In this document: piece after piece, positions 1 through 64,000 of the stretch | Position numbering within the stretch: position 1 is the stretch's first letter | Layout: each line of letters begins with the position of its first letter | Source: a virus | Lineage: Duplodnaviria; Heunggongvirae; Uroviricota; Caudoviricetes | Reading direction: 5' to 3' (one strand) | DNA: 64,000 nt | Virus record (IMG/VR): IMGVR_UViG_3300029288_004479 | Translations under genes and position numbers: made by a program | Notes under the pieces: generated by a model | What the model was told of the DNA's origin: nothing | Seen by the model: only the letters and a program-made list of their open reading frames with translations | Database searches by the model: none

Positions 1-1329
1 TATGAATATTATATGGCACTAAACGCTGCATTACTCGCAGCAGTTTGTATTAGTTTTACGTTATCAGGAGCATTGCCAAATATAAAGAAGATCATTTCGG
101 GACGGCCTGAACCAATACCCGAGGAAGAAATACCCAAAAGAAAAGGTAAGAAACAGAGAAAAGGTGGCAGCAGTGCAACGGCACCGGATATGAATCCCTC
201 GTTATACATACCGGTAATTATCCTCATTGCAGTTGCAGGACTCGGACTGATATTTGCATATAATTCCGTTACGATTGATTACCTCGGGGGCGTCAACAAA
301 CCGATCCAGATGAATCCCGATTGGAAAGAGTCGGCGTTATGGATGAAAAACAACACACCAGAAACAGGTGTGGATTATTACAAAGACTATGACAAATCCA
401 CGTTCATCTACCCCAACCAGTCGTATGGCGTAATGTCATGGTGGGATTACGGTCATATAATTACAACAATCGGAAACCGCATACCCACCGCAAACCCGTT
501 CCAGCAAGGTGTTGCCGGTAACAACGGTTCAGCCGCCTATTTCATGTCTGTATCAGAGGACGAAGCCAACAGGATTCTTGATGATCGCGGGACTCGGTAT
601 ATAATAACCGATGTTGAAATGGCGCAGGGCAAGTTATGGGCAATGGCGACATGGTATAACGAGACACTAGCGGCATCGCCGTATTACGATACGTTATATT
701 ATCCGAATCAAGAAGGTGGAGTTAATGTGGGGACGTTCAACAAACAGAACTATTATGAGACAATGGTAATAAGGCTCCACAACCTTGACGGGTCGATGAC
801 AAAAGCAGGAGACGTAATCTATATTGAATATACAGATCCGTTTATTACAAAGATGGCACTCCCGGTAATTACGAACGGGGGGTTAATGAACCATACCGAA
901 GCTATAACAAAAGCAGAGGCGTATAAACAATCTGCGCCAGCGATAGGGTATCATGCCGCAGTATACAATACAAACGTGTTAAGCCCGATAGAAGATGTCT
1001 CGGCGCTCCAGCACTATCGGTTAGTCCACGAATCGCCGACGAATGTATTTGCATCCGGCCCGTATGATCTCAAATACGTTAAAGTATTCGAATACGTCAA
1101 GGGCGCACATATTAAGGGAGAAGGGATTATTGAAGTCCCGATAGTTACAAACACCGGCAGGGCGTTCACGTATCGTCAGGAAAGTGTCAACGGGGAATTT
1201 ATCGTGCCGTATTCGACGGGTGGTTCTTCATATGACGTAAAGACAACCGGGGGATACAAGATTGCAGGGTCTGGTACGGAATACGAAGTCAGTGAACTTG
1301 CAGTGATGCAGGGACAGACGATAAATTAA
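1..1329 (+). CDS. aglB: AglB/STT3 archaeal oligosaccharyltransferase, C-terminal domain (5' end truncated by window start)
   Basis: ORF open to position 1; WWDYGH catalytic motif (VMSWWDYGHIITT); a TM helix precedes the soluble domain. Confidence 0.8.
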   Translation, partial: YEYYMALNAALLAAVCISFTLSGALPNIKKIISGRPEPIPEEEIPKRKGKKQRKGGSSATAPDMNPSLYIPVIILIAVAGLGLIFAYNSVTIDYLGGVNKPIQMNPDWKESALWMKNNTPETGVDYYKDYDKSTFIYPNQSYGVMSWWDYGHIITTIGNRIPTANPFQQGVAGNNGSAAYFMSVSEDEANRILDDRGTRYIITDVEMAQGKLWAMATWYNETLAASPYYDTLYYPNQEGGVNVGTFNKQNYYETMVIRLHNLDGSMTKAGDVIYIEYTDPFITKMALPVITNGGLMNHTEAITKAEAYKQSAPAIGYHAAVYNTNVLSPIEDVSALQHYRLVHESPTNVFASGPYDLKYVKVFEYVKGAHIKGEGIIEVPIVTNTGRAFTYRQESVNGEFIVPYSTGGSSYDVKTTGGYKIAGSGTEYEVSELAVMQGQTIN

Positions 1330-1348
1330 TTTTTAAGAGGTAAATATT

Positions 1349-1582
1349 ATGATTGACACAGAGAAATTTGAAGATGGAGATATCATTGAAGTGTTATACG
1401 AATATCCAATGTCACACCCGGTATACCCCGGCACTGAACACAAACTATTGGGAGTGATTGCAAGAGTCATCCCCCACAAGATCATGGTTCAGCACGACGA
1501 TCCATATCTACCACAAAAAATTATCGGAGTAGATAAATCGAGAGTATTGCGGCATTGGAAACTTATGGGGGAACAGAAATAA
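1349..1582 (+). CDS. hypothetical protein
   Basis: 77 aa ORF; AAGAGG SD 8 nt upstream of ATG. Confidence 0.45.
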   Translation: MIDTEKFEDGDIIEVLYEYPMSHPVYPGTEHKLLGVIARVIPHKIMVQHDDPYLPQKIIGVDKSRVLRHWKLMGEQK

Positions 1583-1842
1583 TGATTAACTGGAACGTAT
1601 GTTTGAAATTCTGGCTTCCGTTAGGGATAACATCGATCATAGTATGTGTGGTTTTGTGGTGTTATGTATTCCCAGCTATGATACCAGATGGAGGACATAA
1701 GGCGGAACCGTGGCTGGGGGTAGTTGGATGGATAATAGCGTTTATGACAGCATCGATAATTGTCTACCCGGACAAAATACGGGAGATAACAATTCCAGAT
1801 CCCGATTTACAGATGCCGCAACAAGAGGAACATAATGATTGA
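1555..1842 (+). CDS. small membrane protein, tandem paralog 1 (C-terminal IIVYPDK motif)
   Basis: 2 TM segments; shares C-terminal motif with 1835..2035 and 2041..2247. Confidence 0.5.
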   Translation: METYGGTEIMINWNVCLKFWLPLGITSIIVCVVLWCYVFPAMIPDGGHKAEPWLGVVGWIIAFMTASIIVYPDKIREITIPDPDLQMPQQEEHND

Positions 1843-2035
1843 TTGGAAATTCTGGTGTACGATAATTGGAGCAGCGTGTGTAATTTACACCGTGATGTGG
1901 TTTTTTGTATTACCGTATATAACTCATACAGAACCCCCAAGTGTTATACCTTATCTTGTGACAATGACACTTACACTTATAATAGCATCAGTAATCATAT
2001 ACCCAGACAAAGTTAGAGAAGCATTCTGGAGGTAA
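1835..2035 (+). CDS. small membrane protein, tandem paralog 2
   Basis: ATGA stop/start overlap with upstream gene; VIIYPDK motif. Confidence 0.5.
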   Translation: MIDWKFWCTIIGAACVIYTVMWFFVLPYITHTEPPSVIPYLVTMTLTLIIASVIIYPDKVREAFWR

Positions 2036-2040
2036 ATAAT

Positions 2041-2247
2041 ATGATTGATTGGAAATTCTGGTGTACGGTAATTGGAGCAGCGTGTGTAATTTACACCGTT
2101 GAATGATTTTGGGTGATTCCGGTAGTGTTTAAGGTTGAAGGCTCCAAGATCGTCACACCGTTTGTAATATCAACGATCTTCGCGTTTTTTGTTGGTCTGA
2201 TTGTAGTATATCCGGACAAACTTTATGAACTCTTTGAGAGGAACTGA
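2041..2247 (+). pseudogene. tandem paralog 3 interrupted by in-frame TGA (2104-2106) at a position aligned to TGG/Trp of paralog 2
   Basis: First 59 nt are near-identical to 1835-1893; the reading frame continues through TGA to the conserved VVYPDK C-terminus. Confidence 0.45.
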
Positions 2248-2447
2248 TCAAAAAACCTTAACAACATTAATTAAATATACCAGTATCGCTCAATAATTGT
2301 CGCAAATTCAAATTCGGGGCTAAAGATTTATCGGACTGCCCCGATAATAATCGTTATTTTAGAAAAGTATATATTATTGAACGCTGAAAAGGAAAACTAT
2401 ATATCAATCAATCACGCACCACTACTAAATTAAAAGGATTTTTCATC

Positions 2448-3239
2448 ATGTCAGAAAAGATTTTATTAGCTCTTGGAGACACGCACATTGGGAATGAAGG
2501 ATCTGTTATGCCGGAAGAAGTTAATTCAGATGAATTGATTCCGGGACGAAACAGACGATATTTTCCAAATCAGATACAAAAAGAGTTATTGAAGAAATGG
2601 TACGCAATGGTTGATGATTGTCCTCGACCGGATGTTCTTTTATTGAATGGTGATCTTGTAGATGGTAAAAACTACAAAGAGTCCGGGATGGGAACATGGA
2701 CTACGGATGTTCATTTACAGTCTCAAACATTAAAGGAACTAGTATCTATGCTAAAACCGCGTAAAATCGTAGGTACAAGTGGGAGTCCCTATCACAGCGA
2801 CAGGAACCCGAATATGGATAAAATTGCGGTAGAAGCGTGCGGAGGCACGTTCCGTGGTGGGTATGCGGCATTGAACATTGATGGTATAAGAGTTCACGCT
2901 CAACACAAGGTTTCAGTAAGTAAATCGACGTGGCAATATAGATCGACCCCCGTAGGTAGAGCAATGGTACTTGCGGCACTTAATGAATCCGATTTTGGGC
3001 ATTACGACGTTATTCTGAAATCGCATGCTCACTACTATTGTTATGTTGGATATAGCAACTCACTTGGTATAATTTTACCCGCATGGAAAGCCTACGACCC
3101 ATTCGGTGACACGAACTTGGAATTTAATAACCCGGCAATCGGGTATGTGAAATTTACAATTGAAAATGGTACATACTCGTTCGATGGCAACATCTCACAT
3201 TTCAAGCAGAAAGATCTCAGCCCGGATATTATCGTATAA
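2448..3239 (+). CDS. calcineurin-like metallophosphoesterase
   Basis: GDTHIG and LNGDLVDG motifs (GDxHG / GDxxDRG pattern). Confidence 0.65.
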   Translation: MSEKILLALGDTHIGNEGSVMPEEVNSDELIPGRNRRYFPNQIQKELLKKWYAMVDDCPRPDVLLLNGDLVDGKNYKESGMGTWTTDVHLQSQTLKELVSMLKPRKIVGTSGSPYHSDRNPNMDKIAVEACGGTFRGGYAALNIDGIRVHAQHKVSVSKSTWQYRSTPVGRAMVLAALNESDFGHYDVILKSHAHYYCYVGYSNSLGIILPAWKAYDPFGDTNLEFNNPAIGYVKFTIENGTYSFDGNISHFKQKDLSPDIIV

Positions 3240-3257
3240 TATTTAAGAGGCATCTCC

Positions 3258-3527
3258 ATGAAAGGAAGTACAAAATGCGATGAAATTTTTATTGACGAAC
3301 TCGAAGTTTTAATGAGAGAAGACCCAATGCAGACTCAGAAATGCGGTGCAGGGGGAAAACTTTGGTCACGTCGTGAAATGGCGATCCTGACAAAATATTA
3401 CGGGTATGTAAAAACGCGCGATCTCATCCCGTATATGGAGAATAGGAACCTTAATCAGATTCATGCCAAAGCGTTACGGATGGGATTATCTACAAATAAA
3501 GATGAAGACCCCGTAGAAAGGAACTAA
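3258..3527 (+). CDS. small SANT/Myb-like putative DNA-binding protein
   Basis: W-SRRE..IL.KYYGYV...I.PY..NR...QI..KA.RMG pattern; paralog of the N-terminus of 5762..6790. Confidence 0.45.
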   Translation: MKGSTKCDEIFIDELEVLMREDPMQTQKCGAGGKLWSRREMAILTKYYGYVKTRDLIPYMENRNLNQIHAKALRMGLSTNKDEDPVERN

Positions 3528-3752
3528 CATGCTCTCAAAAGAAACTATAATAAAAGGACTGGGTATATTTGGCGGCGCATATTTATTTATAACGAATGGT
3601 TTAAAGGGTGAGTAAAACCCCCCGGATTTATCCGTGGGGATAAAACGAACCCTTTGTCCGGTACTACGTTCATCAACAAGAAACATTATTCTTCACATAG
3701 AACTGTATAGTAGACAACTATATATGTGTCAACAGCATACAATAAAAGTGCA

Positions 3753-4142
3753 ATGGAGTATAAACATTCCAAAAACAAAGTGTTCCTAATGAACTATCAT
3801 TTAGTTTGGTGTCCGAAACGTAGGAAACCCGTTCTTGTTGATACGGTCAAGGAACGACTTGACCAGATAGTTCGTGAGGTCTGTAAAGAGAGGCAAGTAG
3901 ATATTCTGGCAATGGAGATAATGCCAGACCATATTCATTTATTCTTGTCAACGAACCCGGATATGCCAATTCAGGATGTGATACGGGTCATCAAGGGGAG
4001 AAGTTCTAACCATCTCCGGAAAGAGTTTCCCGACCTCTTGAAGTTGCCATCGTTGTGGACACACTCGTATTTCATCTCAACAGCAGGAAATGTTTGTTCT
4101 GAGACTATCCGAAGATATATTGAGGAGCAGAGTACTCAATGA
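3753..4142 (+). CDS. tnpA: IS200-type Y1 (HUH) transposase TnpA
   Basis: HIHLF HuH motif; YHLVWCPKRRK N-terminal block; ~130 aa. Confidence 0.85.
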   Translation: MEYKHSKNKVFLMNYHLVWCPKRRKPVLVDTVKERLDQIVREVCKERQVDILAMEIMPDHIHLFLSTNPDMPIQDVIRVIKGRSSNHLRKEFPDLLKLPSLWTHSYFISTAGNVCSETIRRYIEEQSTQ

Positions 4143-5317
4143 TTAACGTCACCCGGTATCGAGTATATCCCACGAGGGAACAAGCAGACACGATATTCAG
4201 ACAGTTTGGACTGTGTACTGATCTGAGAAACAAGTGTCTGGATACCGGAAATTTTGACGTTCGACAACTCCCAAACTTCAAGAAAGAAACACCGGAACTA
4301 AAAGAAGTTCATAGTGTAGTTTTGCAGAATATGATGTTCCAGATAAAAGAGAACATTAAAACGCTGTCGAAACTGAAAAAGAAAGGTTTTCGTGTAGGTA
4401 AACTCCGGCACAAACCGGTCAGGTCGCTCATCTACGAGCAGACAGGGTATAAGTTCATCGGGAACCGGTTGTCGTTGAGCAAGGTTGGTAACCTGCGTAT
4501 TTCGATCTCGCGGTCAATACCGGGCGTCGTGAAACAGATAGTTTTGAAGTTCACTAAGACCCACAAGTGGTTCGTGTCGGTGATATCGAGAACGACCGAT
4601 GAACCGGTGAAGTGTGAGAGTACCCGAATCGTGGGTATTGACATGAACCTGATAGTATTCTCGCACGACAGTGACAATCACACCAAACAGCATCCGCATA
4701 ATGTTAGAAACGCTTTGAGACAGTTAAGCAGAGCACAGCGCAAGATGAGTCGGAAAGTCAAGGGTAGTCATAACCGTAGGAAACAGAGGGTAATAGTTGC
4801 CCGAGTCCATGAAACGGTACAAAACCGTCGAGATGATTTCCTGCACAAGTGGAGTACCAAGTATGTATATCAAAGTAACTATTCCGGGATTGCGGTCGAG
4901 AAGTTGAATATCAGGGATATGATAAAATATAATATGGATATGCAGGATAAGAAGAAGCGTCGATCTAAAAACCGCAATACTTTTGATGCAGCGTGGTTCA
5001 AGGCGAGAACGTTTCTCCAATACAAGGCTGAAAGAGCTGGTATTGACTTCAGGGTAGTTGATCCTGCATATACCACACAAACCTGTTCAAAGTGCGGTCA
5101 CCGACAAAAGATGGACGAAAGTATAAGAACATATATTTGTCCGGTCTGTGGGATGACAACAAACAGGGATCTGAACGCCGCTATTAATATTAAAAAGAGG
5201 GCGTTCGGTGTAGGGTTGGTGACACCCGAATCCAAGCTTGTGGAGATTGATACCTCTATTCCGAACAGCGACTCGGAACAAGTATCGACCAATGAAACAA
5301 GAATCCCCTGCCTTTAG
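4139..5317 (+). CDS. tnpB: TnpB (OrfB) RuvC-like RNA-guided nuclease of IS605 family
   Basis: C-terminal CSKCG...CPVCG zinc finger; typical OrfB length and layout. Confidence 0.85.
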   Translation: MINVTRYRVYPTREQADTIFRQFGLCTDLRNKCLDTGNFDVRQLPNFKKETPELKEVHSVVLQNMMFQIKENIKTLSKLKKKGFRVGKLRHKPVRSLIYEQTGYKFIGNRLSLSKVGNLRISISRSIPGVVKQIVLKFTKTHKWFVSVISRTTDEPVKCESTRIVGIDMNLIVFSHDSDNHTKQHPHNVRNALRQLSRAQRKMSRKVKGSHNRRKQRVIVARVHETVQNRRDDFLHKWSTKYVYQSNYSGIAVEKLNIRDMIKYNMDMQDKKKRRSKNRNTFDAAWFKARTFLQYKAERAGIDFRVVDPAYTTQTCSKCGHRQKMDESIRTYICPVCGMTTNRDLNAAINIKKRAFGVGLVTPESKLVEIDTSIPNSDSEQVSTNETRIPCL

Positions 5318-5761
5318 GCATGGGGAGTCTCAAGTATGATAGCAATAAAAAGATGTTTAGTAGATAGGAATGCAGGAGAGGTGCAACAACAGTGATTACG
5401 AAAGAGAATTTACCTGTTATAATTATCTGTAGTATTATTGGATTTTTGTTCCTGTTTAGTGTACTGATGATACTAAATTATATTTCAGGGCATATGGATA
5501 CAACCACAATTACCTTATCCGCAGTAACGGCACTTATACTGGATCTCATAGCAGTATGTATAGCAACATATCAAACATGGGGAATTAAAAGATAACTGGA
5601 GTATGATCAATCATGTCAAGCCTCGGAGAAATAATCAGGACGTTTGAAACCCGGAAGAACGTTGCGAAAGCGAAGATCGATACGGGGTATGATATCGAAC
5701 GACAGAAATTAGTATATGATATTTACTCGGAAGCTCTGGTCGATCTAAAAAGAATCAGGAG

Positions 5762-6790
5762 ATGATATTAATGACGGAAAATTATGATGAATGTGTTGTC
5801 GATGATATATATGTTGAAGGACTCGAACGGTTAATGGATAAATACGGGCGCACAAGAGTCTCCAGTAAAACCGGAACAGCGGCATGGTCACGACGAGAAG
5901 GAGATATCCTGAAAAAATATTACGGGTATGTTCCAACAGACAAGATCAAACCGTATCTCAACAACCGCACAACCGATCAGATCCAACACAAAGCTGTCCG
6001 GATGGGAATTACGAATCGGTTATTAAAAGAAGATACAAAGATTACCGAACCAAAACCGTTACCGATCTATATTGTGAATCCGAAGATTGAAGGGAGCGGG
6101 ATGATGGGATGCATTCCCCAGAAAGGGCGATGCCCGAACGGTTGCGAAGATTGTTTCTTCCAGAGCGGCAGATCATATCTCGAACCGTTAACCGATCATT
6201 TGCCGAATATGCCGCCGAAAGCGATGGCGATGCACCGTATTATCCGGGTAAACGACGGGAATGATTCAAACAACCAGAGAGAACTCGTTATTAAAGAAAC
6301 TGAAAAGTATCCAATGAAATATTACAACACGGCAATCCCAAACCACATTGAAGAATTTCCCGGGCCGGTTGTATTGACCGTGAACCCGGGCAAACTAACG
6401 GATACAAAATATCATACGTTCAAGAAGATCCCGCAGAATTTAATGTTTGTCCGGATCAGGACGAATACGTGGAACCTTGAAAATATTGTAAGACCGGCAG
6501 TGAAATATTATACCGATAAGGACGTTCCGGTCGTCCTGACGTTCATGGCATATTACGAGAAGAAACCCAAAATGGGAAAAGATTATATGTATCGTAAACG
6601 AACTATGAACTCATATTACGCAATTACCACGGCAGCATGGGAAAAGATCATGTCGGAATTCAAATACAACAAACGCGTTTATTCTTGCGGCAAGATCGAA
6701 GGCGAAAAAGGATCGACGGGTTGTAAATATTGCGGTAATTGTATCAGAGAATATTTTGCAACAATGGAACGAATATATCAGGCACAATGA
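5762..6790 (+). CDS. two-domain protein: N-terminal SANT-like domain plus CxxxCxxC Cys-cluster domain (possible radical-SAM-like)
   Basis: N-terminus paralogous to 3258..3527; CPNGCEDCFF motif; C-terminal CGKIEGEKGSTGCKYCGNC. Confidence 0.45.
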   Translation: MILMTENYDECVVDDIYVEGLERLMDKYGRTRVSSKTGTAAWSRREGDILKKYYGYVPTDKIKPYLNNRTTDQIQHKAVRMGITNRLLKEDTKITEPKPLPIYIVNPKIEGSGMMGCIPQKGRCPNGCEDCFFQSGRSYLEPLTDHLPNMPPKAMAMHRIIRVNDGNDSNNQRELVIKETEKYPMKYYNTAIPNHIEEFPGPVVLTVNPGKLTDTKYHTFKKIPQNLMFVRIRTNTWNLENIVRPAVKYYTDKDVPVVLTFMAYYEKKPKMGKDYMYRKRTMNSYYAITTAAWEKIMSEFKYNKRVYSCGKIEGEKGSTGCKYCGNCIREYFATMERIYQAQ

Positions 6791-6806
6791 ACGAAGGTAA
6801 TAGATC

Positions 6807-7049
6807 ATGACAGCAGAGATTGAGTTAAGAAACAGCAGCGAACGGAAATTTGTAGATATCTCGTGTGAGTATCTGCGCACGTATGACTTTGGCGGATATA
6901 CAGTTGAAATACCGAACCCGCAATGGTTGCACCGGTCAGAATCCGGACATTATATTCTGGACGATATGGAAGTTATGCACTTTATTCCGGATGGATGGAT
7001 GCACCTGACATGGGCGGTTAAACCCGGCGAACCCCACATCGTAGTGTGA
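6807..7049 (+). CDS. hypothetical protein
   Basis: 80 aa ORF with upstream SD. Confidence 0.4.
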   Translation: MTAEIELRNSSERKFVDISCEYLRTYDFGGYTVEIPNPQWLHRSESGHYILDDMEVMHFIPDGWMHLTWAVKPGEPHIVV

Positions 7050-7071
7050 ATAGGGATTGCGGTGATTCTCA

Positions 7072-7452
7072 ATGGTCACCCAAACCCAATTCAAACAACT
7101 AACGAAAAGATACGCGGAAGATTATAAGTGTAAAGTAGAGTTTACGCGGCATAGTCGCAAAGGCAAATCCGTTGTGCTCTGTACAATTAAAGCGGACGTT
7201 CCCGGACAAGGTGCGTGCACGACTGCTATCAGGCATTTATTATTAGAACTCAAAAAACTGAAACTAAAAGAGGTAATAGTTTATGCGTCGCCATTGGGGG
7301 ATGAATATATATTAGACTCGCTTGAGAAAGAGAGGATAGTGAGACGGTTGGCAAGTTGGTATGTCAGGGAATTCGGGTTTGAAATGACAGAAGTTTGCCT
7401 GAACAGAGTATCAAAATATATAACCTGTATTGAACTGAAAAAGGTATTGTAA
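7072..7452 (+). CDS. hypothetical protein
   Basis: 126 aa ORF. Confidence 0.45.
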   Translation: MVTQTQFKQLTKRYAEDYKCKVEFTRHSRKGKSVVLCTIKADVPGQGACTTAIRHLLLELKKLKLKEVIVYASPLGDEYILDSLEKERIVRRLASWYVREFGFEMTEVCLNRVSKYITCIELKKVL

Positions 7453-7629
7453 TATGTTCGATAATGTAGAGATCGGCTGGAAATATTTTGCGTGTATGGG
7501 TTTTGCAGCAATTGCTACATATATTATTCTAAGACCGGACGATCTCGTTCGGTTTGCGATGTCCGTAGTAACCGGAACATTAATTGCTTCAATCATCGTA
7601 TTCTATTGCAAATATTATATGTGATAAGT

Positions 7630-7821
7630 ATGGACGAAACAAAACGCAAAGCATTTGCCAATCGTATCCTGTGGGGTATAGATCATAGCGCAAATAAACG
7701 CATCGCATTTAAAGACCCGAAAATGATTGAGTTCTGCGATGAGTTAGTGAAGGAAAAAGTACTTGAAGTATCGGTGATTAATAATAAAAGATGGTTCTCC
7801 CGACCGACCCAACAAAAATAA
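7630..7821 (+). CDS. hypothetical protein (internal ATG start of ORF-track 7492..7821)
   Basis: An upstream 57-aa membrane ORF 7454..7627 occupies the 5' part of the listed ORF. Confidence 0.35.
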   Translation: MDETKRKAFANRILWGIDHSANKRIAFKDPKMIEFCDELVKEKVLEVSVINNKRWFSRPTQQK

Positions 7822-7830
7822 TATGAGGTT

Positions 7831-8115
7831 ATGATGTGGTTTTTTGATAATTTAAGAAGGGCAGCAACAGAACGGCAGATCGTCGAAACGGATAAAGAAA
7901 CGATGGATCATGCACGTAGAAGCATACTAAAATTAATGGTGTTTGGGAAGGAATATGAAATGTCTGGTGCAGATGTATTAACTATAATGGATCATTTCGT
8001 AAAAGAAGGATACATTTCAAAAACTAAAAATGGAAAATATATAAAGATTAGAGATATGTGTGACGAACCAACGCAAATAATAACAAATCGTTTTTCAGAT
8101 CTGGATGTGGTATAA
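7831..8115 (+). CDS. hypothetical protein
   Basis: 94 aa ORF. Confidence 0.4.
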   Translation: MMWFFDNLRRAATERQIVETDKETMDHARRSILKLMVFGKEYEMSGADVLTIMDHFVKEGYISKTKNGKYIKIRDMCDEPTQIITNRFSDLDVV

Positions 8116-8271
8116 AATATGGATTTTAACGTAAACTCAATCTGGCCGTATATTGTAGCGATTGCAATTGGTTTCTTTCTATCGTGGTTTGTATTACCGT
8201 GGATCTTGAGACAGATAAATCAAAGGTAATCTAACAGTCATCGGGGCAGGTAGATTTAGTATCCCCCGGCG

Positions 8272-8649
8272 ATGTATATGACAGAACTGATTTGTGAGCA
8301 TTGCCGTATCGGAATAGCAATGTACGGATTATACGGGCGAGTGCGCGTATATGAATGCGTATTGAATAAACGCCATAAAAAGTGGCTGGCCGGATTCGAA
8401 GAACCCTGTGACGGTGCACCGTGCACAACCAGTAATCTGGTTCTCAAAGGTAAAGGCAAAGACAAATATTGGGATCGCGTGTGTAATTTTCCTTACAAAC
8501 TCATTCCGATAGATCAGATGCAGAAATCAGAAGATTGTTTGAAACAGGAAAGAGAAGAGAAAAAAGAACGCGAAGAGAAAGCAGCAAAGTTGAGAAAAGA
8601 AGCAGAAGATTTATTGTTGAAGGCGAGAGAATTAGATAAAACAAGGTAA
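8272..8649 (+). CDS. hypothetical protein with Cys-rich N-terminus and K/E-rich coiled-coil tail
   Basis: CEHC...C...C cluster; EEKKEREEKAAKLRKEAE tail. Confidence 0.4.
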   Translation: MYMTELICEHCRIGIAMYGLYGRVRVYECVLNKRHKKWLAGFEEPCDGAPCTTSNLVLKGKGKDKYWDRVCNFPYKLIPIDQMQKSEDCLKQEREEKKEREEKAAKLRKEAEDLLLKARELDKTR

Positions 8650-8655
8650 GGGGTA

Positions 8656-9228
8656 TTGTGTGTTATGGAAGAATCAGAATTACAACCACTTTTTGATAAA
8701 ATGTGTCGAAACGGATGGGTATCTTATTGCAAAACAATCAAAAGTGTGACAAAAAATGAAATGGGGCTGTGTTTTGGTGTTCCATGTTCACCAGATCCCA
8801 AAGAAAACTGGATTTTTTATGATCCAAAACTTATAAAATATTTAGATGAATACACTATAATATGGATGATTCTTCATGAAGAAGGACATCGGAGACTCCG
8901 CTGTGGTGGAATCGATTGTGAAAACAACAATGTTACCAATATTGATAAATGGTCTCATTATGATCACGAATATAATGCCGATGGATATGCAGCACGAATT
9001 TTAAACAAAACATGTGATTTGGAACAGGTCTTCAGAAGTAATGAAGAAAAATATAAAGAATGTTGTAAAAACAACCCCTTGTGTAGTATTTTAGGGAAAA
9101 TACAAAGGTTGCATCTTTTGTCATATTATATAATGAACGAGTGGAAGTTTAGTAAGCGCACACACCCAACAACGGGGGAACGAATAGAACATATGAAAGA
9201 ACTTTGCAAACGATTGAACTTGGACTGA
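8656..9228 (+). CDS. putative zinc metalloprotease (HExxH)
   Basis: WMILHEEGHRRL motif. Confidence 0.5.
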   Translation: MCVMEESELQPLFDKMCRNGWVSYCKTIKSVTKNEMGLCFGVPCSPDPKENWIFYDPKLIKYLDEYTIIWMILHEEGHRRLRCGGIDCENNNVTNIDKWSHYDHEYNADGYAARILNKTCDLEQVFRSNEEKYKECCKNNPLCSILGKIQRLHLLSYYIMNEWKFSKRTHPTTGERIEHMKELCKRLNLD

Positions 9229-10193
9229 AACCTTAAATACTTAAACTTCCCATATCTTTTCGTCCACACATAGGTGTGTCAGATAGATTTATGCACATGC
9301 ATAAACTTCAGGCACACCAACCCGTGGGACACATCCTTTAATTTTAGTTAAATCCAAAAAAGTCTATCAGACGGTAACTATGTTTTTTAGTGCATTGTTT
9401 TTACTGGTTCCGTGTCCCACAAGTGAAAATTATATTTCTGTATATACAGAATCAAAAGTTGCTAAAATCGTGCAGTAGATGCAAAAGGCACCTATGAACT
9501 TACAAACACTTCAGACGAGAAATGCAAAAAGATCTATTATAATCTAAAAACGGCATTTCGCGCATACATATACAGATTTAAAAAAATGTTGTCATTCACC
9601 GTATATTTTCTTAACAAACGATGTAAACATTAATATCTCCTAAAGATAATAGGGGATACAATGAAAAAAGATCTTGAATCTGTAATAAATGATTTGAGGG
9701 GGTCTGCAATATCCAAATGCAAGGAGCGAATAGCAGAGGCAAAGAAGACTGGTATTAAGAAACGTGAACCGGAAAAAGGGATTACATCGGTCTTAAAAAG
9801 TAAATATTTATAGTAACTAGATAAAATATATAAACCAACACAGCATATCCTGAGATTGTGAACCGCAATGTCGAGAACAAGACGTATCTACAACGATGCA
9901 AAGAAATGGCTTCACGGAAAACTTCCATTACCTGTTGTAAGCAGCGAATGGGCAACAATGGAATATTACACAAGGAAATACGATCCGTTTAGGCAGTACA
10001 AACATTTTAGATGTCACTGCGACTCGTGGTGTCGCCCAAAGACAAATCAAATCGGTTCTTTAAGGGAACAACGGAAAAAATATATTCGCATGGAACTTAT
10101 GAATATTTAATGATCCGAGTAAAGTGCATGGAGTGTGGAGTTTCCATACCTCCGTTCACTATAGTAAAACACATAATGGGGCAACCTGTCTGT

Positions 10194-11749
10194 GAGGAAT
10201 GTTATAGATGAGGCAGCAAGAAAACCCCTGTTTTAAAACGGGGGATGAATTGTGTTAATCTATTTTTGTAAAAGTATATAACGTTAAAAAACAAATATAT
10301 GGTGTGGTAATGCAAACGGTATCGATCTATGCACGGCTTACCAAGAAACAGTTTCAAATAGTGGATACGTTAAGTTACCTGTCGAAGAACCTGTATAACG
10401 TCGGGGTGTATAACGCCCGACAGCATTACCACGAGATCCAGTTAGCGGGTTTAAGTAACCTTCGTCCGGATTTGATCAGTCTGTGGATGGATACGAAAAA
10501 GACATATTTACCGTATTCACGCGGGAAAGATAACCCGTATAAGGATTACAGTAATTATAATCGGTCGAAACAGAACGAGAATTACGGATTACTTCATTCG
10601 CAAGCAGCACAACAGACCCTTAAATCCGTTGAAGAGGGGTATATTAGTTTCTTCGGGTTAATAAAACTAAAAACGAGTGACAACGAGGATAATCCAGTGC
10701 GTCCTCCTCATTACCTCGATACCGAACACGGTCGGTATAAAGTGGCGTTTCCACGGAACAGTCTATCAATAAAAAAGAAAGGTGTCACTCTCGGAATGTC
10801 AGTTAAATTCAAGAAACTTCACGGATATACCGGGAAGGAACTGACATTCAAGATCCCGTCGTATCTAAAACCGCACCAGATCCGGGAAGTCACATTGTTA
10901 CCCATCCACGGTGGGAAATGCTATAAACTCTCGTTCAGTTACGAGATAAAAAGTATAAATAAGCCGGAGTTAAACCCCGACAAATACCTTGGTATCGACT
11001 TAGGCGTAAACAACTTTGCGGCACTTATCGAGAACGCTACCGGGACTGCCACTCTGTTAGATGGCAAGTATCTAAAATCACTGAACCGGTGGTATAACAA
11101 GACCAACGCAAAGTTACAGAGCGTCAAAGACAAACAGGGTATCTCGGGAATAACCAATCGTCAACACCGAATGCTTATAAAAAGAGAGAACCGTATCAGC
11201 GAAGCGATTAACCGATACGTAAACTTCGTGATCGACTACGCGATCAGATACAAGATAGGAAACATCGTATGTTTACGATGGGACGGCATCAAGCAGAACC
11301 GCAAAGCTTCCAAAAAAGGTAACCAGAACTTTGTTCAGATACCCTACGATATGTTCCGCACCCGTCTCGAAAACAAATGCAACCTATACGGCATCAAGTA
11401 CCACGGGAAAGACAGCGAAGCATACACGTCACGAACCGACGCTCTCGCATACGACGAGATCAAAGCGCAACCATACGGTAAATCACGCCGTATTAAACGC
11501 GGTCTGTATAAAAGCATTACCGGGGTAATCTTAAACGCTGATATTGTTGGTTCAATGAACCAGATCCGCAAAGTAGCTGGCGACGCTCCTGTAAAGGAAA
11601 TAGCTAGTAGTGGCCGTTTCAACCGGCCTGTGAGAATAAGGTTGGCTTTCGAGCCGGCAAACTTCTCCAAAGTAATTAGAACGAGATGTGTTGTTCACCA
11701 GAACGACCTCCCGCTCAATCCTCCCGTTTTAACGGGAGGTAGTTGAATT
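10194..11749 (+). mobile_element. IS200/IS605-family tnpB-only element (IS1341-type)
   Basis: LE hairpin CCCCTGTTTTAAAACGGGGG at ~10217; RE hairpin CCTCCCGTTTTAACGGGAGG at ~11720; both ends are repeated at 54483-54810. Confidence 0.8.
10310..11746 (+). CDS. tnpB: TnpB RNA-guided nuclease
   Basis: OrfB-like N-terminus; 3' end overlaps the RE/omega-RNA scaffold region. Confidence 0.85.
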   Translation: MQTVSIYARLTKKQFQIVDTLSYLSKNLYNVGVYNARQHYHEIQLAGLSNLRPDLISLWMDTKKTYLPYSRGKDNPYKDYSNYNRSKQNENYGLLHSQAAQQTLKSVEEGYISFFGLIKLKTSDNEDNPVRPPHYLDTEHGRYKVAFPRNSLSIKKKGVTLGMSVKFKKLHGYTGKELTFKIPSYLKPHQIREVTLLPIHGGKCYKLSFSYEIKSINKPELNPDKYLGIDLGVNNFAALIENATGTATLLDGKYLKSLNRWYNKTNAKLQSVKDKQGISGITNRQHRMLIKRENRISEAINRYVNFVIDYAIRYKIGNIVCLRWDGIKQNRKASKKGNQNFVQIPYDMFRTRLENKCNLYGIKYHGKDSEAYTSRTDALAYDEIKAQPYGKSRRIKRGLYKSITGVILNADIVGSMNQIRKVAGDAPVKEIASSGRFNRPVRIRLAFEPANFSKVIRTRCVVHQNDLPLNPPVLTGGS

Positions 11750-11975
11750 CAAACGGCTGGGAGAAGTAATTGAAAAGCACCCAATTGGAGTGCATGCCGT
11801 GGAAACATCGTTTCCATATGATGTAAAGGAATAAGGGGTATTCAGTAATGACAAAACTACTCAAGTTATCTTATGTGAGAATGATCCGTGGAAAAAAGGA
11901 ATGTGCTGAATTGGAAAAACAAATTGAAAAAGACTTTAAACATAAAAAAATAATTAAATTATAATACAATATTGT

Positions 11976-12064
11976 GCGCACGTAGGAAAGCGGATTATTC
12001 CACCGGACTTCTATCGTAAAAGGAAGATATCCGGATATCGTGGGTTCAAATCCCATCGTGCGCG
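11976..12064 (+). tRNA. tRNA-Arg(UCU) with 15-nt canonical-position intron (12014-12028)
   Basis: Acceptor GCGCACG/CGTGCGC; T-arm GTGGGTTCAAATCCCAT; anticodon CUUCUA pairs with intron GAAG (BHB). Confidence 0.75.
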
Positions 12065-12301
12065 TGCGCCCGGAACGGAAGCATCGAACGCATCCTTAAC
12101 TAAGATGCGGGGTAAATACCAGATGTATGACCGGAACAGATTGGGGCTATCCTAATCGAGGGGTTTAAGTCCCCGATCTGTGGCGTAGGCACTTCGGTGC
12201 CATAATAATAGAAGAACAGTGCGCTCGTAGTCTAGCCCGGACAAGGCTCCAGATTCCTAATCTGTTTGTCATGGGTTCAAATCCCCTCGGGATCGTTTAT
12301 T

Positions 12302-12628
12302 ATGATGAACTCAAAAGGATTTGGCATTATTATATGTCTTGGTATTATGGGGGTAGGTCTTCTTATCTCCTGTCATATTTGGAATGCATTAGATATCAGT
12401 CCCATAATAATTATCGAAAAAGAGATCACGGTAAAAGAATATGGGTATCAGTTGGACATTCCTTATGTGATGGATACGAATAATAATAAGTATGGATACC
12501 TAGTGGAAAACAGAAGTATAATGGATCTAAAACCCGGTTCGAAATATATAGTAACCATCACCATCGATTCATATGGGAACAAAGGAATTAAATCAATGGA
12601 TCAGTTAAGTGACGGCAAAAACCATTAA
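12302..12628 (+). CDS. hypothetical secreted/membrane protein
   Basis: N-terminal hydrophobic segment; the listed upstream start overlaps a tRNA-like region. Confidence 0.4.
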   Translation: MMNSKGFGIIICLGIMGVGLLISCHIWNALDISPIIIIEKEITVKEYGYQLDIPYVMDTNNNKYGYLVENRSIMDLKPGSKYIVTITIDSYGNKGIKSMDQLSDGKNH

Positions 12629-12652
12629 ATATATATAAACGAACTATTACCT

Positions 12653-13006
12653 ATGGCATCACAAAGTTATATTGAACACGTATCAATTAATGATGTCAAC
12701 GCTTGGAACTTAGCTATGACTTTGTTATGGTGCGGATTTTGGGGATTAGTTGGAATAATAACCGCTCTAACGCCATCTGAAGACACAAGTGTGTATGCAA
12801 TGATAATAGGATATATTATTGTCATGGCCTTTGCAGTAGGTCTTCCAGTGTGTTCCGGTATATTAACAGCCGGAATTGCAAAAAAGAAAAAAATGAATAC
12901 GAATATTGCATATTTTAATGGATTTATGTTACCAGTATTGGGGATTGTAATATTCGCTCTCGCCGATGTACCTGAAGAAAAGGGAGAACAACCACAAGAA
13001 TCATAA
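12653..13006 (+). CDS. membrane protein
   Basis: 3-4 predicted TM helices. Confidence 0.45.
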   Translation: MASQSYIEHVSINDVNAWNLAMTLLWCGFWGLVGIITALTPSEDTSVYAMIIGYIIVMAFAVGLPVCSGILTAGIAKKKKMNTNIAYFNGFMLPVLGIVIFALADVPEEKGEQPQES

Positions 13007-13037
13007 AAACTAATGTTATATATACCGGAGAACCAAA

Positions 13038-13370
13038 ATGCCAGTCAAAATCAATTGGGACAAATCAGTTAAATCTATAACGGCAGGAGGCAATTTTATA
13101 TTACCATTAAAAGAAATACCTCTCTCTAAAATCGAGACCTCCCTTTTATCAACAAGAACATCATTTAATGTGAAAAAGATTGAGTCGTTAAAGAAATCTA
13201 TGGTTAACCAAGAAAAAATTCCACCGATTCTTATGGATAGAACACATAATAAAAATTTCAAACCATATAGGATCTTCGATGGGCATCATCGTTATTATGC
13301 AACATTAGATCTGTTGGGCGAATCGGGGAAGATAATGGCGTTTGTTGTGCCGCCATTAAGTAAAAGGTAA
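13038..13370 (+). CDS. hypothetical protein with DGHHR motif (ParB/Srx-like fold, tentative)
   Basis: FDGHHRYYA motif. Confidence 0.35.
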   Translation: MPVKINWDKSVKSITAGGNFILPLKEIPLSKIETSLLSTRTSFNVKKIESLKKSMVNQEKIPPILMDRTHNKNFKPYRIFDGHHRYYATLDLLGESGKIMAFVVPPLSKR

Positions 13371-13440
13371 GTGCAATTCTGGAAGATAAGTATAAGTATT
13401 TAGTAATAATATATCATAACAGGGGAAGAAGTGAGGAGAA

Positions 13441-13662
13441 ATGGTAACATTTAGGGGAGACCCGCCAGTATATAGGCCAGAACCGCAGACAAAAATCGAC
13501 GCCCTCGTTCGAAAACACACGGGGTATCGTAGTTTAGTTGAACTGTGTAAAAACAATCCGACACTACGCACACCCCAGAATGCGAGTGAGCGTACAAAGA
13601 AGGATTTTGCACAGTTAAGGAAAGCATATAAGCGAGTAACTGGAAAATCTGCGGTGAAATAA
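13441..13662 (+). CDS. hypothetical protein
   Basis: GGAG SD upstream. Confidence 0.35.
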   Translation: MVTFRGDPPVYRPEPQTKIDALVRKHTGYRSLVELCKNNPTLRTPQNASERTKKDFAQLRKAYKRVTGKSAVK

Positions 13663-13961
13663 TGACTGAATTAAAAGGGTTTGGATCAATAAAAGGGGAT
13701 AACACGGGTGAAATGTATCCCAGTGCAAGACGCATCCACACCCACTTATTTTTGTATTTTGATGATTTCCCAACAAGACCTCAGGCAGAATACTTTATAA
13801 AAGGTCGGCAGGGCAAACTCTCGCATATCAGTCCATCCACGAAAAAACCCATGTATTTGGAGTATATTATCATTCCATATAAATGGGAGTTGAAAGGCAA
13901 ACAATCTACAACATATGCAGTATATCAACGATATGCTCATAGGAAACCAAAAGGTGCATAA
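13662..13961 (+). CDS. hypothetical protein, paralog family (shared with 14491..14817)
   Basis: C-terminal TTYAVYQRYAHRKPKG versus TAYGVYYRYTTWKPKG. Confidence 0.45.
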   Translation: MTELKGFGSIKGDNTGEMYPSARRIHTHLFLYFDDFPTRPQAEYFIKGRQGKLSHISPSTKKPMYLEYIIIPYKWELKGKQSTTYAVYQRYAHRKPKGA

Positions 13962-13962
13962 A

Positions 13963-14298
13963 ATGGTTCCACACAATTTATTGATACTTACCTTCCCGAG
14001 AAATGTAAACCTCAAATTAACAAAAGAATTGGCAGAGACGCTTGCAGAGTTATACGACGGAATGTACAAAGGTCATGCAGTTGGGTTAGGCAAAGCAGAT
14101 GAATATATCTATTATCTCCGTAAATCAAACATTGAACCGTCTTTAAAAAAATTAAGAAGGATGATTACGGAATCAGATAAGTATCCAAAATCAATTAGTT
14201 TTACGATCAGAGATACAAGAGAGACCATGAATAAAGCAATAACCGGACAGGTAATAGCCGGAAAAGAGATCAGTGTCAAAAAACAAAGGAGGAAATAA
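13963..14298 (+). CDS. hypothetical protein
   Basis: ATG directly after the upstream stop, with GGTG SD. Confidence 0.4.
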   Translation: MVPHNLLILTFPRNVNLKLTKELAETLAELYDGMYKGHAVGLGKADEYIYYLRKSNIEPSLKKLRRMITESDKYPKSISFTIRDTRETMNKAITGQVIAGKEISVKKQRRK

Positions 14299-14484
14299 AT
14301 GGCAATAAAAAACAACAAAGATCCGAGGAAATCAAAATATATTGTAATAGGAGATCCGACTTTTTGTGAGCCGACAGTATGGGGATTCAACACACTTGCA
14401 GATGCAAATGTAGCATTTAAAGATTTAAGTCAGATGGAAGATACAATTCTGGTAAGTGTGATTAAATCAGCGTATCGCAGGTAA
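14299..14484 (+). CDS. hypothetical protein
   Basis: AAGGAGG SD upstream. Confidence 0.35.
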   Translation: MAIKNNKDPRKSKYIVIGDPTFCEPTVWGFNTLADANVAFKDLSQMEDTILVSVIKSAYRR

Positions 14485-14490
14485 CAAACA

Positions 14491-14817
14491 ATGGCAATAA
14501 AAGCAACGTTACATCCGGCAGATTTCAGATTGGGTTTTGGAACGGTTAAAGGAGAGAATACTGATAACTTTATATTTCCCGGTGCAAAGAATGTTCGTGG
14601 ACATATGTTTGTTTTTTGGGATGATTATACTTTATTAAAAGATGCGGAAAAGTTCAAGAAAGATAGTAATTGGAAAGTTGAGGGGAGAGAAGATAAAACC
14701 GGAAAAAAAGTCTATCGTGAACTAGAAGTATTAGAATTCTCACGGATTGTCGATAACAAACCAAAAACGGCGTATGGTGTATATTACCGGTATACTACGT
14801 GGAAACCAAAGGGGTGA
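14491..14817 (+). CDS. hypothetical protein, paralog of 13662..13961
   Basis: Shared GFG(S/T)(I/V)KG(D/E)NT N-terminal and YRY..KPKG C-terminal blocks. Confidence 0.45.
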   Translation: MAIKATLHPADFRLGFGTVKGENTDNFIFPGAKNVRGHMFVFWDDYTLLKDAEKFKKDSNWKVEGREDKTGKKVYRELEVLEFSRIVDNKPKTAYGVYYRYTTWKPKG

Positions 14818-14823
14818 ATCAAA

Positions 14824-15546
14824 GTGAAAAAGGAAGAAAACGTATATGTAAAAACCATTCACGGTGGCCCGGGGGAAGTTAGGGCGTGGTTAAACAAACA
14901 GCCGGGGTTTGTAAATGGAACTTCCGAGTATTATATATCCCCGATTGACAAAGACGGAAAAGAAATTATCATACCGGTAAAGAGAAGAAATCTTATTTTA
15001 GAAGATTACCCTACTGACAGATGGAGGTTATATAGATCAACAAATATCATGCTCGCCAACGTCCCAAAGAAACAACCGTTTTTAGATATGGGCGCTCGTG
15101 CGAACCCGCACCCATATGCGACAGATGCTACAGAGGTAGGCCCAAGAAGATGGGTAAACCAACAAGTTAGAGAAGAAGAAACGGAAGGCAGAATGAATCT
15201 CGATCTATTCAGGAATCGATTAAAAAAAGATTTAAAATATCATTTTGAATTTGATTATAATAGAAGAAAATTACCATACCCGGACAATCATTTTGAAGTA
15301 GTGTATTCAAGAGGATCAATGACATATGCAGCGACACAGCACGCATATAAAGAAGTATATCGTGTGCTCAAACATGGTGGCAAATTAATATTGGATACGG
15401 GTGCATCAGAAAGAAGTATAACAAAAACAATAGATACATTAAAAAAATACGGATTTAAAAACGTAACATTTAAACAACGTGATGCATACAAACTCGAAAA
15501 TGTAAAAGGGGTTCATTTTTCAGGGTTAATTATTGGGGTAAAATAA
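14824..15546 (+). CDS. protein with divergent class-I SAM methyltransferase-like C-terminal domain
   Basis: LPYPDNHFEVVYS...RVLKHGGKLIL (MTase post-I/II motifs); paralog of 23254..23691. Confidence 0.45.
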   Translation: MKKEENVYVKTIHGGPGEVRAWLNKQPGFVNGTSEYYISPIDKDGKEIIIPVKRRNLILEDYPTDRWRLYRSTNIMLANVPKKQPFLDMGARANPHPYATDATEVGPRRWVNQQVREEETEGRMNLDLFRNRLKKDLKYHFEFDYNRRKLPYPDNHFEVVYSRGSMTYAATQHAYKEVYRVLKHGGKLILDTGASERSITKTIDTLKKYGFKNVTFKQRDAYKLENVKGVHFSGLIIGVK

Positions 15547-15736
15547 GGAGAGGAAAAAAATGGTAACAACTATTGTCATAACAAAACGAAGCAGCGACTA
15601 TCACGCACAAATAAAAGGCGAACCCGGGTTATGGGCAGCAGGGAGATCACCACGGTGTGCAGTGGGAGATCTGATAATGTCCCATAAAGAATATTTCGGG
15701 ATAGTGATCAAACAGAACAGTAAATAGTGAAATATT

Positions 15737-15967
15737 ATGACAGACTATCTAGAAGCGCACCCGGGGTTCCCACAAAAAATAGATAATAAAGTATACACGA
15801 TTAAGTGGATGTATTCAAAGAAAGAAGATGCTAAAGAAGCGATTATCAGAATAAAAAAAGAAGGGAAATATGAAGAAGTGCGCCTCTACCCAAGAATAAT
15901 CAATGGGAAATTATATGGTAAACACCCTTGGTGTATAGCAGTTCGTGGAAGAAAAAAGAAAGTGTAA
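15737..15967 (+). CDS. hypothetical protein
   Basis: 76 aa ORF. Confidence 0.4.
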   Translation: MTDYLEAHPGFPQKIDNKVYTIKWMYSKKEDAKEAIIRIKKEGKYEEVRLYPRIINGKLYGKHPWCIAVRGRKKKV

Positions 15968-15986
15968 TCAAAGGAGGTAATAGAAA

Positions 15987-16286
15987 ATGAACAACATCTC
16001 GAAAAAGTGGGATCTGAATAGAATACCAGAGAAATGGACATTCAGCAAAGAACAAGCAGAATCGGTGTATAAGAAATCTATTGCAACAGCACGAGGTAAA
16101 TTACAGCCCGGTGTGCCAAGAGCATACCTTAAACGCAAAGTTAACGACAGGTATTATTATAGGGTCTGTTATTTACAACCCGGAGAACAAAGAAACTTTG
16201 CGAGAGATTTGTGGGCATCGTACGGGTATTATACATATTACGACAGCAAATATCCCGATGGATTTTACGTTAGGAAAGGACAATAA
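15987..16286 (+). CDS. hypothetical protein
   Basis: AAAGGAGG SD upstream. Confidence 0.4.
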   Translation: MNNISKKWDLNRIPEKWTFSKEQAESVYKKSIATARGKLQPGVPRAYLKRKVNDRYYYRVCYLQPGEQRNFARDLWASYGYYTYYDSKYPDGFYVRKGQ

Positions 16287-16288
16287 CC

Positions 16289-16519
16289 ATGAAGTGGCAA
16301 CGACAGAAATCTGTAAGAGATCGACGGTTTCATCTTCCAAGAAGTGATATGAGGTGCGGGCAGGACTGGCATTATTTCCAAACATTATGTCGAAAGGAGA
16401 TAAAAGCTCCGTATAACCAGTGGGAAATTAAAGAAGATCCGCCAGAGAGTAAATGTTGTAAGGAATGTTTAGAGATCATAAAAAAGAAAGGAAACACACC
16501 AACTAAAAAAACAAGTTAA
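16289..16519 (+). CDS. hypothetical Cys-containing protein
   Basis: 76 aa ORF. Confidence 0.35.
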   Translation: MKWQRQKSVRDRRFHLPRSDMRCGQDWHYFQTLCRKEIKAPYNQWEIKEDPPESKCCKECLEIIKKKGNTPTKKTS

Positions 16520-16535
16520 AAAGAGGTAACCGGAA

Positions 16536-16775
16536 ATGCCAACAAAAGGAATATTCTACGACGAAAACAAAAAAGAACTCATGGGTTCTGACAGCATGTT
16601 TGTATGTGATGGAAGGTTAAATAGACACAGTATAATTATGGATGCAAAACGTCACAGGGAATTATATAAGAAGCATCTTAAACACATCTATAACAAAATG
16701 GTATATTTAAGATTATACAAAGGATCTCTGCGAAACCCATCATTCTATACGGGGTATATTGATTTAAGGGAGTAA
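16536..16775 (+). CDS. hypothetical protein
   Basis: AAGAGG SD upstream. Confidence 0.4.
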   Translation: MPTKGIFYDENKKELMGSDSMFVCDGRLNRHSIIMDAKRHRELYKKHLKHIYNKMVYLRLYKGSLRNPSFYTGYIDLRE

Positions 16776-16777
16776 TA

Positions 16778-17041
16778 ATGTGTAAATTATTGGGATCAGA
16801 AAAGGAACTTTTTGGCAAACCCTTTGTACTTATTGGAATGATCAATGGCGAATCAAAAGAAGATGTTGATAAGTACGCGAAAAAAGAACTTTCACGTCTA
16901 AAAAAGAATCCAAAAACGATACGCAGCGAGATAGTAAAAGAGGCGTTACGATCAGAGAAATGGGAGCCGAGATTGTTATTCTGTCACAGGGAAAAAACAA
17001 AGTTAAATTATAATTTATATCTTGTCAAAGTGAGTAAATAG
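16778..17041 (+). CDS. hypothetical protein
   Basis: 87 aa ORF. Confidence 0.4.
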   Translation: MCKLLGSEKELFGKPFVLIGMINGESKEDVDKYAKKELSRLKKNPKTIRSEIVKEALRSEKWEPRLLFCHREKTKLNYNLYLVKVSK

Positions 17042-17428
17042 ATGGCAAAGAAATCATTGACCCTTAAACAGTTGAAGAGATACGCATCAAGAAAGGGAAA
17101 GATCGTAACAGATCGCCCAATTAAAACAACCTTGGAAGACTTACCAAAAAACAAAGCGGGTAGAAGTTACGATTATCACTGCGATGAACAAAACAAGAGG
17201 TTAATTACAGCATATGGTGTAGGGATAGACAGCGCATATTTTAACCAGAATAAGTATAATCGAGAAGAAATTTATCAGATCTTTCTACACGAGTTAGCTC
17301 ACATCCCGGTTCCATCTGGTCACGGGCCAAGATACAAACGATTCGCAAGAAAGTTGGGTGTAGATGAAGATCATATGAAACAAGTGATCCCAAGAACAAA
17401 ACTTATTTACACTCAAAAACACAAATAA
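17042..17428 (+). CDS. SprT-like zinc metalloprotease
   Basis: IFLHELAHIPVPSGH (HExxH...H). Confidence 0.6.
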   Translation: MAKKSLTLKQLKRYASRKGKIVTDRPIKTTLEDLPKNKAGRSYDYHCDEQNKRLITAYGVGIDSAYFNQNKYNREEIYQIFLHELAHIPVPSGHGPRYKRFARKLGVDEDHMKQVIPRTKLIYTQKHK

Positions 17429-17798
17429 AAGAATTATCATTTCTCTAATATATAAATAAAATTCACGACGTGAGTATATAGGTTAAATATAAATAGAATG
17501 AAAAATTGCTATATATTCGATAACTATATATACACCATTCAACCTCCAATATGTTAGAAACGTATTTAATGTTAAATAACATAATATCTACAATAAAGGC
17601 AAATTATGGTTGATATCATCGCATTCACAATACCGAACACACCAGCAGTTCATGCACTTGTATGTTTAGCCATAGCGTTAAGTATGTTTGGGACATATAA
17701 ATTTTTAGATAATATGAACTTCTTCATCAAACACCGCAAAGAAGTTGTTGAATATATCCGTGCTTGGCGGAACGGACACGAGTAATATTGTGTTCGTT

Positions 17799-17871
17799 GG
17801 GTTTGTAGCATAGTAACAAGTGCGTTCGCCTCCAAAGCGAAAAGGCGAGGGTGCAATTCCCTTCAAGCCCA
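17799..17871 (+). tRNA. tRNA-Trp(CCA) with atypical T-loop (UGCAAUU, G at position 55)
   Basis: Acceptor GGGTTTG/CAAGCCC; D-stem GCAT/GTGC; anticodon arm TTCGC-CTCCAAA-GCGAA. Confidence 0.65.
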
Positions 17872-17893
17872 TTAAATAAATGTGGTGGTATTA

Positions 17894-18069
17894 TGTCAAA
17901 TCTCTGGTTTAAACTGTTCTATTCATATTTTATTATCGGAGGGATATCTCTTTTGCTCTTAATTGTTGTAGAGAAAAGCACAAACCCCCCATTTGGTGAA
18001 CTAATTCAAATCATAATAGGGGGGATAGCTTGTGCTTTTGGTGTATGGTTATCAATGATGGATCAATAA
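17894..18069 (+). CDS. small membrane protein; a paralogous small ORF lies at ~18129-18307
   Basis: Two TM segments; the listed upstream start overlaps tRNA-Trp. Confidence 0.4.
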
Positions 18070-18358
18070 ACTATATATTTACAGTTAAACGAATAATACT
18101 TCGTTAGAGTAAAAAAGGGCGGTCTTACATTGGATATAGGGGAGACGATTATCAAATTGTTATATTTAACTAATATTGCTATTGGAGGATATTTTTTGCT
18201 TATAATTACAGTAATGAAAAACGCGAATTCGCCGGTTGGTGTGATTCTCTCTATTGTGTGGAGTGGTGGTTTATGTGTATGGGGGGTATGGGGTTTAATG
18301 CAGGAATAAACACCGATAAAATATATATACTTATAACTTAAAAATCACAATACGGTGA

Positions 18359-18601
18359 ATGAAGATGGAGAAGAAAATAATTGGGTATATGTTTGGAGAA
18401 ACAACCTTTAAAATGGTTCCTTCAATTAAAGAAGCGGAAAGATTTAAACAACATTTGGAGAATAAATATAAAATGCCCTCATCAAAAATTAAAATACTAC
18501 TTAAGAAAACATTTTTATATGTTTACTACCCGAAACCAGTGCCGTTATATGATGACGACGATGAAAGTTTGAGCAGTTATGAGAGGAAACAAAAAAAGTA
18601 G
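18359..18601 (+). CDS. hypothetical Lys-rich protein
   Basis: 80 aa ORF. Confidence 0.35.
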   Translation: MKMEKKIIGYMFGETTFKMVPSIKEAERFKQHLENKYKMPSSKIKILLKKTFLYVYYPKPVPLYDDDDESLSSYERKQKK

Positions 18602-18638
18602 ATATTAAATACAATCAACACATACTTTTTAGATAATT

Positions 18639-18773
18639 ATGGAATCAAGGTTTACAGCAACGGGCGGAGAATATTTGGGCACGTCCCAAGTCACCGCAGA
18701 TCAAAAGGCGTCGGCAGAGAGCACAAAAGAGTACTTAAAGAACGGTCTCTACAAAGAACGCAACAAGAATTGA
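18639..18773 (+). CDS. 44-codon ORF in frame with downstream aRF1, separated only by TGA (18771-18773)
   Basis: ATG start; same frame as the aRF1 core. Confidence 0.4.
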   Translation: MESRFTATGGEYLGTSQVTADQKASAESTKEYLKNGLYKERNKN

Positions 18774-19853
18774 CAGGTTTACTCTTCTCAGGTCTCTGCA
18801 TTAGCGGAGAAGTCCGGTAACGGCACAGAACTTATTTCATTGTATATCCCCGGAACGAAACGGGTCGATGATATCACTCAAAGATTACGGGACGAACATT
18901 GTTCATGTGGCAATATCAAAAGTAAACAGACCAGAACAAACGTCCAGAAAGCGTTATCAGCAATAATCGCACGGTTATCTGGAGGTATCAAAACCTTCCC
19001 GGAAAACGGTATAATAATCTATTGTGGGGAAGTCGCGTTAGATCGTGGCGATAAAACCGAGTTCGAATATTATACATTCACACCGCCGCAACCGGTAAAA
19101 TCGTTTAGTTACAAATGTGACGCCAAGTTCGATACGGGTGACGCGCTCGCGCTCGCATCTGAAAAAGATACATATGCATTAATTGTGTTGGATCTACAGG
19201 AAGCGTGTTGGGGGACGCTTGAAGGATCAGCAATTCATGTTATGGGAACTTATGATTCAATCGTGCCGAACAAGCACGGACAAGGGGGGCAATCACAACA
19301 CAGGTTTGAACAATTAAGGCAGATTGCAATCAATGAATATTTTATAAAACTCTCGGAACGTGTTAACACATCGTTCCTCCCCTTGCTTGAGAAAAGCGTT
19401 CTCAAAGGCATTCTAATCGGCGGGTGTGGTATGACGAAAGACGAGTTCGTGAAAAGCGAGCATATGCACCACGAGTTACGGAAGGTTATTATTGGCACGT
19501 TTGACACGTCATATACTAACGAATATGGGTTAACAGAACTGGTCGAAGCATCGAAGAACAACCTGAAAGATATCGGGTTACGCGATGAGAAGATAGCATT
19601 CGACGAGTTCCTGAAAGAGTTGGCACGCGAATCTGGGAAAGTTGCATATGGAGTATCGGAAGTTCTACACAAAGCCGAGATCGGGCAGGTCAAGCGGGTG
19701 TTATTATCAACGTCTCGTGTTAACTTATATGATCAGATTGAGGAGAAAAACACTACTAATTATCAATTAGTATTAATCTCAAAAGATTCCGATAGCGGGT
19801 CGATGCTCGACAAAGGGTTCGGTGGGATTGTGGCGGTGTTGAGGTATGGATAG
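18774..19853 (+). CDS. prf1: archaeal peptide chain release factor aRF1 (domains 1-3), with no canonical start codon downstream of the in-frame TGA
   Basis: GNGTELISLYIP, NIKS, YxCxxxF (YKCDAKF) and GGQ (HGQGGQSQHRF) motifs; the first ATG/GTG/TTG in frame is TTG at 18840, inside the conserved domain. Confidence 0.8.
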   Translation, partial: QVYSSQVSALAEKSGNGTELISLYIPGTKRVDDITQRLRDEHCSCGNIKSKQTRTNVQKALSAIIARLSGGIKTFPENGIIIYCGEVALDRGDKTEFEYYTFTPPQPVKSFSYKCDAKFDTGDALALASEKDTYALIVLDLQEACWGTLEGSAIHVMGTYDSIVPNKHGQGGQSQHRFEQLRQIAINEYFIKLSERVNTSFLPLLEKSVLKGILIGGCGMTKDEFVKSEHMHHELRKVIIGTFDTSYTNEYGLTELVEASKNNLKDIGLRDEKIAFDEFLKELARESGKVAYGVSEVLHKAEIGQVKRVLLSTSRVNLYDQIEEKNTTNYQLVLISKDSDSGSMLDKGFGGIVAVLRYG

Positions 19854-19868
19854 AAAAATTAATTAAAT

Positions 19869-20216
19869 TTAAATCCTCTCACACCCTATTATAAATCTAC
19901 ATCCTCCATAATGGACGCAGGCAAATCCTGTGATAAGGGGTTCCTCCGTTTTAATTGTATATTGTGAACTAACATTCATTTTAGCATAAATTTGATCTGT
20001 TGCAACGAAGTCCCCGTTTGTTGTATTTATAATTGGTGTCAAAGCACAATAAACACCACAACTCGTATTAACATATTTTGAGTTGACGACAACATTATAA
20101 GTTTCATATTTTGGTATTGGTATACCTACAATTATGAAACCAACTAAAAAAAGAGTAATAAAGAATAAACAGGCAAGAGGTACAGCAACACTATCAAGAC
20201 CATTCCCTTCAGTCAT
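19869..20216 (-). CDS. membrane-anchored protein, minus-strand tandem paralog A
   Basis: N-terminal TM segment; VNSK..SCG.Y conserved block shared with 20217..20564. Confidence 0.5.
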   Translation of the reverse strand: MTEGNGLDSVAVPLACLFFITLFLVGFIIVGIPIPKYETYNVVVNSKYVNTSCGVYCALTPIINTTNGDFVATDQIYAKMNVSSQYTIKTEEPLITGFACVHYGGCRFIIGCERI

Positions 20217-20564
20217 CTAAATCACCGTTGCATTCTGCACAACACGACACATATTATTTTGGCAGAGTGTGCCATACCCCATACCGATTTCAACGGTATT
20301 AAAAAGATATGATCTGTTTATCTGAATATTAGAATATATTGATGAGTTAACAGAGAACGTCCCGGAACTCGTTGTTATCATGGGGGCATCAAAACAACCA
20401 TACCTCCCGCAACTTTTATGGAACCATTTTGAATTAACAGTGACATTATCATATTGTTTATATTCAACGATTGGGATACCAATTAAAGTGAATAAAATAA
20501 AAAAGACCGCAATTATTCCGATAATACCAATTAAAATGGCAAAAAGATCAGTGGTGTCAACCAT
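20217..20564 (-). CDS. membrane-anchored protein, minus-strand tandem paralog B
   Basis: Internal Met start (MVDTTD...); paralog of 19869..20216. Confidence 0.5.
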   Translation of the reverse strand: MVDTTDLFAILIGIIGIIAVFFILFTLIGIPIVEYKQYDNVTVNSKWFHKSCGRYGCFDAPMITTSSGTFSVNSSIYSNIQINRSYLFNTVEIGMGYGTLCQNNMCRVVQNATVI

Positions 20565-20652
20565 ATTAAAGAATAATGAGATACTATGTAATAACCTTTT
20601 CCGGCAGAAGAACATATAAACGCCCCTCACATTACATATATATTAGATAACA

Positions 20653-21741
20653 ATGCCAAACGAATTATCTTTTACCACAATGGCAATAATAGCGGTATTA
20701 GCTGTGTGTGGGATGATGGGATTGGGAATGTATGGGTATTACTTGCATTCCCAACAACAAGGAGAAGAACAACCAATACCAACGGTTGAACCAACCGAAG
20801 AAATCCCAACACCGATCCCGACTATTGTTCCGACACCCGTTCCGGCGATGACGACAACGCCGATAACAATTTTACCGACAGCAAATGTTACGATAAATGA
20901 GACTACCGTATTACCGACCTTTACAAGCGCGTTACCCACGCATACATACGCATATGTATTGCGCGGGAAGGAAAGTAACCTATCAGTAGGCATCTCGACA
21001 GAGGTTTATAGGAGTCTTTTATTAAAAACTAACCCGGTTGCATGTTACAGGAACGCAACCGATGTAAACACTACGTGTAATGTATCCGAGAACCGGCAGT
21101 ATTATCTGGAAATGTTAAACGAACCGTCAGAAGTGCCATATATGAACGAACTCGTCGAGCAGATCCAGAGTGAGATGGTGGATAAAGACGATCAGGCAAG
21201 GATCGCAATAAGTCTGGTTCAGAAATTGAGTTACGATAATGATACATATACAGCAATTAAAGCAGACCCATATACTAGACAGAGATATCCGTATGAAGTG
21301 TTATCAAGACATATGGGTGTCTGCGGAGACAAGTCGTTACTGTTAGCATACCTTTTAAGAGATCTCGGGTATGGCGTAGTACTATTTGATTTCGAGAACG
21401 AGAGTCACATGGCAGTCGGTATAAAATCACCCCTCCCGTATAGTTACAAGGATACCGGGTATGCATTTATTGAGACAACAGAACCAACAATAATTACAGA
21501 CAGTGATAGGGAATATATCAATGTGGGAGAAATCAGGTCTACACCGATAGTATACCAGATATCAGAAGGTGCCACAATGGAAACCGTTAACGAAGAGTTT
21601 GCCGATGCGCAGATATTTGAGACACTTATAGGATTAGGTGACAATAACGGGTACTCGTTACCGAAGAGCCAGTATACGTTGTGGCAATCGCTGGTTGAGA
21701 AATATGGATTAAATGTAAATTCTAATATAGTGAAAATTTAG
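20653..21741 (+). CDS. membrane-anchored transglutaminase-like cysteine protease with Pro/Thr-rich linker
   Basis: N-terminal TM segment; PTPIPTIVPTPVP linker; GVCGDKSLLLAYLLRDLG...SHMAV (Cys-His core). Confidence 0.5.
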   Translation: MPNELSFTTMAIIAVLAVCGMMGLGMYGYYLHSQQQGEEQPIPTVEPTEEIPTPIPTIVPTPVPAMTTTPITILPTANVTINETTVLPTFTSALPTHTYAYVLRGKESNLSVGISTEVYRSLLLKTNPVACYRNATDVNTTCNVSENRQYYLEMLNEPSEVPYMNELVEQIQSEMVDKDDQARIAISLVQKLSYDNDTYTAIKADPYTRQRYPYEVLSRHMGVCGDKSLLLAYLLRDLGYGVVLFDFENESHMAVGIKSPLPYSYKDTGYAFIETTEPTIITDSDREYINVGEIRSTPIVYQISEGATMETVNEEFADAQIFETLIGLGDNNGYSLPKSQYTLWQSLVEKYGLNVNSNIVKI

Positions 21742-21769
21742 TTCACAAAAAGCGAACAAGAGACGAATA

Positions 21770-21985
21770 GTGAACATGTTTAAATACAATGAAGTAAATG
21801 ATTACTATCAGGTAATTATTATGGAGAACGAACCTGAGCAAACATCAAATCCAGATGTTACACAGCCGGAGACAGCATCAAAAGCCGTCCCCGAAGTGAC
21901 GACACAACCGGTTTCAGCAGAAGACGCATCGAAAGCGAAAGCGAAAGGCGGATTCTTCGGAGACCCGATTTTTATCGTCGAATAA
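21770..21985 (+). CDS. hypothetical acidic protein
   Basis: 71 aa ORF. Confidence 0.35.
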   Translation: MNMFKYNEVNDYYQVIIMENEPEQTSNPDVTQPETASKAVPEVTTQPVSAEDASKAKAKGGFFGDPIFIVE

Positions 21986-22006
21986 TCTTTTTAATCTTTT
22001 TTCACT

Positions 22007-22603
22007 ATGACAAGATATTCAGGCTCAAAAGCCTTAGATGCGAATATTAAAGTCGATTTTGACAAGAATGAAGTCGCGATGGATTATTCACTTAATAAAT
22101 ATGGATCTATCTGGTCGAGCAACCAATGTCAATTGCCATTAAAGGGGTGGAGAGACGCAACGGTTCTATCCCGACTCAAATATATATTCGTAAACGATTT
22201 TTTGTTATCTCTTGCATATATGATAGCGGGAGTTGTTTATTACTTCCCATCGACGTTACTAAACTCATATGGTATAGTAAAGAATCAAAAATATCAGTAT
22301 TATCACCAGAGTTCTCTGAAATGGTTTTATACACATATTGGTGGAATGTACACTCAAAAACATGAAGGCGAGTTAACTACTGATCATATAGAATTCCAGA
22401 TAAGTCTTAATTGTTGGGTGGGGTATAACCTTAATGGGGATTACAAGAATATGGTAAAATCAATTGAGTTGAGGCGCAGAATGGTCGATTATAAAAGGTA
22501 CGGAGCATTCCCAACAAAAGTCCAGAGGGGATGGGAAGTTGCATTTACGTTTAATGGAATCCCGAAAATCGGGTCATGTGAAATTGAATATGTGGGGTTA
22601 TAA
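22007..22603 (+). CDS. hypothetical protein
   Basis: 198 aa ORF. Confidence 0.45.
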   Translation: MTRYSGSKALDANIKVDFDKNEVAMDYSLNKYGSIWSSNQCQLPLKGWRDATVLSRLKYIFVNDFLLSLAYMIAGVVYYFPSTLLNSYGIVKNQKYQYYHQSSLKWFYTHIGGMYTQKHEGELTTDHIEFQISLNCWVGYNLNGDYKNMVKSIELRRRMVDYKRYGAFPTKVQRGWEVAFTFNGIPKIGSCEIEYVGL

Positions 22604-22605
22604 GA

Positions 22606-23190
22606 ATGGATATTGATAAGAAATTTGGATTGTTAATCTGTGGAATAGTTATACTAGGATTATTTGTTGGCGCGTATATCTTCTTTGGACAAGAGGATAC
22701 AACCGAATATGAACCGATTAAACCAACCGTAATCGTGCCGGAAATAATAACGCCGACACCAACCCCCACGACGGCACCAACACCAGTTGTTGTGGAGACT
22801 CCAAAAGTACCGACCCAAGTAATGTTTACGGTATTAAGTACAGAAGAGAATGGATTCCATGTAAGGACAACAGATTATAGGACGTTCACATTACACAAAT
22901 TTGATAATTGGGTCAGTATAATGCCCAACAAAGTATATTCCTGTGAACTCGACGCATCAGAAAGTGTTGTGAACGACTGTAAATTATATAAATATCAGAA
23001 CAATCCGTATATTATTTACCCTCTAGATGAGTCATATTATCGTTATAAACAAAGTATCACAACCGAATATTACTGGTTTGGTGATCAGTGTATAAAATGC
23101 TCGAATAAGTTATGTGAGTTTTTTAAACCGTCCCAAACGCCGATGTGGAGTGCGTATCAGCAGTTCCCGCCATATACGGTATACTTGTAA
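22606..23190 (+). CDS. membrane-anchored protein with Pro/Thr linker
   Basis: TM segment plus TPTPTPTTAPTPVVVETP linker. Confidence 0.45.
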   Translation: MDIDKKFGLLICGIVILGLFVGAYIFFGQEDTTEYEPIKPTVIVPEIITPTPTPTTAPTPVVVETPKVPTQVMFTVLSTEENGFHVRTTDYRTFTLHKFDNWVSIMPNKVYSCELDASESVVNDCKLYKYQNNPYIIYPLDESYYRYKQSITTEYYWFGDQCIKCSNKLCEFFKPSQTPMWSAYQQFPPYTVYL

Positions 23191-23253
23191 CGGCCAAAAA
23201 CCATTAAATATTATTATACCCTTTTTTCTTTATCTGTCTAATGGAGTTTAATC

Positions 23254-23691
23254 ATGGCGTTTCTTGATATAGGGTTTGGAGAATTCCCCCACGAAAAAGC
23301 CACGCATGGTGTGGATATTCAACCCGAATCAAATTTAACTGGGTTAGCGAGACGATATGGCCCGGTTGCCGTGAAAAATATGAAACAGGTTATGGCGCAA
23401 AAAGGACACTTTTATTTTAATTTCGATTATAACAAAACCAAATTACCGTATCAAAATAATTATTTCTCGACGGTGTATTCAAGCCATTCGCTCAATATAT
23501 TCGGCAACGAATTTGCATTAAAGGAGGCCATCAGAGTTCTAAAAAAAGGTGGGGTGTTAATTATACGAACGGGATCTGAAGATCCAAAAGAGCACAGGCA
23601 ACTTGCAATGGAACTAAAGAAACACAGACTTAAAAATGTGGCTATTAAACCCGGAGAAAGGCGGTCAGATCTAATAATTGGCATAAAATAA
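23254..23691 (+). CDS. small divergent SAM-methyltransferase-like protein (paralog of the 14824..15546 C-terminus)
   Basis: LDIGFGEF (degenerate motif I); LPYQNNYFSTVYS...RVLKKGGVLII. Confidence 0.45.
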   Translation: MAFLDIGFGEFPHEKATHGVDIQPESNLTGLARRYGPVAVKNMKQVMAQKGHFYFNFDYNKTKLPYQNNYFSTVYSSHSLNIFGNEFALKEAIRVLKKGGVLIIRTGSEDPKEHRQLAMELKKHRLKNVAIKPGERRSDLIIGIK

Positions 23692-23863
23692 GAAAACCAT
23701 TATCTATAATCATCTTTTAATTTATTGCTACTAATCAACATTTAAGCAAAATGTGTGATAATACGAAACTATATTACTGTTAATAACATACATCTTGTAA
23801 GAACTCACATATGAGGTAGTTATTACGAGCGAAGACGAACTTTTACAAATATACACTCGTTTA

Positions 23864-24898
23864 GTGAAAGCCAAGTGTCCTACGGATATATTTGGTTCGC
23901 CGTTAACTTCAGACAATGTTACAACTTATTATAAAAGTATAGTTAAAATAACGCATCCTGACCATTATAACGGCAACAGGAAATTAGTGTATGTCGCAGA
24001 GGAAGCTACTAAAATATTAAATTCTTATTACAAAGAAGCAAAAGATACTATCGAAGGAAAAACACCTCCGTCTAACACGTCCTTTAAAAATGTCGTGTAT
24101 GACACATACTTTAAAACAGGAGATTGCGAGTATTGGCTGTCAAACAAATTTATCGACGATAATTTCTGTAGAGTTTATATGGGAGAAAGAAAATCACCGA
24201 CAGGCAATGAAGATATTTGCCTGAAAATATCGAAAGATCCTGAAGATAACTACTTACTGATCAACGAATCGGAGATCCTGAAAAAAATCTCACATAAGTC
24301 AATGCCAATATTGGTGGATACTTTTGTGACTAATGATGGGAATGAGGCTAATGTTATAAGAAAAGTCAATGAAAGTTATGACCTGATCAAGATAAAAGAA
24401 ATGTATCCTGATGGCGTATCACAAGAACACGTTGTATGGATGATGGATCGTCTGTTGAGCGTTATGGGGTATTTGCACATTAACAACGTAATTCATGGGG
24501 GGATAGAACCGGGCAATATCCTTATAACTCCATATAACCATAACGCAACACTTATCGATTATATATTTGCAATTGACGAGGCAAACAAACCCGGTATGAA
24601 ATATTCCGGCGTAAACGAGTTCAGTGCGCCGGAGATCAGCAAGGGCTCAAAACCACATCCGGCGACGGACATGTATTCATTGGGAAAAGTTATGGAATAT
24701 ATCATTACTGATAACAACGGAGAATTTAAGAATGATGTAGACAGTCGATTAAAAAATTTCATATCAGGGTTTACACAAAAAAACCCGTCGGAAAGAGCGA
24801 GTGATGCATGGGAATATTGGTATAAACTGAGATCTTTACGAGAAGAAATCTTCGGGGCAAGAAACCAGTTCTTACCATTTAATATAAAAAAGATTTAA
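23864..24898 (+). CDS. J-domain fused to a protein-kinase-like domain that is likely catalytically dead
   Basis: HPD tripeptide in KITHPDHYNG...AEEATKIL; kinase-like CLKIS, HGGIEPGNILI (HRD to HGG), SAPE, DMYSLG. Confidence 0.5.
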   Translation: MKAKCPTDIFGSPLTSDNVTTYYKSIVKITHPDHYNGNRKLVYVAEEATKILNSYYKEAKDTIEGKTPPSNTSFKNVVYDTYFKTGDCEYWLSNKFIDDNFCRVYMGERKSPTGNEDICLKISKDPEDNYLLINESEILKKISHKSMPILVDTFVTNDGNEANVIRKVNESYDLIKIKEMYPDGVSQEHVVWMMDRLLSVMGYLHINNVIHGGIEPGNILITPYNHNATLIDYIFAIDEANKPGMKYSGVNEFSAPEISKGSKPHPATDMYSLGKVMEYIITDNNGEFKNDVDSRLKNFISGFTQKNPSERASDAWEYWYKLRSLREEIFGARNQFLPFNIKKI

Positions 24899-24913
24899 AG
24901 GAGTAGTATTATT

Positions 24914-25891
24914 ATGGGTGGCGGAAGCTATGACAGGGATGTAGGATCTTCATCCTCATCAGGAACGTTTTCAAGTGGCGGAACATCGAGTTCATCAGCA
25001 CGAGCAGCAATGGGAAGCAGGGATCAACCCAAGAGTACAAAAGTACAAAACCGAAGGGTTGAATCTAAATCAGAAAGTCCTATTGTTATCAATCTGGATG
25101 TAACCGGGTCAAACATAGAGTTTGCAAGGATAGTGTATGATAAATCACCGATGCTTTTCGGTCAGATCGAGCAGCAGGGGTATTTAAAGAATTTTGATAT
25201 CTGCTTTTCGGCGACGGGAGATGCAAATTCCGACAGTTGCCCGATTCAGGTATGTGATTTCAATACCGGTATAAAGTTAGACGACGAGCTTAAAAAGATA
25301 TATTTAGAAGGTGGTGGCGGGGGTCAGCTAAAAGAAACGTATGAACTCTCGGCGTATTACTTTGCACATTACTGTGACATGGTTAATGCAAAGACACCCT
25401 TTATGTTCTTTATCGTAGACGAAGCGCCATATAAAACTGTGCAGAAAGAGTTCATAGAGCAATATATGGGAGATTCGGTCGGAGAAGATATTGATTCAAA
25501 ACAGGTCTTCAGAGATCTCTTTAAGAAATTTCATGGCAACGTATTCATCTTCCAGAACAAGTATCTGGGATCGAGAAGCAGCGAGACAGAAGAGATCCGG
25601 GATGAATGGAGAGAGGTTCTTGGAAATACCTATAAGGATCATCTGATTCCGATAGAGGAAGAAAAGTCTATTGTTGACCTGATACTCGGAACAATAGCGA
25701 TGGTTTCCGGGTCGAGGAGTCTTACAACATACAAATCTGACATGGTATCAAGAGGACAGACAGACACCAGAATAGCGAAAGTTGAGAAATCCCTCCAAAC
25801 AATCTCAAAATCCATTGTTCCGAGAGTAAACGTTGATTTACCTACCGATACGGGTTCAGGAACGAAAAAACATACTGCGAGAAAGTTATAA
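24914..25891 (+). CDS. vWA-like domain protein with G/S-rich N-terminus
   Basis: INLDVTGSN MIDAS-like motif (DxTGS). Confidence 0.45.
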   Translation: MGGGSYDRDVGSSSSSGTFSSGGTSSSSARAAMGSRDQPKSTKVQNRRVESKSESPIVINLDVTGSNIEFARIVYDKSPMLFGQIEQQGYLKNFDICFSATGDANSDSCPIQVCDFNTGIKLDDELKKIYLEGGGGGQLKETYELSAYYFAHYCDMVNAKTPFMFFIVDEAPYKTVQKEFIEQYMGDSVGEDIDSKQVFRDLFKKFHGNVFIFQNKYLGSRSSETEEIRDEWREVLGNTYKDHLIPIEEEKSIVDLILGTIAMVSGSRSLTTYKSDMVSRGQTDTRIAKVEKSLQTISKSIVPRVNVDLPTDTGSGTKKHTARKL

Positions 25892-26778
25892 TGTTAGTTG
25901 CCACACTACCCTCATTACATAACCGTGAACTCATTGAGGAAATCTTTTCAAACCCTTTTGTGGGTGGTGTCAGGTATAACATCGGAGTAAGATCGAAATA
26001 TTCCCCAGAAGACACACTTCATCATCTTAATACATATACAGATAGATACGACAAACCCGTATGGATCGATCTTAAAGGAAGACAACTTCGTATAACAAAA
26101 TGGGCAGATCCTACCTATGGCGATATAGAACTTAACAGGAACATCTCAACAAGTCTCCCTGCAAAAGTCTATTTCAGAGGAGATGAAAATTGCTATACGC
26201 TCGATGATTATATGGATAACAAATTGTTTATTTACCCCGATCCACGTTATGCACTTGGAGCTGGGCAAGCTCTTAATATTATAAGTAACAATTGTAAAAT
26301 TATCGGAGATTACCTCACTCAGAAAGATATTGATTATATCAAAGCATCGGATAATGCCGGTATTCACGATTATATGTTATCTTTCGTTGAAACACAGTCT
26401 GATATTAAGGAAGTTCTGGCAGTTGATCCGAAAGCGAAACCGATACTGAAAATTGAGTCCATTAGTGGATTAGAGTTTGTAGAAAAAGAATATGGTGGGG
26501 AATACCAACTTATTGCTGCAAGGGATGACTTATCAATAAACTTAGAGAAAGATAACGTCAAAATGCAAAATGCTCTTACGCTCATCTTAAATAAAGATAA
26601 AAACGCGATAGTAGCCTCTAAAATATTTGAATCATTAAAGAGTGGTATTCCAGAAGATAAAACCGATATGTCCAACCTCATGAAAATGGGGTATAGAAAC
26701 TTTATGCTTGATGACACAATATCACAAAGATACTTCAAACAAGCAATACTGTTGTGGCAGCAATTGGTAGAACAATGA
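25891..26778 (+). CDS. pyruvate-kinase-like / HpcH-type TIM-barrel domain protein
   Basis: KILKIESISGLEFVEK...LIAARDDLSINL...ASKIFESL resembles PK KIENxEG / MVARGDLG / MLESM blocks. Confidence 0.45.
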   Translation: MLVATLPSLHNRELIEEIFSNPFVGGVRYNIGVRSKYSPEDTLHHLNTYTDRYDKPVWIDLKGRQLRITKWADPTYGDIELNRNISTSLPAKVYFRGDENCYTLDDYMDNKLFIYPDPRYALGAGQALNIISNNCKIIGDYLTQKDIDYIKASDNAGIHDYMLSFVETQSDIKEVLAVDPKAKPILKIESISGLEFVEKEYGGEYQLIAARDDLSINLEKDNVKMQNALTLILNKDKNAIVASKIFESLKSGIPEDKTDMSNLMKMGYRNFMLDDTISQRYFKQAILLWQQLVEQ

Positions 26779-27347
26779 AATCACCGTATGTTATTGGAAT
26801 ATGTGGCAGGACGTGTAGTGGCAAATCAACGGTTGTTGCCGAATTAGAGCGATCATTACCGAACGTATTGCATATTAAACAGGACAAGTTCTTCAAATTA
26901 CCTCATGACAAATCAATAAATTGGGAATCTCCCGATGCATTACGTAATGATCAACTGATCTATACGATTAAAAGGCTAAAAAACAATATGTCGGCACATA
27001 TCCCATCTCACGCATGGACGGAAAACTTTGATCGGGAAGTGTACCCGAAGGATTACATACTTATCGAAGGGTATCTGTTATTTGCAGTTGATGAGTTATA
27101 TCCTTTATTTGACAAAAGGATATGGATAGACGTATCGGATGAGATATTAATCAGCCGTAGGTTGAACCGCGCGTCAAATGGACGACTTGACGATATTGGA
27201 TATGTAAAAAATGTGGTTATACCATGTTCAAAACAATACGAATCCATTCAGAAATCACGCGCTCACATTATCATAGATGGGAACCGCGATAAGAACGAGG
27301 TTATAGAAGAATTTAAACGGTCGGTTCTTGGCGGTATTAAGGTATGA
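26775..27347 (+). CDS. uridine/cytidine kinase-like P-loop nucleoside kinase
   Basis: IGICGRTCSGKST P-loop; IKQDKFFK; ILIEGYLLF; RIWIDVSDEILISRRLNR. Confidence 0.65.
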   Translation: MKSPYVIGICGRTCSGKSTVVAELERSLPNVLHIKQDKFFKLPHDKSINWESPDALRNDQLIYTIKRLKNNMSAHIPSHAWTENFDREVYPKDYILIEGYLLFAVDELYPLFDKRIWIDVSDEILISRRLNRASNGRLDDIGYVKNVVIPCSKQYESIQKSRAHIIIDGNRDKNEVIEEFKRSVLGGIKV

Positions 27348-28657
27348 AATCGTATATAGTTGCAGGGATGGGATTCGGCGATGAAGGGAAAGGCAGTATT
27401 GTAGACTTCCTTGCAGACAAATATAATATTAAAAATACTGTCAGGTATAATGGAGGGAATCAGGCAGCACATCACGTTGTAAGAAATGGTATACTGCATT
27501 GTTTCAGCCAATGGGGATCATCTACACTATTACCTGATACCAAGACGATTATTAGTAACTATACGTTAATTGAACCATTTGCATTAGAAAACGAAGCAAA
27601 TACCTTGAAGAGTAAAGGGATATCAGATGTATATGAACGGGTGGTTATCGATGATCGGTGTTTGGTAGTAACGCCGATGCACAAACTGATCAATCAGATG
27701 AAAGAGATTACCAGTCGTAATAGCAGTTGTGGATGCGGAGTTGGGGAAACAGTATCGGATTCCAACAGGTTTAGTAAATATGCCTTACGTTCCGGCGATA
27801 TTATGGATGTAAATACATCATCAAAAAAACTTGATTTCATATGGAGGGTTAAAGTTGATCAGGCCGAACAGATAGTTGAAGACAATCCTGAAAACGCGAG
27901 TATAAAAGAAAGATATGATATTATTAAACATCTCGATACGATCAAACTGGCAGAAGAATATCTTGAAATCGCGAATAATCTTTCTATCGGGTCAGTCGAT
28001 AAGTTCTTATCAGAACCCTCTATATATGAAGGAGCACAGGGGGTATTACTCGATGTCAATCACGGATTCCACCCACACGTTACAAAAACAACAACGACGT
28101 TCGAGAATGCTGAGACCCTTTGTAAAACCCCCTATGAAAAAGTGGGTGTGATAAGACCGTATATTACAAGACATGGAAACGGGATATTACCTACAGAAGA
28201 TAAAATGCTTGAAAAAGCAATCCCGGATATCCACAATACATATAATGAGTGGCAAGGCAAGTTCAGGATAGGGTGGCAAGATCTTATACTAATGAAATAT
28301 GCAGTTAACCTAGCAAAACCAGATTATATCGCAATGACTAATATAGATAAAATCGCTGGTATGAATAAGATTAAGATTGGGATATCATACGAATATTACG
28401 GGAATGCAAATGTAGACCGATACTTTGAATGTAAAAGGAATGGTCATACCTGCATTTTACAAACTCTTAAAAAAGAGAGCGTGAGTGGTCAGTGTCAGGA
28501 ACTTAACAGTATCTTTAACGAGAGTACTCCCGTTTATAAGACATTCGATAATTACAAAGATTACTTTACGTTTCTCGAATCAGATGAAGGTATAAACACA
28601 CCGATCAATATCCTATCTTTTGGTATAGAAGCGGCAGATAAATATCTAATCAACTAA
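27344..28657 (+). CDS. purA: adenylosuccinate synthetase
   Basis: GFGDEGKGSIVD and GGNQAAHHV N-terminal motifs; ~437 aa. Confidence 0.8.
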   Translation: MKSYIVAGMGFGDEGKGSIVDFLADKYNIKNTVRYNGGNQAAHHVVRNGILHCFSQWGSSTLLPDTKTIISNYTLIEPFALENEANTLKSKGISDVYERVVIDDRCLVVTPMHKLINQMKEITSRNSSCGCGVGETVSDSNRFSKYALRSGDIMDVNTSSKKLDFIWRVKVDQAEQIVEDNPENASIKERYDIIKHLDTIKLAEEYLEIANNLSIGSVDKFLSEPSIYEGAQGVLLDVNHGFHPHVTKTTTTFENAETLCKTPYEKVGVIRPYITRHGNGILPTEDKMLEKAIPDIHNTYNEWQGKFRIGWQDLILMKYAVNLAKPDYIAMTNIDKIAGMNKIKIGISYEYYGNANVDRYFECKRNGHTCILQTLKKESVSGQCQELNSIFNESTPVYKTFDNYKDYFTFLESDEGINTPINILSFGIEAADKYLIN

Positions 28658-28682
28658 TTTTTATAACTCAAAACGGCACAAT

Positions 28683-29018
28683 GTGAAGAACCAAAATAAG
28701 AAAACTATTTATTTTAATAAAAACAAGTATTTGCGATCAATAATGCCAGAAACAAAAAAATATAGAAACGGAACACCTGTCAAAGTGTTTTTAGTTTTAT
28801 ACACCCCATATAACATAACGTATGTGGTAACAGTTCCCGGGGAACTCTCGGAAGCAGAACGTAGACGTATCTCTAAAAGTGTTATTGACGCAGCCAATCA
28901 ATATTATAAAACCCCGATTGCTATGAGGAGAAAACTCAATATAGATCATTTAAAATGGATGAATACGTTTGTAGAGTTGGCTAAGTTTAAAAATGTATTA
29001 ATTGAAGAAGCCGGGTAA
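28683..29018 (+). CDS. hypothetical basic protein
   Basis: 111 aa ORF. Confidence 0.35.
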   Translation: MKNQNKKTIYFNKNKYLRSIMPETKKYRNGTPVKVFLVLYTPYNITYVVTVPGELSEAERRRISKSVIDAANQYYKTPIAMRRKLNIDHLKWMNTFVELAKFKNVLIEEAG

Positions 29019-29265
29019 ATTAAAAGAACCCGAATGCATAAGATATATATACTATCCAGTTCAACCAGAGTATACCAAATATAGTTAGGTGTAAAGAAAT
29101 GACTTACAATGTAAATTCAACAGTAAGGGCAACACACCTAGCAACCGCTGTCAAGGGAATTGGGAGCGAAGGCTCTTTTATTGAGATAGTTACTGTAAGA
29201 AACTAATGATATTGTTTCCGGTCATTAGTTTCTAAATATACGATAACGGAAACGAAAATATGATT

Positions 29266-29364
29266 GCTCCCGTAGTGTAGTGGCAATCATGTGAGACCTT
29301 CAAGAAAACAAGTGGTTAATTTCGAGGAAATCTCACGATATGGGTTCGAATCCCGTCGGGAGCA
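29266..29364 (+). tRNA. tRNA-Glu(UUC) with 27-nt canonical intron (29303-29329); C at position 33
   Basis: Textbook hBHBh' motif (TGAGA/TCTCA, CCTT/GAGG, AAA bulge); mature anticodon loop CCUUCAA. Confidence 0.7.
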
Positions 29365-29367
29365 TAT

Positions 29368-29438
29368 GCATCCTTGATCCAGAGGCAAGATACCAGCTTG
29401 ACATGCTGGAAACACAGGTTCGATCCCTGTAGGATGCA
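29368..29438 (+). tRNA. tRNA-Val(GAC)
   Basis: Acceptor GCATCCT/AGGATGC; anticodon loop TTGACAT; T-loop TTCGATC. Confidence 0.8.
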
Positions 29439-29441
29439 TGG

Positions 29442-29512
29442 GCACTCTTGATCTATAGGTATGATTTCTGGTCGCCAGCCAGAGAGAACGGGTTCGAATC
29501 CCGTAGAGTGCA
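29442..29512 (+). tRNA. tRNA-Gly(GCC); C at position 33
   Basis: Acceptor GCACTCT/AGAGTGC; anticodon arm TCTGG-TCGCCAG-CCAGA; T-arm ACGGGTTCGAATCCCGT. Confidence 0.7.
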
Positions 29513-29536
29513 TCCCCAAAAAGAGGGAAAACAAAT

Positions 29537-29782
29537 ATGACCGTAGATGAAACGTTAGATCGATTAGAACGAATAGGCACGCGGAAATCGTTTGTATATC
29601 ACGAAGATGTCTTGAAATTCGTCGATAGTGAACGAAATAAAGATCCAGAGATGCCGTATGGTAAGAAGCGGATGTTAGAGGATATCGAAACAGACGTTAT
29701 AACTCATATGGGTAATGGTAGAAAAACTATCCGGAACGAAGAGTTACGGGGTATAATTATACGCCAAAGAAGTTATCAATAA
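29537..29782 (+). CDS. hypothetical protein embedded in tRNA array
   Basis: 81 aa ORF; GAGGG SD upstream. Confidence 0.4.
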   Translation: MTVDETLDRLERIGTRKSFVYHEDVLKFVDSERNKDPEMPYGKKRMLEDIETDVITHMGNGRKTIRNEELRGIIIRQRSYQ

Positions 29783-29853
29783 GCTTCCGGAGTCTGTCGG
29801 AATGATGCATCGTTCTCGGCGATGCGGAATGGGTTCAATTCCCATCGGAAGTA
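29783..29853 (+). tRNA. tRNA-Glu(CUC)
   Basis: Anticodon arm CATCG-TTCTCGG-CGATG; T-arm ATGGGTTCAATTCCCAT. Confidence 0.75.
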
Positions 29854-29855
29854 TT

Positions 29856-29928
29856 GGGACAGTAGATCAGTTGGGAGATCGCTACACCGAAGATGTAGTC
29901 GTCACCGGTTCGAATCCGGTCTGTCCCG
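29856..29928 (+). tRNA. tRNA-Phe(GAA); C at position 33
   Basis: Acceptor GGGACAG/CTGTCCC; D-stem GATC/GATC; anticodon arm CTACA-CCGAAGA-TGTAG. Confidence 0.8.
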
Positions 29929-30108
29929 TCTCCTGTGGGAGAAATCTGCCATCAGTGGCGTGGCGTGGGCCTTAGGTTACATCAACCGAACGATCTAAAC
30001 GCTGGTACAGGTGAAATGGACGATCATTCAAGGCCAGTTACGGTCATCGAAATCCACGGGGTGCGACTCGTTCTAACACCTCAAAGAAACCCACCACAGG
30101 AGTTAATT

Positions 30109-30180
30109 GCGCTCGTAGCAGAGTGGTAATGCGGCAGGCTCTTAACCTGAAGATCGTGCGTTCGATCCGCACCGGGCGCA
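30109..30180 (+). tRNA. tRNA-Lys(CUU)
   Basis: Acceptor GCGCTCG/CGGGCGC; anticodon loop CTCTTAA; T-arm GTGCGTTCGATCCGCAC. Confidence 0.75.
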
Positions 30181-30252
30181 TTCCCCAAAAAAGGAGTATA
30201 AAATGTAAAAACCAGAGGATATAAATGTAAAGGCAACCAACAAGGATATGTT

Positions 30253-30323
30253 GCGACGATGATCTAACGGTATGATCCTACCCTTCCAAGGTAGAGGCCC
30301 GGGTTCAATTCCCGGTCGTCGCA
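30253..30323 (+). tRNA. tRNA-Gly(UCC)
   Basis: Acceptor GCGACGA/TCGTCGC; anticodon arm CTACC-CTTCCAA-GGTAG. Confidence 0.8.
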
Positions 30324-30397
30324 TGTCCCGTAGCACAGTCCGGTAGTGCGGCGTTCTTATAAGGCGTATGTCATGGGTTCGATCCCCATCGGGACAA
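30324..30397 (+). tRNA. tRNA-Ile(UAU); anticodon stem has three G-U pairs
   Basis: Acceptor TGTCCCG/CGGGACA; D-stem GCAC/GTGC; anticodon loop CTTATAA. Confidence 0.6.
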
Positions 30398-30400
30398 CTA

Positions 30401-30475
30401 GGGCGAGTAGCATAGTCCGGCTAATGCGTCAGTCTGATAAGCTGAAGACCGCAGATTCAAATTCTGCCTCGCCCA
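30401..30475 (+). tRNA. tRNA-Ile(GAU)
   Basis: Acceptor GGGCGAG/CTCGCCC; anticodon arm TCAGT-CTGATAA-GCTGA. Confidence 0.8.
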
Positions 30476-30599
30476 TTTCATTGAGTTTTTTCAAAACGAA
30501 ACAAAATTAGACCATTTTGTTGACGCTAACAAAATGGTAATACAATACAACCATCGAGTTAAAGAAATCTATTTATATCCTTATCCCGTATAACTACTT

Positions 30600-31076
30600 A
30601 TGAAAATGTCATATATAATAATTTTAAGTTGTATTCTATTGGCTGGATTAGCAGTAATGCCGGTATCAGCATTTACAGCGAATACACTTGATTTTAAAAT
30701 CGATGAAAAAGGTGATGCACAGGTTGTGATGACCTATTCTCTGAATGCAATTGAGAGTGGTGCAATAGTTGCAAAAGGTGTAGGGTCAGTGGGTGTAGTT
30801 CAGGCACTTGTGGACGAATCGTTACCATATTCGGCAAAGGTAAAAACGGTCGAGTTGGGTAAGGCAACAATGACGATTCCGGGTTTTGCAACGGGGAATG
30901 CGGGTATAAAGACCACAAAAGAATTCTCAATGCAACCAGCGCAGGACAAAGCAAGTAAATATTGGTTTGAGTTCGGCAGTAACTTCGCTCCAAAAGAGAC
31001 TACAATAACGTTTGAAAATGGTAAAGTATATACGTATAAAAATCAAATGCGTATCCCAACAACTTCAAACACATAA
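30600..31076 (+). CDS. secreted protein with signal peptide
   Basis: N-terminal hydrophobic segment followed by AVMPVSAF. Confidence 0.45.
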   Translation: MKMSYIIILSCILLAGLAVMPVSAFTANTLDFKIDEKGDAQVVMTYSLNAIESGAIVAKGVGSVGVVQALVDESLPYSAKVKTVELGKATMTIPGFATGNAGIKTTKEFSMQPAQDKASKYWFEFGSNFAPKETTITFENGKVYTYKNQMRIPTTSNT

Positions 31077-31081
31077 TTTTC

Positions 31082-31155
31082 CCGTCAGTGTCAGAGCGGC
31101 TAACGAGACCGGCTGTAGACCGGTTAAATCGCAGGTTCAAATCCTGCCTGACGGA
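31082..31155 (+). tRNA. tRNA-Tyr(GUA); D-arm weakly paired
   Basis: Acceptor CCGTCAG/CTGACGG; anticodon arm ACCGG-CTGTAGA-CCGGT; T-arm GCAGGTTCAAATCCTGC. Confidence 0.65.
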
Positions 31156-31176
31156 TATCTTTTTAAAGTGATATAA

Positions 31177-31470
31177 ATGAGCAGATTAATGGATGAACCG
31201 GAAGAACTACCATATATATTTAAGTTAGTCAACAGAACAAAGGCATCAGCGTTAATGCAACTTGCAACGCCAAAACAACAACCGTGTTGCAGAAGGATCT
31301 CGTCGATAGATCAGGTCATGTGTGAACATCAGGACTCGAATATAATGTTTGATCCGGAAACACGGTGTTATTATCGTAACAGGGAATGGTGTACAAAACA
31401 AGAGAAACCATGCGGGTATACCATAGTGTTCTGTAAATGCCCGATGGGGTACAAAGTTAGCGATTTTTAA
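31177..31470 (+). CDS. hypothetical Cys-rich protein
   Basis: 97 aa ORF with multiple Cys. Confidence 0.4.
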   Translation: MSRLMDEPEELPYIFKLVNRTKASALMQLATPKQQPCCRRISSIDQVMCEHQDSNIMFDPETRCYYRNREWCTKQEKPCGYTIVFCKCPMGYKVSDF

Positions 31471-31541
31471 TAAACATAGCGGATAATTATATATCATCAA
31501 ACAACAAAATTCAGTACTGCGTAACAACGCATGGAAATTAC

Positions 31542-32543
31542 ATGATTGAAGCAATTGTATATGCGATTGGCTTTATTGCCTTGATTGTTGGTATAGCAGT
31601 TATCGTAACAAGTGGAAACAGTGGGGGTAGCAGCGAAGAGAGACAGGATGCAAGAAGATATGCATCCCTTTTTATAATTATTGGTATCGTTTTCTTGATA
31701 TTGCCCTCGTTCTTCGTTGTAGTGGATGCCGGATATGTAGGTGTCCAGAAAACGCTTGGGAAAGTGGATACTAAAACACTCTCGCCGGGGCTGGCACTCA
31801 AGAACCCGCTCACCGAAGTCATTCAGATGAGTACACGTACAGTAAAGTACATTGATTATGGAAAGAGTGATGTAGCGACGATTACAGCGTTATCCAACGA
31901 TGGTCTTGAGACTTCAATGGGTATAGCAGTTACATATCACATCAACCCGGCGAAAGCAGCGGAGTTATACATTCAGGTCGGAGAAGGATATCAGGATATT
32001 GTAATGGTTAATCCGATCCATTCAGTCCCAAGAGACATGATCTCGAAGTATGATACGAAGACACTATATTCGGCGTCGCAGGAAGGTAGTACGGATCGGG
32101 CGATGCTCGAACAGGAACTTTACACCCAAGTATCAGAACGCATTAACGCGAACGGTGTGAGGGACTCAATTGTTGTTGAACAGGTATCGATTCGTAACAT
32201 TGACTTCGTGCAGACATATAAGGACTCGATTGCCTCAAAGATGAAGATGGACACGGAGATTCAGCAGAAGAAACTTGAAGTCGAAAGGCAGAAGATGGAA
32301 GCTGAACGTGTGGCAGCACAGGCAGAAGGAGAAGCGAATAAGGCAAGAATCGATGCTAAAGGTGAAGCTGACGCCGCTCGTATCAGAGCGCAGGGTACTA
32401 AAGATGCAATGGCACTTGTCGGAGACCAATATGCAAAGATCCTGTTCATCCAGACCATGAAGGATAACCCGAGAGCGATATATATCCCAATCGGGAATGA
32501 CGGGTTACCTATAATCAAGACGGTTGATACAGCAACAGTCTAA
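31542..32543 (+). CDS. SPFH/band-7 (stomatin/prohibitin/HflKC-like) membrane protein
   Basis: N-terminal TM segment; GYVGVQKTLGKV block; C-terminal A/E/K-rich coiled coil. Confidence 0.7.
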   Translation: MIEAIVYAIGFIALIVGIAVIVTSGNSGGSSEERQDARRYASLFIIIGIVFLILPSFFVVVDAGYVGVQKTLGKVDTKTLSPGLALKNPLTEVIQMSTRTVKYIDYGKSDVATITALSNDGLETSMGIAVTYHINPAKAAELYIQVGEGYQDIVMVNPIHSVPRDMISKYDTKTLYSASQEGSTDRAMLEQELYTQVSERINANGVRDSIVVEQVSIRNIDFVQTYKDSIASKMKMDTEIQQKKLEVERQKMEAERVAAQAEGEANKARIDAKGEADAARIRAQGTKDAMALVGDQYAKILFIQTMKDNPRAIYIPIGNDGLPIIKTVDTATV

Positions 32544-32605
32544 CCCCCTCTTTTTTTTCACCAATGTATATATAGTTAAATAACATTTATAATTATCACA
32601 AACGA

Positions 32606-32812
32606 TTGGTTTTTATTATGCAAAAGTCATCTAAACTCTGGAAGGAACCAGAAAAGAAGGATATAAGGTTACAGTGGAACGACCACGCAAAGTACAACTG
32701 TATCTGTGATGCAACCGGTTGGACAATCAATCGTGGTGATCCGATTTATTATGATAAATTAAACAAAAAGATTTATTGCCAAAAATCTTTCTGCAAAGAA
32801 CAAAAAGGATAA
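32606..32812 (+). CDS. hypothetical protein
   Basis: 68 aa ORF. Confidence 0.35.
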   Translation: MVFIMQKSSKLWKEPEKKDIRLQWNDHAKYNCICDATGWTINRGDPIYYDKLNKKIYCQKSFCKEQKG

Positions 32813-32877
32813 TATTTTCACAAACTTTTGACAAAGTATATCTGCAAGGAATCATATATCAGATATAGAGACCTATT

Positions 32878-33228
32878 ATGGATAACACAAAAGAACATTG
32901 GTATGTTATCAGTGAGGATCAGTTGCAAACAATTGAACTCAACTTAAAAGAACGCGATTCGGACGGTTATGATGGATTTATGGCAGCGATCCGTGCGAAT
33001 CCATTACACGAACAATCAACAATTGAACTATGTAATAAGATTCACAAAATAAGTGAAAAGATGAAGTCTCTTGAAGAGGAGACTGATCACCAGATCGAGA
33101 GAATGGATGAACAAATATCTGATATCATGATTGCCATTGGGAGTAGGGATCGAGAGATCTCTGATCTAAAAACCCAAATCGATAAGATTAGTGAACTTAA
33201 AAAAGATGAAAAGCATTGCCACAAATGA
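32878..33228 (+). CDS. hypothetical coiled-coil protein
   Basis: 116 aa ORF. Confidence 0.4.
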   Translation: MDNTKEHWYVISEDQLQTIELNLKERDSDGYDGFMAAIRANPLHEQSTIELCNKIHKISEKMKSLEEETDHQIERMDEQISDIMIAIGSRDREISDLKTQIDKISELKKDEKHCHK

Positions 33229-33278
33229 TTTTTGGCAAAGTATACACAATCCTATAAACCGGTTATTGGTGGTAAAAA

Positions 33279-33725
33279 GTGGGAATTTTAAACGATATTA
33301 ATAAAGCATTACAATTAAATAAAAAACCCTCTCGCAAAGATGAAGGTTTACAACTTACTGGTAATAAAACTACAGTAGAAATTCCGTATAAAAAATGTCG
33401 AAATTGTCCATCATATAAGTGGATAAGTCAGATTGATTGGGATAAAAAACAAGATAATGGATATAGTGCGTGTTCAGATACGGGCAGTCCACTTAAAGAA
33501 TATGGTTATGCAGCACCTCCGCAGTCCTGCCCAAAAAAGGGTAAAGAAATTAGAGATAAAGAAGATTATTATAAAGAATTTGTTTTTAGATCAGGAATGA
33601 TGGCATTCGATGCGTTTCCAAATATTACGGCATGTCTGGAATATATTGCCACGAATCCCGAAGAATCGATGATTACAAGAGAATTTGCGTTATTAGCACT
33701 GAAAAGAGAGGAATGGATTGTATAA
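33279..33725 (+). CDS. hypothetical Cys-containing protein
   Basis: 148 aa ORF. Confidence 0.4.
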   Translation: MGILNDINKALQLNKKPSRKDEGLQLTGNKTTVEIPYKKCRNCPSYKWISQIDWDKKQDNGYSACSDTGSPLKEYGYAAPPQSCPKKGKEIRDKEDYYKEFVFRSGMMAFDAFPNITACLEYIATNPEESMITREFALLALKREEWIV

Positions 33726-33829
33726 TATATAATCGGATTGGGGATACGCCATCTTCAAAGACTATCATAAATTTTTTTGAGAAAGTATATTTACATTGCC
33801 GACATACACAATCCTACAAATGTTAATTA

Positions 33830-34900
33830 GTGGTGGATAAAATGTCGAAACAGAACCGCGATGTAGTAAGAGACGCGGTGTTTAAACGAGATAAGGAGAA
33901 ATGCGTGGTTCCCTACTGTAAGTGCAAACCGGACGACGCCCACCACCTCATTGAACGCAAACTATGGGATGAGAATACCGAGAACGGTGGATATATTCTG
34001 GAAAATCTGGTATCCGTATGTGAACGGCACCACAAACTCTGCGAGAACAATACGATCCTCCCGCGCACGTTACGTGCATATGCAGGAATAAACGAAGTCC
34101 TCCTACCAAAATCATTTGATAAAACAAAAGAATACGATAAGTGGGGTCGGGTGCTTGAACCACCAGCAAGAGAGCGAATGAAATACCCGCATACGCCGTA
34201 TTTACCATTCAGTCCAAGTGCAGATGAAAAGGATGTAAGGGAAAGCGGATATATGGATATACGGTGCCTGCTGAACAAACCGTTGCACATCTCAATAAAG
34301 ATGGATGGTAGCAATATATTGCTGACAAGAAATAATATCGCAGCTCGGAACGGATATGATGCGACTGGCAAGAGTTTCGATATGGCGAAACAAACCCATT
34401 CGATGTTTAAACACCTTATCCCGGAAGATGAGATGTGGTTTGGGGAATGGCTGTATGCAAAACACAGTATCCATTATATTGAGAATCTCAAACTAACGAA
34501 CTATCTGCAACTGTTCGGGATATACAATAAGAAAACACACATGTGGGCCGGTATTACTGATATACATGATCGGGTTAGCGAAGTAATAATCGAAACCGAT
34601 ATTACGCCGCCGCTTGCAGTGGGAGTGAATATCCCGGAAAAAGCACCAAGCATATCAGATATCCTTAACGGCAAAAGTGTTTACACGAACGAGAAAGACC
34701 TGAAAAACGAGTTAATTAAAATTGGGAATAGTGCGGTTAAGGGTGGGCACGAAGGTATAATTGTCAGGAACATGTATCCCTTCCATCACTCTCGATGGAA
34801 TGAGAACATAGCGAAGTTTGTCCGGGCGAATCATATCCAGACGAACAAACATTGGAGTCGTGGGCCGATCACTCGGAACGAAATAATGGAGAATGTATAA
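33830..34900 (+). CDS. HNH endonuclease domain fused to ATP-dependent RNA ligase (Rnl2-type nucleotidyltransferase)
   Basis: HNH: CVVPYC..C...HH......N..SVCERHH; ligase motif I KMDGSN, III FGEWL, IV HEGIIVRN, V IAKFVRANH. Confidence 0.65.
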   Translation: MVDKMSKQNRDVVRDAVFKRDKEKCVVPYCKCKPDDAHHLIERKLWDENTENGGYILENLVSVCERHHKLCENNTILPRTLRAYAGINEVLLPKSFDKTKEYDKWGRVLEPPARERMKYPHTPYLPFSPSADEKDVRESGYMDIRCLLNKPLHISIKMDGSNILLTRNNIAARNGYDATGKSFDMAKQTHSMFKHLIPEDEMWFGEWLYAKHSIHYIENLKLTNYLQLFGIYNKKTHMWAGITDIHDRVSEVIIETDITPPLAVGVNIPEKAPSISDILNGKSVYTNEKDLKNELIKIGNSAVKGGHEGIIVRNMYPFHHSRWNENIAKFVRANHIQTNKHWSRGPITRNEIMENV

Positions 34901-35940
34901 TGAATTATCACGAAGTTAAAAAATGTAGCGATCACCAAGATTATAATTTAACAACAGGGGATCTTTCAGATGTGTTGGGTGATATCCTTTATGGGTATCA
35001 TTATGATTCAAATAAACAAAAAGCAAACATCTATGAATTTGACTTGTTTTTTACATGTCCTTTCGACGATGAGTATGTAAAAAAATATGGAGATCACAAC
35101 GGATTCTCTAAAGATAATCAAAAACAGTTTGAAGAGTATGGGATATTAACAGAAGAGACAACAAAAGACAAGATCCAGAAAATCCCCTTACAATACGACG
35201 ATCATACACCGGCAGTATATTGCGACTGTGATCATAATGGGGAATTTGATCGAGTAGTTCCTACTTTCAAAGAAGCTTGCACTAATAATATATATGGGGA
35301 TATAAGAAAAAGAACGTTTTTCGAACGATTAATTAAACGCAACAACCCCTATCAGATCAAAGGAGTTATAGAAAGATCAATGTTATATCGGATGAGATTA
35401 AAGTTACCATTTGATGTAATTGCAGAACATATCACTGTAGATAAGATCCAATATGCCCAAAACGGAACAGAGAAATATATTCCAATGTACACATCAACAA
35501 GAAATACATGTAATAAAGTAGAAGATCTCAAAAAGAACCTTAATCGTATGCAAAGTATAATGTCTGAAATTGAGCAGAACATAGCTGACATTCAGGCAGA
35601 ACCTGAAAAATATATGCGACCGCACGAATACACCGCAACAAATACACGATTTGATCCATTTTGGAAAAAATGTCACGATACAGATGAAGAGGATAGAAAT
35701 ACCAAATATAATCTAAAAAACGGCGATCATTTATTAAAGAAATGTAAGTCAGAGTTCAAGAAAATGGAAGATGTAATGTTCCGTGCTGCATGGTACGATG
35801 TAGAACAAGATCCAATAGATCCAACGGATACAAAATGTTCACATAACAAATGCAATCGAGAACGCGCAAAAGGTAGTGAATATTGTGATAAATGTGTTCA
35901 GTTGCCAACAAAGGAATGCAATTTCTGTAAGTGTGAATAG
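34900..35940 (+). CDS. hypothetical protein with C-terminal Cys cluster
   Basis: TAATG overlap with upstream stop; C-terminal CSHNKCN...CDKC...CNFCKC. Confidence 0.45.
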   Translation: MNYHEVKKCSDHQDYNLTTGDLSDVLGDILYGYHYDSNKQKANIYEFDLFFTCPFDDEYVKKYGDHNGFSKDNQKQFEEYGILTEETTKDKIQKIPLQYDDHTPAVYCDCDHNGEFDRVVPTFKEACTNNIYGDIRKRTFFERLIKRNNPYQIKGVIERSMLYRMRLKLPFDVIAEHITVDKIQYAQNGTEKYIPMYTSTRNTCNKVEDLKKNLNRMQSIMSEIEQNIADIQAEPEKYMRPHEYTATNTRFDPFWKKCHDTDEEDRNTKYNLKNGDHLLKKCKSEFKKMEDVMFRAAWYDVEQDPIDPTDTKCSHNKCNRERAKGSEYCDKCVQLPTKECNFCKCE

Positions 35941-35943
35941 GAA

Positions 35944-36666
35944 ATGACGATCCTTTCAGCAAGTCGCAGGTCAGACATGCCTGCGTTTTATCCCCAAGAG
36001 ATAATGAACCATGTCAACGGGCATCTGGCATTGGACGGACTAGTATTGTGGACGAAGAATCCAGAACCATTTTTCCCATATCTTGAAGAACTCGGTGAAA
36101 ACAACATACCCTTTTATTTCCAATATACCTTAAACAATTATCCAGAACTCGAATTAGGTATACCGCCGTTGGATACACGTATCGAAACGTTTATTGCCCT
36201 GTCGCAGATGATTGGAAAAGAGAGAGTGATCTGGAGGTTCGATCCGATTTTATTGATGAAGAAAATCGATATTGATGAAATCGGGTATCGGTTTAAGACG
36301 CTCATGGAAAAATTACATCCTTATACGGAAAAAGTAGTATTCAGTTTTATTGATATCTATCCGAAGATCTACGAGTTGGGACTTATTGCACCGAACGACG
36401 TTGAGATGGAATATATCGAACGAATAATTATCGATAAGTGCAGAAAATATAATTTAAAATGTGCGACGTGTGCCGAAACATTCCAGATCCCGGGAATCTT
36501 ACATAACCAGTGTATAGACGTAGATTTATTAAACAGGTTATCAGATAATAAGATCCAATACCAGAAAGATCCTACGCAGAGGCGCGAGTGCGGGTGTGCG
36601 AAAAGTGTTGATATTGGAACGTATCATACGTGTAAACACAGGTGTGCATATTGTTACGCTAAGTAG
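35944..36666 (+). CDS. hypothetical protein with C-terminal CGC...C..C.YC cluster
   Basis: 240 aa ORF; SRRSDMPAFYP N-terminus. Confidence 0.45.
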   Translation: MTILSASRRSDMPAFYPQEIMNHVNGHLALDGLVLWTKNPEPFFPYLEELGENNIPFYFQYTLNNYPELELGIPPLDTRIETFIALSQMIGKERVIWRFDPILLMKKIDIDEIGYRFKTLMEKLHPYTEKVVFSFIDIYPKIYELGLIAPNDVEMEYIERIIIDKCRKYNLKCATCAETFQIPGILHNQCIDVDLLNRLSDNKIQYQKDPTQRRECGCAKSVDIGTYHTCKHRCAYCYAK

Positions 36667-36684
36667 AATTGGAGTTGATTTTAA

Positions 36685-36834
36685 ATGACAAGAATTGAAG
36701 AAGTTAAGTGCTCGTTTTGTGGTAAACCAACAGTCCAACCAACGTCAAACGACGATGACGAACGGGCGGCATGGTCAAACGGATTATGTATACGCTGTTA
36801 CAAAAGCGGTCAGGATGATGAGTGGAAGGGATGA
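36685..36834 (+). CDS. small zinc-ribbon protein (49 aa), source copy of a duplicated module
   Basis: CSFCGK...C.RC; about 85% nt identity to 38428-38556. Confidence 0.4.
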   Translation: MTRIEEVKCSFCGKPTVQPTSNDDDERAAWSNGLCIRCYKSGQDDEWKG

Positions 36835-37012
36835 AAATGAGTTTAATGCCCACAGAAGAAGACGAAGCATATTCGAGGGGATGTGTACGCGGAGAAAAAC
36901 AGGGGTATGTGCGTGCAGTAAACGAATTACTATCGTGGTTAAAATCTGACGAAGGAATGATACCAGTAGGATCTATCAGAAAGAAACTGGAAGAAATGAA
37001 AAGAGGCAAGTC

Positions 37013-37450
37013 ATGATATCTGATCAACTTCACCCACAGAGATGTGCGACGTGCAAATATTATAGAAAAAAAGAGTGCCCGGTTGTAGTGTGGGAAGAAG
37101 AACACACCGGGGTCTGGATTGCCGACGAGGATATAATTGATGTGGTGGGTTGTGCATCACACAATGATTTTAATAACGATGAAAAACTTACAGAAAACCA
37201 AAAACTATCAAAAACGATCCGAAAGGGTGTATCAGAGATCAGATCAGAACTAAAAACTGAAAAGAAAATAAGGAACGTAATTGCAGAACTTTCACGATTA
37301 AGGGATGTGTATCACGAAGATCATATCGCTCGAAAAGGAGATGCCGTTGCGACGCCCCAACAGTATATCTCTGAAGGGAGATATGAAGGGTTTAAAAGCG
37401 CGATTGAACTATTGCAAAAAGAGGGGAATGATAAAATCACATTGGAGTGA
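37013..37450 (+). CDS. hypothetical protein
   Basis: 145 aa ORF. Confidence 0.4.
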   Translation: MISDQLHPQRCATCKYYRKKECPVVVWEEEHTGVWIADEDIIDVVGCASHNDFNNDEKLTENQKLSKTIRKGVSEIRSELKTEKKIRNVIAELSRLRDVYHEDHIARKGDAVATPQQYISEGRYEGFKSAIELLQKEGNDKITLE

Positions 37451-37459
37451 GTAATACAC

Positions 37460-38029
37460 ATGGCAGAAGAATCAGGTACACCTACGCTTATATCGGCAAT
37501 TTTAATGGTCATAGCCGTTATAATACTCGGGCTCTTAATAGTATTTATTGTGATTGTGGTTGCACCAACAATTCAAAAATTTCCCCCGGTAACCCATCAG
37601 AACCGTTTTGATATTGCCATCGGTGATACATATACAATAGATTACGATACGCGAGCAATAATACAGATTCCGTTCTTCAATCCGTCAGAATATCCATCAT
37701 TATATGGGGATTTAATCCTTACCACTAGTGCCCCGGGGTCATATACAATGTTAGTGACAACCACATCGGCAACAGACAAAGTTGGTATCATGTGGGCGGA
37801 ATCATTTTTACAAAATACAACAATTGGAGACAAGTTTAATCAGCGGACTATCCCAGTTCGCATGTATCATTATGATTTCAGCAAATCCCCCATTTATACA
37901 TGTATAGTAGATAGATATTCCGATTGCACTCTACATATGAGTCAAGGTAATTATTCTTCTGGGGACGAGTTGCAGATCTACTTATCTGGCTATGGTGCAG
38001 GGAACATTACAATTACAAGAACAGGATAA
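37460..38029 (+). CDS. membrane-anchored protein
   Basis: N-terminal TM helix. Confidence 0.45.
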   Translation: MAEESGTPTLISAILMVIAVIILGLLIVFIVIVVAPTIQKFPPVTHQNRFDIAIGDTYTIDYDTRAIIQIPFFNPSEYPSLYGDLILTTSAPGSYTMLVTTTSATDKVGIMWAESFLQNTTIGDKFNQRTIPVRMYHYDFSKSPIYTCIVDRYSDCTLHMSQGNYSSGDELQIYLSGYGAGNITITRTG

Positions 38030-38036
38030 ATAAAAT

Positions 38037-38288
38037 ATGACCGAATATCTTCTGATCACACTAGAAGAGTGGAATAAAATCTTGGATTATATTGAAATGT
38101 CACGCAATATTGAATTTACACGAGAGGATAAACACAAAACCTTTGATCCAATTACAGTGGCAATGCGAAAACGCACCATGTGCCCTCATCTAAATATACA
38201 CTGCGGTTGTAAAGCAGAGTGTGAACACCAAACCGATACTAATGGATGTACTATGTATGGAGTGAATGGGAATGAGCATACCATATGA
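38037..38288 (+). CDS. hypothetical Cys-rich protein
   Basis: 83 aa ORF. Confidence 0.4.
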   Translation: MTEYLLITLEEWNKILDYIEMSRNIEFTREDKHKTFDPITVAMRKRTMCPHLNIHCGCKAECEHQTDTNGCTMYGVNGNEHTI

Positions 38289-38556
38289 TCCCAATTATGA
38301 AGATCCGTGTTTATCTTGTAGATATAGGGAACAAGCGTGCGGTTATATTCTTGATGGAAAGAAATATGAAGATGCCTGCATGTCAGTGAAAATATGGTTA
38401 AACCATCAGAAGAAGAAAGACGCTGTGAAATGTTCGTTCTGTGGCAAAACAATACTTAACCCCACTTCAAACAACGATGACGAACGGGCGGCGTGGTCAA
38501 ATGGATTGTGTATGCGCTGCTACAAAAGTGGTCAGGATGCTGAGTGGAAAGGATGA
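38266..38556 (+). CDS. Cys-rich protein carrying the duplicated zinc-ribbon module at its C-terminus
   Basis: C-terminal 40 aa almost identical to 36685..36834. Confidence 0.45.
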   Translation: MGMSIPYDPNYEDPCLSCRYREQACGYILDGKKYEDACMSVKIWLNHQKKKDAVKCSFCGKTILNPTSNNDDERAAWSNGLCMRCYKSGQDAEWKG

Positions 38557-38580
38557 TACAGATGCAGAAGAGAACGGAGT

Positions 38581-38913
38581 GTGCATATTATGCATTATAA
38601 TACTCTCGGAAAAACCATAGCCTTTATAATAGTTGTTGTGTGGATTACCGCCATGATCGTAATCAATCCAACAATTACGGAAACGTATGTCCCGAGTGAA
38701 TGCGGAAATAATTTTAGTTGTTCACACGATCACCCGGCATGTATAAAATACACTCGGATAATCGATGATGGGATCGGTATCTGTTGCGAATCATGCACGA
38801 AAGGATGGGGATATTGCCCTCCACCATTAGCTAGTGGGATTATCATATTACCTTCAATAATAGCACTTACCGCAATTATGTACTTTGGGTTATATGTTGG
38901 AAGAAAGGAATGA
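38581..38913 (+). CDS. membrane protein
   Basis: Two TM segments. Confidence 0.4.
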   Translation: MHIMHYNTLGKTIAFIIVVVWITAMIVINPTITETYVPSECGNNFSCSHDHPACIKYTRIIDDGIGICCESCTKGWGYCPPPLASGIIILPSIIALTAIMYFGLYVGRKE

Positions 38914-39331
38914 AAGTTTACATTACTAATGTATAAAGTTATTTATTTGACGGTTAAATTACAACAATTAAAAACTGGAGAAGAATCACATGACAACGTA
39001 TCTTCAATGTAAAAAATGTGGGTATAAATTTGCAGTCTCAACAACGGCGTATTTAGCCGGGGTTGTTAACTGTCCACGATGTGGTGTGCCACATGCAGAC
39101 AAGTATTCGAATGAGAGTAATAATAGAAATATCCACTAAAACAAGGATTGAAACACCCTCATCTTGATTTCTAATTCCCCCGAATCCGGAGGAATTAAAA
39201 AAAAGAAAGAATAAGGATTAGATTCTGTTAAGTTCATATTAATATCATACAAACAAATAAAACAGAAATCAGATCATCATTATAAAGAAAAAACATATAT
39301 AGAATGATGCAAGATTATATTCAGGTGAAAT

Positions 39332-39724
39332 ATGGCAGAAAAAGTTACAATTATACCCGCGACCGCCGTGCCACAGTATGAAGAGACAAAGAGGTTCATT
39401 TATATTGAATCATGTAGTGGCTGTGTTCACTGTACAAAAGGTGCAGAAGAGGGAGGAGAATTAAAAGCAGATGCACCGGAAGAGAGTATCTGGTATTACT
39501 GTTTCCACGATGCGTTTAAAGGATTCCCGCGCAGGATCGGGCAGAAGAACAAAACAACCGAGATTGCACCTTTCTGTCCTCTTGAAGCAATTGTTAAATC
39601 TGGAGAGAGAGAACGTGTGCCGCGTAAAAGCAGTATTACAAGCAGTGGGGGCAGCAGTAGCAGCATCCCATCAGGAATGTTGAGAGGTTTGGGCAAACCC
39701 GACTCGGAAGACCCCCAAACCTAA
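39332..39724 (+). CDS. hypothetical protein, RFIYIxxCxxC / IWYYC / RIGQ family (paralog of 42940..43323)
   Basis: Shared motifs with 42940..43323. Confidence 0.45.
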   Translation: MAEKVTIIPATAVPQYEETKRFIYIESCSGCVHCTKGAEEGGELKADAPEESIWYYCFHDAFKGFPRRIGQKNKTTEIAPFCPLEAIVKSGERERVPRKSSITSSGGSSSSIPSGMLRGLGKPDSEDPQT

Positions 39725-39977
39725 CGCAATCTTTTTTTTAGGTGGTAATTAGCTAATGGTAAGACGAACGGACGATGAAGTAAGAGTACGCATTGCCGAA
39801 ATTGAAAAGGAAGCGTCCCTGTTTGGTGTAGAAGAATATGAGCAGGTCGTATACATGATGAGAGCGCAGATCAAAGGTCTGAAATACGCTCTCGGTGAAG
39901 ATTACTCAATCCACGAAGGGAAGTGAAAGAGTAAAGAATACCTTTAATATCCTCAACCAAGTAAATAACATAAGAGG

Positions 39978-40703
39978 TTGAGGAACGTGAAATACCTTAT
40001 ATCTGGGATATTAGTTGGTATAGTTATAACCATCCTGTATATGGCATGTATACCACAAACGCCAAGCACGATAATTTCAATAAACCCTATTGATAACTCT
40101 ACGAACACAAGCGACATCATCTACCCGGAATCGTATTATCAGGATAAGATGTATACGGCGCAGGTTAACAACTACTTGTTAAACGAACCAAGTTTACCAA
40201 CGTTCTCGTTCAATGATAGTTTTGCCATTCAGAACAGGAATCTCGGTATAGCAAACTTCTTCCAAGGTCAGCAGACAAATTATATCCTTGAACGCCAGAA
40301 CGAGTTATTAAGAGAGCAGAACGATCTCACGGTAAAAGGGATCTTGTTATACGAGAGACAGTTGGAGATGACAAAAGGAACGTTACGAGTCGATCCGTCT
40401 TGTGATTCACATAACGTAAAGTTAAAACTTTACGGGTATAATATTACAAAGACAGGTAACGTGCCAGCTCTGATTAAAGACGCGTCGTTGAATATCGTTA
40501 ATCTTGAGACAAGACAAATTGTTGCGAAAGACCGGTTAACCGATACGGGTATAATTGACGCCGTGCTTTGCCGCAACGAAATATACAATGTGACCGTTAA
40601 CCCGGCACCCACGCGAGGAGAAGTCTTCGATCAAGTCCAGTATAATATCTTTACAGACAGTGACACATATAATCTAAATATCCATACAAGAATTGACGTA
40701 TAA
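39978..40703 (+). CDS. membrane-anchored/secreted protein
   Basis: N-terminal TM segment. Confidence 0.45.
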   Translation: MRNVKYLISGILVGIVITILYMACIPQTPSTIISINPIDNSTNTSDIIYPESYYQDKMYTAQVNNYLLNEPSLPTFSFNDSFAIQNRNLGIANFFQGQQTNYILERQNELLREQNDLTVKGILLYERQLEMTKGTLRVDPSCDSHNVKLKLYGYNITKTGNVPALIKDASLNIVNLETRQIVAKDRLTDTGIIDAVLCRNEIYNVTVNPAPTRGEVFDQVQYNIFTDSDTYNLNIHTRIDV

Positions 40704-40908
40704 TTAAAAGAAGAAATGCATGATTAATAGGATGGTCAATAATATATATGCATAATTTAAAATTACTAAAAAACCGAAGATTAATCCAAATATTTCAGAC
40801 GTAAATTAACAGGTTTTAATACATTGTTTTCGTTTAGCGTTCCATATACAGAATTTGAGTAATTTGAACAAGTATATCATATAGCGGGTGTAATTATATC
40901 TGCAAATC

Positions 40909-41433
40909 ATGATTACAATCAATAAAAAAGATATCGATAATGTAATCCACAATATCCAATGTCCGGCACATTATAGTATGATATTTAGTGAGTTATCGGA
41001 AGTATATAATTACGGGGTAGAGTATACAATTACGGAGTTCCTGCAACCGTTTGATATGAAGAGGTTTACTCATAAGATCCCGTTTAGTGGCGTGAAGAAT
41101 AATCAGTGTGTAAGATATGCAGATTATTTAATCCCTTTGTTCTATACGGCGTATGAATGTAAGAATATCCAGTCCAGCAGGATAATTAAAGAGTTGTTGG
41201 GAATGTATCTGCACTACTACGGGCATTTCCAATATCCTGAAAGTGCAAAGGAAGAGATGTTGTTAATGTATGACGAGGAGGACTGGAATGACTTCCATAA
41301 TTATTGGGGCAGTCCGTATCCGGCACTGACCAAGGATGAAAAAGCCAAGATACAGGACATTTGGTTTACATCACGATGTATAAATAGATTTAAACCGAAA
41401 GATAAAATAGTAAAACGGATGGTAGAAGTATGA
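40909..41433 (+). CDS. hypothetical protein
   Basis: 174 aa ORF. Confidence 0.45.
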   Translation: MITINKKDIDNVIHNIQCPAHYSMIFSELSEVYNYGVEYTITEFLQPFDMKRFTHKIPFSGVKNNQCVRYADYLIPLFYTAYECKNIQSSRIIKELLGMYLHYYGHFQYPESAKEEMLLMYDEEDWNDFHNYWGSPYPALTKDEKAKIQDIWFTSRCINRFKPKDKIVKRMVEV

Positions 41434-41717
41434 TTGTAATCCCCGACTTTCCCGCAGGACATACAATTGCATTACATACAATTGCATTAATCTTCTTAAT
41501 ATTCGTAGTAGCAATGTTATTGGTTTGTACGGTGTTAGTTTTGTATCATAGATCATCAGAAATGTATCTCCTTATTGCAATTTATTGGATAATTATAATA
41601 TCTTGTGTTCTCCTGTTGTTATCTTTCCCGTGTACAGATTACCAAATGATCTCTTGGGGAGATCCAGACTCAATAACGAGTAATTATTGTCAACAACTTA
41701 TCGCGACAGGTTGGTAA
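41430..41717 (+). CDS. membrane protein
   Basis: ATGA overlap; two TM segments. Confidence 0.4.
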   Translation: MIVIPDFPAGHTIALHTIALIFLIFVVAMLLVCTVLVLYHRSSEMYLLIAIYWIIIISCVLLLLSFPCTDYQMISWGDPDSITSNYCQQLIATGW

Positions 41718-42055
41718 CCCTACGCAGTCCCTATATGACCGACCGCATTATTGCGATGATGCCCGGCGTGAACTAAAATATATTGATGAATGTTTAGCTG
41801 CGAAAGGATTAAATTTCCCTACGGGTGGGCATTTATTTCCAGTTGACCCATTCCAGAAAGAACTGGAACAAATATGTTCCATATGGAACAAATATGAACC
41901 AAACTGGCATTGCCTTCGCAGTCCACCAGATGAAAAAGGACGGTATGTAATGGTAAGGGAACGCCGTCCACACGAGTTTGGGTGGAGCGTGACGTATATC
42001 AGTCCGAAAAAGAAACAATAAGTATTTATCTTCCAGAAAACAATCTATAATCAGC

Positions 42056-42129
42056 GCACCCGTAGCGAAGTTGGTTATCGCGTCGGTTTTACATGCCGAA
42101 GACCGTCGGTTCGAACCCGACTGGGTGCA
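42056..42129 (+). tRNA. tRNA-Val(UAC)
   Basis: Acceptor GCACCCG/TGGGTGC; D-stem GCGA/TCGC; anticodon arm TCGGT-TTTACAT-GCCGA. Confidence 0.8.
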
Positions 42130-42210
42130 TCAGAGGATAGATTCGGGGATAATGCTCCGTAAGGATAAGTCTTTATCATTCCGGCTATCCGCTGTAGAAA
42201 AACAACACGA

Positions 42211-42339
42211 GGGTTGGTATCTCAGTTGGTAGAGAGTCCGGCTGTTACAAGAGAGAATAAAAGATTGTGTGATTCATGATTTTGACCCCTCTCTCTTGCA
42301 GAAACCGGAATGTCAAGAGTTCGAGCCTCTTCCGACCCG
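42211..42339 (+). tRNA. tRNA-Asn(GUU) with 56-nt canonical intron (42248-42303)
   Basis: Perfect hBHBh' (CTGT/GCAG, TAC and AAA bulges, 7-bp h'); acceptor GGGTTGG/CCGACCC. Confidence 0.8.
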
Positions 42340-42360
42340 TATTTTTGATGAGGTAGGATC

Positions 42361-42564
42361 ATGAAAAAGGTAACATACGGAATCCAATATTGCAACAGCT
42401 TATGTCCCTATTTCTTCAGGAACTACGACGACGGAGATAATATCTGGTGTGCGAAGATCCGAAAGAAAATATATGATTACGACGGGGGAATGATCTTTGG
42501 TGATCGGGCGTATCGAGACATTCCGAAAGAATGCCCATTAGAAAACTGTCCGGAAAAACAATGA
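42361..42564 (+). CDS. hypothetical Cys-containing protein
   Basis: GGTAGG SD upstream. Confidence 0.4.
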   Translation: MKKVTYGIQYCNSLCPYFFRNYDDGDNIWCAKIRKKIYDYDGGMIFGDRAYRDIPKECPLENCPEKQ

Positions 42565-42634
42565 GATTATACGAACCTTCACTTATTTTGTGCAAAAATA
42601 TAAATCTGCAAACAGCAAATAACGTATAAAGAGT

Positions 42635-42719
42635 AACGGGGTGGGGTAGTCAGGATAACCCGCTAGACCCATAATCTAGAGACCTCACGGCTTGCGAAGG
42701 TTCGAATCCTTCCCCCGTT
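42635..42719 (+). tRNA. tRNA with CAU anticodon (Met or Ile2 type); C at position 33; 16-nt variable region (possible non-canonical intron)
   Basis: Acceptor AACGGGG/CCCCGTT; D-stem GGGT/ACCC; anticodon arm CTAGA-CCCATAA-TCTAG; T-arm GAAGGTTCGAATCCTTC. Confidence 0.6.
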
Positions 42720-42739
42720 ATATAAGTTTTGGAGTTGTA

Positions 42740-42943
42740 ATGTTAACAAACGTGTTGATCGGAATCGTATTATTTGTTGTGCTTATTGCGATAGGTTCAT
42801 CCGTCTATTGTGTGTGTAATCTATGGTTGGGGTTAGGTACGTATCTCTCGATGATAATAGCAGGAGTAAGTATACTAGCAACAATATGGGTGACCATTGA
42901 TTTCATAACAACGTTCACAGATCCCAAAACGTTATCACTGTGA
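42740..42943 (+). CDS. small membrane protein
   Basis: ATG after the tRNA; two TM segments. Confidence 0.4.
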   Translation: MLTNVLIGIVLFVVLIAIGSSVYCVCNLWLGLGTYLSMIIAGVSILATIWVTIDFITTFTDPKTLSL

Positions 42944-43323
42944 GATTAATTATGAGCGACAGACCTCTTGAAAATATAAGAATAAATGCACTACTTAAAT
43001 GCGGTGCAGATAAATATATTATAGACGGCCCGAACGCAGTGTGTTATGACGCACCCCGTAGATTTATATATATTGATAATTGTAAACAATGTTCATTCGT
43101 TGCAATAGCAGATGAAAACGGACGTGAATTTTACGAAGGCGATGACAGTGAAGGGATAGATGAATCAGATATATGGTATTATTGTAGGCACAAACCCTAC
43201 CAACACTGGCCTAAAAGAATAGGTCAGATCGATAAGGTCGTGACGAGTGTAGATCTCGGGTGCCCATTAAAATTTCTGGCAAAAATCCCGGAGGTTAGCG
43301 ATGGCAAAGAAATACATATGTAA
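42940..43323 (+). CDS. hypothetical protein, paralog of 39332..39724
   Basis: RFIYIDNCKQC / IWYYC / RIGQ motifs. Confidence 0.45.
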   Translation: MRLIMSDRPLENIRINALLKCGADKYIIDGPNAVCYDAPRRFIYIDNCKQCSFVAIADENGREFYEGDDSEGIDESDIWYYCRHKPYQHWPKRIGQIDKVVTSVDLGCPLKFLAKIPEVSDGKEIHM

Positions 43324-43564
43324 ATGCTATCATTTCCGCCATATTGGACAAATGGATAAAAGAATGGTTGATCATTGTGGGATGTGTGGACATTTCCTCG
43401 CGGCATTTGATTTAGGTGAAATAAAAGGGTGGTGTGATCACGTTAAGGAAACAGATCTTTCAGAATATCCATATAAAATAATTTATGATCCAAAAGAGGT
43501 TCAGGAATGGTGTCCTTTACCAAATTACAACCACCCTGTAAAAAAGAAAGTAAAAAAAGAGTGA
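43301..43564 (+). CDS. hypothetical Cys/His-rich protein
   Basis: 87 aa ORF. Confidence 0.4.
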   Translation: MAKKYICKCYHFRHIGQMDKRMVDHCGMCGHFLAAFDLGEIKGWCDHVKETDLSEYPYKIIYDPKEVQEWCPLPNYNHPVKKKVKKE

Positions 43565-43574
43565 GTGATAATTT

Positions 43575-43847
43575 ATGGACGCAGATTTTGATGTATACGA
43601 TTGCAACGCACGAATAAGGGCATCGACATGTGGCACGGCATGTGAAAAGACACTCCATATTGAAGTTAAATCAATGGAAATGACCATTGATAGTGCAAGA
43701 CAAGTTGCCAAAGCTATTAACGATGCAGCAAATTGGTTAGAGCACGAGAATCTCAACCCATACGATCCGGATTGTATCGGGTGTCCCGGTATTAGTGAAT
43801 GCCCACACAAAAAAGAAAAAGAAACAATTGCACAGGAAATTCACTAA
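43575..43847 (+). CDS. hypothetical Cys-rich protein
   Basis: 90 aa ORF. Confidence 0.4.
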   Translation: MDADFDVYDCNARIRASTCGTACEKTLHIEVKSMEMTIDSARQVAKAINDAANWLEHENLNPYDPDCIGCPGISECPHKKEKETIAQEIH

Positions 43848-43889
43848 TTTTGTCTATTACGGATAATATATATCTGTGAACTATCAGAT

Positions 43890-44366
43890 ATGCATTGGTG
43901 GAGTGCCAGTAATATGACAACAATCCCGAATATACCCCGTGAAGATCTGGTTATATTAAGAAAATATATTGAGGGCAGAGATATTGATAGCGAGGACGCT
44001 CAGAGCGTAGAGAGGTTATGCCGTGTGGGTCTCATGAAAAAAGGGATTAGTCTAAAACGAAGGAAAGTAACGGCGAGAACAGTGGGTGTAGGGATAACTA
44101 TGGTATCAATGGCAGAACGAGACAAAAGATGGAACCAGTTCCTATCAGTAGTAAGACAATCACCTCTCAAGCCCCCGATGGAACACAATAGAGACCGAGA
44201 ACCACCATCACCAAGCACATGGGCATATCCAAATATTAGGCGGGAAGATATAGTTGCCCTTCACCAACGTCAAGAAGTTCAAAAAGTACAAGAACTCCCG
44301 AAACCCGAGGTTAATAAGATCCGCACCCGTTGGGAAGATTTAGATTACGTGTCTGAAAGCGAGTGA
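43890..44366 (+). CDS. hypothetical protein
   Basis: 158 aa ORF. Confidence 0.45.
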   Translation: MHWWSASNMTTIPNIPREDLVILRKYIEGRDIDSEDAQSVERLCRVGLMKKGISLKRRKVTARTVGVGITMVSMAERDKRWNQFLSVVRQSPLKPPMEHNRDREPPSPSTWAYPNIRREDIVALHQRQEVQKVQELPKPEVNKIRTRWEDLDYVSESE

Positions 44367-44457
44367 AAAAAATGTCAAACATATTTATGGTGGTTGCAGG
44401 AGCAGGTTTTATCCTACTCGGTGCATTTAGCAGAGATATTTTTATGACTGTGATGGG

Positions 44458-44964
44458 ATGGACAATGTTTTTCATGGGTTTTGTATTTACCGAATCGGGA
44501 GAATCATTGTGAACGAGATAGTTACCAGAATTAATCTATTTGTTAATAAATGGATATTAGTTCTTGTAGGTGCAATCTTAATTTTACGGGCATGTCCGGC
44601 GTTAATGACATTATATATGAAAACATCCCCGTTATATCCCGGATTTATGGAAGGCGATCCCATAACAAAATATTTATTCGAAACGATTGGCGATTATAAT
44701 ACAACAATGTTAGTGATAATGATGTGTGGTGGTTTGTTAATCTTACTTACGTATATTTCAACGAGGGTAGACGAACCATATATTAAACTATCAACAGTAC
44801 CGGTATACGGGACATTAGTAGTAATTGGATTTTGTGATGTACTGAGTAATATCGCTGCTTTAAACCATTCATTTGATCCGGTATCCTACGCGATATTATA
44901 TCAGGTTGTTGTATTTAACGGAACGCTCCTCAACGCAATGGGTATAATTATAGGTGGCCTATGA
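44458..44964 (+). CDS. polytopic membrane protein
   Basis: 4-5 predicted TM helices. Confidence 0.4.
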   Translation: MDNVFHGFCIYRIGRIIVNEIVTRINLFVNKWILVLVGAILILRACPALMTLYMKTSPLYPGFMEGDPITKYLFETIGDYNTTMLVIMMCGGLLILLTYISTRVDEPYIKLSTVPVYGTLVVIGFCDVLSNIAALNHSFDPVSYAILYQVVVFNGTLLNAMGIIIGGL

Positions 44965-45392
44965 AAAAACCGACGTATACTGAAATTAAAACATTCCTTT
45001 TGGAATACGATAAGAAATATTGGGTAATGATGTCGATTATTCTGATTTTTCACGGGATTGCAGCAATATGTACGTGGATTGCGCTATCCAATAAAAGTCA
45101 TCAGGAATGCAACCCGGCTGCAAAGATCGTTATAGATATGATAGGGGTAGCCCCGGCGTTAATCCTATCGGAAATCATGCTGTTTGCCGCAATGGTGTAT
45201 ATGACATCACCTCATAGAAAACATGTCAGTAAAATAATGTTTGCTGCATATATAATCATGATATTAGTCTGTGGATTTGATGCATTTAACGACGTATCTG
45301 TGCTTTGGCATCTTGGGTACGAGCAAACCACACATGCTGTAATATCCGGTACGGCAGATGCGTTGCACGTGAAATTAACGTGTGGTGTATAA
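44961..45392 (+). CDS. polytopic membrane protein
   Basis: ATGA overlap; multiple TM helices. Confidence 0.45.
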   Translation: MKKPTYTEIKTFLLEYDKKYWVMMSIILIFHGIAAICTWIALSNKSHQECNPAAKIVIDMIGVAPALILSEIMLFAAMVYMTSPHRKHVSKIMFAAYIIMILVCGFDAFNDVSVLWHLGYEQTTHAVISGTADALHVKLTCGV

Positions 45393-45655
45393 TGACAAAA
45401 TGCGATAAATGCGGGAAAGAAGTTGGCAATCTATTCTGCGGGAAATGCCGATTAGAGATCGAATCGGAACGTGGCAAACTAATCCCAGTACTTTATTATG
45501 ATCCAAAAACAAAGTTGTATGTACCGGGATGTACTGTTATTGGATGTCCGTGCAATGATCGAGGGACATGCAGCGGTCACATCTCATTAGAGACGTTCAA
45601 ATACATCTGCCACGAATTTGATGGCGATAATTGTGTAAAACAATTTTGTGGGTGA
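45392..45655 (+). CDS. Cys-rich zinc-finger protein
   Basis: CDKCGK...CGKC...C..C..C. Confidence 0.4.
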   Translation: MTKCDKCGKEVGNLFCGKCRLEIESERGKLIPVLYYDPKTKLYVPGCTVIGCPCNDRGTCSGHISLETFKYICHEFDGDNCVKQFCG

Positions 45656-45659
45656 AAAT

Positions 45660-45944
45660 ATGAAGATTTGGATTGTTGGGATTTGCAACGCAGAGACGGC
45701 TGTTCCTGAATATGCATGTATATCAAAAGAAACCGCATTAAAAAGATGGGAACAAATACGGCTTGAAATAATTAAGGATTGTAAAGAGGAATATGAATCA
45801 TACAAAGCATACAGAAAACAGGAACCTCTGGCAAGTAACTTGTATGAACGAATGCTTAAGAATCTTGAGGAAACCGATCCAGATAAAATGGATAACTTCC
45901 CACAAGACGAACCGTATATAATGGAAATGGATCTGGAAGAATGA
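45660..45944 (+). CDS. hypothetical protein
   Basis: 95 aa ORF. Confidence 0.4.
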   Translation: MKIWIVGICNAETAVPEYACISKETALKRWEQIRLEIIKDCKEEYESYKAYRKQEPLASNLYERMLKNLEETDPDKMDNFPQDEPYIMEMDLEE

Positions 45945-46297
45945 ACGATGGCCCGTTCTGGTTAGATGATTACGGTTACGATCAACCGCACGTTTTAAAA
46001 ACCAAACCAACCCGTGATGAAGAAGACGGGTTCCCCCACCCGATTTTGTGTCCTGATGTTGAGGATGAGAACGATCTTCCCGCTCGTGCAGCGCCAGAGA
46101 TCCATCCGATACCGAAAGAAGATACACCGGAAAACACAACGGCTGAAAAAATCATACTTGAACCAAACCATCTCCTCGATGAACCAGAATGGGGCACTAA
46201 AGAAAACGCCCCGTTGGGTGATTCGCGCGTGGTCATGAGGCCGTGGGAAGAAACCGAACCGTTCACGCGGTATTTCCAGAACACTAATAAAAAATAA
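45941..46297 (+). CDS. hypothetical acidic protein
   Basis: ATGA overlap with upstream gene. Confidence 0.4.
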   Translation: MNDGPFWLDDYGYDQPHVLKTKPTRDEEDGFPHPILCPDVEDENDLPARAAPEIHPIPKEDTPENTTAEKIILEPNHLLDEPEWGTKENAPLGDSRVVMRPWEETEPFTRYFQNTNKK

Positions 46298-46388
46298 TAG
46301 ATCTATAAAATATTGACCGGTAACCAACATCCAGCAAAACTATTTAATATCTTACAACAATCTTACTTATAATGGGCGGAAGGTTTAC

Positions 46389-46589
46389 ATGGCAATCCTA
46401 GAGATTATCCTAATCGCATTAAAAATCATTATCCCCAACCTTATTGGCATCGGAATTTTTGCGATTGGATTTGTGTTAAACTTCAGGGAAGATCCAGATA
46501 GTAAAAGAAAAGGGTTATGGGTAATGGGTTTTGCGATAGTATGGGAGTTTATGATGATCTATTTATTTACACAGGCGTGGTTTTTATGA
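46389..46589 (+). CDS. small membrane protein; 3' end lies in a 32-bp tandem duplication
   Basis: Two TM helices; stop codon sits in the second repeat copy. Confidence 0.35.
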   Translation: MAILEIILIALKIIIPNLIGIGIFAIGFVLNFREDPDSKRKGLWVMGFAIVWEFMMIYLFTQAWFL

Positions 46590-46617
46590 TCTATTTATTT
46601 ACACAGGCGTGGTTTTT
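46554..46617 (+). repeat. 32-bp perfect tandem duplication (ATGATCTATTTATTTACACAGGCGTGGTTTTT, 2 copies)
   Basis: Direct reading of the sequence. Confidence 0.9.
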
Positions 46618-46631
46618 AGGGTGATCTGTAT

Positions 46632-46937
46632 ATGAATAATGGGAATTGGATTATAATTTTAGGTATTATAGTAATCGGTGCGATATTCGGCGTGTGTATG
46701 TATTTAAAACACGAAAATGATATTGCAATAAATCAAACGTTAGACGTTAATTGGACAATCGAAAAATGGGATTACCTTAAACCGATCCCAATTAGTATTG
46801 AGGAACGTTCGCCAAACGGAACACAATACAGTTGTGCCGAATTAGATCAATTATATGGAGATGCCATAACGTTCTGTGACGATTCACTATACGGTCATAA
46901 TATCAGTATCATACGTAGGAGATCGACACTGCCATGA
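46632..46937 (+). CDS. membrane-anchored protein
   Basis: N-terminal TM segment. Confidence 0.4.
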   Translation: MNNGNWIIILGIIVIGAIFGVCMYLKHENDIAINQTLDVNWTIEKWDYLKPIPISIEERSPNGTQYSCAELDQLYGDAITFCDDSLYGHNISIIRRRSTLP

Positions 46938-47542
46938 AGAACGATAAACAGGGAACCCTCCCGACAAAATGGTATATAGTATCCGAAACTCGTCTGGCGC
47001 AACTAAATGAAGATTGTTATATAGATCCGGAGTTCTTAACGGAAGTGCGATCACATCCGATTGAAAACGAACTACTTATTGAAGAAGAGAAAGTCAAACG
47101 GATATTAAAAAGGATTGACGAGGCATCCGAATTAACTCCGGAATTCTGTGATGAGATCGAACGGATTCATCGGAGCATTATAAATAATATAATCGATCCT
47201 GATAAAACACCGTATACTGATGATGTTTGTGAATGGTGCAGGAAAAGATATCCGGTTGGAGCGAACGAAAGATACTATCAGGTTGTCCTTTTTGGAGATG
47301 AACTCCACATGATCTGCGGAGATTGTTACGATCATTTAAATGAATCTCATCCGGAGGGAACCGAAAAGAAGTTGACCGGTATAGAGATATTAGAGCAGTT
47401 ATATAAGGAATACGATGATGAACTTAAAGGATCTGCGACATCAACCACACCGCGAGATTATCTTGAAGCACGATGTGATGCACTAGATCGAGCAATACAG
47501 GAGATATTAAAATCTCCCTATCATAACAGAGAAAAAGGTTAA
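46934..47542 (+). CDS. hypothetical protein
   Basis: 202 aa ORF. Confidence 0.45.
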   Translation: MKNDKQGTLPTKWYIVSETRLAQLNEDCYIDPEFLTEVRSHPIENELLIEEEKVKRILKRIDEASELTPEFCDEIERIHRSIINNIIDPDKTPYTDDVCEWCRKRYPVGANERYYQVVLFGDELHMICGDCYDHLNESHPEGTEKKLTGIEILEQLYKEYDDELKGSATSTTPRDYLEARCDALDRAIQEILKSPYHNREKG

Positions 47543-47553
47543 GATGAATAAGT

Positions 47554-48189
47554 ATGGTTACGAAAAGATTGTCGGATGAAGAAAAAATAAAACGGTTTTT
47601 TGCGAGGTTAAATAGATCATCTGAACTTGATACGAGTGTTTATAACGAAATTATCCGGGTATATACTTCAGGAACCGCGCACAAACCGGCGGAAACAATT
47701 TCGTGTGCTGGAAAACCAGAACCGGAATCGACGGACGGGATGACAAATGAATATAGAATTCAAGTACATGGATCAGGTTGGAAAAAACAACCCACTCGCC
47801 AACCCTGCGATCAATGTGAACATAAAAAAAGAAAGGACGAGTTGGAAATGGTAAGGAAAGTAAATATAGGCGGGGTACTTAACTTAACATCAATTGGAAA
47901 ATATACGTTCTATAAACCATATCCATTTAAGATAGAATATGACCCTATAAATAATATGTATCATTGTTTTGATAATATCGGAGGTATAAATGCATATGCG
48001 CACGCGATCTCTGAACTTTTGGTTCGTATGGAATATCAGATAGACCGTACCGTATCGGGATTTATTGATTTTGACGATAAGATGTTATGTGAGGAATCAA
48101 TAACCTTGAAAAACAATTTTATGGAATACGTAGATTTTGGTGATTACACACGATATAAACAATTGGAAAAGTTTGATTTATTCGAGTGA
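47554..48189 (+). CDS. hypothetical protein
   Basis: 211 aa ORF. Confidence 0.45.
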   Translation: MVTKRLSDEEKIKRFFARLNRSSELDTSVYNEIIRVYTSGTAHKPAETISCAGKPEPESTDGMTNEYRIQVHGSGWKKQPTRQPCDQCEHKKRKDELEMVRKVNIGGVLNLTSIGKYTFYKPYPFKIEYDPINNMYHCFDNIGGINAYAHAISELLVRMEYQIDRTVSGFIDFDDKMLCEESITLKNNFMEYVDFGDYTRYKQLEKFDLFE

Positions 48190-48416
48190 CCATGAACGTT
48201 CAAAAGATAAAAACCGTGTTGAAAAGTATCGGATATGCGACGGTATTAGGGGGGTTAATAACATCATTAATCGGGTTACTGGCATTACTCAATTCATCTA
48301 TCGACAAAACAATAACTATAAATCCGGGGCATCTCATAATGTGTTGGGTTGTTATATCCGGAATAATGAGTGTTATACTACTAATTGAATTATACGACAA
48401 ATCTGATACAGAGTAA
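48186..48416 (+). CDS. small membrane protein
   Basis: Two TM segments. Confidence 0.4.
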   Translation: MTMNVQKIKTVLKSIGYATVLGGLITSLIGLLALLNSSIDKTITINPGHLIMCWVVISGIMSVILLIELYDKSDTE

Positions 48417-48428
48417 ATCACCGGGCAT

Positions 48429-49184
48429 GTGGGTGAGGTGGGCATTATAATTAAAACAAATATTATTTACAACGAAGATTGTATATCCGGGATGTCGAAA
48501 CTCCCGGATAACTGTATAGACCTTGTAGTAACCAGTCCTCCGTATAATTTGGGTGTAAATTACGATACATATAACGATTGGATGGAATGGCCGGATTATT
48601 ATGATTGGTGTCGATTGTGGTTACGGCAGATATATAGAATCCTGAAACCCGATGGAAGATTCTGCCTCAATCACTATTTATCGTGCGGGACGGCCAAACA
48701 TCGCAGTGCACCGTTAATGAATTTGAATGCGATTTGTGAGTTTGAAATTGGATTTCGTCATCACGGCACAGCCCTTTGGTCAGAGAGTTCTACTTGCAAG
48801 AGACACGCATGGGGTTCGTGGATTAGTGCCAGTGCTCCGTATATTAATTCGCCTCACGAGTGCATAAATATATTTTATAAAGATCACTGGAAAAAGGATA
48901 AGAAAGGCGAAAGCACAATCACACCAAAAGAGTTTATGGAAGCGACGTTGGGTATCTGGCATATCCCGCCAGAGAAACGGCGCAACGGGTGTCCCGCGCC
49001 ATTTCCTCCCGGTCTTCCAAGACGATGCATTAATTTATTAACTTATAAAGGTGATCTGGTACTAGATCCGTTTATGGGTTCGGGTACAACAGCTCTAGTT
49101 GCAAAAGAAACGGGTAGGGACTATATTGGATATGAATTGTCGCCAGCGTATTATGCAACGAGTATAGAACGTCTGAAGGAATAA
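48429..49184 (+). CDS. DNA methyltransferase (N6-adenine or N4-cytosine, beta class)
   Basis: VTSPPYNLGV (motif IV) precedes LDPFMGSGTTALVA (motif I). Confidence 0.75.
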   Translation: MGEVGIIIKTNIIYNEDCISGMSKLPDNCIDLVVTSPPYNLGVNYDTYNDWMEWPDYYDWCRLWLRQIYRILKPDGRFCLNHYLSCGTAKHRSAPLMNLNAICEFEIGFRHHGTALWSESSTCKRHAWGSWISASAPYINSPHECINIFYKDHWKKDKKGESTITPKEFMEATLGIWHIPPEKRRNGCPAPFPPGLPRRCINLLTYKGDLVLDPFMGSGTTALVAKETGRDYIGYELSPAYYATSIERLKE

Positions 49185-49214
49185 TTATTTAAATAAACAG
49201 GGGTGAAAGTTAGA

Positions 49215-49571
49215 ATGCCAAAAGGCGGAAAAGATGGTGATAAACTGAAACGACGAGAATTACTTTCAGGACATGTCAACAAAGAAATCCAGATTCAGGC
49301 AATATATGGGGGAACACATCTCGCAAAAGGGTTTTTAACCTCAAAAACGATTTTACTAAAAAATGTTAAAAGCGGTGATAAATTTATTGATGATCATATG
49401 TGGATCACAACACCCGATTACGGTCTTTTCATGCGGTTCGAAAAATTTGTTAAGGGAGATGCACTTGATATTCTTGGGAAGGTCAAGAAATATAAGAAGA
49501 TGACAACGGTAGGCAAATGCACCGATTTTACCATTGATGTTATTGATGTGAAAAAAGAAAAAGGGAGTTAG
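49215..49571 (+). CDS. hypothetical protein
   Basis: ATG start inside the listed ORF. Confidence 0.4.
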   Translation: MPKGGKDGDKLKRRELLSGHVNKEIQIQAIYGGTHLAKGFLTSKTILLKNVKSGDKFIDDHMWITTPDYGLFMRFEKFVKGDALDILGKVKKYKKMTTVGKCTDFTIDVIDVKKEKGS

Positions 49572-49577
49572 TTAACG

Positions 49578-49793
49578 ATGACAGATTTTATTGAAGATTG
49601 TTTGCCGCTCTTACGGAAATATAATACAGAAGGCGGGTTGGATATTGATGAAGATGATTCCGAACTATTAGTTCAACTAAGGGATATGAACCTGATTTTT
49701 CTTGGGATCAAGTTTAGTAAAAGGAAAAACCTGAAACTTTATGCGGTAACGACAAAACCCGGCGTAGCATTACTAAATATGTTCAAACGATAA
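49578..49793 (+). CDS. hypothetical protein
   Basis: 71 aa ORF. Confidence 0.35.
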   Translation: MTDFIEDCLPLLRKYNTEGGLDIDEDDSELLVQLRDMNLIFLGIKFSKRKNLKLYAVTTKPGVALLNMFKR

Positions 49794-49811
49794 TTAGAGG
49801 AGGTACTTATA

Positions 49812-50147
49812 TTGGATATCATTGAAAAACAGGATTTATACGAAGCCGTGTGGGAGAAAAAAGGTGCTGTTCATCAAGTCAATAAGTTTATGGAAGAGAT
49901 GTCGGAACTCTCAAAAGAGTTGTTTAAAGCCCAGAAACACAATGGGGATAGAACCGTAGATCAGACAATCAATGATAAAGTTCTCGAAGAATTTGCAGAT
50001 GTAACGATCTGTATGGAACAAGTACGGATGAAATTAATGCAATTAAAAACAAATTCTGGTGAATCCGCGTATGCTGTAATGTTACAACACAAAGAGAAGA
50101 AGTTGGAAAGGCTTAAGAGGACATTTACAACCGATGGCAATCTGTAA
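49812..50147 (+). CDS. MazG-like nucleotide pyrophosphohydrolase
   Basis: EEMSEL...EEFADVTICM paired E-rich helices. Confidence 0.5.
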   Translation: MDIIEKQDLYEAVWEKKGAVHQVNKFMEEMSELSKELFKAQKHNGDRTVDQTINDKVLEEFADVTICMEQVRMKLMQLKTNSGESAYAVMLQHKEKKLERLKRTFTTDGNL

Positions 50148-50298
50148 AGAGTGCGGTGAACCAATAATTTGTGTAGAGAATGGATATATCGATGTATTTC
50201 ATCGGTTAGGTCAATGTGAGAAATGCAAACGTGTTGTAATGGACACTCAAAAAAACCTCGCCGATCCGGAACTAAAATTATAAATATTCACGTGTGGT

Positions 50299-50898
50299 AT
50301 GATTGACCCAACCCGAATCTATATATCTGCATATGCAGAACTTTCAACTAAAGAAGAATATCGGCACGAGATCGGGTGGATAGAAAATATCAAACCGTTA
50401 GAAGAACAAACATGGCAGACCTTCGAGTATGAATATATATGGGTTGTTTTAAATGCGGGAATGAAAGAACAAATAGCAAGAAAGATCTATGAGAGGTTTT
50501 TGGATGCAGCGGAACATTACGAAGAAAGAAAGGAAGACCCGTTTCAAACCATCGGGCATAAAGGAAAACGCAAGGCGATTAGCTCTTTTGTTGGCAACGG
50601 GGAAAGATATTTTCAAAGATTACAAATAGCTGAAGATAAGATAGAGTATCTGAAAGCGTTACCGTGGATTGGAGATATCACAAAATATCACCTTGCAAAA
50701 AATATGGGAATAGATTGCGTAAAACCAGATCGTCACCTAGAACGAATGGCAAAAGTATATGATTATGCGACGCCATATGATATGTGTAAACAAATACAGA
50801 TCGATCTTGGTGGTATTGGCACACCGTACCAAACGAAACTGGCAACGATAGATCTGGTATTATGGCGGTGGTGCAATCTTGGGAGATGGAAACCATAA
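50299..50898 (+). CDS. HhH-GPD superfamily DNA glycosylase-like protein
   Basis: LPWIGDITKYHLAKNMGIDCVKPDRHL (helix-hairpin-helix plus Asp). Confidence 0.45.
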   Translation: MIDPTRIYISAYAELSTKEEYRHEIGWIENIKPLEEQTWQTFEYEYIWVVLNAGMKEQIARKIYERFLDAAEHYEERKEDPFQTIGHKGKRKAISSFVGNGERYFQRLQIAEDKIEYLKALPWIGDITKYHLAKNMGIDCVKPDRHLERMAKVYDYATPYDMCKQIQIDLGGIGTPYQTKLATIDLVLWRWCNLGRWKP

Positions 50899-51139
50899 AG
50901 ATAATTTTGCATGGAAATATGCAGAAGAACACGGTCTTTTATATAATGGATGGGCATCACCACCATGTACAACAAAATGGCATTATTTCCAGAATGGCGT
51001 AAGTGTTTGCGACCATTGGACTCATTTTGGGAGATCACCAAAGGGAAATGATCTGGATTGGATACCTAAAGAGACAATTATGCCGCTATGTAAAATCTGC
51101 TTGAGAAAACATTCTGAATTACAAATCCAGAAGAGGTAA
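50879..51139 (+). CDS. hypothetical Cys/Trp-rich protein
   Basis: 86 aa ORF. Confidence 0.35.
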   Translation: MGDGNHKDNFAWKYAEEHGLLYNGWASPPCTTKWHYFQNGVSVCDHWTHFGRSPKGNDLDWIPKETIMPLCKICLRKHSELQIQKR

Positions 51140-51140
51140 G

Positions 51141-51338
51141 ATGAGTAGACCACTCAAATATCCAAAATGTCCGGACTGTGGGAAAACGTTATATGAAATC
51201 CACAATGAAAAGATTCTTGCAATCGATGGGTTAAAAGAGATGTGGGGTTGTGGGAACTGTCGGGCATATTATAAACGATCAGATGACGGAAAGTTCATTC
51301 AGAGATTACCGAGAGATGGAGAACAAACATTATTATAA
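51141..51338 (+). CDS. zinc-ribbon protein
   Basis: CPDCGK...CGNC. Confidence 0.4.
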   Translation: MSRPLKYPKCPDCGKTLYEIHNEKILAIDGLKEMWGCGNCRAYYKRSDDGKFIQRLPRDGEQTLL

Positions 51339-51347
51339 GGAGAAATT

Positions 51348-51650
51348 ATGAAATCAATATTACGAAGAGTTATCTTACAAGATATTCCGGATGGAATGTT
51401 CTCAACAAAGAGAGAACAGGCGATATTTGAATACGAGCTCACGCACGACCACCCATTAATTTTCGGGACAGAGATAAGAATTGATCGAGCAATCCCGAAC
51501 GTATTCTTCATAGTTCGTAGAATAATCTACGAATCAGAACAAAATCGATATGTATATGTAGATCACGATCCAATGGGTAAAGAAAGTAATGAGTATGTGA
51601 AATGCCTGCTTTCAAACGGATTTACATTTATTACTAATAAAAATTATTAA
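51348..51650 (+). CDS. hypothetical protein
   Basis: 100 aa ORF. Confidence 0.4.
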   Translation: MKSILRRVILQDIPDGMFSTKREQAIFEYELTHDHPLIFGTEIRIDRAIPNVFFIVRRIIYESEQNRYVYVDHDPMGKESNEYVKCLLSNGFTFITNKNY

Positions 51651-51668
51651 TAAAAAACTGGTATAAAA

Positions 51669-52283
51669 ATGGATTCAAAATCAATGGATTGGATCGATGA
51701 GGATGTTGATACGACCTGTAACTGCAAATACATGCACGGTGCAGATGAATACGAATCGTGTTGGTTCGATTGCACACACCCGCAACGTCCAGCGTTAAGT
51801 TGTCCCTATCGTAAAATGAAAGAATGTAGTATTGCCGAACCGGACACGGAAGAACAAGATCGGCAACGGAAATCCATTATGAGTTCAACAAGTTTCTGGG
51901 AAGAGTATAACAAAAAAGATAATTATCGTGTCCATATCTGTGACGTTCCGGAGGAAGTGTTCTACGCCAGACACAAACACGTATTGAGTCTTATTGGAAA
52001 ATACGATGCACGAAGTATCGGGTTACTTATTGCAGGCAAATATTATCGGGATGTCTGGTCATCGAGATCGTGTTCAGGTACATTATCGGCACTAGTAAAT
52101 AGTGAAAAAATTGGTGGTAATGGGGAACACGATTACATGGATTTTTACTGCGAGAGTAGCAGTTACTATTATCTCAGAAAACCCTATAACGAAGATCTAA
52201 TTAAATCGTTTAAGATCCACGCAATCAATGTAACGGAAGAGTTTGATGAAATGGATAAATTAGATGGGAGTTCTATATCATGA
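51669..52283 (+). CDS. hypothetical Cys-containing protein
   Basis: 204 aa ORF. Confidence 0.45.
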   Translation: MDSKSMDWIDEDVDTTCNCKYMHGADEYESCWFDCTHPQRPALSCPYRKMKECSIAEPDTEEQDRQRKSIMSSTSFWEEYNKKDNYRVHICDVPEEVFYARHKHVLSLIGKYDARSIGLLIAGKYYRDVWSSRSCSGTLSALVNSEKIGGNGEHDYMDFYCESSSYYYLRKPYNEDLIKSFKIHAINVTEEFDEMDKLDGSSIS

Positions 52284-52555
52284 CAGAAGGAAAACCGCAC
52301 CCGTTAATGGAGATCCAGAAAGGTGATGAAGTCCTAGATATATTTTATGAAGGACGTTACCTTGTTGGACTTAACGTGTATAGAAAAGAGAACAATCTTG
52401 TATATATGTTAAGAGCCACGACAACAGAGAGGGTGCGCGGAGACAATCACAGGATCATTATGGGATTTATATCAGTAGGAACCCAATCTAAAGATAAATA
52501 CGATCAAAATCCGAAAGAATATATGTATACAAACCAAGAATGGGGAATGTGGTAA
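52280..52555 (+). CDS. hypothetical protein
   Basis: ATGA overlap with upstream gene. Confidence 0.4.
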   Translation: MTEGKPHPLMEIQKGDEVLDIFYEGRYLVGLNVYRKENNLVYMLRATTTERVRGDNHRIIMGFISVGTQSKDKYDQNPKEYMYTNQEWGMW

Positions 52556-52751
52556 GCATATCACTAACGAAATGGTGTGGAACCTGCCATCACTTTGAAC
52601 CGAGAGATCCAGATGCTTATTCTACACAACTCTGTCACGCAAACAAAAAAGCAGACCAGATTTCACAAGTGAAAGTTGTTGGTTTAAAATATGGAGGGGA
52701 TTGTACACTATGGAAGAAAAAGTGCAAGAATTAAAACCATCAATAAATTAA

Positions 52752-54129
52752 ATGTGGAGACGATACGATTTGGCACGAGTTGCACTAGTAAACCCCGGTA
52801 AAAAAGAATGTTATGCAATGCAGGAACCACTTAACTTGGGTTTTATCGCATCATATTTAGAATCACTAGGGCATACAGTAACTATTATTGACGAACTTGC
52901 CGGGCAGAATGTTATACCCACACTCAAAACATTTGAACCCGATATTGTCGGACTTACCGCAGTAACGCCACTTGCTCCGGATGCATATAGGATCGCAGAC
53001 GCTTGTAAAAAACAAGGATATTTGACAGTAATGGGTGGCGTCCACGCATCAGTATTACCTCAAGAAGCTTTTGAACATGTAGATATTGTTGTGAAAGGTG
53101 AAGGCGAATATGCATTCGAAACTATTATTGACGAGAAACTTACTGATGGTAATATACTTAGTCAATACGTAGAAAATATAGATTCAATGCCATTACCTGC
53201 ACGACACCTTATGAATATGGAATACTATGTGCGCACAAAAGATCGCATACCCCATTCGGTTTATTATTTCATACCGCCAAATACCAGAATGGCCGGAATG
53301 GTTACATCGAGAGGTTGTCCCTATTCATGTATCTATTGCCACAACTCGTGGAAAGGATTACCTTGGATTACCTTACAGGATGAACGCCCCGGAACATGTC
53401 ATTACTGAAATGCGCCAACTTATTGACGTGTATAATATTGAAGCGATCTTTTTCAATGAAGATAACTTTTTCTTTGATAAGAATCGGGCGCGTGAGATCT
53501 GTTATAAAATTATAGATGAAGGGTTTGATATTATGTGGGGTGCTACAAGCACGACAAACGGTATTACCAAAGATGTTCTTGAGATTGCAAAAGAAGCTGG
53601 GTGCCGACAAGTAACGTTTGGGTTTGAATCCGGGTCGGATCGGATCTTAAAAATATTACGTAAACGTGCTACAGTCGCACAGAACTACGCTGCTGTAAAA
53701 CTCTGTAATGATGTTGGGATCATACCACAAGGGACTGTTATGATAGGCAACCCAACCGAGACAATTGATGATATCAGGAAAACACAAGAGTTTGTACGCA
53801 CCTCCGGACTCAACCATATTGGAGTATGTATTACCACGCCATATCCGGGAACCGAACTCTGGAATCAGGTTCGTGCACAAGGCAAAGTACCAGAAGAGAT
53901 TAACTGGTCAAATATTAATCTCGATAAAATTAATATCCGAGTATGTGATACGATCCCCCCCAAAACATTACAAAAACTATATCTTGAAACAAGTAGCATA
54001 CTCAGTCAAAACGAACAACTGTCTTTTGGAGATCTTATCTACGTATTAAAAAACGATCATAAAATGATCATTGATATTCTTAAAGATCCACAAAGAGTTA
54101 AACGTATAATTAAACGGTTGCGATTATGA
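52752..54129 (+). pseudogene. B12-binding radical SAM enzyme gene split by a 10-bp tandem duplication (GGATTACCTT x2 at 53355-53374)
   Basis: N-terminal B12-binding-like domain; CPYSCIYC; deleting one 10-bp unit fuses 52752..53408 with the 53227..54129 frame (..WKGLPYRMNAPEHVITEM..). Confidence 0.7.
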
Positions 54130-54473
54130 AAGAAACTGTGCAAGAATCGAAAACATTAGGTCGGTTTACATTTAAAAAACCGGTTCCTTATATAATTAGG
54201 GAATTTATTGATGATGAAGAAGAGATTAGATTTTGTGTAGAGAACAAAGAACTCGGGACAATTGGTTGTGGAAGTACTATTGAAAATGCATTAATACGAT
54301 TTGAAGGACATATGATCGCAGGGATGTTCTTGTGGCATAAATGTAAAACCAACAAAAAGATAAACCTCTCACCAACATCTATTTGCATGATGGAACGGTG
54401 GAAAGATTATCTTAACTTTGATGAGTATAGTGTAGATTGGTTGATAGACGAGATGGACAGGATCGATCCGTAA
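54126..54473 (+). CDS. hypothetical protein
   Basis: ATGA overlap with upstream gene. Confidence 0.4.
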   Translation: MKETVQESKTLGRFTFKKPVPYIIREFIDDEEEIRFCVENKELGTIGCGSTIENALIRFEGHMIAGMFLWHKCKTNKKINLSPTSICMMERWKDYLNFDEYSVDWLIDEMDRIDP

Positions 54474-54482
54474 TTATAGATA

Positions 54483-54810
54483 AGGCAGCAAGAAAACCCC
54501 TATTTTCAAACAGGGGATGAATTGTGTTAACCCAAACAAATAAATCTGAACATATCGAAACTATGGGTGACCATACAATGTTAAATATTGTATGTGTGTT
54601 GTTCTCACAACAAGTTTGTGCGAACATAATGTAGCTGGCGACGCTCCTGTAAAGGAAATAGTCAGTAGTGGTCGTTTCAACCGGCCCGTGAGAATAAGGT
54701 TGGCTTTCGAGCCGGCAAACTTCTCCAAAGTAATTAGAACGAGATGTGTTGTTCACCAGAACGACCTCACGCTCAATCCTCCCGTTTTAACGGAAGGTAG
54801 TTGAAGGCGA
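54483..54810 (+). mobile_element. tnpB-less miniature IS200/605 derivative (MITE/PATE-like) retaining LE and RE of the 10194-11749 element
   Basis: LE ~57 nt and RE ~175 nt are each near-identical to element A; the internal ~1.2 kb is deleted. Confidence 0.75.
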
Positions 54811-55459
54811 AGAGAGATTTGAATTAATTGATCAGGATGTGAAGTCAACACCCGGTACATTTAATTTAACCCCGGATGAATTTGAACAAGTGAGACGACA
54901 CTGTCAACTACCCCGCCATAAATGACGGGGCTTGCGAATGGCTAAGCAGGACTAAACAGTAGACTAGACCGAAACAGGTGTGAGAACACAATGTCAAACG
55001 CGAAACGAACTACAAGAACGGATCTCAGTGCTTCCCTAGCTCTGCCCACTTCTGGGTGCGCCAACCCCGGAGTTCCGGAAACGGAACTAAGTTCGTCTTG
55101 CAAGGTCGAAGGGAAATTTAACCCGAAGAAAATTCGGAGTCATAATATGCGAGTACCAGTAATGGATGCCGAAAGACACCCGTTGATGCCGACCACAGGG
55201 GTCAGGCATCAGCGTACTGGAACAAATTAGGCATTTTCTGTAGAATCCTAAAAAAGACAGTTGTACCAAACAATTAATTGGATAATAAGATTCCTCTTAA
55301 TAACGACCGGTCTTGCACTAATGTATATTGGTTTTAAGAACCGGCCCGTGAATGATCCGGGTTCATTGAGATCAGGGATACTTATAATAGTCTCAGCGGT
55401 TGCAGTTTTTATTGTAATGTTTTTAATATACGCAAATTACGTATTTCAATAAAAAAAGA

Positions 55460-55759
55460 TTATTGTTTTTCATCAGGCTCTGTTTTCTTCTTCTCAGCGA
55501 GAATTTCATACAGAGTCCGACCGATTACTGCTGTAAGAACACTGGTCTGGTCTTCCATGTTTTTTCCCTTAACAGCAGATACAATACTGCTCGAAATCAA
55601 TTCAGCGATCATAGCAATGAACAAACAAAGCGATGCTGAAAGTACAATTGCACCAACAACAACACCAGTGTTGTTTGGATAAATTGCGTTGCCAATAAGA
55701 CCCGCTGATCCAACAAATGCAATCAGGCAGATCCATAATATCAATGAACGTAGATCCAT
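55460..55759 (-). CDS. membrane protein (minus strand)
   Basis: Three TM helices; convergent with upstream + genes. Confidence 0.4.
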   Translation of the reverse strand: MDLRSLILWICLIAFVGSAGLIGNAIYPNNTGVVVGAIVLSASLCLFIAMIAELISSSIVSAVKGKNMEDQTSVLTAVIGRTLYEILAEKKKTEPDEKQ

Positions 55760-55803
55760 TTTACACTCCTAATTATTTCAGTCCAGTAGTTAGTCAGTTA
55801 ACC

Positions 55804-56385
55804 TTATGAACCTTTGGGTGCGTTTGCGAGGCTCTGTGCACCCAGTTCAAACTTAACAAGTTCCTCTTCATGCATTTTCTCTTTAAGTACTGGGTACTTA
55901 ACCCACCCATCCGGGTAATCAATAAGATCTTGAGACTTCTCAAGATCTATAACAGAGTATGCATCTAAAGTCCCGGAATTTTTCAGATACATACAAGCGC
56001 CAAGTATAAGTTTCGGCAGGAGTTCACTTTGTGGATAATCATTAATTACTTTTTGTAAAGCAAGAGCTCTTCGTTTAAGTGGGTTCCAGCGAAGCACAAA
56101 CAAAAAATTACTAACTTTAAGATACCGGTTTAGTAACCTTTTCCGGCAATGCTGAAGATGTGAGTTCTTAGCTGCATAGTTTTTAAGTACCTTTCCACAG
56201 TGAACGCAAGTACATGGTTGGTTTCTCCAAGGTTCAAGTGCGAACAACCCACTAGGTTTGCGTACAACTTTTGGCGGCTCTTGCGTTGCAATAGTTTCAG
56301 GCTCTGGCATTTCAATCTCCGCATCATCATTATCATTGGATGGGATCATGGAATCGGCCTCCTCATTTAATATATCCGTATCCAT
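55804..56385 (-). CDS. C2H2-type zinc-finger protein (minus strand)
   Basis: CTCVHCGKVLKNYAAKNSHLQHC. Confidence 0.45.
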   Translation of the reverse strand: MDTDILNEEADSMIPSNDNDDAEIEMPEPETIATQEPPKVVRKPSGLFALEPWRNQPCTCVHCGKVLKNYAAKNSHLQHCRKRLLNRYLKVSNFLFVLRWNPLKRRALALQKVINDYPQSELLPKLILGACMYLKNSGTLDAYSVIDLEKSQDLIDYPDGWVKYPVLKEKMHEEELVKFELGAQSLANAPKGS

Positions 56386-58144
56386 AGTTATATTAGTAAT
56401 CTCTAAGTAACTACTTATATACGTTTCCCCCCGTTTTTGGAAAGGTATGTTATCAGTGTCCGGTTTTCCGGTTTAGACCGGTCTTTCTAAGGAATAGTTA
56501 AAAGGTACAGTAATATAAGACATTCTAATAAGTTGTACGATGAAGTACAGTCTTTAAAAAATCGGTACTTCAATAACAACAAATCCTAAATAAGAACCTA
56601 TCCTTTAGTAAAGTAACAATATATTACGTAGTATTACTTTAATTAAGTAAATAGACTTCAATAAGAACTGTTCTTCCGGTATACTCCAAGTTTTGCCTAC
56701 ATTTTGACAGTAAGTTTGCTATGTATAATTAAAAGTATAAAAAACGGCAAAACGGAGAGATTTCAGATATATGGGAGTTGAAATCCGGGTTCAATAGATG
56801 GAAAATGGGGGTCTTTATGAGTTATTAGAAGATGAAATGGAAAAGAATTGAATGGTGAAAGGTGATACTATGTAAAAGTATATATCCTCAAACGAACTAC
56901 CTAATTAGTGTATGACAGAACTCAACCGACTTCCCAAACGGATCTTCCGTTCGGGGGTAAGTCAAGTTGAATCTTCTCGTCAACATGAAGAGCATGGTAA
57001 GACCGTTATTGATTGGTTCTCCTCCTCACCTACCGTCGATAAGCAGGTTAACCATGCCATTCATAAGACAACCGAGATGTTGACTGACATAAGGTTTACT
57101 GGCATTTTCCTTTCTCCAAATCAACATATAGGTTAAACGTCTGTCATACACTATATTTTTTTATTTAGACTTTAAACTCTACGACGGTGGAAGGCAATAG
57201 AAGCGTTCTATTGGCATTTCTCAGTCCAGATCGATATTTCATACCCTCGAATTAAATCTACAGGCGTTAGCAGATCATATCCGATATGTATATTATCCCC
57301 GTCATATTCTATATCTCTCGTCTGTAAGTACACAGATATCTAGGGCTGCTGTAAATTATTCAAATATACATATACAGAAATATAGAACAAACTAGTGTTT
57401 CATAGCGAGACTAAAATAATGTATATACAGAATTGTATATGTACTTAGTAAACTTTGGCTCCACAGTAAACATAACAAACCACTGTACCCTAACAAACAA
57501 TTATGCTGCCATACCAGATCCAATAATCAATTGTTCTAAAAGATATAGTAAACTAGCGAACCGTTGCAACTTGCAGATTGCTTAAGTACATTAAATATTT
57601 AGTGTGGTGCGGACTAACCTGTATTAAATTATACATATACAATTACATTGAGTAATATATACCATAGCGAACCCAAGCAGATCCTATATCTAATATAATA
57701 GAAAACTAGAAGCGCCCAGCACAGCACAGAACAACATTTGATGATCATTGCATAGATCCTTTTAAACAAGCAAACGCAGGGTCACACCAACACTTATCCG
57801 GAATACATTGAGATCATCTAACCGGAAGCGATAGCGTTCGTTTTAAGAGCATTAAGATCTTGTAACATAAGTATACTAAATAATATGTGGGCAGCAAAAT
57901 TGTACACTACCATAGATCAGATAAACAATATGATACCTGCCAGATTAAGAATTACCTAATTAAGTCCGGACTAATAAGATTGTGCTACCAAAGAACACCA
58001 TACAATGTAAACAGGAACAATATTATATACTTTGAAGGCGATGTTATTGTAGGCACTCGATAGCCTCAATTGTCTACAACCAATGGTTGTCAAAAGATGG
58101 ATCGATGATGCCAAGCAAAGTAAAAAAATATAGGAGATTGTAAA

Positions 58145-58762
58145 ATGAAACTTAAGTATGTTTTAGGAGCCTTTTTTGTTCTGCTTGCACTTGTTGCAGT
58201 AGCACCGGTCTCTGCGGTCTTCAACGACCAGACCATTGCAAATCAGAACTCAGGTGTCTTTAGTTACCAGATCATCCACGCAGGTCAGACTGGTGCGTTC
58301 AACGACCAACAGGCTCTTGACAAGAACAGTGGACTTTTCAATGAGCAGGTTATTGATGTAGCCCAGATGGGATTCAGCAACGACCAGAATGTTTACAATG
58401 ACAACACTGGACTCTTCAATGAGCAAGACCTTGATGCAAACCAGATGGGATCGTTCAACACCCAGCAGGTTGCAAACACCAACACCGGTCTCTTCAACGA
58501 GCAGGATGTAACAGTATTCCAGAACGGTGCATTCAATGAGCAGACCGCTGTTAACACCAACACTGGTGCATTCAACGAGCAGTCAATCTTTGCAACCCAG
58601 AACGGTGCATTCAACGATCAGGATGTCTACAACACCAACAACGGCGCATTCAGCGAGCAGAGTATTGTAGCAGTCCAGAACGGATTCAACAACGACCAGT
58701 ACGTTGCAAACACCAACACCGGTGCATTCAGCGAACAGGTTATTGATGCAAATCAGGGATAA
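58145..58762 (+). CDS. secreted tandem-repeat protein (~16 repeats of an 11-residue unit with consensus NTGAFNEQxV)
   Basis: Signal peptide; periodic FN(D/E)Q repeats. Confidence 0.5.
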   Translation: MKLKYVLGAFFVLLALVAVAPVSAVFNDQTIANQNSGVFSYQIIHAGQTGAFNDQQALDKNSGLFNEQVIDVAQMGFSNDQNVYNDNTGLFNEQDLDANQMGSFNTQQVANTNTGLFNEQDVTVFQNGAFNEQTAVNTNTGAFNEQSIFATQNGAFNDQDVYNTNNGAFSEQSIVAVQNGFNNDQYVANTNTGAFSEQVIDANQG

Positions 58763-58904
58763 GTAGATTTAATCTACTATCCTCCAGATCTTTTTTTTAG
58801 TAAGTCCTTAATCAGCAAATATATATCTTCATAAAACGAAGGTATAATCAGTGTAGGGAAAATCTTCGAAGACCCTGCATTACAAAAAAAGGAGATATCT
58901 CAAA

Positions 58905-59753
58905 ATGAAAAGTTTAACAGTACTGTTAGTAGGAATCCTCTTAGCTGGACTTCTTGTATTTCCGGCAGCGGCAACCAAATCCTCAGTTATTATTGGTGTG
59001 GGGGCAGATGGTGAATATATCTACCAAGATGTGGATGTAAATACATACTCCCAAGATGGGACAGCGGTTGCTATTGGTAGTGATATCACACAGAATCTTG
59101 AATTAAGTATTGGTGATAAAAACTCATACAATAATGATAATAGTGTTACCAACTACAATGTTAAGTCCAACCCAGTCCATTATAGTCTTGCACTTGAGAA
59201 CACAAACTCTCAGATCGTAAGTCTCTACATGGGTGAAGTGTATGTTGTTAAAAACGACATTGACACAATTGGTGTTGAACAGATCCAGAAAGAAGGAGAT
59301 GTTTACAGATACCATGTTAAGTCAAGTGCGCCGGTAATCTCGTATATTATTGATGCACGCGATGTTGATGGAGTTAAGACAATGAGCGGTGCACCGATCT
59401 ATGATCCGGTTTTGCAGAAGTTTGATCACAGCAACATCTTTGTGTACTTCCCGAACTCATTCTCAAAACAGATCTATAACCACCCAAGCAGACTTAACTG
59501 GTTTAACTTCACAGTTCCAGAAGATGGAAGGTATGCACTGGTTATTGATACCCGCGTTACCAACTCACTGAATGGAATCCAAACCGCAACGGTTGTTCCG
59601 GACACTATTGATATTGTCTATGCATTAGGCAAAGTAGAAGATGGTTACGGAACCCATGAGGAAAGCGACCAAGTTATTGGCACATCGGTGATGTACCGGC
59701 AACTCGATGATGGCGGCATGGACTCCACAAAAGAGATCGAAATCTCTCACTAA
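58905..59753 (+). CDS. secreted protein
   Basis: Signal peptide; AGGAG SD upstream. Confidence 0.45.
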   Translation: MKSLTVLLVGILLAGLLVFPAAATKSSVIIGVGADGEYIYQDVDVNTYSQDGTAVAIGSDITQNLELSIGDKNSYNNDNSVTNYNVKSNPVHYSLALENTNSQIVSLYMGEVYVVKNDIDTIGVEQIQKEGDVYRYHVKSSAPVISYIIDARDVDGVKTMSGAPIYDPVLQKFDHSNIFVYFPNSFSKQIYNHPSRLNWFNFTVPEDGRYALVIDTRVTNSLNGIQTATVVPDTIDIVYALGKVEDGYGTHEESDQVIGTSVMYRQLDDGGMDSTKEIEISH

Positions 59754-59969
59754 TCTTTTTTTTTAAAAATAAAAATTTCAGCGTGATTGTTTGGGTATAT
59801 GCATCACAGCATATCATCAACACAACAAAATATTTATCACTGTTGTTGACGATATGATCATGCAGATCCTTAATCCCCTTGTGTGTGAATGTGTGTTTGG
59901 AATTATCCTTACATCACTCGCTCTTGGTGTAATTGGATCAGAACTCATTGGTATAATGTAGGGAGACGA

Positions 59970-60278
59970 ATGACAGATCCGATCATTATAAATTCGACAA
60001 CGTTGTGGGTATCAGTATTAATATTATCCATATCGGGGATAATTGCCACACTACATTTTATAAATAAATTTTGGAGAATTGATCTACACGGATTCATAAA
60101 TCTCCAAGAGAAATATTGGGATATTACAAATTGGATTTTATGTGCGGTGTTGGTATTCGGGTTGTTTGGGATATTCTCAAGTTTGCTGTGGTTAGGAATT
60201 CTCGAATGGTGTGTTGATGGGATCTTCACATTATGGAACGCGGGCTCATCGAATTTACCCCAAGTAATTATTAAGTGA
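59970..60278 (+). CDS. membrane protein
   Basis: ATG start inside listed ORF; three TM helices. Confidence 0.4.
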   Translation: MTDPIIINSTTLWVSVLILSISGIIATLHFINKFWRIDLHGFINLQEKYWDITNWILCAVLVFGLFGIFSSLLWLGILEWCVDGIFTLWNAGSSNLPQVIIK

Positions 60279-60286
60279 GGTATAAA

Positions 60287-60565
60287 ATGATTGAACTTAC
60301 AATACCAATAACAGGGTTTATAAAATGTGTATTATTACCTGCACTTTTAATTTTAGTTAGTGGAATAATAATCTCACTCGCACTAATAAATTTCCCTATT
60401 ACTATTATAGAAAGAATAATATTGGTTATCTTTTGTGTAGTGTTTGTAGTAGGCATAAACTGTTTCGTTATATATATCATTTATCCGGAAGTATGGGTAA
60501 CGCTCACAAACATATGGGTAGCACACACAAGTTGGATTCCCGAATTTAGTATTAGAGTAACATGA
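60287..60565 (+). CDS. membrane protein
   Basis: Three TM helices. Confidence 0.4.
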   Translation: MIELTIPITGFIKCVLLPALLILVSGIIISLALINFPITIIERIILVIFCVVFVVGINCFVIYIIYPEVWVTLTNIWVAHTSWIPEFSIRVT

Positions 60566-61554
60566 TCCGAATCTGTATTATAGGTGACTCTAATTCGAAG
60601 TTTACGGAAATGGACGTTGCCGCATTACAAGGACACTTTGAAGTATTACCTGTATATGTAAAATCCTTAAAAAACCCTATTGAGATTAATGCCATAAGAA
60701 AAGCGATCAGCGATTCCGATATAATATTAATTCACGGTGCGGATCTTCACGCAGTTGTTGCAATGGAAATAGCGAACATATACCGGAAAAAAACCATTGT
60801 GGTTGTTGAAGGATACGAGATCATGAACGAAATTGAAGTGGGATACGGATTACAATACCAAGGGGGTGTCCGTGCCAAGTTAAGTAAATGGGTTTTGCGT
60901 AGTGCATATGCATTACTATCATACACGTTCTGTTATTGGAGCCGGTTAGATAAACTTACAAAACGACCGATTCATAAGATTGGTGGATATACAAACCCCT
61001 ATAAAAGCGATGGGCTGACAACGACCTTACTGAAAGATCCGACCGTTGTTCTGACAATTGGGGATGCAACACAAGACACGTATAGAAACACCGGTATCCC
61101 ATTGTATAATATGTTATCAGTCCAGAACCCGAGTTTAAAATTTTATGTAATTGGTAAAAAAGATCCCGTTATAGAAGCAATGTATGGTGACGTGAAATAT
61201 CTGGGGGAACTCACACACGATGCAATAATAGATTGGTTAGCGCAAGCATCAGTTTACTGCCAATTCTCAGCCGCGAGTAATTTTGATCTAAATGTGATCA
61301 TGGCGATTCAAAACGAATGCATACCGGTATATTCAGCATGTGATGGATCAGACGAACTTATTGGTGCGTGCGGGTATCGATGCAACCATAATGACGCATA
61401 TGATGCAAACAGACAACTGATTTATGCGATTGTGAATGATAATAAAGAAGAGAGAAAACGGATAGCGACACGATATCGTAACGGATATTCAATAAACGTG
61501 CATGGGGAAAAACTTAAAGAAGTGATTATGTCAATATATAACCAACAAACATAG
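60562..61554 (+). CDS. GT-B fold glycosyltransferase (GT4-like)
   Basis: C-terminal block NVIMAIQNECIPVYSACDGSDELI resembles the E..G..EAMA.G.PVV motif. Confidence 0.45.
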   Translation: MIRICIIGDSNSKFTEMDVAALQGHFEVLPVYVKSLKNPIEINAIRKAISDSDIILIHGADLHAVVAMEIANIYRKKTIVVVEGYEIMNEIEVGYGLQYQGGVRAKLSKWVLRSAYALLSYTFCYWSRLDKLTKRPIHKIGGYTNPYKSDGLTTTLLKDPTVVLTIGDATQDTYRNTGIPLYNMLSVQNPSLKFYVIGKKDPVIEAMYGDVKYLGELTHDAIIDWLAQASVYCQFSAASNFDLNVIMAIQNECIPVYSACDGSDELIGACGYRCNHNDAYDANRQLIYAIVNDNKEERKRIATRYRNGYSINVHGEKLKEVIMSIYNQQT

Positions 61555-61562
61555 GTGATTTT

Positions 61563-61823
61563 TTGCTTGACCGTTTCTCATCAACAAAAAAACAGACTAC
61601 ATATAATGGAGACGAGGAATGTCTGTACCTTGTCAGACACGTTAATGGGAAAACAGTGAATATGTGTGGATGGTATAAATGCTGTGAACGGATCAACGAT
61701 CTAAATTGTAAATGCCCGGCAATTGATAATGCACGCAAATATGAAGTAGCCTTACAGGATGCAATGGAACGCCGGGTTACAAAAACAACTACGATAAAAA
61801 AAGAAGAACCGGAGAAGAAATGA
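61563..61823 (+). CDS. hypothetical Cys-rich protein
   Basis: 86 aa ORF. Confidence 0.4.
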   Translation: MLDRFSSTKKQTTYNGDEECLYLVRHVNGKTVNMCGWYKCCERINDLNCKCPAIDNARKYEVALQDAMERRVTKTTTIKKEEPEKK

Positions 61824-62045
61824 GATGTTAAATTTGGAATTTGCAATAACAATACCACTAATTATAACATCACTATGGCTATTTACGTGGAATTGGGATC
61901 TTATTACACAATTTGATTTGGACTTTATAATGAAATACTGTATGTTTATATCGATTACGTACAGTCTCCAGTATTGCATGATATGGATGTTTGATGCCAC
62001 ATGGGTTCCTAGTCACTACGATGATTGGTAACGGGGGTAGATTAT

Positions 62046-62705
62046 ATGGTAAGTTACGAGAAATTTGCATGTTTGGTTCTGATTGCAATTGGTATTTGTT
62101 TAGCGGTGATGTATATTGAAAAAGATACCATTGAGAATTTTACATTTGAGAAGAAACAAGACCCACAACACGTAGAACCTGTTGCCACAAACGATTCATC
62201 AACCACACAAACGATCATCATGATAGATCCCTCTGGTTATAGTAACAATACAACAAATTGGTATTCAACAGATAATGGATATACATGGGCAAACGTCAGC
62301 ACGTATCGATATGAAAATGTATATTACAATAGTACAGAAGTTCCGGGATTTGAGAACAACATCACACTTGTCCCGGTAAATATTGGGGGTTACGAATATT
62401 ATGGTGGGGGGACTGGAGCCTCATATAGAAACTGGGTGGTAATCAACTACACAGATCCAAACTATTTAGTTGTGGGTGGTGGAGGTGGCGGCGCAGGATC
62501 ATACGTGATCAGGGAACCCGTGGTAGTTACAAATTATAACCAAACCAATAGTGACCAACCAACACATTGGAATTGGACATTCAGTAATTGGTCGGACAAT
62601 GATAGTACCACACAACAAACCTCCACAAATTTCACAACATCATACTCATGTCAACAAATCATAGTAAACGGCGTTGTAACAAAGGATACGTGCAGTGGAA
62701 CGTAA
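62046..62705 (+). CDS. membrane-anchored Asn/Thr-rich protein
   Basis: TM segment; N/T/Y-rich ectodomain; GGGGGAG tract. Confidence 0.45.
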   Translation: MVSYEKFACLVLIAIGICLAVMYIEKDTIENFTFEKKQDPQHVEPVATNDSSTTQTIIMIDPSGYSNNTTNWYSTDNGYTWANVSTYRYENVYYNSTEVPGFENNITLVPVNIGGYEYYGGGTGASYRNWVVINYTDPNYLVVGGGGGGAGSYVIREPVVVTNYNQTNSDQPTHWNWTFSNWSDNDSTTQQTSTNFTTSYSCQQIIVNGVVTKDTCSGT

Positions 62706-62906
62706 ATGGAAACTGAAAATAGTGCTTTCATTTTATCAATAATAACAACACTGATATTTATAGGGGTAGAGATTTACAGTGGGGGGTTCACGCGCTCATT
62801 AATCGAATTGATTCCAACCTATATTTTATTCCTGCATTTGTTTTTTATTGTGTGGATGTGCATGATATTATTATATACAGAAATTCAATTCACAGATATG
62901 AGGTAA
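62706..62906 (+). CDS. small membrane protein
   Basis: Two TM segments. Confidence 0.35.
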   Translation: METENSAFILSIITTLIFIGVEIYSGGFTRSLIELIPTYILFLHLFFIVWMCMILLYTEIQFTDMR

Positions 62907-62913
62907 TAATGAT

Positions 62914-63120
62914 ATGAAAAACTTCGAAACCTTTGTTTTTTTAATGGCCGTTGTGACAGGGTTGATCCTTCTAATAATTAATTATGATAAAAATACATCA
63001 GTAGTGGATATATTACCAGATTTCTGCCATACTGTTTCATGTTTGTTTTGCGCTCCGTTTCTTTCAATTTATATATCAATAAAAATATACAATATATTTA
63101 ATCGGGATAGTGAGTCGTAG
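62914..63120 (+). CDS. small membrane protein
   Basis: Two TM segments. Confidence 0.35.
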   Translation: MKNFETFVFLMAVVTGLILLIINYDKNTSVVDILPDFCHTVSCLFCAPFLSIYISIKIYNIFNRDSES

Positions 63121-63314
63121 TGACTCAATTTGGGGTTTTTGCAGTATACGGGTACATAATCAGTATACTTACTATGTCAATTTTCTGTCTTACTCATTTC
63201 GTACCGTGTTATAATATATTTGAGTATATTAACCTCATGTCACAACTTGCCATAGCAGATGGTATTTTAATTATTATAGGGTACTATATGGATCAGGTAG
63301 GCATAAATGGGTGA
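63120..63314 (+). CDS. small membrane protein
   Basis: Two TM segments. Confidence 0.35.
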   Translation: MTQFGVFAVYGYIISILTMSIFCLTHFVPCYNIFEYINLMSQLAIADGILIIIGYYMDQVGING

Positions 63315-63534
63315 TGATCCGATATGGGTGTTTATTTTAGTGTGCGCCTTTACATTGAATGGGATGGCACTATCAATATTAATTCAAGAGTTCCCACACA
63401 CTCTTTATGAGCAGATTACATTATTTACGGCAACAGTGTCTATTATATATGGTATTGCGCTCCGTTTCTTTTAATATTTACAATAGTCAAAATTTGAGAG
63501 GGTCTATGAAATTTGTGATTTTAACATGTACGAG

Positions 63535-64000
63535 CAGAATTCCCCCTCTTTCAAGGAGGGGATGAATGCGATATAAGATTCCCGGAACTAACAGAAAGAA
63601 TATAAAGAGAACAACGAACTGAGTATAAGAATGCAGCTCACGAGAAAGGTCAGAATATACCCGAGTAAAGAGCAGATAAACACCCTGTGGGTACTTTCAG
63701 ATCGGTGCAGGTTGATATATAACTTTGCGTTAGCAGAGCGGCAGGAAAGATGGGAACGAGAGCAGAAATCGGTATCGTATGTTGATCAACAGAACAAGTT
63801 ACCGGAGATAAAGGAAGAGTATCCAGAGTATAAACAAGTCCATTCAAAAGTCTTGCAGATGACCTTAAAGACGCTGGATGCGAACTACAAATCGTTTTTC
63901 GCTCTGACGAAGGTAGATCCGGAAGCGCGTCCGCCGGGATTCCGGGGGAGGAAATATTTCTTCACGATGAAATATAACCAGAGTGGGTTCAAGGTAACCA
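63535..64000 (+). mobile_element. left end of a further IS200/IS605-family tnpB element, truncated by the window end
   Basis: LE hairpin CCCCCTCTTTCAAGGAGGGG followed by GATGAAT, matching the element A LE hairpin; followed by the tnpB N-terminus. Confidence 0.7.
63631..64000 (+). CDS. tnpB: TnpB N-terminal portion (partial, continues beyond window)
   Basis: MQLTRKVRIYPSKEQINTLW... typical OrfB_IS605 N-terminus; no stop before the window end. Confidence 0.75.
   Translation, partial: MQLTRKVRIYPSKEQINTLWVLSDRCRLIYNFALAERQERWEREQKSVSYVDQQNKLPEIKEEYPEYKQVHSKVLQMTLKTLDANYKSFFALTKVDPEARPPGFRGRKYFFTMKYNQSGFKVT

What the first reader, a model, noticed from the sequence alone, without database searches (positions are those of the whole stretch)
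10194..11749. TnpB-only IS element together with a 330-bp tnpB-less derivative that keeps the omega-RNA scaffold (54483-54810)
Both ends of the element at 10194-11749 are near-identically repeated at 54483-54810 with the whole tnpB body deleted. The left end is ~57 nt, with the hairpin CCCCTGTTTTAAAACGGGGG followed by GATGAATTGTGTTAA. The right end is ~175 nt, runs from TAGCTGGCGACGCTCCTGTAAAGG to GGTAGTTGAA, and includes the hairpin CCTCCCGTTTTAACGGGAGG.

In TnpB systems the right end and the 3' end of the gene encode the omega-RNA, and the guide is the adjacent ~16 nt of flank (TTCAAACGGCTGGGAG for copy A, GGCGAAGAGAGATTTG for copy B). So the miniature copy is a candidate trans-acting guide-RNA locus, or a non-autonomous element mobilised by TnpA supplied from 3753-4142.
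Basis: partly seen in the sequence, partly recalled or inferred. Interest (0 to 1): 0.6.

Follow-up and report, generated by a model that had tools for sequence, protein, structure and literature searches.

The report
TnpB insertion sequence plus miniature guide-RNA copy
A jumping gene that carries an RNA-guided nuclease (TnpB) sits in a large archaeal mobile genome together with a 328-base gene-less copy that keeps both transposon ends and the whole guide-RNA scaffold; this kind of miniature element is already known, so it is a clean but ordinary example.

Summary
Element A (10206-11747) is a tnpA-less IS200/IS605 element that encodes a 480-aa TnpB. Element B (54478-54805, 328 nt) shares A's 53-nt left end (57-nt repeat including TTAT, 93%) and A's 178-nt right end (96%). 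The 97 nt between B's ends are unrelated to A.

A related genome (L097) carries the exact empty site, TTAT|GG. B is therefore a discrete insertion 3' of TTAT with no target duplication.

The 178-nt right end is a conserved structured RNA. Across 25 relatives it forms 36 base pairs, 21 of them with compensatory changes, and 96% of cells are paired against 26-48% in slid controls. B keeps all of this RNA, and no conserved structure lies upstream of the breakpoint.

Closer relatives carry a divergently oriented Y1 tnpA, so both A and B are non-autonomous. The window's own TnpA (3726-4142) is only 36-40% identical to that cognate TnpA, and its hairpins have a bulged T that A and B lack. It is a doubtful mobiliser.

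The TnpB lacks the canonical RuvC-II glutamate and the zinc finger. This matches a known "rearranged" archaeal type.

B fits the published definition of a PATE that carries an omega-RNA, so it is a new member of a known kind. Expression and trans use of the RNA are untested.

Next to B lies an IscB guide-RNA (HEARO-like) relic.

The parts
10202..10205 (+). TTAT target/TAM of element A. Not part of the element.
   Evidence: Homologous to the TTAT at B, whose empty site is seen in L097. The motif covaries with the 4 nt 5' of the left-end hairpin across relatives.
10206..10258 (+). Left end (LE) of element A, with hairpin CCCCTGTTTTAAAACGGGGG at 10225-10244 and DNA guide AAAA at 10221-10224.
   Evidence: Repeat D6. 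LE alignment with L004, L005, L013 and L099. DNA fold -6.2 kcal/mol.
10304..11746 (+). tnpB, 480 aa. The RuvC-II glutamate is replaced by Arg325. Asp232, Glu372 and Asp413 are conserved. There is no Cys4 zinc finger. The stop codon lies 1 nt before the element end.
   Evidence: Pfam and NCBIfam matches. Alignments. AlphaFold model and Foldseek matches to TnpB/Cas12f.
11570..11747 (+). Omega-RNA scaffold plus right end (RE) of element A. The terminal hairpin is at 11720-11739, and the element ends with TGAA.
   Evidence: Covariance model R1 scores 162 bits. The consensus structure has 21 of 36 pairs with compensatory changes.
11748..11763 (+). Predicted guide of A (TTCAAACGGCTGGGAG), i.e. the flank immediately 3' of the RE.
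   Evidence: The boundary is set by relatives inserted at different sites. The only match in the window is itself. The guide role is inferred.
54474..54477 (+). TTAT target/TAM of element B.
   Evidence: Empty site in L097: CCGTAATTAT|GGCAAAAAGAG.
54478..54530 (+). Left end of miniature element B, with hairpin at 54497-54516 (one A.C mismatch).
   Evidence: Repeat D6 at 93%. DNA fold -3.7 kcal/mol. The hairpin variant is shared with L006.
54531..54627 (+). Interior of B, unrelated to A or to tnpA-bearing relatives. No gene and no recognisable promoter.
   Evidence: blastn and local alignment scores equal those of shuffled sequence.
54628..54805 (+). Complete omega-RNA scaffold plus right end of B. 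The terminal hairpin at 54778-54797 has one C.A mismatch.
   Evidence: Covariance model R1 scores 157 bits over model positions 1-174. Helices 1-5 keep their pairing. DNA fold of the RE is -4.7 versus -9.9 kcal/mol in A.
54806..54821 (+). Predicted guide of B (GGCGAAGAGAGATTTG).
   Evidence: Lies immediately after the RE boundary. The only match in the window is itself. The guide role is inferred.
3726..4142 (+). Y1 TnpA of a different, complete IS200/IS605 element (its tnpB is at 4139-5317).
   Evidence: Pfam Y1_Tnp 141 bits. It is 36-40% identical to the cognate TnpA of A's lineage. Its element has bulged-T hairpins.
54903..55121 (+). Neighbouring relic C: a HEARO-like (IscB omega-RNA) sequence. 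Its 5' end is the reverse complement of an RE terminus of this transposon family. It is followed at 55147-55230 by a 27-codon ORF with a PLMP motif.
   Evidence: Rfam HEARO 52.1 bits, E 1e-9, full-length match, but below the gathering score of 83. R1 hit on the minus strand at 54905-54940. It holds the only PLMP motif in the window.

Best explanation
Element A (10206-11747) is a non-autonomous IS200/IS605-family insertion sequence. It has a left-end hairpin, a promoter-like TATA, tnpB, and an omega-RNA scaffold that overlaps the last 59 codons of tnpB and ends at the right-end hairpin.

Element B (54478-54805) is a palindrome-associated transposable element (PATE) of the same lineage. It keeps only what acts in cis: the 53-nt left end and the 178-nt omega-RNA/right end. 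An unrelated 97-nt filler joins the two.

Shown:
- Both elements sit 3' of TTAT.
- B is a clean insertion with no target duplication.
- The right end is a conserved structured RNA, and B keeps it whole.

Inferred:
- A Y1 TnpA of the type found in close relatives (L004, L005, L013, L098, L099) excises and inserts the top strand. It recognises the hairpins and pairs TTAT and TGAA with the 4 nt 5' of each hairpin.
- Transcripts that read out of each right end give an omega-RNA whose guide is the adjacent ~16 nt of flank.
- TnpB made by A can load either RNA. With B's RNA it would cut a B-less allele (TTAT + GGCGAAGAGAGATTTG) and restore B by recombination with an occupied copy. This is the published homing/retention role of TnpB, here supplied in trans.
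For: Repeats and boundaries:
- The exact empty site in a 91%-identical relative, and a colinear alignment once B is removed, are.
- The P0012 relative is inserted at 5 or more different sites and always ends ...TTGAA.
- RE termini of 30 relatives are.
- The target motif covaries with the tetranucleotide 5' of the LE hairpin: TTAT/AAAA, TCAT/GAAA, CTAT/AGAA, TCAT/GAGA, TCAC/GAGG, TCAC/GAAG.
- The element's last 4 nt covary with the tetranucleotide 5' of the RE hairpin: TGAA/CAAT, TGAC/CAAG.

Protein:
- TnpB identity is supported.

Omega-RNA:
- 96.1% of cells are paired, against 26-48% when partners are slid.
- 21 pairs have double changes, against 4-9 in the slid controls.
- No shuffle out of 500 reaches the observed score.
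- Model R1 scores 162 bits on A and 157 bits on B.
- No conserved helix lies upstream of B's breakpoint.
- A/B differences inside helices 1 and 3 keep the pairing.

Relatives and literature:
- Meers et al. describe PATEs that encode omega-RNAs and need TnpB in trans (PMC10055086).
- Dyall-Smith et al. define archaeal PATEs, including one that keeps a C-terminal coding segment (PMC3119063).
Against: - Only one miniature copy was found. CM searches of the window and of about 170 kb of related loci found no other tnpB-less copy.
- No cognate tnpA is in the window.
- B carries one mismatch in each TnpA-binding hairpin, and its RE stability is halved. It may no longer move.
- No promoter is recognisable in B, and there are no expression data.
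- The TnpB lacks the canonical RuvC-II Glu and the zinc finger, so nuclease activity is assumed from conservation, not shown.
- The empty site of A was not found.
Confidence: 0.72

Rival explanations
1. B is an inert fossil. It would be a transposon remnant that is no longer mobile, is not expressed as a guide RNA, and survives only because it sits in a dispensable, already damaged intergenic stretch.
For: - B is a single copy.
- Each of its two hairpins has a private mismatch, and the RE fold is -4.7 versus -9.9 kcal/mol in A.
- There is no evident promoter.
- The insertion split the start codon of a gene that has since lost about 320 nt relative to L097.
- An IscB guide-RNA relic lies 97 nt away, so the locus looks like an IS graveyard.
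- Of the four changed codons in the retained TnpB reading frame, four are non-synonymous and two further changes are synonymous.
Against: - B's breakpoint falls within 6 nt of the first conserved helix, so the whole scaffold is retained.
- Substitutions in helices 1 and 3 preserve pairing.
- A matching, intact TnpB is encoded on the same replicon.
- B is identical in four assemblies.
Confidence: 0.22
2. A and B are mobilised by the TnpA encoded at 3726-4142 in the same window.
For: - It is the only Y1 transposase in the window.
- Its element also has AAAA 5' of its left hairpin, which under the covariation rule predicts the same TTAT target.
- Its right-end hairpin resembles that of the P0012 relative (weak R1 hit of 11.6 bits).
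Against: - It is 36-40% identical to the TnpA that accompanies this TnpB lineage in five relatives.
- Both of its own hairpins have a bulged T in the 3' arm, whereas the hairpins of A and B are unbulged.
- The terminal sequences differ: AGTCTCAAG versus TAGTTGAA.
- A cognate-type tnpA element, with hairpins nearly identical to A's, exists in the same sample on another contig (L004).
Confidence: 0.15
3. The TnpB is nuclease-dead, and A and B form a domesticated RNA-guided regulator (TldR-like), with B as a trans-acting guide locus aimed at some other gene.
For: - The canonical RuvC-II Glu is replaced by Arg, and the zinc finger is absent.
- B is an orphan guide-RNA locus.
Against: - Asp232 (110/110), Glu372 (109/110) and Asp413 (108/110) are conserved across homologues. 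This fits the published 'rearranged RuvC-II' class, which is predicted to be active (PMC10691335).
- Both transposon ends are intact.
- Relatives are multi-copy at different sites.
- Each guide matches only its own flank in the window.
Confidence: 0.04

Closest known systems
PATEs (palindrome-associated transposable elements) derived from IS200/IS605 elements: Geobacillus stearothermophilus ISGst PATEs (Meers et al. 2023, PMC10055086) and Haloquadratum walsbyi PATEs such as HqIRS71 (Dyall-Smith et al. 2011, PMC3119063)
   Same: B has no inverted terminal repeats, has subterminal hairpins at both ends, makes no target duplication and is too short to encode a protein. Like HqIRS71, it retains the 3' coding tail of tnpB. 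Like the Gst PATEs, it carries an omega-RNA that would need TnpB supplied in trans.
   Different: Only a single copy was found here, whereas the published cases form families. The host replicon is a methanogen-associated contig of at least 217 kb, not a bacterial or haloarchaeal chromosome. The interior filler is unrelated to the parent element.
TnpB-omega-RNA systems of IS200/IS605 (ISDra2, ISGst; IS1341-type tnpB-only elements)
   Same: The TnpB fold matches. The omega-RNA overlaps the 3' end of tnpB and the RE. The guide is the flank 3' of the RE. The TAM equals the TnpA target 5' of the LE. The element is tnpA-less and non-autonomous.
   Different: There is no Cys4 zinc finger, and the canonical RuvC-II Glu is replaced by Arg. 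The ORF runs through the whole scaffold to 1 nt before the element end. The omega-RNA has no Rfam family.
RuvC-II-rearranged 'derived' TnpB branches with a NADxN RuvC-III motif (RIIr clades, some archaea-only; Altae-Tran et al. 2023, PMC10691335)
   Same: It has the NADxN motif, has lost the beta-4 glutamate, has an invariant Glu before the next strand (xEAYTS), has lost the zinc finger, and has an archaeal distribution.
   Different: Assignment to a named RIIr branch was not tested. In this family the E-containing shorter relatives already carry Glu372, so both acids coexist in the sister group.
HEARO RNA / IscB omega-RNA (Rfam RF02033)
   Same: The neighbouring relic C aligns over the full HEARO model. 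It starts with GUCAACUACCCC at a transposon RE boundary and is followed by a PLMP-motif ORF start.
   Different: The score is below Rfam's gathering threshold (52 versus 83). iscB is reduced to 27 codons, and no left end was found. C is not part of elements A or B.

Membership tests
TnpB (RNA-guided nuclease of IS200/IS605) | Profile match above the curated threshold over the full length | tested here: met
   NCBIfam NF040570 guided_TnpB scores 125.4 bits (cutoff 100) over residues 11-421. Pfam OrfB_IS605 scores 59.7 bits (cutoff 30.5). Foldseek top hits are Cas12f and TnpB, E 1e-17 to 1e-11.
TnpB (RNA-guided nuclease of IS200/IS605) | RuvC-I Asp and RuvC-III Asp | tested here: met
   Asp232 is present in 110/110 homologues. 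Asp413, in the NADxN motif, is present in 108/110.
TnpB (RNA-guided nuclease of IS200/IS605) | RuvC-II Glu at the canonical strand position | tested here: not met
   Arg325 sits at that column. Of the 110 homologues, 63 have R, T, K, N, S or I there and 45 have E or D. Glu372 is invariant in 109/110 and is the candidate relocated acid (concept from PMC10691335).
TnpB (RNA-guided nuclease of IS200/IS605) | Cys4 zinc finger (TNB domain) | tested here: not met
   There are no CxxC pairs in the region. Pfam TNB scores 24.1 bits, below the 26.3 cutoff. The model confidence is below 50 over residues 374-393.
TnpB (RNA-guided nuclease of IS200/IS605) | RNA-guided DNA cleavage next to a TAM | not testable with these tools
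   This needs biochemistry or a plasmid interference assay.
IS200/IS605 transposon | Subterminal hairpins at both ends and no terminal inverted repeats | tested here: met
   LE and RE hairpins are present in A and B. The RE hairpin covaries in 25 relatives.
IS200/IS605 transposon | Insertion 3' of a 4-5 nt target without target-site duplication | tested here: met
   For B, the empty site in L097 is TTAT|GG and nothing is duplicated. For A this is inferred by homology only.
IS200/IS605 transposon | Cleavage sites paired with the 4 nt 5' of each hairpin | tested here: met
   Six target/guide combinations at the LE and three at the RE all fit one pairing rule.
IS200/IS605 transposon | Y1 TnpA encoded in the element | tested here: not met
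   Only 45 nt separate A's LE from tnpB, and B has no gene. Relatives L004, L005, L013, L098 and L099 carry a divergently oriented tnpA. A and B are therefore non-autonomous.
PATE | No ITRs, near-terminal palindromes, no target duplication, too short to encode a transposase (PMC3119063) | tested here: met
   B is 328 nt, contains only spurious ORFs, has hairpins at both ends, and is inserted at a clean empty site.
PATE | Multiple dispersed copies or evidence of mobilisation as a miniature | tested here: inconclusive
   One copy was found, and no other appeared in the window or in about 170 kb of related loci. About 150 kb of the source contig and the host genome could not be searched.
omega-RNA | Conserved secondary structure overlapping the tnpB 3' end and the RE | tested here: met
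   36 pairs, 21 with compensatory changes, 96% of cells paired against 26-48% in slid controls.
omega-RNA | Transcribed, processed and bound by TnpB, with the guide taken from the 3' flank | not testable with these tools
   No expression data are available. The guide position is inferred from the boundary.
HEARO / IscB omega-RNA (neighbouring relic C) | Rfam RF02033 at or above the gathering score | tested here: inconclusive
   52.1 bits against a gathering score of 83, but E 1e-9 and a full-length alignment. The PLMP ORF fragment has no Pfam support.
TldR-like nuclease-dead TnpB regulators | Loss of transposon ends and immobilisation next to a regulated gene | tested here: not met
   Both ends are intact, and relatives are inserted at many sites.

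The most novel reading that the evidence does not exclude
The large archaeal mobile genome keeps orphan guide-RNA cassettes as RNA-guided homing or gene-drive units. The cassettes are B for the rearranged TnpB of element A, and perhaps the adjacent IscB-type RNA for a host nuclease. During co-infection or in a polyploid host, TnpB from A loaded with B's RNA would cut genomes that lack B at TTAT+GGCGAAGAGAGATTTG and convert them. This would be a marker-exclusion effect between related viruses or plasmids, carried out by a 328-nt element with no gene of its own.
Probability: 0.12. Interest if true: 0.6.

Novelty: new member of a known kind. Interest (0 to 1): 0.3.

Why it matters
This is a clean, boundary-resolved example of a guide-RNA-bearing miniature IS200/IS605 element. 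It lies in a methanogen-associated giant mobile genome, paired with a zinc-finger-less, RuvC-II-rearranged TnpB.

It provides:
- a covariation-supported omega-RNA model for that archaeal TnpB lineage, which has no Rfam family;
- a predicted TAM (TTAT, more generally YYAT or TCAC);
- a natural test case for trans loading of an omega-RNA.

It does not change how these systems are understood. Both the miniature-element idea and the rearranged active site are already published.

Tried and rejected
- The phage database holds no near match to A, and protein hits there are 31% identical or less.
- IMG/VR holds no close relative of the TnpB, no RE pattern, no empty site for A and no match to A's right flank.
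- I rebuilt the gene interrupted by A. The frame stays open for 28 more codons, but no homologue was found. A's empty site therefore remains unverified.
- The single metagenome DNA scan, using a conserved scaffold pattern, gave only two loci. Both are full-length tnpA+tnpB elements, not miniatures.
- A look-up of cluster member P0124 failed.
- CM searches of related loci, and of 7.5 kb beyond the right end of the window, found no further tnpB-less copy.
- Rfam has no family for this omega-RNA.
- I looked for a left end of relic C on the minus strand. The only candidate lies inside a plausible 63-aa membrane-protein ORF, so I rejected it.
- I considered Asp327 as the replacement for the RuvC-II acid. 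It is not conserved within the Glu-less clade, so Glu372 is the better candidate. The structure model gives no coordinates with which to test proximity.
- PHROGs found no virion hallmark among ten large ORFs. 'Virus' versus 'plasmid-like element' is left open.
Full report
**Observation.** A 57-nt left segment (10202-10258 versus 54474-54530, 93%) and a 178-nt right segment (11570-11747 versus 54628-54805, 96%) are the two longest dispersed repeats in the window apart from tRNA arms. Their blastn E-values are 2.5e-19 and 1.1e-80. The quoted hairpins and flanks are correct. Between the repeats, copy A holds one ORF of 480 aa (10304-11746). Copy B holds 97 nt with no detectable similarity to A or to any relative; local alignment scores equal those of shuffled sequence.

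**Source and reality of B.** The window is part of JGI contig Ga0378408_0000072 (216,809 bp); L093 is 100% identical over 5.3 kb. An independent ENA assembly carries B with no mismatch. Two more assemblies end 7 nt into B's left end at the same site. B is therefore not an assembly artefact.

**Replicon context.** The replicon has more than 14 tRNA genes, some with introns. It also encodes AglB, aRF1, PurA and an RNA ligase, and almost all genes are on one strand. The TnpB's relatives are from Methanoculleus, Methanocalculus, Methanocella and similar genera. It is a large archaeal mobile genome. No virion hallmark was found among ten large ORFs.

**Boundaries of B.** A relative 91% identical in the flanking gene (L097, NCBI GCA_040961665.1) reads CCGTAATTAT|GGCAAAAAGAGATTTAAATTA. 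The window reads CCGTAATTAT[328 nt]GGCGAAGAGAGATTTGAATTA. With B removed, the two align colinearly through the junction. B is therefore exactly 54478-54805. It is inserted 3' of TTAT with nothing duplicated, which is the IS200/IS605 signature. The insertion split the AT|G start codon of a downstream gene (MAKRDLN...). In the window that gene has also lost about 320 nt relative to L097.

**Boundaries of A.** By homology, A is 10206-11747, also after TTAT. Its empty site was not found. With A removed, the interrupted upstream ORF stays open for 28 more codons, which is weak support.

**Evidence that these are transposase cleavage sites.** The P0012 relative (64% identical TnpB) occurs with identical sequence in at least five different flanks. 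The shared sequence always starts TCAC... and ends ...TTATTGAA. Across the family, the 4 nt before the element covary with the 4 nt just 5' of the left hairpin. The observed pairs are TTAT/AAAA (A, B), TCAT/GAAA (L005, L013, L099), CTAT/AGAA (L004, L098), TCAT/GAGA (six Methanoculleus sites), TCAC/GAGG (L021) and TCAC/GAAG (P0012). The last 4 nt of the element covary with the 4 nt 5' of the right hairpin: TGAA/CAAT, TGAC/CAAG and TGAC/CATG. One rule fits all of them (t1-g2, t2-g1, t3.g3, t4-g4). IS608's published TTAC/AAAG pair fits the same rule; I cite that pair from my own knowledge of the IS608 literature. This is the DNA-guide mechanism of Y1 TnpA. It fixes the TAM of A and B as TTAT and the guides as the sequence starting at 11748 and 54806.

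**The protein.** The ORF passes NCBIfam guided_TnpB (125 bits, cutoff 100; residues 11-421) and Pfam OrfB_IS605. An AlphaFold model (pLDDT 72) matches Cas12f and TnpB structures at E 1e-17 to 1e-11. Two canonical features are missing. There is no Cys4 zinc finger, and the RuvC-II glutamate column holds Arg325.

**Active-site variation among homologues.** Of 110 homologues, the long (470-490 aa) clade has R, T, K, N, S or I at that column (63 proteins), while shorter relatives have E or D (45). Asp232, Glu372 and Asp413 are invariant in 110, 109 and 108 of 110. Glu372 precedes the AYTS strand. This is the kind of relocation, from strand beta-4 to beta-5, that Altae-Tran et al. describe for 'RuvC-II rearranged' TnpBs with a NADxN motif. 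Some of those branches are archaea-only and some lack the zinc finger (PMC10691335). I therefore treat the nuclease as probably active, but this is inference.

**The C-terminal tail.** The last 32 residues, encoded by the 3' half of the scaffold, have pLDDT of 25-33. This fits RNA-level rather than protein-level constraint on that stretch.

**Relatives show what was lost.** Five close relatives (79-83% TnpB identity: L004, L005, L013, L098, L099) have the layout LE, a Y1 tnpA (138-139 aa) plus a conserved 121-212 aa ORF of unknown function on the opposite strand, then tnpB and the RE. A has only 45 nt, including a TATA-like box, between the LE and tnpB. A is therefore itself a tnpA-less derivative, and B is a further reduced one. 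B is not a direct derivative of A. Its RE is 96% identical to A's, but its LE hairpin is the variant seen in L006.

**The RNA.** I aligned the last ~178 nt of 25 distinct relatives. RNAalifold gives five helices plus the terminal hairpin: 36 pairs, 21 of them with compensatory double changes. On the named structure, 96.1% of cells pair, against 26-48% when partners are slid by 1-3 columns. There are 21 covarying pairs against 4-9 in the slid controls, and none of 500 shuffles reaches the observed covariation score. A covariance model (R1) scores A at 162 bits and B at 157 bits over all 174 positions. It finds the same domain at the 3' end of every relative's tnpB. Extending the alignment 246 nt upstream adds no conserved helix.

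**What B keeps of the RNA.** B's breakpoint (54628) lies 6 nt before the first helix, so B keeps the entire structured domain. Of the seven A/B differences, those in helices 1 and 3 keep pairing (a GU/GC swap, and C-G to U-G). One breaks a pair in the terminal hairpin (C.A). Rfam has no family for this RNA. Its position, its overlap with tnpB, its end at the RE and its structure match the definition of an omega-RNA. Transcription and TnpB binding are not shown.

**Can B still move, and by what?** B has one mismatch in each hairpin. The DNA folds are -3.7 versus -6.2 kcal/mol at the LE and -4.7 versus -9.9 kcal/mol at the RE. The TnpA at 3726-4142 belongs to a complete, different IS whose TnpB is canonical and has a zinc finger. 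It is 36-40% identical to the cognate TnpA. Both of its hairpins carry a bulged T in the 3' arm, whereas those of A and B are unbulged. A cognate-type element with hairpins nearly identical to A's is present in the same sample on another contig (L004) and in a 91-kb contig from another sample (L098). That transposase type is the more likely mobiliser; this is inference.

**Guides.** The 20 nt after each RE match nothing else in the window, even with 3 mismatches allowed. The only predicted target is therefore each element's own empty site. L097's site differs from B's guide at positions 4, 7 and 16.

**Extra copies.** No other tnpB-less copy was found in the window, in about 170 kb of related loci, or in 7.5 kb beyond the window. 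A metagenome pattern scan returned only full-length elements. About 150 kb of the source contig and the host genome could not be searched.

**Neighbour.** The R1 model also hit 54905-54940 on the minus strand. This turned out to be the 5' end of a HEARO-like RNA on the plus strand (54903-55121). It matches Rfam RF02033 full-length at 52 bits, E 1e-9, which is below the gathering score of 83. A 27-codon ORF holding the window's only PLMP motif follows it. HEARO is the IscB omega-RNA, which Meers et al. describe as bounded by the transposon RE. Here its first bases are the reverse complement of a family-type RE terminus, and the CAAG/TGAC pairing rule is obeyed. This is an iscB-deleted relic lying tail-to-tail with B, 97 nt away. 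I found no left end for it.

**Mechanism and rivals.** The best reading, at confidence 0.72, is that B is a PATE-type non-autonomous derivative carrying a complete omega-RNA. A cognate Y1 TnpA would have mobilised it in trans, and TnpB from A could serve it in trans to re-cut its empty site. The identity and the insertion are shown; the RNA's use is inferred. The main rival (0.22) gives B the same identity but treats it as functionally dead. Mobilisation by the window's own TnpA is possible but disfavoured (0.15). A nuclease-dead regulator reading is unlikely (0.04).

**Comparison and novelty.** PATEs were defined in Haloquadratum, including one that keeps the C-terminal coding tail of tnpB (PMC3119063). 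Meers et al. state that PATEs often encode omega-RNAs that must be used in trans by TnpB from other IS copies (PMC10055086). Rearranged, zinc-finger-less archaeal TnpBs are catalogued (PMC10691335). The finding is therefore a correct and well-resolved new member of a known kind. Its value lies in the omega-RNA model, the predicted TAM, and a natural A/B pair for testing trans loading.

Noticed in passing
window 54903-55121 (+), 55147-55230 (+), guide region about 54884-54902: A HEARO-like (IscB omega-RNA) sequence lies tail-to-tail with B, 97 nt away. It matches Rfam RF02033 full-length at 52 bits, E 1e-9, below the gathering score. A 27-codon ORF (MRVPVMDAERHPLMP...) follows it and looks like a truncated iscB start. 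No left end and no intact iscB were found in the window. An ENA assembly breaks inside it.
   Followed up: partly
window 39118-39154 (+): A solitary CRISPR repeat (Rfam CRISPR-DR7, 45.8 bits, above the gathering score): GTAATAATAGAAATATCCACTAAAACAAGGATTGAAAC. There is no second copy in the window. A hairpin plus an A-run follows it. It could be a virus-borne solitary repeat unit and a clue to the host's CRISPR type.
   Followed up: partly
window 63631-64000 (+), continuing beyond the window (L100 8703-10520): A third TnpB gene, canonical and with a zinc finger, starts here. In the ENA contig it is called as a 605-aa ORF. That ORF reads through an RE-hairpin-like translation (EIPPLVGGGDS) into an ART-PolyVal ADP-ribosyltransferase domain (42 bits, cutoff 31). 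The likely cause is an IS inserted just upstream of an ART gene with read-through, but a true fusion is not excluded.
   Followed up: partly
window about 3600-5340 (+): A complete IS200/IS605 element: a Y1 TnpA (3726-4142) overlapping a canonical 392-aa TnpB (4139-5317). Both of its end hairpins have a bulged T in the 3' arm. Its exact boundaries were not determined.
   Followed up: partly
L004 2356-2724 (-), L005 568-933 (-), L099 501-866 (-), L098 1746-2138 (+), L013 499-1137 (-): Autonomous relatives of element A carry a conserved ORF of 121-212 aa, with no significant Pfam match, between tnpA and tnpB. It is co-oriented with tnpA. It may be an uncharacterised accessory gene of this IS lineage.
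   Followed up: partly
window 54806-54902 versus L097 678-1105: Relative to L097, the window lacks about 320 nt. These encode most of a 106-aa gene whose first 7 codons (MAKRDLN) survive right after B. The remnant is fused out of frame to the next gene, which relic C then interrupts.
   Followed up: partly
window 11975-12296, 17798-17872, 29266-31155, 42056-42721: At least 16 tRNA genes, several of 90-130 nt (intron-like). The window also encodes aRF1 (18840-19853), the AglB C-terminus (13-1329), PurA (27344-28657) and an RNA ligase (33830-34900), on a contig of at least 217 kb with nearly all genes on one strand. This is a giant archaeal virus or plasmid-like element of unknown type.
   Followed up: partly
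protein positions 325 and 372 of the ORF 10304-11746; 110 homologues: Shorter relatives carry both the canonical RuvC-II Glu and Glu372. The long clade keeps only Glu372. This looks like a stepwise relocation of the catalytic acid, with a two-acid intermediate still extant.
   Followed up: partly
window 36703-36834 and 38425-38556; 1835-1915 and 2041-2121; 63045-63086 and 63452-63493: Other dispersed or near-tandem direct repeats: 132 nt at 83%, 81 nt at 86%, and 42 nt at 79%. They are unrelated to the IS elements and were not examined.
   Followed up: no

Follow-up and report, generated by a model that had tools for sequence, protein, structure and literature searches.

The window analysed here is a 64,000-nucleotide stretch of DNA, assigned to a large extrachromosomal element or virus of archaea from methanogenic habitats, in which a class-I translation release factor gene (aRF1) is interrupted near its 5′ end by an in-frame UGA. 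The features relevant to this gene are listed below.

18639..18770 (+), start codon (ATG 18639) and 44-codon N-terminal leader of the aRF1 reading frame
18768..18776 (+), putative recoding site AAT TGA CAG, in which the in-frame UGA (18771-18773) has U immediately 5′ and C immediately 3′
18774..19853 (+), body of the aRF1 gene: helix alpha-1, GNGTELISLYIP (18816-18851), NIKS (18912-18923), YKCDAKF (19110-19130), GGQ (19284-19292) and stop TAG (19851-19853)
17799..17871 (+), element-encoded tRNA-Trp (anticodon CCA), the candidate near-cognate decoder of the UGA (an inferred role)
2041..2247 (+), third tandem copy of a small membrane-protein gene with an in-frame TGA at 2104-2106, which is a possible second readthrough site or a decayed copy

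An interrupted aRF1 gene

The initial annotation noted that this aRF1 has no usable start codon of its own and is joined in frame to an upstream ORF through a single TGA, and each of its statements about the sequence was confirmed. The frame stays open from 18774 to the TAG, and the first ATG, GTG or TTG after the TGA is TTG 18840, which lies inside GNGTELISLYIP and thus inside the conserved fold. The Pfam domains eRF1_1, eRF1_2 and eRF1_3 were all detected above their curated cut-offs (E = 1.7e-13, 1e-36 and 3.5e-14, respectively), and the PDB aRF1 structures 4af1 and 3agk matched at E = 5e-65 and 6e-61. The motifs GNGTE (residues 60-64), NIKS (92-95), YKCDAKF (158-164) and GGQ (216-218) are intact, as is E-x5-NIKS, and Y158, C160, F164, G216, G217 and Q218 are invariant in the alignments, which fits a factor that can read UGA. 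The closest cellular relatives are euryarchaeal aRF1 from Methanomicrobia and Methanosarcinia at about 40% identity.

The "upstream ORF" of the initial annotation is simply the N-terminus of the gene. In relatives this leader is 8-31 codons long (8-26 in most) and ends in a conserved acidic peptide, (P)EED(G/E)N, read in the same frame as aRF1. The second in-frame TGA, at 2104-2106, was also confirmed and aligns to Trp. However, the "otherwise intact paralog" in which it was noted is not an aRF1 but the third of three tandem copies of a small two-helix membrane protein (ATG 1582, 1835 and 2041). The comparison IYTVE[TGA]FWVIP against IYTVMWFFVLP and CVVLWCYVFP places the TGA at a Trp conserved in the other two copies, and identity continues to the C-terminal VYPDK motif, although the context is GAA TGA T rather than UGA-C.

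The nature of the element was investigated by Pfam and PHROGs scans of 79 ORFs, which gave methyltransferases, transposases, an RNA ligase, ParB, radical SAM and similar, but no capsid, portal or terminase. Few tandem repeats were found, so there is no Borg-like signature, and a bacterial-type promoter and terminator scan was uninformative for an archaeal element.

Conservation and context of the in-frame UGA

The region, TGA included, is base-for-base identical in three independent assemblies. Moreover, all 14 loci of a distinct aRF1 clade, which share 50-82% amino-acid identity, carry TGA at this exact codon, 14 codons before GNGTEL. The median pS across the clade is 0.80, i.e., synonymous sites are saturated, and the closest pairs have pN/pS of 0.19-0.25, showing that the downstream frame is under purifying selection. 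The other conserved Trp (CWG) is encoded by TGG, and no other in-frame stop occurs in 354-359 codons, although two clade loci do carry extra lesions, a frameshift in L175 and an in-frame TAA in L013 (L-numbers denote individual aRF1 loci). In contrast, none of about 150 cellular aRF1 genes has this TGA; all 80 from GTDB genomes and all of the roughly 70 from metagenomes have a normal ATG or GTG start and no interrupting stop. This distribution is far more than chance. No clade member occurs in 185,579 species genomes, GTDB genomes hold none, IMG/VR holds no member of the window clade, and no hit was found in 50,697 GenBank phage or archaeal-virus records, while plasmid hits are haloarchaeal prf1 paralogues at 31% identity with normal starts.

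The codon preceding the TGA is AAT in 13 of 14 loci and never AAC, although AAT:AAC usage in the window is 427:412. The next base is C in 13 of 14 (the following codon being CAG in 6, CTA in 7 and AAT in 1). This weak UGA-C context occurs at only 2 of 29 genuine TGA stops in the window, both of which are backed by another in-frame stop 1 and 7 codons later. UGA-CUA, present in 7 of 14 loci, is the type II viral readthrough motif (UGA followed by CUA or CGG; alphaviruses, PSIV) tabulated in PMC13517186, whereas the window itself has UGA-CAG. Those viral signals make C-terminal extensions of polymerases, while here the readthrough would be needed for the whole protein, and they usually have an extended stem-loop 2-16 nt downstream. 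Single-sequence folds suggested a pyrimidine/purine hairpin about 20 nt downstream of the UGA in most sequences. However, alignment tests did not support it (67% of cells paired, against 64% in a control slid by 2 columns; RNAalifold − 2.5 kcal/mol), and it may only reflect Ser/Leu codons facing Lys/Glu codons.

The TGA is not explained by a change of genetic code. ORF statistics under alternative stop sets, stop usage and the list of TGA-joined ORF pairs all show ordinary TGA termination: TGA ends 29 of 83 + strand genes, many gene junctions overlap by 4 nt, and the window has 213 TGG codons against only two in-frame TGAs in 64 kb. The other same-frame junctions (14815, 37448 and 38554) have their own start codons 2-9 codons later. 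ARAGORN, run with and without introns, found no tRNA with anticodon UCA among the 91 tRNA genes in the window and 15 related loci. The element tRNA-Trp, found by ARAGORN and Rfam, has a standard 5-bp anticodon stem and C11-G24, so it is not Hirsh-like. Nevertheless, gene callers translated three clade members with table 4 and printed W at the TGA.

A second, distant clade of virus-borne aRF1 genes shows a different arrangement in the same part of the gene. Five of five N-truncated members (L004, L005 and L171-L173), one of which (L005) lies next to a baseplate gene, place the ATG in the − 1 frame and run into CUU-UGA-C, CUU-UAG-C or UUU-UAG-C, i.e., the prfB-type + 1 frameshift motif, with aRF1 continuing in + 1. 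A search for more loci of this clade in IMG/VR returned only the query itself.

Proposed readthrough mechanism and alternatives

These observations lead to the proposal, held with moderate confidence, that codon 45 of this gene is a programmed UGA readthrough site. Ribosomes would start at the ATG, translate a short leader (44 codons here, about 8 in most relatives) and then meet UGA in the weak context U-UGA-C. If release-factor activity in the cell, host plus element, is ample, the ribosome terminates and only a short peptide is made; if it is limiting, a near-cognate tRNA, most likely the element-encoded tRNA-Trp(CCA), decodes the UGA and full-length aRF1 is made. Output of the factor would thus be coupled inversely to termination capacity, in agreement with the prfB logic suggested by the initial annotation. 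However, useful readthrough in the host, insertion of Trp, recognition of UGA by the encoded aRF1 and the homeostatic character of the loop are all inferred. The UGA column is one residue out of register with the conserved aromatic of cellular aRF1 (Tyr) and human eRF1 (Trp15), and homology therefore does not fix the inserted residue. In addition, the host aRF1 also acts on this UGA, so the loop would sense total rather than self-specific factor activity, and its benefit to the element is conjecture.

An alternative that is less likely but not excluded, and was already raised in the initial annotation, is gating by a suppression state rather than homeostasis. In this view, UGA is decoded as Trp efficiently only at a particular stage, for example when element-encoded tRNA-Trp is abundant or host aRF1 is disabled, and the UGA acts as a timer or switch for aRF1 and perhaps a few other UGA-containing genes, in the manner of stage-specific stop-codon recoding in phages. 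The tRNA-Trp gene lies about 770 nt upstream of aRF1, and a tRNA-Trp also lies within about 400 nt of aRF1 in L007 and L012. The L012 copy has a 4-bp anticodon stem with a C27·C43 mismatch, a feature linked to UGA reading by tRNA-Trp in other organisms (PMC13092985), and the TGA at a conserved Trp in the gene at 2041-2247 hints that UGA suppression may be more general in this system. However, the scarcity of in-frame TGAs, the absence of a tRNA(UCA) in the loci scanned, the ordinary 5-bp anticodon stems of the tRNA-Trp copies of the window and L007, and the intact stop-recognition motifs of the aRF1 argue against it, and the use of UAG as well as UGA in the frameshift clade points to sensing of termination in general. 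A more speculative and improbable extension is that these elements run a conditional genetic code, in which UGA is read as Trp by element-encoded tRNA-Trp during carriage or infection, and the element aRF1, made only once that state is reached and with altered stop-codon preference, takes over termination, so that a subset of genes with in-frame UGA (aRF1, the small membrane protein at 2041-2247 and others elsewhere in the genome) is expressed only late. This would be the archaeal counterpart of stage-specific recoding in phages, achieved without a suppressor tRNA.

It is also unlikely that the short upstream frame is a regulatory uORF, with the aRF1 product starting downstream at a non-canonical codon or by reinitiation. 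The leader is short (8 codons) in most loci, as in many uORFs, and TTG 18840 exists in the window. However, no ATG, GTG or TTG is conserved between the TGA and GNGTEL in L007, L008, L010 and L012, and TTG 18840 lies inside the first beta-strand, so that starting there would delete helix alpha-1 and the GNGTE loop that takes part in codon recognition. In an AlphaFold model of a relative, P0008 (mean pLDDT 85), the UGA-encoded residue lies inside helix 4-20 of the N domain. Furthermore, the two frames are the same in 13 of 14 loci (in L175 the frame changes between the TGA and GNGTEL) and the spacing to GNGTEL is constant, neither of which is required by reinitiation.

Insertion of selenocysteine or another special residue by a dedicated machinery is very doubtful. 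UGA is the Sec codon, and archaeal Sec insertion uses signals outside the coding region that are easy to miss, but no tRNA-Sec and no SECIS family hit was found in the window (with Rfam coverage of archaeal SECIS being uncertain), the position is in a helix at the edge of the N domain rather than a redox site, and the lineages of the closest cellular relatives probably lack the Sec system. Finally, although TGG to TGA is a single transition, a recent pseudogene or a sequencing or assembly error is refuted by the identical assemblies and by TGA in 14 of 14 loci, with no TGG, at saturated synonymous divergence.

Relation to known release-factor recoding

The statement in the initial annotation that such regulation is not described for aRF1 needs qualifying. 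The eRF1/aRF1-type factors of Mimivirus (R726) and Megavirus (mg280) carry a conserved in-frame UGA followed by C in the 5′ part of the gene, which must be read through; insertion of Trp from a virus-encoded tRNA-Trp was proposed, and the arrangement was interpreted as prfB-like autoregulation (Jeudy et al. 2012, PMC3521657). However, R726 needs two events, the readthrough and then a + 1 frameshift at CUU-UAG-C, whereas the window gene needs only the readthrough, and in archaeal elements the frameshift occurs alone, in a separate clade. The hosts are Archaea rather than amoebae, and the sequences are unrelated beyond family level. The authors stated that such recoding was known only in bacteria and these viruses. 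In bacterial prfB (RF2), a release-factor gene is likewise interrupted early by a stop codon that the factor itself reads, UGA followed by C, so that expression rises when termination is slow, and the exact CUU-UGA-C motif occurs in L004. In contrast, the window gene stays in frame, its preceding codon is AAU, no internal Shine-Dalgarno stimulator was seen, the protein families (RF1/RF2 versus eRF1/aRF1) are unrelated, and aRF1 is expected to read all three stops, so the sensor would not be codon-specific. Literature searches on aRF1 recoding and on aRF1 in archaeal viruses found no prior description, and a further search on "aRF1, Borg" was swamped by ADP-ribosylation factor papers.

The arrangement would be the first programmed stop-codon readthrough in Archaea that is not selenocysteine or pyrrolysine; a 2021 review of archaeal recoding lists only those two and − 1 frameshifting (PMC8211752). 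It also exposes a systematic annotation error, as every database entry for this clade is either N-terminally truncated or translated with table 4. The compact, conserved cis-element of about 10 nt (AAU-UGA-C) could serve as a sensor of termination capacity. Self-limiting recoding of release-factor genes would then have arisen at least three times on unrelated scaffolds, i.e., bacterial RF2, giant-virus eRF1-like factors and two clades of archaeal-element aRF1, one by readthrough and one by + 1 frameshift, which would make it a general design principle rather than an oddity. Because the aRF1 sits inside tRNA arrays next to an RNA ligase gene, these large archaeal elements would carry a regulated translation module, which bears on how they cope with host shut-off or tRNA-targeting defences.

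Anatomy of the aRF1 locus and its surroundings

On the + strand, an ATG at 18639 opens a reading frame that runs for 44 sense codons before it meets a TGA, after which the same frame continues without interruption to a TAG. The part after the TGA is a complete class-I release factor of the archaeal/eukaryotic type, in which Pfam eRF1_1, eRF1_2 and eRF1_3 all pass their cut-offs and which solved aRF1 structures match at E = 5e-65 and 6e-61. The elements of this frame are as follows:

18639, + strand: ATG, followed by 44 sense codons
18771-18773, + strand: in-frame TGA
18816-18851, + strand: GNGTELISLYIP motif
18840, + strand: TTG, the first ATG, GTG or TTG after the TGA, inside the first conserved strand
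18912-18923, + strand: NIKS motif
19110-19130, + strand: YKCDAKF motif
19284-19292, + strand: GGQ motif
19851-19853, + strand: TAG stop codon

The description in the initial annotation, in which the aRF1 gene lacks a usable start codon and is in frame with an upstream 44-codon ORF through a single TGA, is therefore exact. The same 4 kb, TGA included, is base-for-base identical in two independent assemblies, and the 222 bases spanning the TGA are identical in a third (SRR18595300, SRR8542065, SRR22315506), showing that this is not a sequencing artefact.

The window is 39% G+C, and almost all genes are on the + strand. It contains 16 tRNA genes, several with introns, as well as an AglB oligosaccharyltransferase fragment, two TnpB-type genes, an IS200 transposase, a protein kinase, adenylosuccinate synthetase, an RNA ligase, DNA methyltransferases, ParB and a radical-SAM enzyme. 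However, no capsid, portal or terminase was recognised, and tandem repeats are few. The features located in these surroundings are as follows:

1582-2247: three tandem paralogues of a small two-helix membrane protein (ATG 1582, 1835, 2041), the third with an in-frame TGA at 2104-2106
4139-5317 and 10304-11746: two TnpB/IS605-family genes (OrfB_IS605 plus the Cas12f1-like TNB domain), with an IS200-type Y1 transposase elsewhere in the window
11975-12296, 17799-17871, 29265-31155 and 42056-42721: tRNA genes, with tRNA-Trp(CCA) at 17799-17871
39118-39154: a single CRISPR repeat (Rfam CRISPR-DR7, 45.8 bits) with no second copy nearby, followed by a hairpin and an A-run, a solitary repeat unit of the kind reported on mobile elements
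58454-58745: a 78-nt imperfect tandem repeat (3.7 copies, 71% matches) inside ORF 58145-58762, encoding a repetitive Asn/Gln-rich protein segment

TGA is a normal terminator here. Of 83 + strand ORFs, 29 end in TGA, 45 in TAA and 9 in TAG, and many gene junctions overlap by 4 nt. In addition, there are 213 TGG codons and no tRNA with anticodon UCA was found, and the element therefore does not use a TGA = Trp code. A second in-frame TGA (2104-2106) was nevertheless observed in the third of the small membrane-protein paralogues, at a Trp that is conserved in the other two copies and with homology continuing after it; it is either a second readthrough site or a decayed copy. No homologue was found among the other loci collected.

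Conservation of the TGA in a distinct aRF1 clade

A protein search found a distinct clade of about 30 clusters at 50-86% identity, which is set apart from cellular aRF1, whose best matches are about 40-46% identical (Methanomicrobiales, Methanosarcina and other Halobacteriota), and which lacks the cysteine-rich insertion that the cellular factors carry in domain 3. Every public protein entry for this clade (entries P0001-P0031, and those of loci L087-L089) is mis-annotated. Nearly all are N-terminally truncated at a downstream ATG, TTG or GTG, even on contigs of 25-220 kb, whereas three are full length and show Trp at the position of the window's TGA. Retrieval of the underlying DNA revealed that the Trp in those three entries is a TGA which the gene caller had translated with table 4, and that the same column is TGA in every other locus whose 5′ end is on the contig. 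In total, 14 of 14 independent loci (the window and the clade loci L001, L007-L012, L087-L089 and L174-L176) have TGA exactly 14 codons before GNGTEL. The leader before the TGA varies in length from 8 to 44 codons and ends in a conserved acidic peptide (MxPEEDGN, DDTEEN, TEDGN) read in the aRF1 frame. Two clade members carry extra lesions, namely a frameshift between the TGA and GNGTEL, in an A-rich run, in L175 (about 870-960) and an in-frame TAA at a Tyr codon in L013 (about 430), which are either assembly errors on short contigs or real decay.

In all of these loci with flanking sequence, the gene sits in or next to arrays of tRNA genes, several with introns (in the window; at 30-951 and 2408-2649 in L008, 277-8753 in L012 and 1140-2794 in L174), which, together with the RNA ligase encoded in the window, look like a translation module. 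The window shares several other genes with L001. An odd tRNA lies about 220 nt upstream of the aRF1 gene in L001 (9651-9727, − strand), which ARAGORN calls either Trp(CCA) with a poor anticodon stem or Thr(CGT) with a 3-nt intron, and whose arm can also form an 8-bp stem with a 6-nt loop.

Among the 13 clean loci, amino-acid identity is 50-82% (median 58%), the median proportion of synonymous differences is 0.80, i.e., saturated, the median proportion of non-synonymous differences is 0.29, and the closest pairs have pN/pS of 0.19-0.25. Thus, the downstream frame is under purifying selection, and a neutral codon would not have stayed TGA in all lineages. If TGA and TGG were interchangeable, a mixture would be expected; instead, this column is always TGA, and the other conserved Trp (CWG) is always TGG. 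The controls were clean, in that about 70 cellular aRF1 genes from metagenomes and 80 of 80 from GTDB genomes have an ordinary ATG or GTG about 20-26 codons before G-x-GTEL and no interrupting stop. In addition, the clade is absent from 185,579 species genomes, from GenBank phage and archaeal-virus records and from IMG/VR.

Context of the site and the encoded residue

The base after the TGA is C in 13 of 14 loci, and the next codon is CAG in 6, CTA in 7 and AAT in 1. In contrast, the next base at genuine TGA stops of the window is A in 16, T in 7, G in 4 and C in 2, and both of these UGA-C stops are backed by another in-frame stop 1 and 7 codons on. The codon before the TGA is AAT in 13 of 14 loci and never AAC, although the window uses AAT and AAC equally (427:412). 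UGA-C is the leaky context discussed for Mimivirus, and UGA-CUA is the type II viral readthrough motif. A pyrimidine/purine hairpin about 20 nt downstream can be drawn in most sequences. However, it is only 67% paired, against 64% for a slid control, and RNAalifold finds nothing there; this hairpin is treated as unsupported, although it is not excluded.

An AlphaFold model of relative P0008 (mean pLDDT 85) puts the UGA-encoded residue inside helix 4-20, the first helix of the N domain. HMMER aligns this residue with Trp15 of human eRF1, but the alignment needs a one-residue gap, since the clade position is −15 when counted from GNGT, while the conserved aromatic of cellular aRF1 (Tyr) and eRF1 (Trp) is at −14. 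Homology therefore makes an aromatic plausible but does not fix it. Trp is the best guess, as tRNA-Trp(CCA) is the usual near-cognate reader of UGA, the element encodes one, and the second in-frame TGA of the window also falls on a conserved Trp.

A second aRF1 clade and the proposed termination-sensing logic

Two IMG/VR contigs (L004 and L005) carry a distant aRF1, 34-35% identical to that of the window, and in L005 a baseplate J gene lies immediately upstream of it. This aRF1 has no start codon in its own frame. Instead, the ATG is in the −1 frame, and after 8-10 codons it runs into TGT CTT TGA C (L004, about 9950-9990) or TGT CTT TAG C (L005, about 9976-10010), where a +1 slip joins it to the aRF1 frame. 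Three further members from other samples (L171-L173) show the same layout just upstream of the called aRF1 genes, with TTT TAG C, which makes 5 of 5 N-truncated members, although other members of that clade have ordinary in-frame starts. CUU-UGA-C is the prfB frameshift motif, and CUU-UAG-C is that of Mimivirus R726. Frameshifting at a stop codon is by its nature a race against the release factor. Two unrelated clades of element-borne aRF1 place a stop codon in the first turns of helix alpha-1, one to be read through and one to be slipped past, which is the strongest argument that both sense termination efficiency.

These observations lead us to conclude, with high confidence, that the window gene is a single aRF1 frame with a programmed UGA readthrough site. 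With more moderate confidence, we propose that the site most likely couples synthesis of the factor inversely to termination capacity, as in prfB and R726. The rate of readthrough, the inserted residue and the benefit to the element are inferred, as is the reading of UGA by this aRF1, whose recognition motifs are intact. Because the host factor also acts on the UGA, the circuit would measure total release-factor activity, and a reasonable reading is that the element makes its own factor only when the host supply becomes limiting, which fits the neighbouring tRNA arrays and the RNA ligase elsewhere in the window.

Alternatively, expression may be gated by a UGA-suppression state, which is possible but less likely. 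The second TGA favours this reading, as does the tRNA-Trp(CCA) of L012 (5530-5605), which has only four Watson-Crick pairs in the anticodon stem (C27·C43 mismatch), a feature linked elsewhere to UGA reading by tRNA-Trp; the window and L007 copies, however, have five pairs. The use of UAG by the frameshift clade and the scarcity of in-frame TGAs argue against it. A uORF with downstream non-canonical initiation is improbable, and selenocysteine is more improbable still. A pseudogene or an error is refuted.

The nearest precedent is the Mimivirus and Megavirus release factor, for which a UGA-C readthrough and a +1 frameshift were established in an eRF1/aRF1-type gene, and Trp insertion and prfB-like feedback were proposed (PMC3521657). 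The window gene shares the readthrough but not the frameshift, and it belongs to a different lineage and to the archaeal world. A 2021 review of archaeal recoding lists only Sec and Pyl readthrough and −1 frameshifting, and no description of aRF1 recoding or of aRF1 genes in archaeal viruses was found in the literature searched, although this coverage was incomplete and the result is absence of evidence only. The finding is therefore not categorically new. It does, however, correct a systematic mis-annotation, and it would generalise a regulatory principle across three domains.

Follow-up and report, generated by a model that had tools for sequence, protein, structure and literature searches.

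Archaeal-type tRNA arrays beside a release factor gene in a large AT-rich element that looks virus-like

Large viruses and giant genetic elements bearing their own tRNA genes are known from bacteria, haloarchaea, Methanoperedens (the Borgs) and protists, and the role of such tRNAs is debated, the candidates being codon supply, independence from a collapsing host and escape from tRNA-cutting defences. Among archaeal viruses a close case is HGTV-1 (Hagravirus, Halomagnusviridae), a haloarchaeal virus of 144 kb, about 50% GC and known head and tail genes, in which dozens of tRNA genes lie in short arrays amid small ORFs and homing endonucleases and at least one has an intron. Of the archaeal viruses it is the richest in tRNAs. 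Its 34 tRNAs cover every amino acid except histidine, and codon usage accounts for only part of the set (PMC13532342). Methanoperedens is associated with Borgs and mini-Borgs, archaeal elements of huge size that have one-strand genes, proteins mostly without known function, abundant perfect tandem repeats and a GC content of 30-35% (about 10 points under that of Methanoperedens, according to a 2026 preprint). They carry 5-23 tRNAs and a T4-like RNA ligase beside a radical SAM protein and a homing endonuclease, as well as a DNA methylase and cell-decoration genes (PMC11208441, PMC12660748), and a counter-defence role has been inferred for the ligase (PMC11208441). T4-like and jumbo phages likewise combine clustered tRNA genes with an RNA ligase, which in T4 (Rnl1) is paired with a polynucleotide kinase; their hosts are bacterial and their tRNAs are of bacterial type without bulge-helix-bulge (BHB) introns. 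Giant viruses of the Klosneuvirus and Tupanvirus type encode many tRNAs together with a class I release factor of the eRF1/aRF1 family and a peptidyl-tRNA hydrolase, and tRNAs beside a release factor of their own are an already known habit of very large viruses. In the Megaviricetes tRNAs and translation factors are common (PMC11946776). Archaeal extrachromosomal replicons with translation genes include the Methanoperedens plasmid HMp_v5, with three tRNAs, uL16 and aIF-2 beta (PMC9674854), and haloarchaeal megaplasmids bearing a short aRF1 paralogue; these have at most three tRNAs, no arrays and genes on both strands.

The family described here adds a case from methanogen habitats. The window, as we call the whole stretch of 64,000 nucleotides that was analysed, comes from the middle of a metagenome contig of 216.8 kb, with 36-43% GC per 2 kb (mean about 39%, GC3 0.38) and a GC skew that is positive throughout. 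Its long ORFs lie almost all on the + strand, most of its genes belong to no family, IS200/605 elements are present, and genes for ribosomal proteins, synthetases, polymerases and rRNA are absent from about 84 kb (the window with 10 kb on either side), all of which agrees with the mobile or virus-like, non-chromosomal archaeal context proposed in a first-pass annotation of this DNA. Pfam and PHROGs searches revealed no virion hallmark (capsid, portal or terminase) in the same 84 kb or in the loci of relatives, no replication or partition hallmark in the 84 kb types the element, save a ParB-like N-terminal domain, and no integrase was seen within the window. INPHARED gave no DNA match to the window, IMG/VR no family member by aRF1 profile, two single proteins or exact 30-mer, and a PADLOC scan generic kinase matches only. 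We place the contig in an archaeal element of virus-like character, AT-rich and large (at least 217 kb), whose family is apparently undescribed. Across the array region the contigs of separate data sets agree at 99.995-100% identity, so the array is not an assembly artefact.

tRNA genes were called with the Rfam RF00005 covariance model at its gathering score of 29 bits, with ARAGORN as second caller. The two concur on nine tRNAs at 29266-30475, all on the + strand and with the anticodons first given to them, and the six tRNAs annotated outside this cluster are also genuine; the annotated total of 15 has to be raised to 16 tRNA-like genes by the addition of Arg-CCU. The covariance model accepted every locus and rejected none (35.6-69.4 bits for all 16), and ARAGORN finds the identical loci if introns are permitted, with wrong anticodons at intron-bearing genes (Glu or Arg-UCG at 29266, Tyr at 42211). 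The anticodons of the intron-bearing genes were set by their BHB splice sites and covariance-model alignments, and match the first-pass reading.

The cluster opens with tRNA-Glu(UUC) at 29266-29364 (49.9 bits), which has a 27-nt intron and C33 in place of the universal U33; tRNA-Val(GAC) follows after 3 nt at 29368-29438 (59.0 bits; ARAGORN concurs), and then tRNA-Gly(GCC) at 29442-29512 (51.1 bits), whose loop register UCGCCAG, again with C33, is set by the alignment. An 81-aa ORF on the + strand that matches no known family (29537-29782) interrupts the array before tRNA-Glu(CUC) at 29783-29853 (41.1 bits; ARAGORN concurs), a gene with a weak D stem that was dropped by the filters of the whole-window gathering run and recovered in further RF00005 scans. 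tRNA-Phe(GAA) at 29856-29928 (60.2 bits; aligned anticodon loop CCGAAGA, C33) is separated from tRNA-Lys(CUU) at 30109-30180 (63.8 bits) by a GC-rich spacer of 177 nt (29931-30107, +) with a 9-bp closing stem; as a structured RNA this spacer was rejected, folding no better than shuffles (z-score -0.8) and having no Rfam match. tRNA-Gly(UCC) at 30253-30323 (65.0 bits) directly abuts tRNA-Ile(UAU) at 30324-30397 (61.7 bits), which with its loop CUUAUAA reads AUA directly, and the cluster ends with tRNA-Ile(GAU) at 30401-30475 (69.4 bits) and a T6 run 3' of it. Ile-UAU is a rare tRNA type among archaea.

Outside the cluster, and likewise on the + strand, lie tRNA-Arg(UCU) at 11976-12064 (55.8 bits, 15-nt intron), the Arg-CCU-like gene at 12221-12295, tRNA-Trp(CCA) at 17799-17871 (60.4 bits), tRNA-Tyr(GUA) at 31082-31155 (51.2 bits; archaeal type, with C1-G72 and a short variable arm), tRNA-Val(UAC) at 42056-42129 (66.5 bits), tRNA-Asn(GUU) at 42211-42339 (50.1 bits, 56-nt intron) and a CAU tRNA at 42635-42720 (55.3 bits with alignment). 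The last has the loop CCCAUAA with C33, an initiator-like A1-U72 pair and D arm, and an insertion of 12-13 nt in the variable region. At 35.6 bits the Arg-CCU gene is barely above threshold, with non-standard pairs or mismatches in its acceptor, anticodon and T stems, and it is probably decaying. A T-arm-like remnant was noticed in the 155-nt spacer at 12066-12220.

In their introns the genes follow the archaeal rule, as had been annotated: Arg-UCU, Glu-UUC and Asn-GUU each have the canonical BHB motif at 37/38, read from sequence and fold as a 4-bp helix between two 3-nt bulges, as does Lys-UUU just outside the window (L004:1509-1622). In Glu-UUC (exon 1 29266-29302, intron 29303-29329, exon 2 29330-29364) the stem UGAGA/UCUCA, central helix CCUU/GAGG, bulges CAA and AAA and inner helix GAAA/UUUC leave a mature anticodon loop CCUUCAA. 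The Arg-UCU intron (12014-12028) has the stem CCGGA/UCCGG, helix CUUC/GAAG, bulges UAU and AUA and an inner helix of 1 bp only; that of Asn-GUU (42248-42303) has the stem UCCGG/CCGGA, helix CUGU/GCAG, bulges UAC and AAA and an inner helix of 9 bp. BHB cores are also present in the relatives L134 and L146, and Lys-UUU introns of 40, 31 and 16 nt keep their cores and differ in their interiors. The intron-bearing tRNAs would depend on the splicing machinery of an archaeal host. None of the window's tRNAs is followed by an encoded 3' CCA, and no anticodon in the window begins with A34; among the relatives there are Arg-ACG and Val-AAC, unusual for archaea. By their BHB introns, the lack of CCA, C1-G72 in Tyr and A1-U72 in the CAU tRNA, the genes are archaeal in type. 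Spacings of 0-3 nt between neighbours, with TATA-like boxes and oligo-T runs around the arrays, would fit transcription as short polycistrons.

tRNA sequence makes up 677 of the cluster's 1210 bases, and over the whole window a tRNA occurs about every 4 kb. In archaeal chromosomes the figure is roughly one per 40-60 kb; the density here is far above theirs, as had been noted, and is far beyond chance. Six further tRNAs lie within 10 kb of the window (three Thr, Lys-UUU and Asp upstream, Ala downstream), giving at least 22 in 84 kb, which decode about 71% of the element's own codons. Over the same 84 kb no tRNA was seen for Leu, Ser, Pro, Gln, His, Cys or Arg-CGN.

Relatives were found through the release factor aRF1, of which the element encodes a short, diverged form. 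At all 13 loci with an aRF1 of this clade tRNA genes adjoin, from one (on a 1.5-kb fragment) to 24 (in 21 kb), so that arrays are invariably paired with an element-encoded aRF1 in the relatives found. In L134 the order is that of the window: Arg-UCU, Arg-CCU, aRF1 and Trp, then an array of Glu-UUC, Val-GAC, Gly-GCC, Glu-CUC, Phe, Lys-CUU, Ile-GAU and Tyr, then DUF1848 followed by Asn, CAU and Val-UAC. The 81-aa ORF and the 177-nt spacer are missing there, leaving Gly-GCC and Glu-CUC, and Phe and Lys-CUU, 3 nt apart; the Glu-UUC orthologue is intronless, and the CAU orthologue (L134:17774-17848) has U33 and no variable-region insertion. Ile-UAU also occurs in L140, L143 and L146, making four family members in all. 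Gene order is held between elements whose aRF1 proteins are merely about 57-59% identical, and orthologous tRNAs share 52-87% identity. Across six orthologues each, both sides of the stem are altered in 16 of 21 pairs in Arg-UCU and in 13 of 21 in Tyr-GUA, where C1-G72 is kept in all six. The kept order and the divergence of the tRNAs with compensatory stem changes indicate that the array is old, inherited and selected, and because the arrays are old and syntenic this selection is measurable. None of about 30 relatives with a short aRF1 comes from an NCBI genome or MAG, in a comparison made by aRF1 sequence.

The aRF1 gene (18840-19853, +; Pfam eRF1 domains 1-3) encodes a protein that is 50-65% identical to other members of its clade and 37-46% to cellular aRF1, lacks an insertion of about 50 aa, retains the NIKS, YxCxxxF and GGQ motifs and groups with archaeal factors of the Halobacteriota type; the short paralogue of haloarchaeal megaplasmids is merely 30-34% identical to it. 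Stop-codon reassignment was rejected as its explanation, as stop usage is ordinary (69 TAA, 32 TGA, 11 TAG), the tRNAs seen include none with a suppressor anticodon, and the factor retains its recognition motifs. An HNH-RNA ligase fusion (33830-34900, +; Pfam PF09414, phrog_24030 at E = 7e-68, HNH families) sits 2.7 kb past Tyr-GUA and may be regarded as a candidate tRNA repair enzyme; its 362-aa neighbour, tried as an end-healing kinase or phosphatase, has no family match. Genes beside the arrays of relatives encode a T4 Rnl1-type ligase (L147), RlaP (L146) and a CCA-adding-enzyme homologue (L143), and RNA ligases, RlaP, CCA-adding enzyme and the peptidyl-tRNA hydrolase PTH2 recur by arrays across the family. 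Genes of cellular type comprise aRF1, PurA, AglB and PTH2, with a histone in relatives.

With HGTV-1 the element shares its archaeal nature, short tRNA arrays amid small ORFs and homing endonucleases, introns in tRNA genes, and a block of an SPFH gene, two or three small genes and the HNH-RNA ligase. In the window this block opens with an SPFH/Band 7 protein (31542-32543, +; Pfam PF01145), which is 28% identical to HGTV-1 gp229 and has the same order relative to the ligase, and the top match of the ligase in the phage collection is HGTV-1 gp233 (36% over 96%), ahead of jumbo phages of 310-485 kb. A whole-proteome comparison with HGTV-1 yields these two proteins only from the window, and CCA-adding enzyme and the nucleotidyltransferase RlaP from the loci of two relatives. 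The order Thr-UGU, Thr-CGU, Thr-GGU, Lys-UUU is also common to both; shared ancestry of this block was rejected, since cognate pairs are 54-68% identical against a non-cognate mean of 59%. HGTV-1 differs from the element (at least 217 kb, 39% GC, from methanogenic habitats, no virion gene in the window and 10 kb on either side) in the size, host and virion genes given above, and has neither an aRF1 nor a C33 tRNA. The element resembles Borgs in size, archaeal nature, one-strand genes and proteins mostly without known function, whereas its GC content is higher, perfect tandem repeats number just two in 64 kb, both of them short (15 nt x 2.1 and 32 nt x 2.0), besides one coding repeat, its AglB is nearest to that of Methanoregula where Borgs are bound to Methanoperedens, and the Borg literature searched mentions no release factor. 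A Borg, a Methanoperedens plasmid and a jumbo circular element were each judged a poor fit from their descriptions. No kinase like that of T4 was found next to the ligase, and giant viruses have eukaryotic hosts and an unrelated genome type, whereas the element's aRF1 and tRNAs are archaeal.

A Methanoregula-type methanogen of higher GC content is the probable host, as suggested by AglB, whose named best matches are exclusively Methanoregula and Methanoregulaceae (57-63% identity). A Methanoregula-like contig from the same ENA sample (L148) serves as candidate host; with 51.7% GC and GC3 0.57 it confirms that the element is of low GC by comparison. A solitary CRISPR repeat hints at repeats of Methanosarcinales type, contrary to this assignment: its 3' 20-mer matches at least 120 loci, mostly of Methanosarcinales. 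Host assignment by CRISPR was rejected, as the 5' half of the repeat fits none of these well and none of their spacers matches the window.

In our view the cluster fairly likely belongs to a conserved module for translation support, carried by a large AT-rich archaeal element that is either extrachromosomal or viral. The genes are real, archaeal in type, and conserved in order and structure over the element family, and we infer that their products are expressed, processed, charged and of benefit. A broad, cell-like tRNA set is spread over short arrays around aRF1, peptidyl-tRNA hydrolase and the HNH-RNA ligase. Each sub-array would be transcribed into a short polycistron, driven by an A/T-rich TATA-like box and terminated at an oligo-T stop. 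The RNase P and RNase Z of the host would separate the transcripts, the host splicing endonuclease and ligase would remove the introns at the BHB, the host CCA-adding enzyme would finish the 3' ends, and host synthetases would charge the tRNAs. Translation of the element would then depend little on how large the host tRNA pool is and what it contains, including at AUA, AGA and AAA codons, and the array may cushion the loss of host tRNAs during takeover or defence. The impaired-looking genes, namely Arg-CCU with its mismatches, the four C33 tRNAs and the CAU tRNA with its insertion, weigh against this reading, as do the amino acids for which no tRNA was seen, the lack of a hallmark that types the element within the 84 kb, the absence of the family from IMG/VR and the indirect nature of the host assignment.

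The C33 excess is unexplained and the oddest feature of these tRNAs, bearing on their function and not on their identity as tRNA genes. C33 stands in four of the window's 16 tRNAs (Glu-UUC, Gly-GCC, Phe-GAA and the one with CAU) and in 12 of 113 over the family, against 0 of 37 for HGTV-1 (Fisher p = 0.04). Among orthologues it recurs, that of Gly-GCC being found in L134 and L146 too. It may be relaxed constraint, because further universal positions drift as well, in family and HGTV-1 tRNAs alike, and some T loops deviate.

That the tRNAs serve solely to supply A/U-ending codons poorly decoded by a GC-richer host seems to us quite unlikely. Relative to the candidate host contig the element is indeed lower by about 12 points in GC and 19 in GC3, and Ile-UAU, Arg-UCU and Lys-UUU match codons that it over-uses (AUA 3.3-fold, AGA 2.6-fold and AAA 2.1-fold), with AUA making up 35% of Ile codons in the window and Ile-UAU recurrent in the four family members. 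To this extent the codon-usage adaptation that had been annotated stands; it fails for GUC, GGC, AUC, ACC and GAG, under-used codons (0.30- to 0.63-fold) read by Val-GAC, Gly-GCC, Ile-GAU, Thr-GGU and Glu-CUC. Over-use is seen in 12 of 22 codons with a cognate element tRNA against 16 of 39 without (Fisher p = 0.42; Mann-Whitney p = 0.58), on a host codon table of 20 genes from a contig that is a candidate host only. Nor is the set enriched in readers of A/U-ending codons, as had been thought: with five U34, five C34 and six G34 the wobble pattern is ordinary for archaea, and Glu (UUC and CUC), Gly (UCC and GCC), Val (UAC and GAC) and Arg (UCU and CCU) are split boxes with both members.

It is unlikely, though plausible, that the arrays act chiefly in counter-defence, the tRNAs replacing or decoying host tRNAs cut by an anticodon-loop nuclease, the ligase resealing them and the C33 versions being uncuttable. 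The position of the ligase, its nearest kin in tRNA-rich HGTV-1 and jumbo phages, the repair-type genes by relatives' arrays, the recurrent C33 and the like inference for Borgs all speak for it, if indirectly. Set against them are the want of any known nuclease for the host and of an end-healing partner by the ligase, relaxed constraint as another source of C33, and the finding that U33C has no effect on cleavage by the K. lactis gamma-toxin (PMC2275089); the U33/C33 literature offers no evidence of C33 blocking a nuclease. A tRNA-rich stretch in the chromosome of some uncultured archaeon, such as a symbiont with a small genome, would account for the genes of cellular type and is extremely improbable, given 22 tRNAs without a single core gene in about 84 kb, one-strand genes mostly without family and a shortened, paralogue-like aRF1 whose clade is absent from NCBI genomes; the Methanoregula-like contig, by contrast, bears ordinary core genes and lacks tRNAs across 19 kb. 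Decay is visible in Arg-CCU, the T-arm-like remnant, the deviations at U33 and in T loops and the CAU insertion, as would be expected of non-functional passengers, that is, tRNA genes acquired from hosts or left by integration. The conserved order despite divergent aRF1, the widespread compensatory changes, the intron cores kept while interiors vary and the lack of an integrase in the window make that explanation very improbable.

Returning to the translation-support module, a bolder version of it would be a lineage of undescribed viruses or virus-like elements of Methanomicrobiales, over 200 kb in size, that inherits vertically a near-complete decoding set with spliced tRNAs, a TiaS-independent Ile-UAU and a trimmed release factor of its own, and has C33 in a tenth of its tRNAs as an escape from a host anticodon-loop nuclease; we hold this only tentatively, and it is on balance doubtful. 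If the element is a virus, it has a larger genome than HGTV-1, the archaeal virus that has been described as the largest known. The recurrence of C33 offers a concrete starting point for asking whether host nucleases shape the tRNAs of such elements. Among 12 concatenated window proteins of no family, phage matches were obtained only for those at 24914-25891 and, adjoining it, 25891-26778, which match a 485-kb phage and cluster C mycobacteriophages (155 kb for the matches of the first).

All nine tRNA genes of the dense cluster at 29266-30475 were confirmed on the plus strand, both by ARAGORN with and without introns allowed and by the Rfam tRNA covariance model, in the order Glu-UUC, Val-GAC, Gly-GCC, Glu-CUC, Phe-GAA, Lys-CUU, Gly-UCC, Ile-UAU and Ile-GAU. 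With covariance scores of 41.1 to 69.4 bits, all clear the curated threshold of 29 bits; Glu-CUC, dropped by the speed filters in the initial whole-window run, scored 41.1 bits in reruns. The six tRNAs reported elsewhere in the window (Arg-UCU, Trp-CCA, Tyr-GUA, Val-UAC, Asn-GUU and a CAU tRNA) were also borne out, and all 15 genes of the first-pass annotation are thus real, but its total was short by one: a sixteenth locus, Arg-CCU at 12221-12295 (35.6 bits), has non-standard pairs in three stems and looks like a decaying gene. Five further tRNAs (Thr-UGU, Thr-CGU, Thr-GGU, Lys-UUU and Asp-GUC) lie at most 10 kb upstream of the window and a sixth, Ala-UGC, at most 10 kb downstream, giving 22 in the roughly 84 kb of window and flanks, a set that could together decode about 71% of window codons. 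Independent data sets yielded contigs with 99.995-100% identity across 21 kb spanning the array, so the underlying sequence is sound. Two spacers inside the arrays are absent from the related locus L134, one GC-rich, of 177 nt and with a 9-bp closing stem (29931-30107), and the other of 155 nt (12066-12220), containing a T-arm-like GGGGTTTAAGTCCCC and possibly representing a dead tRNA.

Three window tRNAs have introns, namely Arg-UCU (15 nt; exons joined at 12013/12029), Glu-UUC (27 nt; 29302/29330) and Asn-GUU (56 nt; 42247/42304), as does Lys-UUU (40 nt; L004:1509-1622, in the stretch close upstream of the window). In all four the intron lies between nucleotides 37 and 38, and the motif comprises the anticodon stem, a 4-bp helix in which nucleotides 32-35 pair with the intron 3' end, and an inner helix. 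The splice sites sit in two 3-nt bulges, one on each strand, and minimum-energy folds are consistent with this canonical intron motif. The Lys-UUU core CUUU-UAA...GAAG-(A/C)AA is common to three elements, whose intron interiors measure 40, 31 or 16 nt. Since the canonical motif recurs in all four genes and this core is kept, the earlier proposal that the introns follow the archaeal bulge-helix-bulge rule is supported, and the splice sites uphold the anticodons first assigned to the intron-bearing genes, for which those called by ARAGORN are wrong. Intron presence differs among orthologues, Glu-UUC and Arg-UCU of L134 being intronless. Further archaeal marks are the absence of an encoded 3' CCA from the window tRNAs, the C1-G72 pair and short variable arm of Tyr-GUA in 6/6 orthologues, and the initiator-like pair A1-U72 and D arm of the CAU tRNA (42635-42720). 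This CAU tRNA does not have the anticodon-stem G-C run, and it carries a 12-13-nt variable-region insertion that its L134 orthologue does not have. A34 anticodons are normally missing from archaea; Arg-ACG and Val-AAC nevertheless occur in relatives (L134:9468-9544, L139:348-423, L140:105-178 and 879-951), other relatives having the usual Arg-GCG.

An exact-protein look-up showed the window to be the central part of a 216,809-bp JGI contig (3300037067, Ga0378408_0000072), and identical stretches are also present in ENA and Logan assemblies. Nearly all long ORFs lie on the plus strand, GC skew is positive almost throughout, GC content is about 39%, and most products belong to no Pfam or PHROG family. 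Those that can be recognised are the oligosaccharyltransferase AglB, three TnpB copies and one IS200-type TnpA, a ParB-like N-terminal domain, the release factor aRF1, a Ser/Thr kinase, a uridine-kinase-like protein, PurA, an SPFH protein, an HNH-RNA ligase, DUF1848, a DNA methylase, a B12/radical SAM pair, glycosyltransferases and, directly beyond the window end, PTH2. Ribosomal protein, synthetase, polymerase and rRNA genes are all absent from the 84 kb or so of window and flanks. This stretch is not a segment of a chromosome, and the mobile, virus-like setting first proposed for the array was right, given its one-strand genes, mostly family-less products and missing core genes.

The kind of element is harder to name. 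Neither capsid, portal nor terminase genes were seen with Pfam and PHROG in the window with 10 kb on either side or in the relatives' loci; no family member was matched in IMG/VR by an aRF1 profile, two single proteins or an exact 30-mer, and INPHARED gave no DNA match to the window. The HNH-RNA ligase (33830-34900) is the clearest link to a bona fide virus, its best phage-collection match being gp233 of the haloarchaeal tailed virus HGTV-1 (36% identity over 96% of its length) and its next-best matches coming from phages of 310-485 kb. In both HGTV-1 (gp229-gp233) and the window (31542-34900) an SPFH protein, 28% identical between the two, lies upstream of the ligase, with three small intervening genes in the virus and two in the window; outside this block the two share almost nothing. 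HGTV-1 encodes 34 tRNAs, and its 143,855-bp genome has been described as the largest of any archaeal virus (PMC13532342). The order Thr-UGU, Thr-CGU, Thr-GGU, Lys-UUU is common to the element (L004:1181-1622) and HGTV-1 (49103-48804, minus strand); common descent of this block was rejected, as cognate tRNAs of the two resemble each other no more than non-cognate ones do. Features that Borgs share with the element are a one-strand gene order, tRNA genes (5-23 in Borgs), an RNA ligase (T4-like in Borgs, with a radical SAM protein and a homing endonuclease next to it), a DNA methylase and cell-decoration genes (PMC11208441, PMC12660748). They are defined by 30-35% GC, abundant tandem repeats and a link to Methanoperedens, and on each of these descriptions the element is set apart from them. 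Methanoperedens plasmids have at most three tRNAs (PMC9674854), and the published description of jumbo circular elements mentions no tRNA arrays. From the missing virion genes, the misfit with Borgs and the limited link to HGTV-1, we describe the element as large, virus-like and archaeal, and of unsettled type.

The element's aRF1 belongs to a clade of short release factors (277-381 aa) found only on metagenome contigs of up to 220 kb and in no NCBI genome. Clade members are 50-65% identical to the element's protein, with one closer fragment at 86%, and cellular factors (403-433 aa; Methanosarcinales, Methanocella, Methanoregulaceae) only 37-46%. The short clade keeps the NIKS, YxCxxxF and GGQ motifs and is without the approximately 50-residue domain 3 insertion of the cellular factors. 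The reading frame of the element's gene (18774-19853) is open upstream of the called TTG start; because the conserved motif KSGNGTELISLYIP is encoded there and a TTA (18801) stands where relatives have Met, the start may be non-canonical or the start codon recently lost. Haloarchaeal megaplasmids (PLSDB hits H26-H40) likewise carry a release factor on an archaeal extrachromosomal replicon, a short aRF1 paralogue of about 326 aa that is 30-34% identical to the element's.

tRNA genes lie beside the short-clade aRF1 at every locus recovered: 24 in the 21 kb read at L134, 17 in 13.7 kb (L135), 14 in 11 kb (L146), 13 in 12 kb (L140), 11 in 12 kb (L143), 8 in 5.5 kb (L141), 6 in 21 kb at both L132 and L147, and 1-4 in the 1.1-1.8 kb read at each of L138, L139, L142 and L144. 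The gene order of the window is kept in L134, where it runs Lys-UUU, Asp; Arg-UCU, Arg-CCU; aRF1; Trp; Glu-UUC, Val-GAC, Gly-GCC, Glu-CUC, Phe-GAA, Lys-CUU, Ile-GAU, Tyr-GUA; DUF1848; Asn, CAU, Val-UAC, and several small uncharacterised proteins are common to the aRF1 loci at 30-60% identity. Across these partial loci the family tRNAs cover 19 of the 20 amino acids, only Cys not being seen. Orthologous tRNAs are only 52-87% identical, with pairs kept by two-sided changes (16/21 in Arg-UCU, 13/21 in Tyr-GUA). Such divergence with compensatory pairing shows that the arrays are old, have been passed down vertically in the lineage and are selected for their structure; they are neither recent pick-ups nor debris.

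Gaps between neighbouring tRNAs measure 0-3 nt, A/T-rich TATA-like boxes stand 25-40 nt upstream of the first gene of each sub-array, and oligo-T runs lie 3' of Ile-GAU, Tyr and Asn. Because the background is itself AT-rich, these signals argue only weakly that the sub-arrays would be transcribed as short polycistronic precursors. Judging by the anatomy of the genes, host RNase P and RNase Z would be needed for maturation, the host splicing endonuclease and a ligase would remove the introns, a CCA-adding enzyme would complete the 3' ends and host synthetases would charge the products. The arrays are constantly accompanied in the family by aRF1, PTH2 and RNA ligases, the last being Rnl2-like in the window, Rnl1-type in L147 and RlaP in L146, and L143 has a CCA-adding-enzyme homologue. 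Because of this constant company, we consider it fairly likely that the arrays are part of a module that sustains translation on the element's behalf. As a kind, arrays of tRNA genes are already known from very large genomes of viral or extrachromosomal nature; the family, its constant aRF1 partner, the spliced tRNAs and an excess of C33 appear to be undescribed in the searchable literature and collections.

Within this general reading the main benefit may lie in serving the element's codons, in freedom from a shrinking host tRNA pool, or in repairing or replacing tRNAs after nuclease attack, which we treat as rivals that are not mutually exclusive. As to the host, named best hits of the full-length AglB are confined to Methanoregula, Methanoregulaceae and Methanomicrobiales (57-63% identity), one hit lying on L148, a normal chromosomal contig that encodes eIF2-gamma, ribosomal proteins and Kae1 and stems from the ENA sample in which the element also occurs. 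A solitary CRISPR repeat (39118-39154; RF01320, 45.8 bits), with no array and in the 3' end of a small zinc-ribbon ORF, has its 3' 23 nt identical to repeats commonest in Methanosarcinales; spacers in 120 fetched CRISPR loci gave no match to the window. Since AglB and L148 favour Methanoregula while the CRISPR repeat favours Methanosarcinales, the host can only tentatively be called Methanoregula-like. With L148 as its proxy (GC 51.7% versus 39% in the window, GC3 0.57 versus 0.38), the element over-uses UUA 5.3-fold, CUA 5.1-fold, CAA 3.6-fold, AUA 3.3-fold, AGA 2.6-fold and AAA 2.1-fold. Ile-UAU, Arg-UCU and Lys-UUU are consistent with a role in codon compensation, and Ile-UAU, seen in four family members, stands out because AUA is normally read in archaea by a modified CAU tRNA. 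The codon-bias argument is right only in part: it fits these three tRNAs but not the readers of GUC, GGC, AUC, ACC and GAG, codons that the element avoids. The suggested enrichment in readers of A/U-ending codons found no support, since the wobble bases of the window tRNAs (5 U, 5 C, 6 G) follow the ordinary archaeal pattern; codons that have a cognate tRNA on the element are not enriched overall for over-use (12/22 versus 16/39, p = 0.42).

The oddest feature of the element is C33, with the register of the anticodon loop fixed by covariance-model alignments. It occurs in 4/16 window tRNAs, Glu-UUC (29266-29364), Gly-GCC (29442-29512), Phe-GAA (29856-29928) and CAU (42635-42720), and also in Ala-UGC (L010:10729-10802, a locus of the same element), making five on the element. 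Across the family 12/113 tRNAs have C33, repeatedly so among orthologues (Gly-GCC in three elements, Ala-UGC and Glu-UUC in two each), compared with 0/37 in HGTV-1 (p = 0.04 for family versus HGTV-1) and 1/25 in an IMG/VR virus. Almost all tRNAs carry U33, and a U33C change gave no protection against the K. lactis gamma-toxin (PMC2275089), so escape from a nuclease has no direct support as an explanation of C33. Some T loops also deviate, in element and HGTV-1 tRNAs alike.

Elsewhere in the window, one candidate for an origin of replication or a control region is a 1.7-kb AT-rich, ORF-free stretch between divergently oriented genes (56386-58144), where GC skew flattens and short ATACATATACA-type repeats are present in both orientations. 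A HEARO/omega-RNA-like match at 54903-55121 (52 bits, below the threshold of 83) is adjoined by copies of the sequences on either side of the TnpB gene at 10304-11746 (region 10202-11747), and the segment 54474-55121 looks like an IS remnant without its TnpB. At 24914-26778, a 325-aa uncharacterised protein (phrog_2971) has counterparts in an uncultured phage of 485 kb and in about 200 mycobacteriophages of cluster C, whose genomes measure about 155 kb; the neighbouring protein of 295 aa has a match in the 485-kb phage only. Finally, a secreted protein with about a dozen 13-residue repeats (NTGAFNEQ-like; 58145-58762) is followed by a second secreted protein, and both are kept in the related loci L132 and/or L147.
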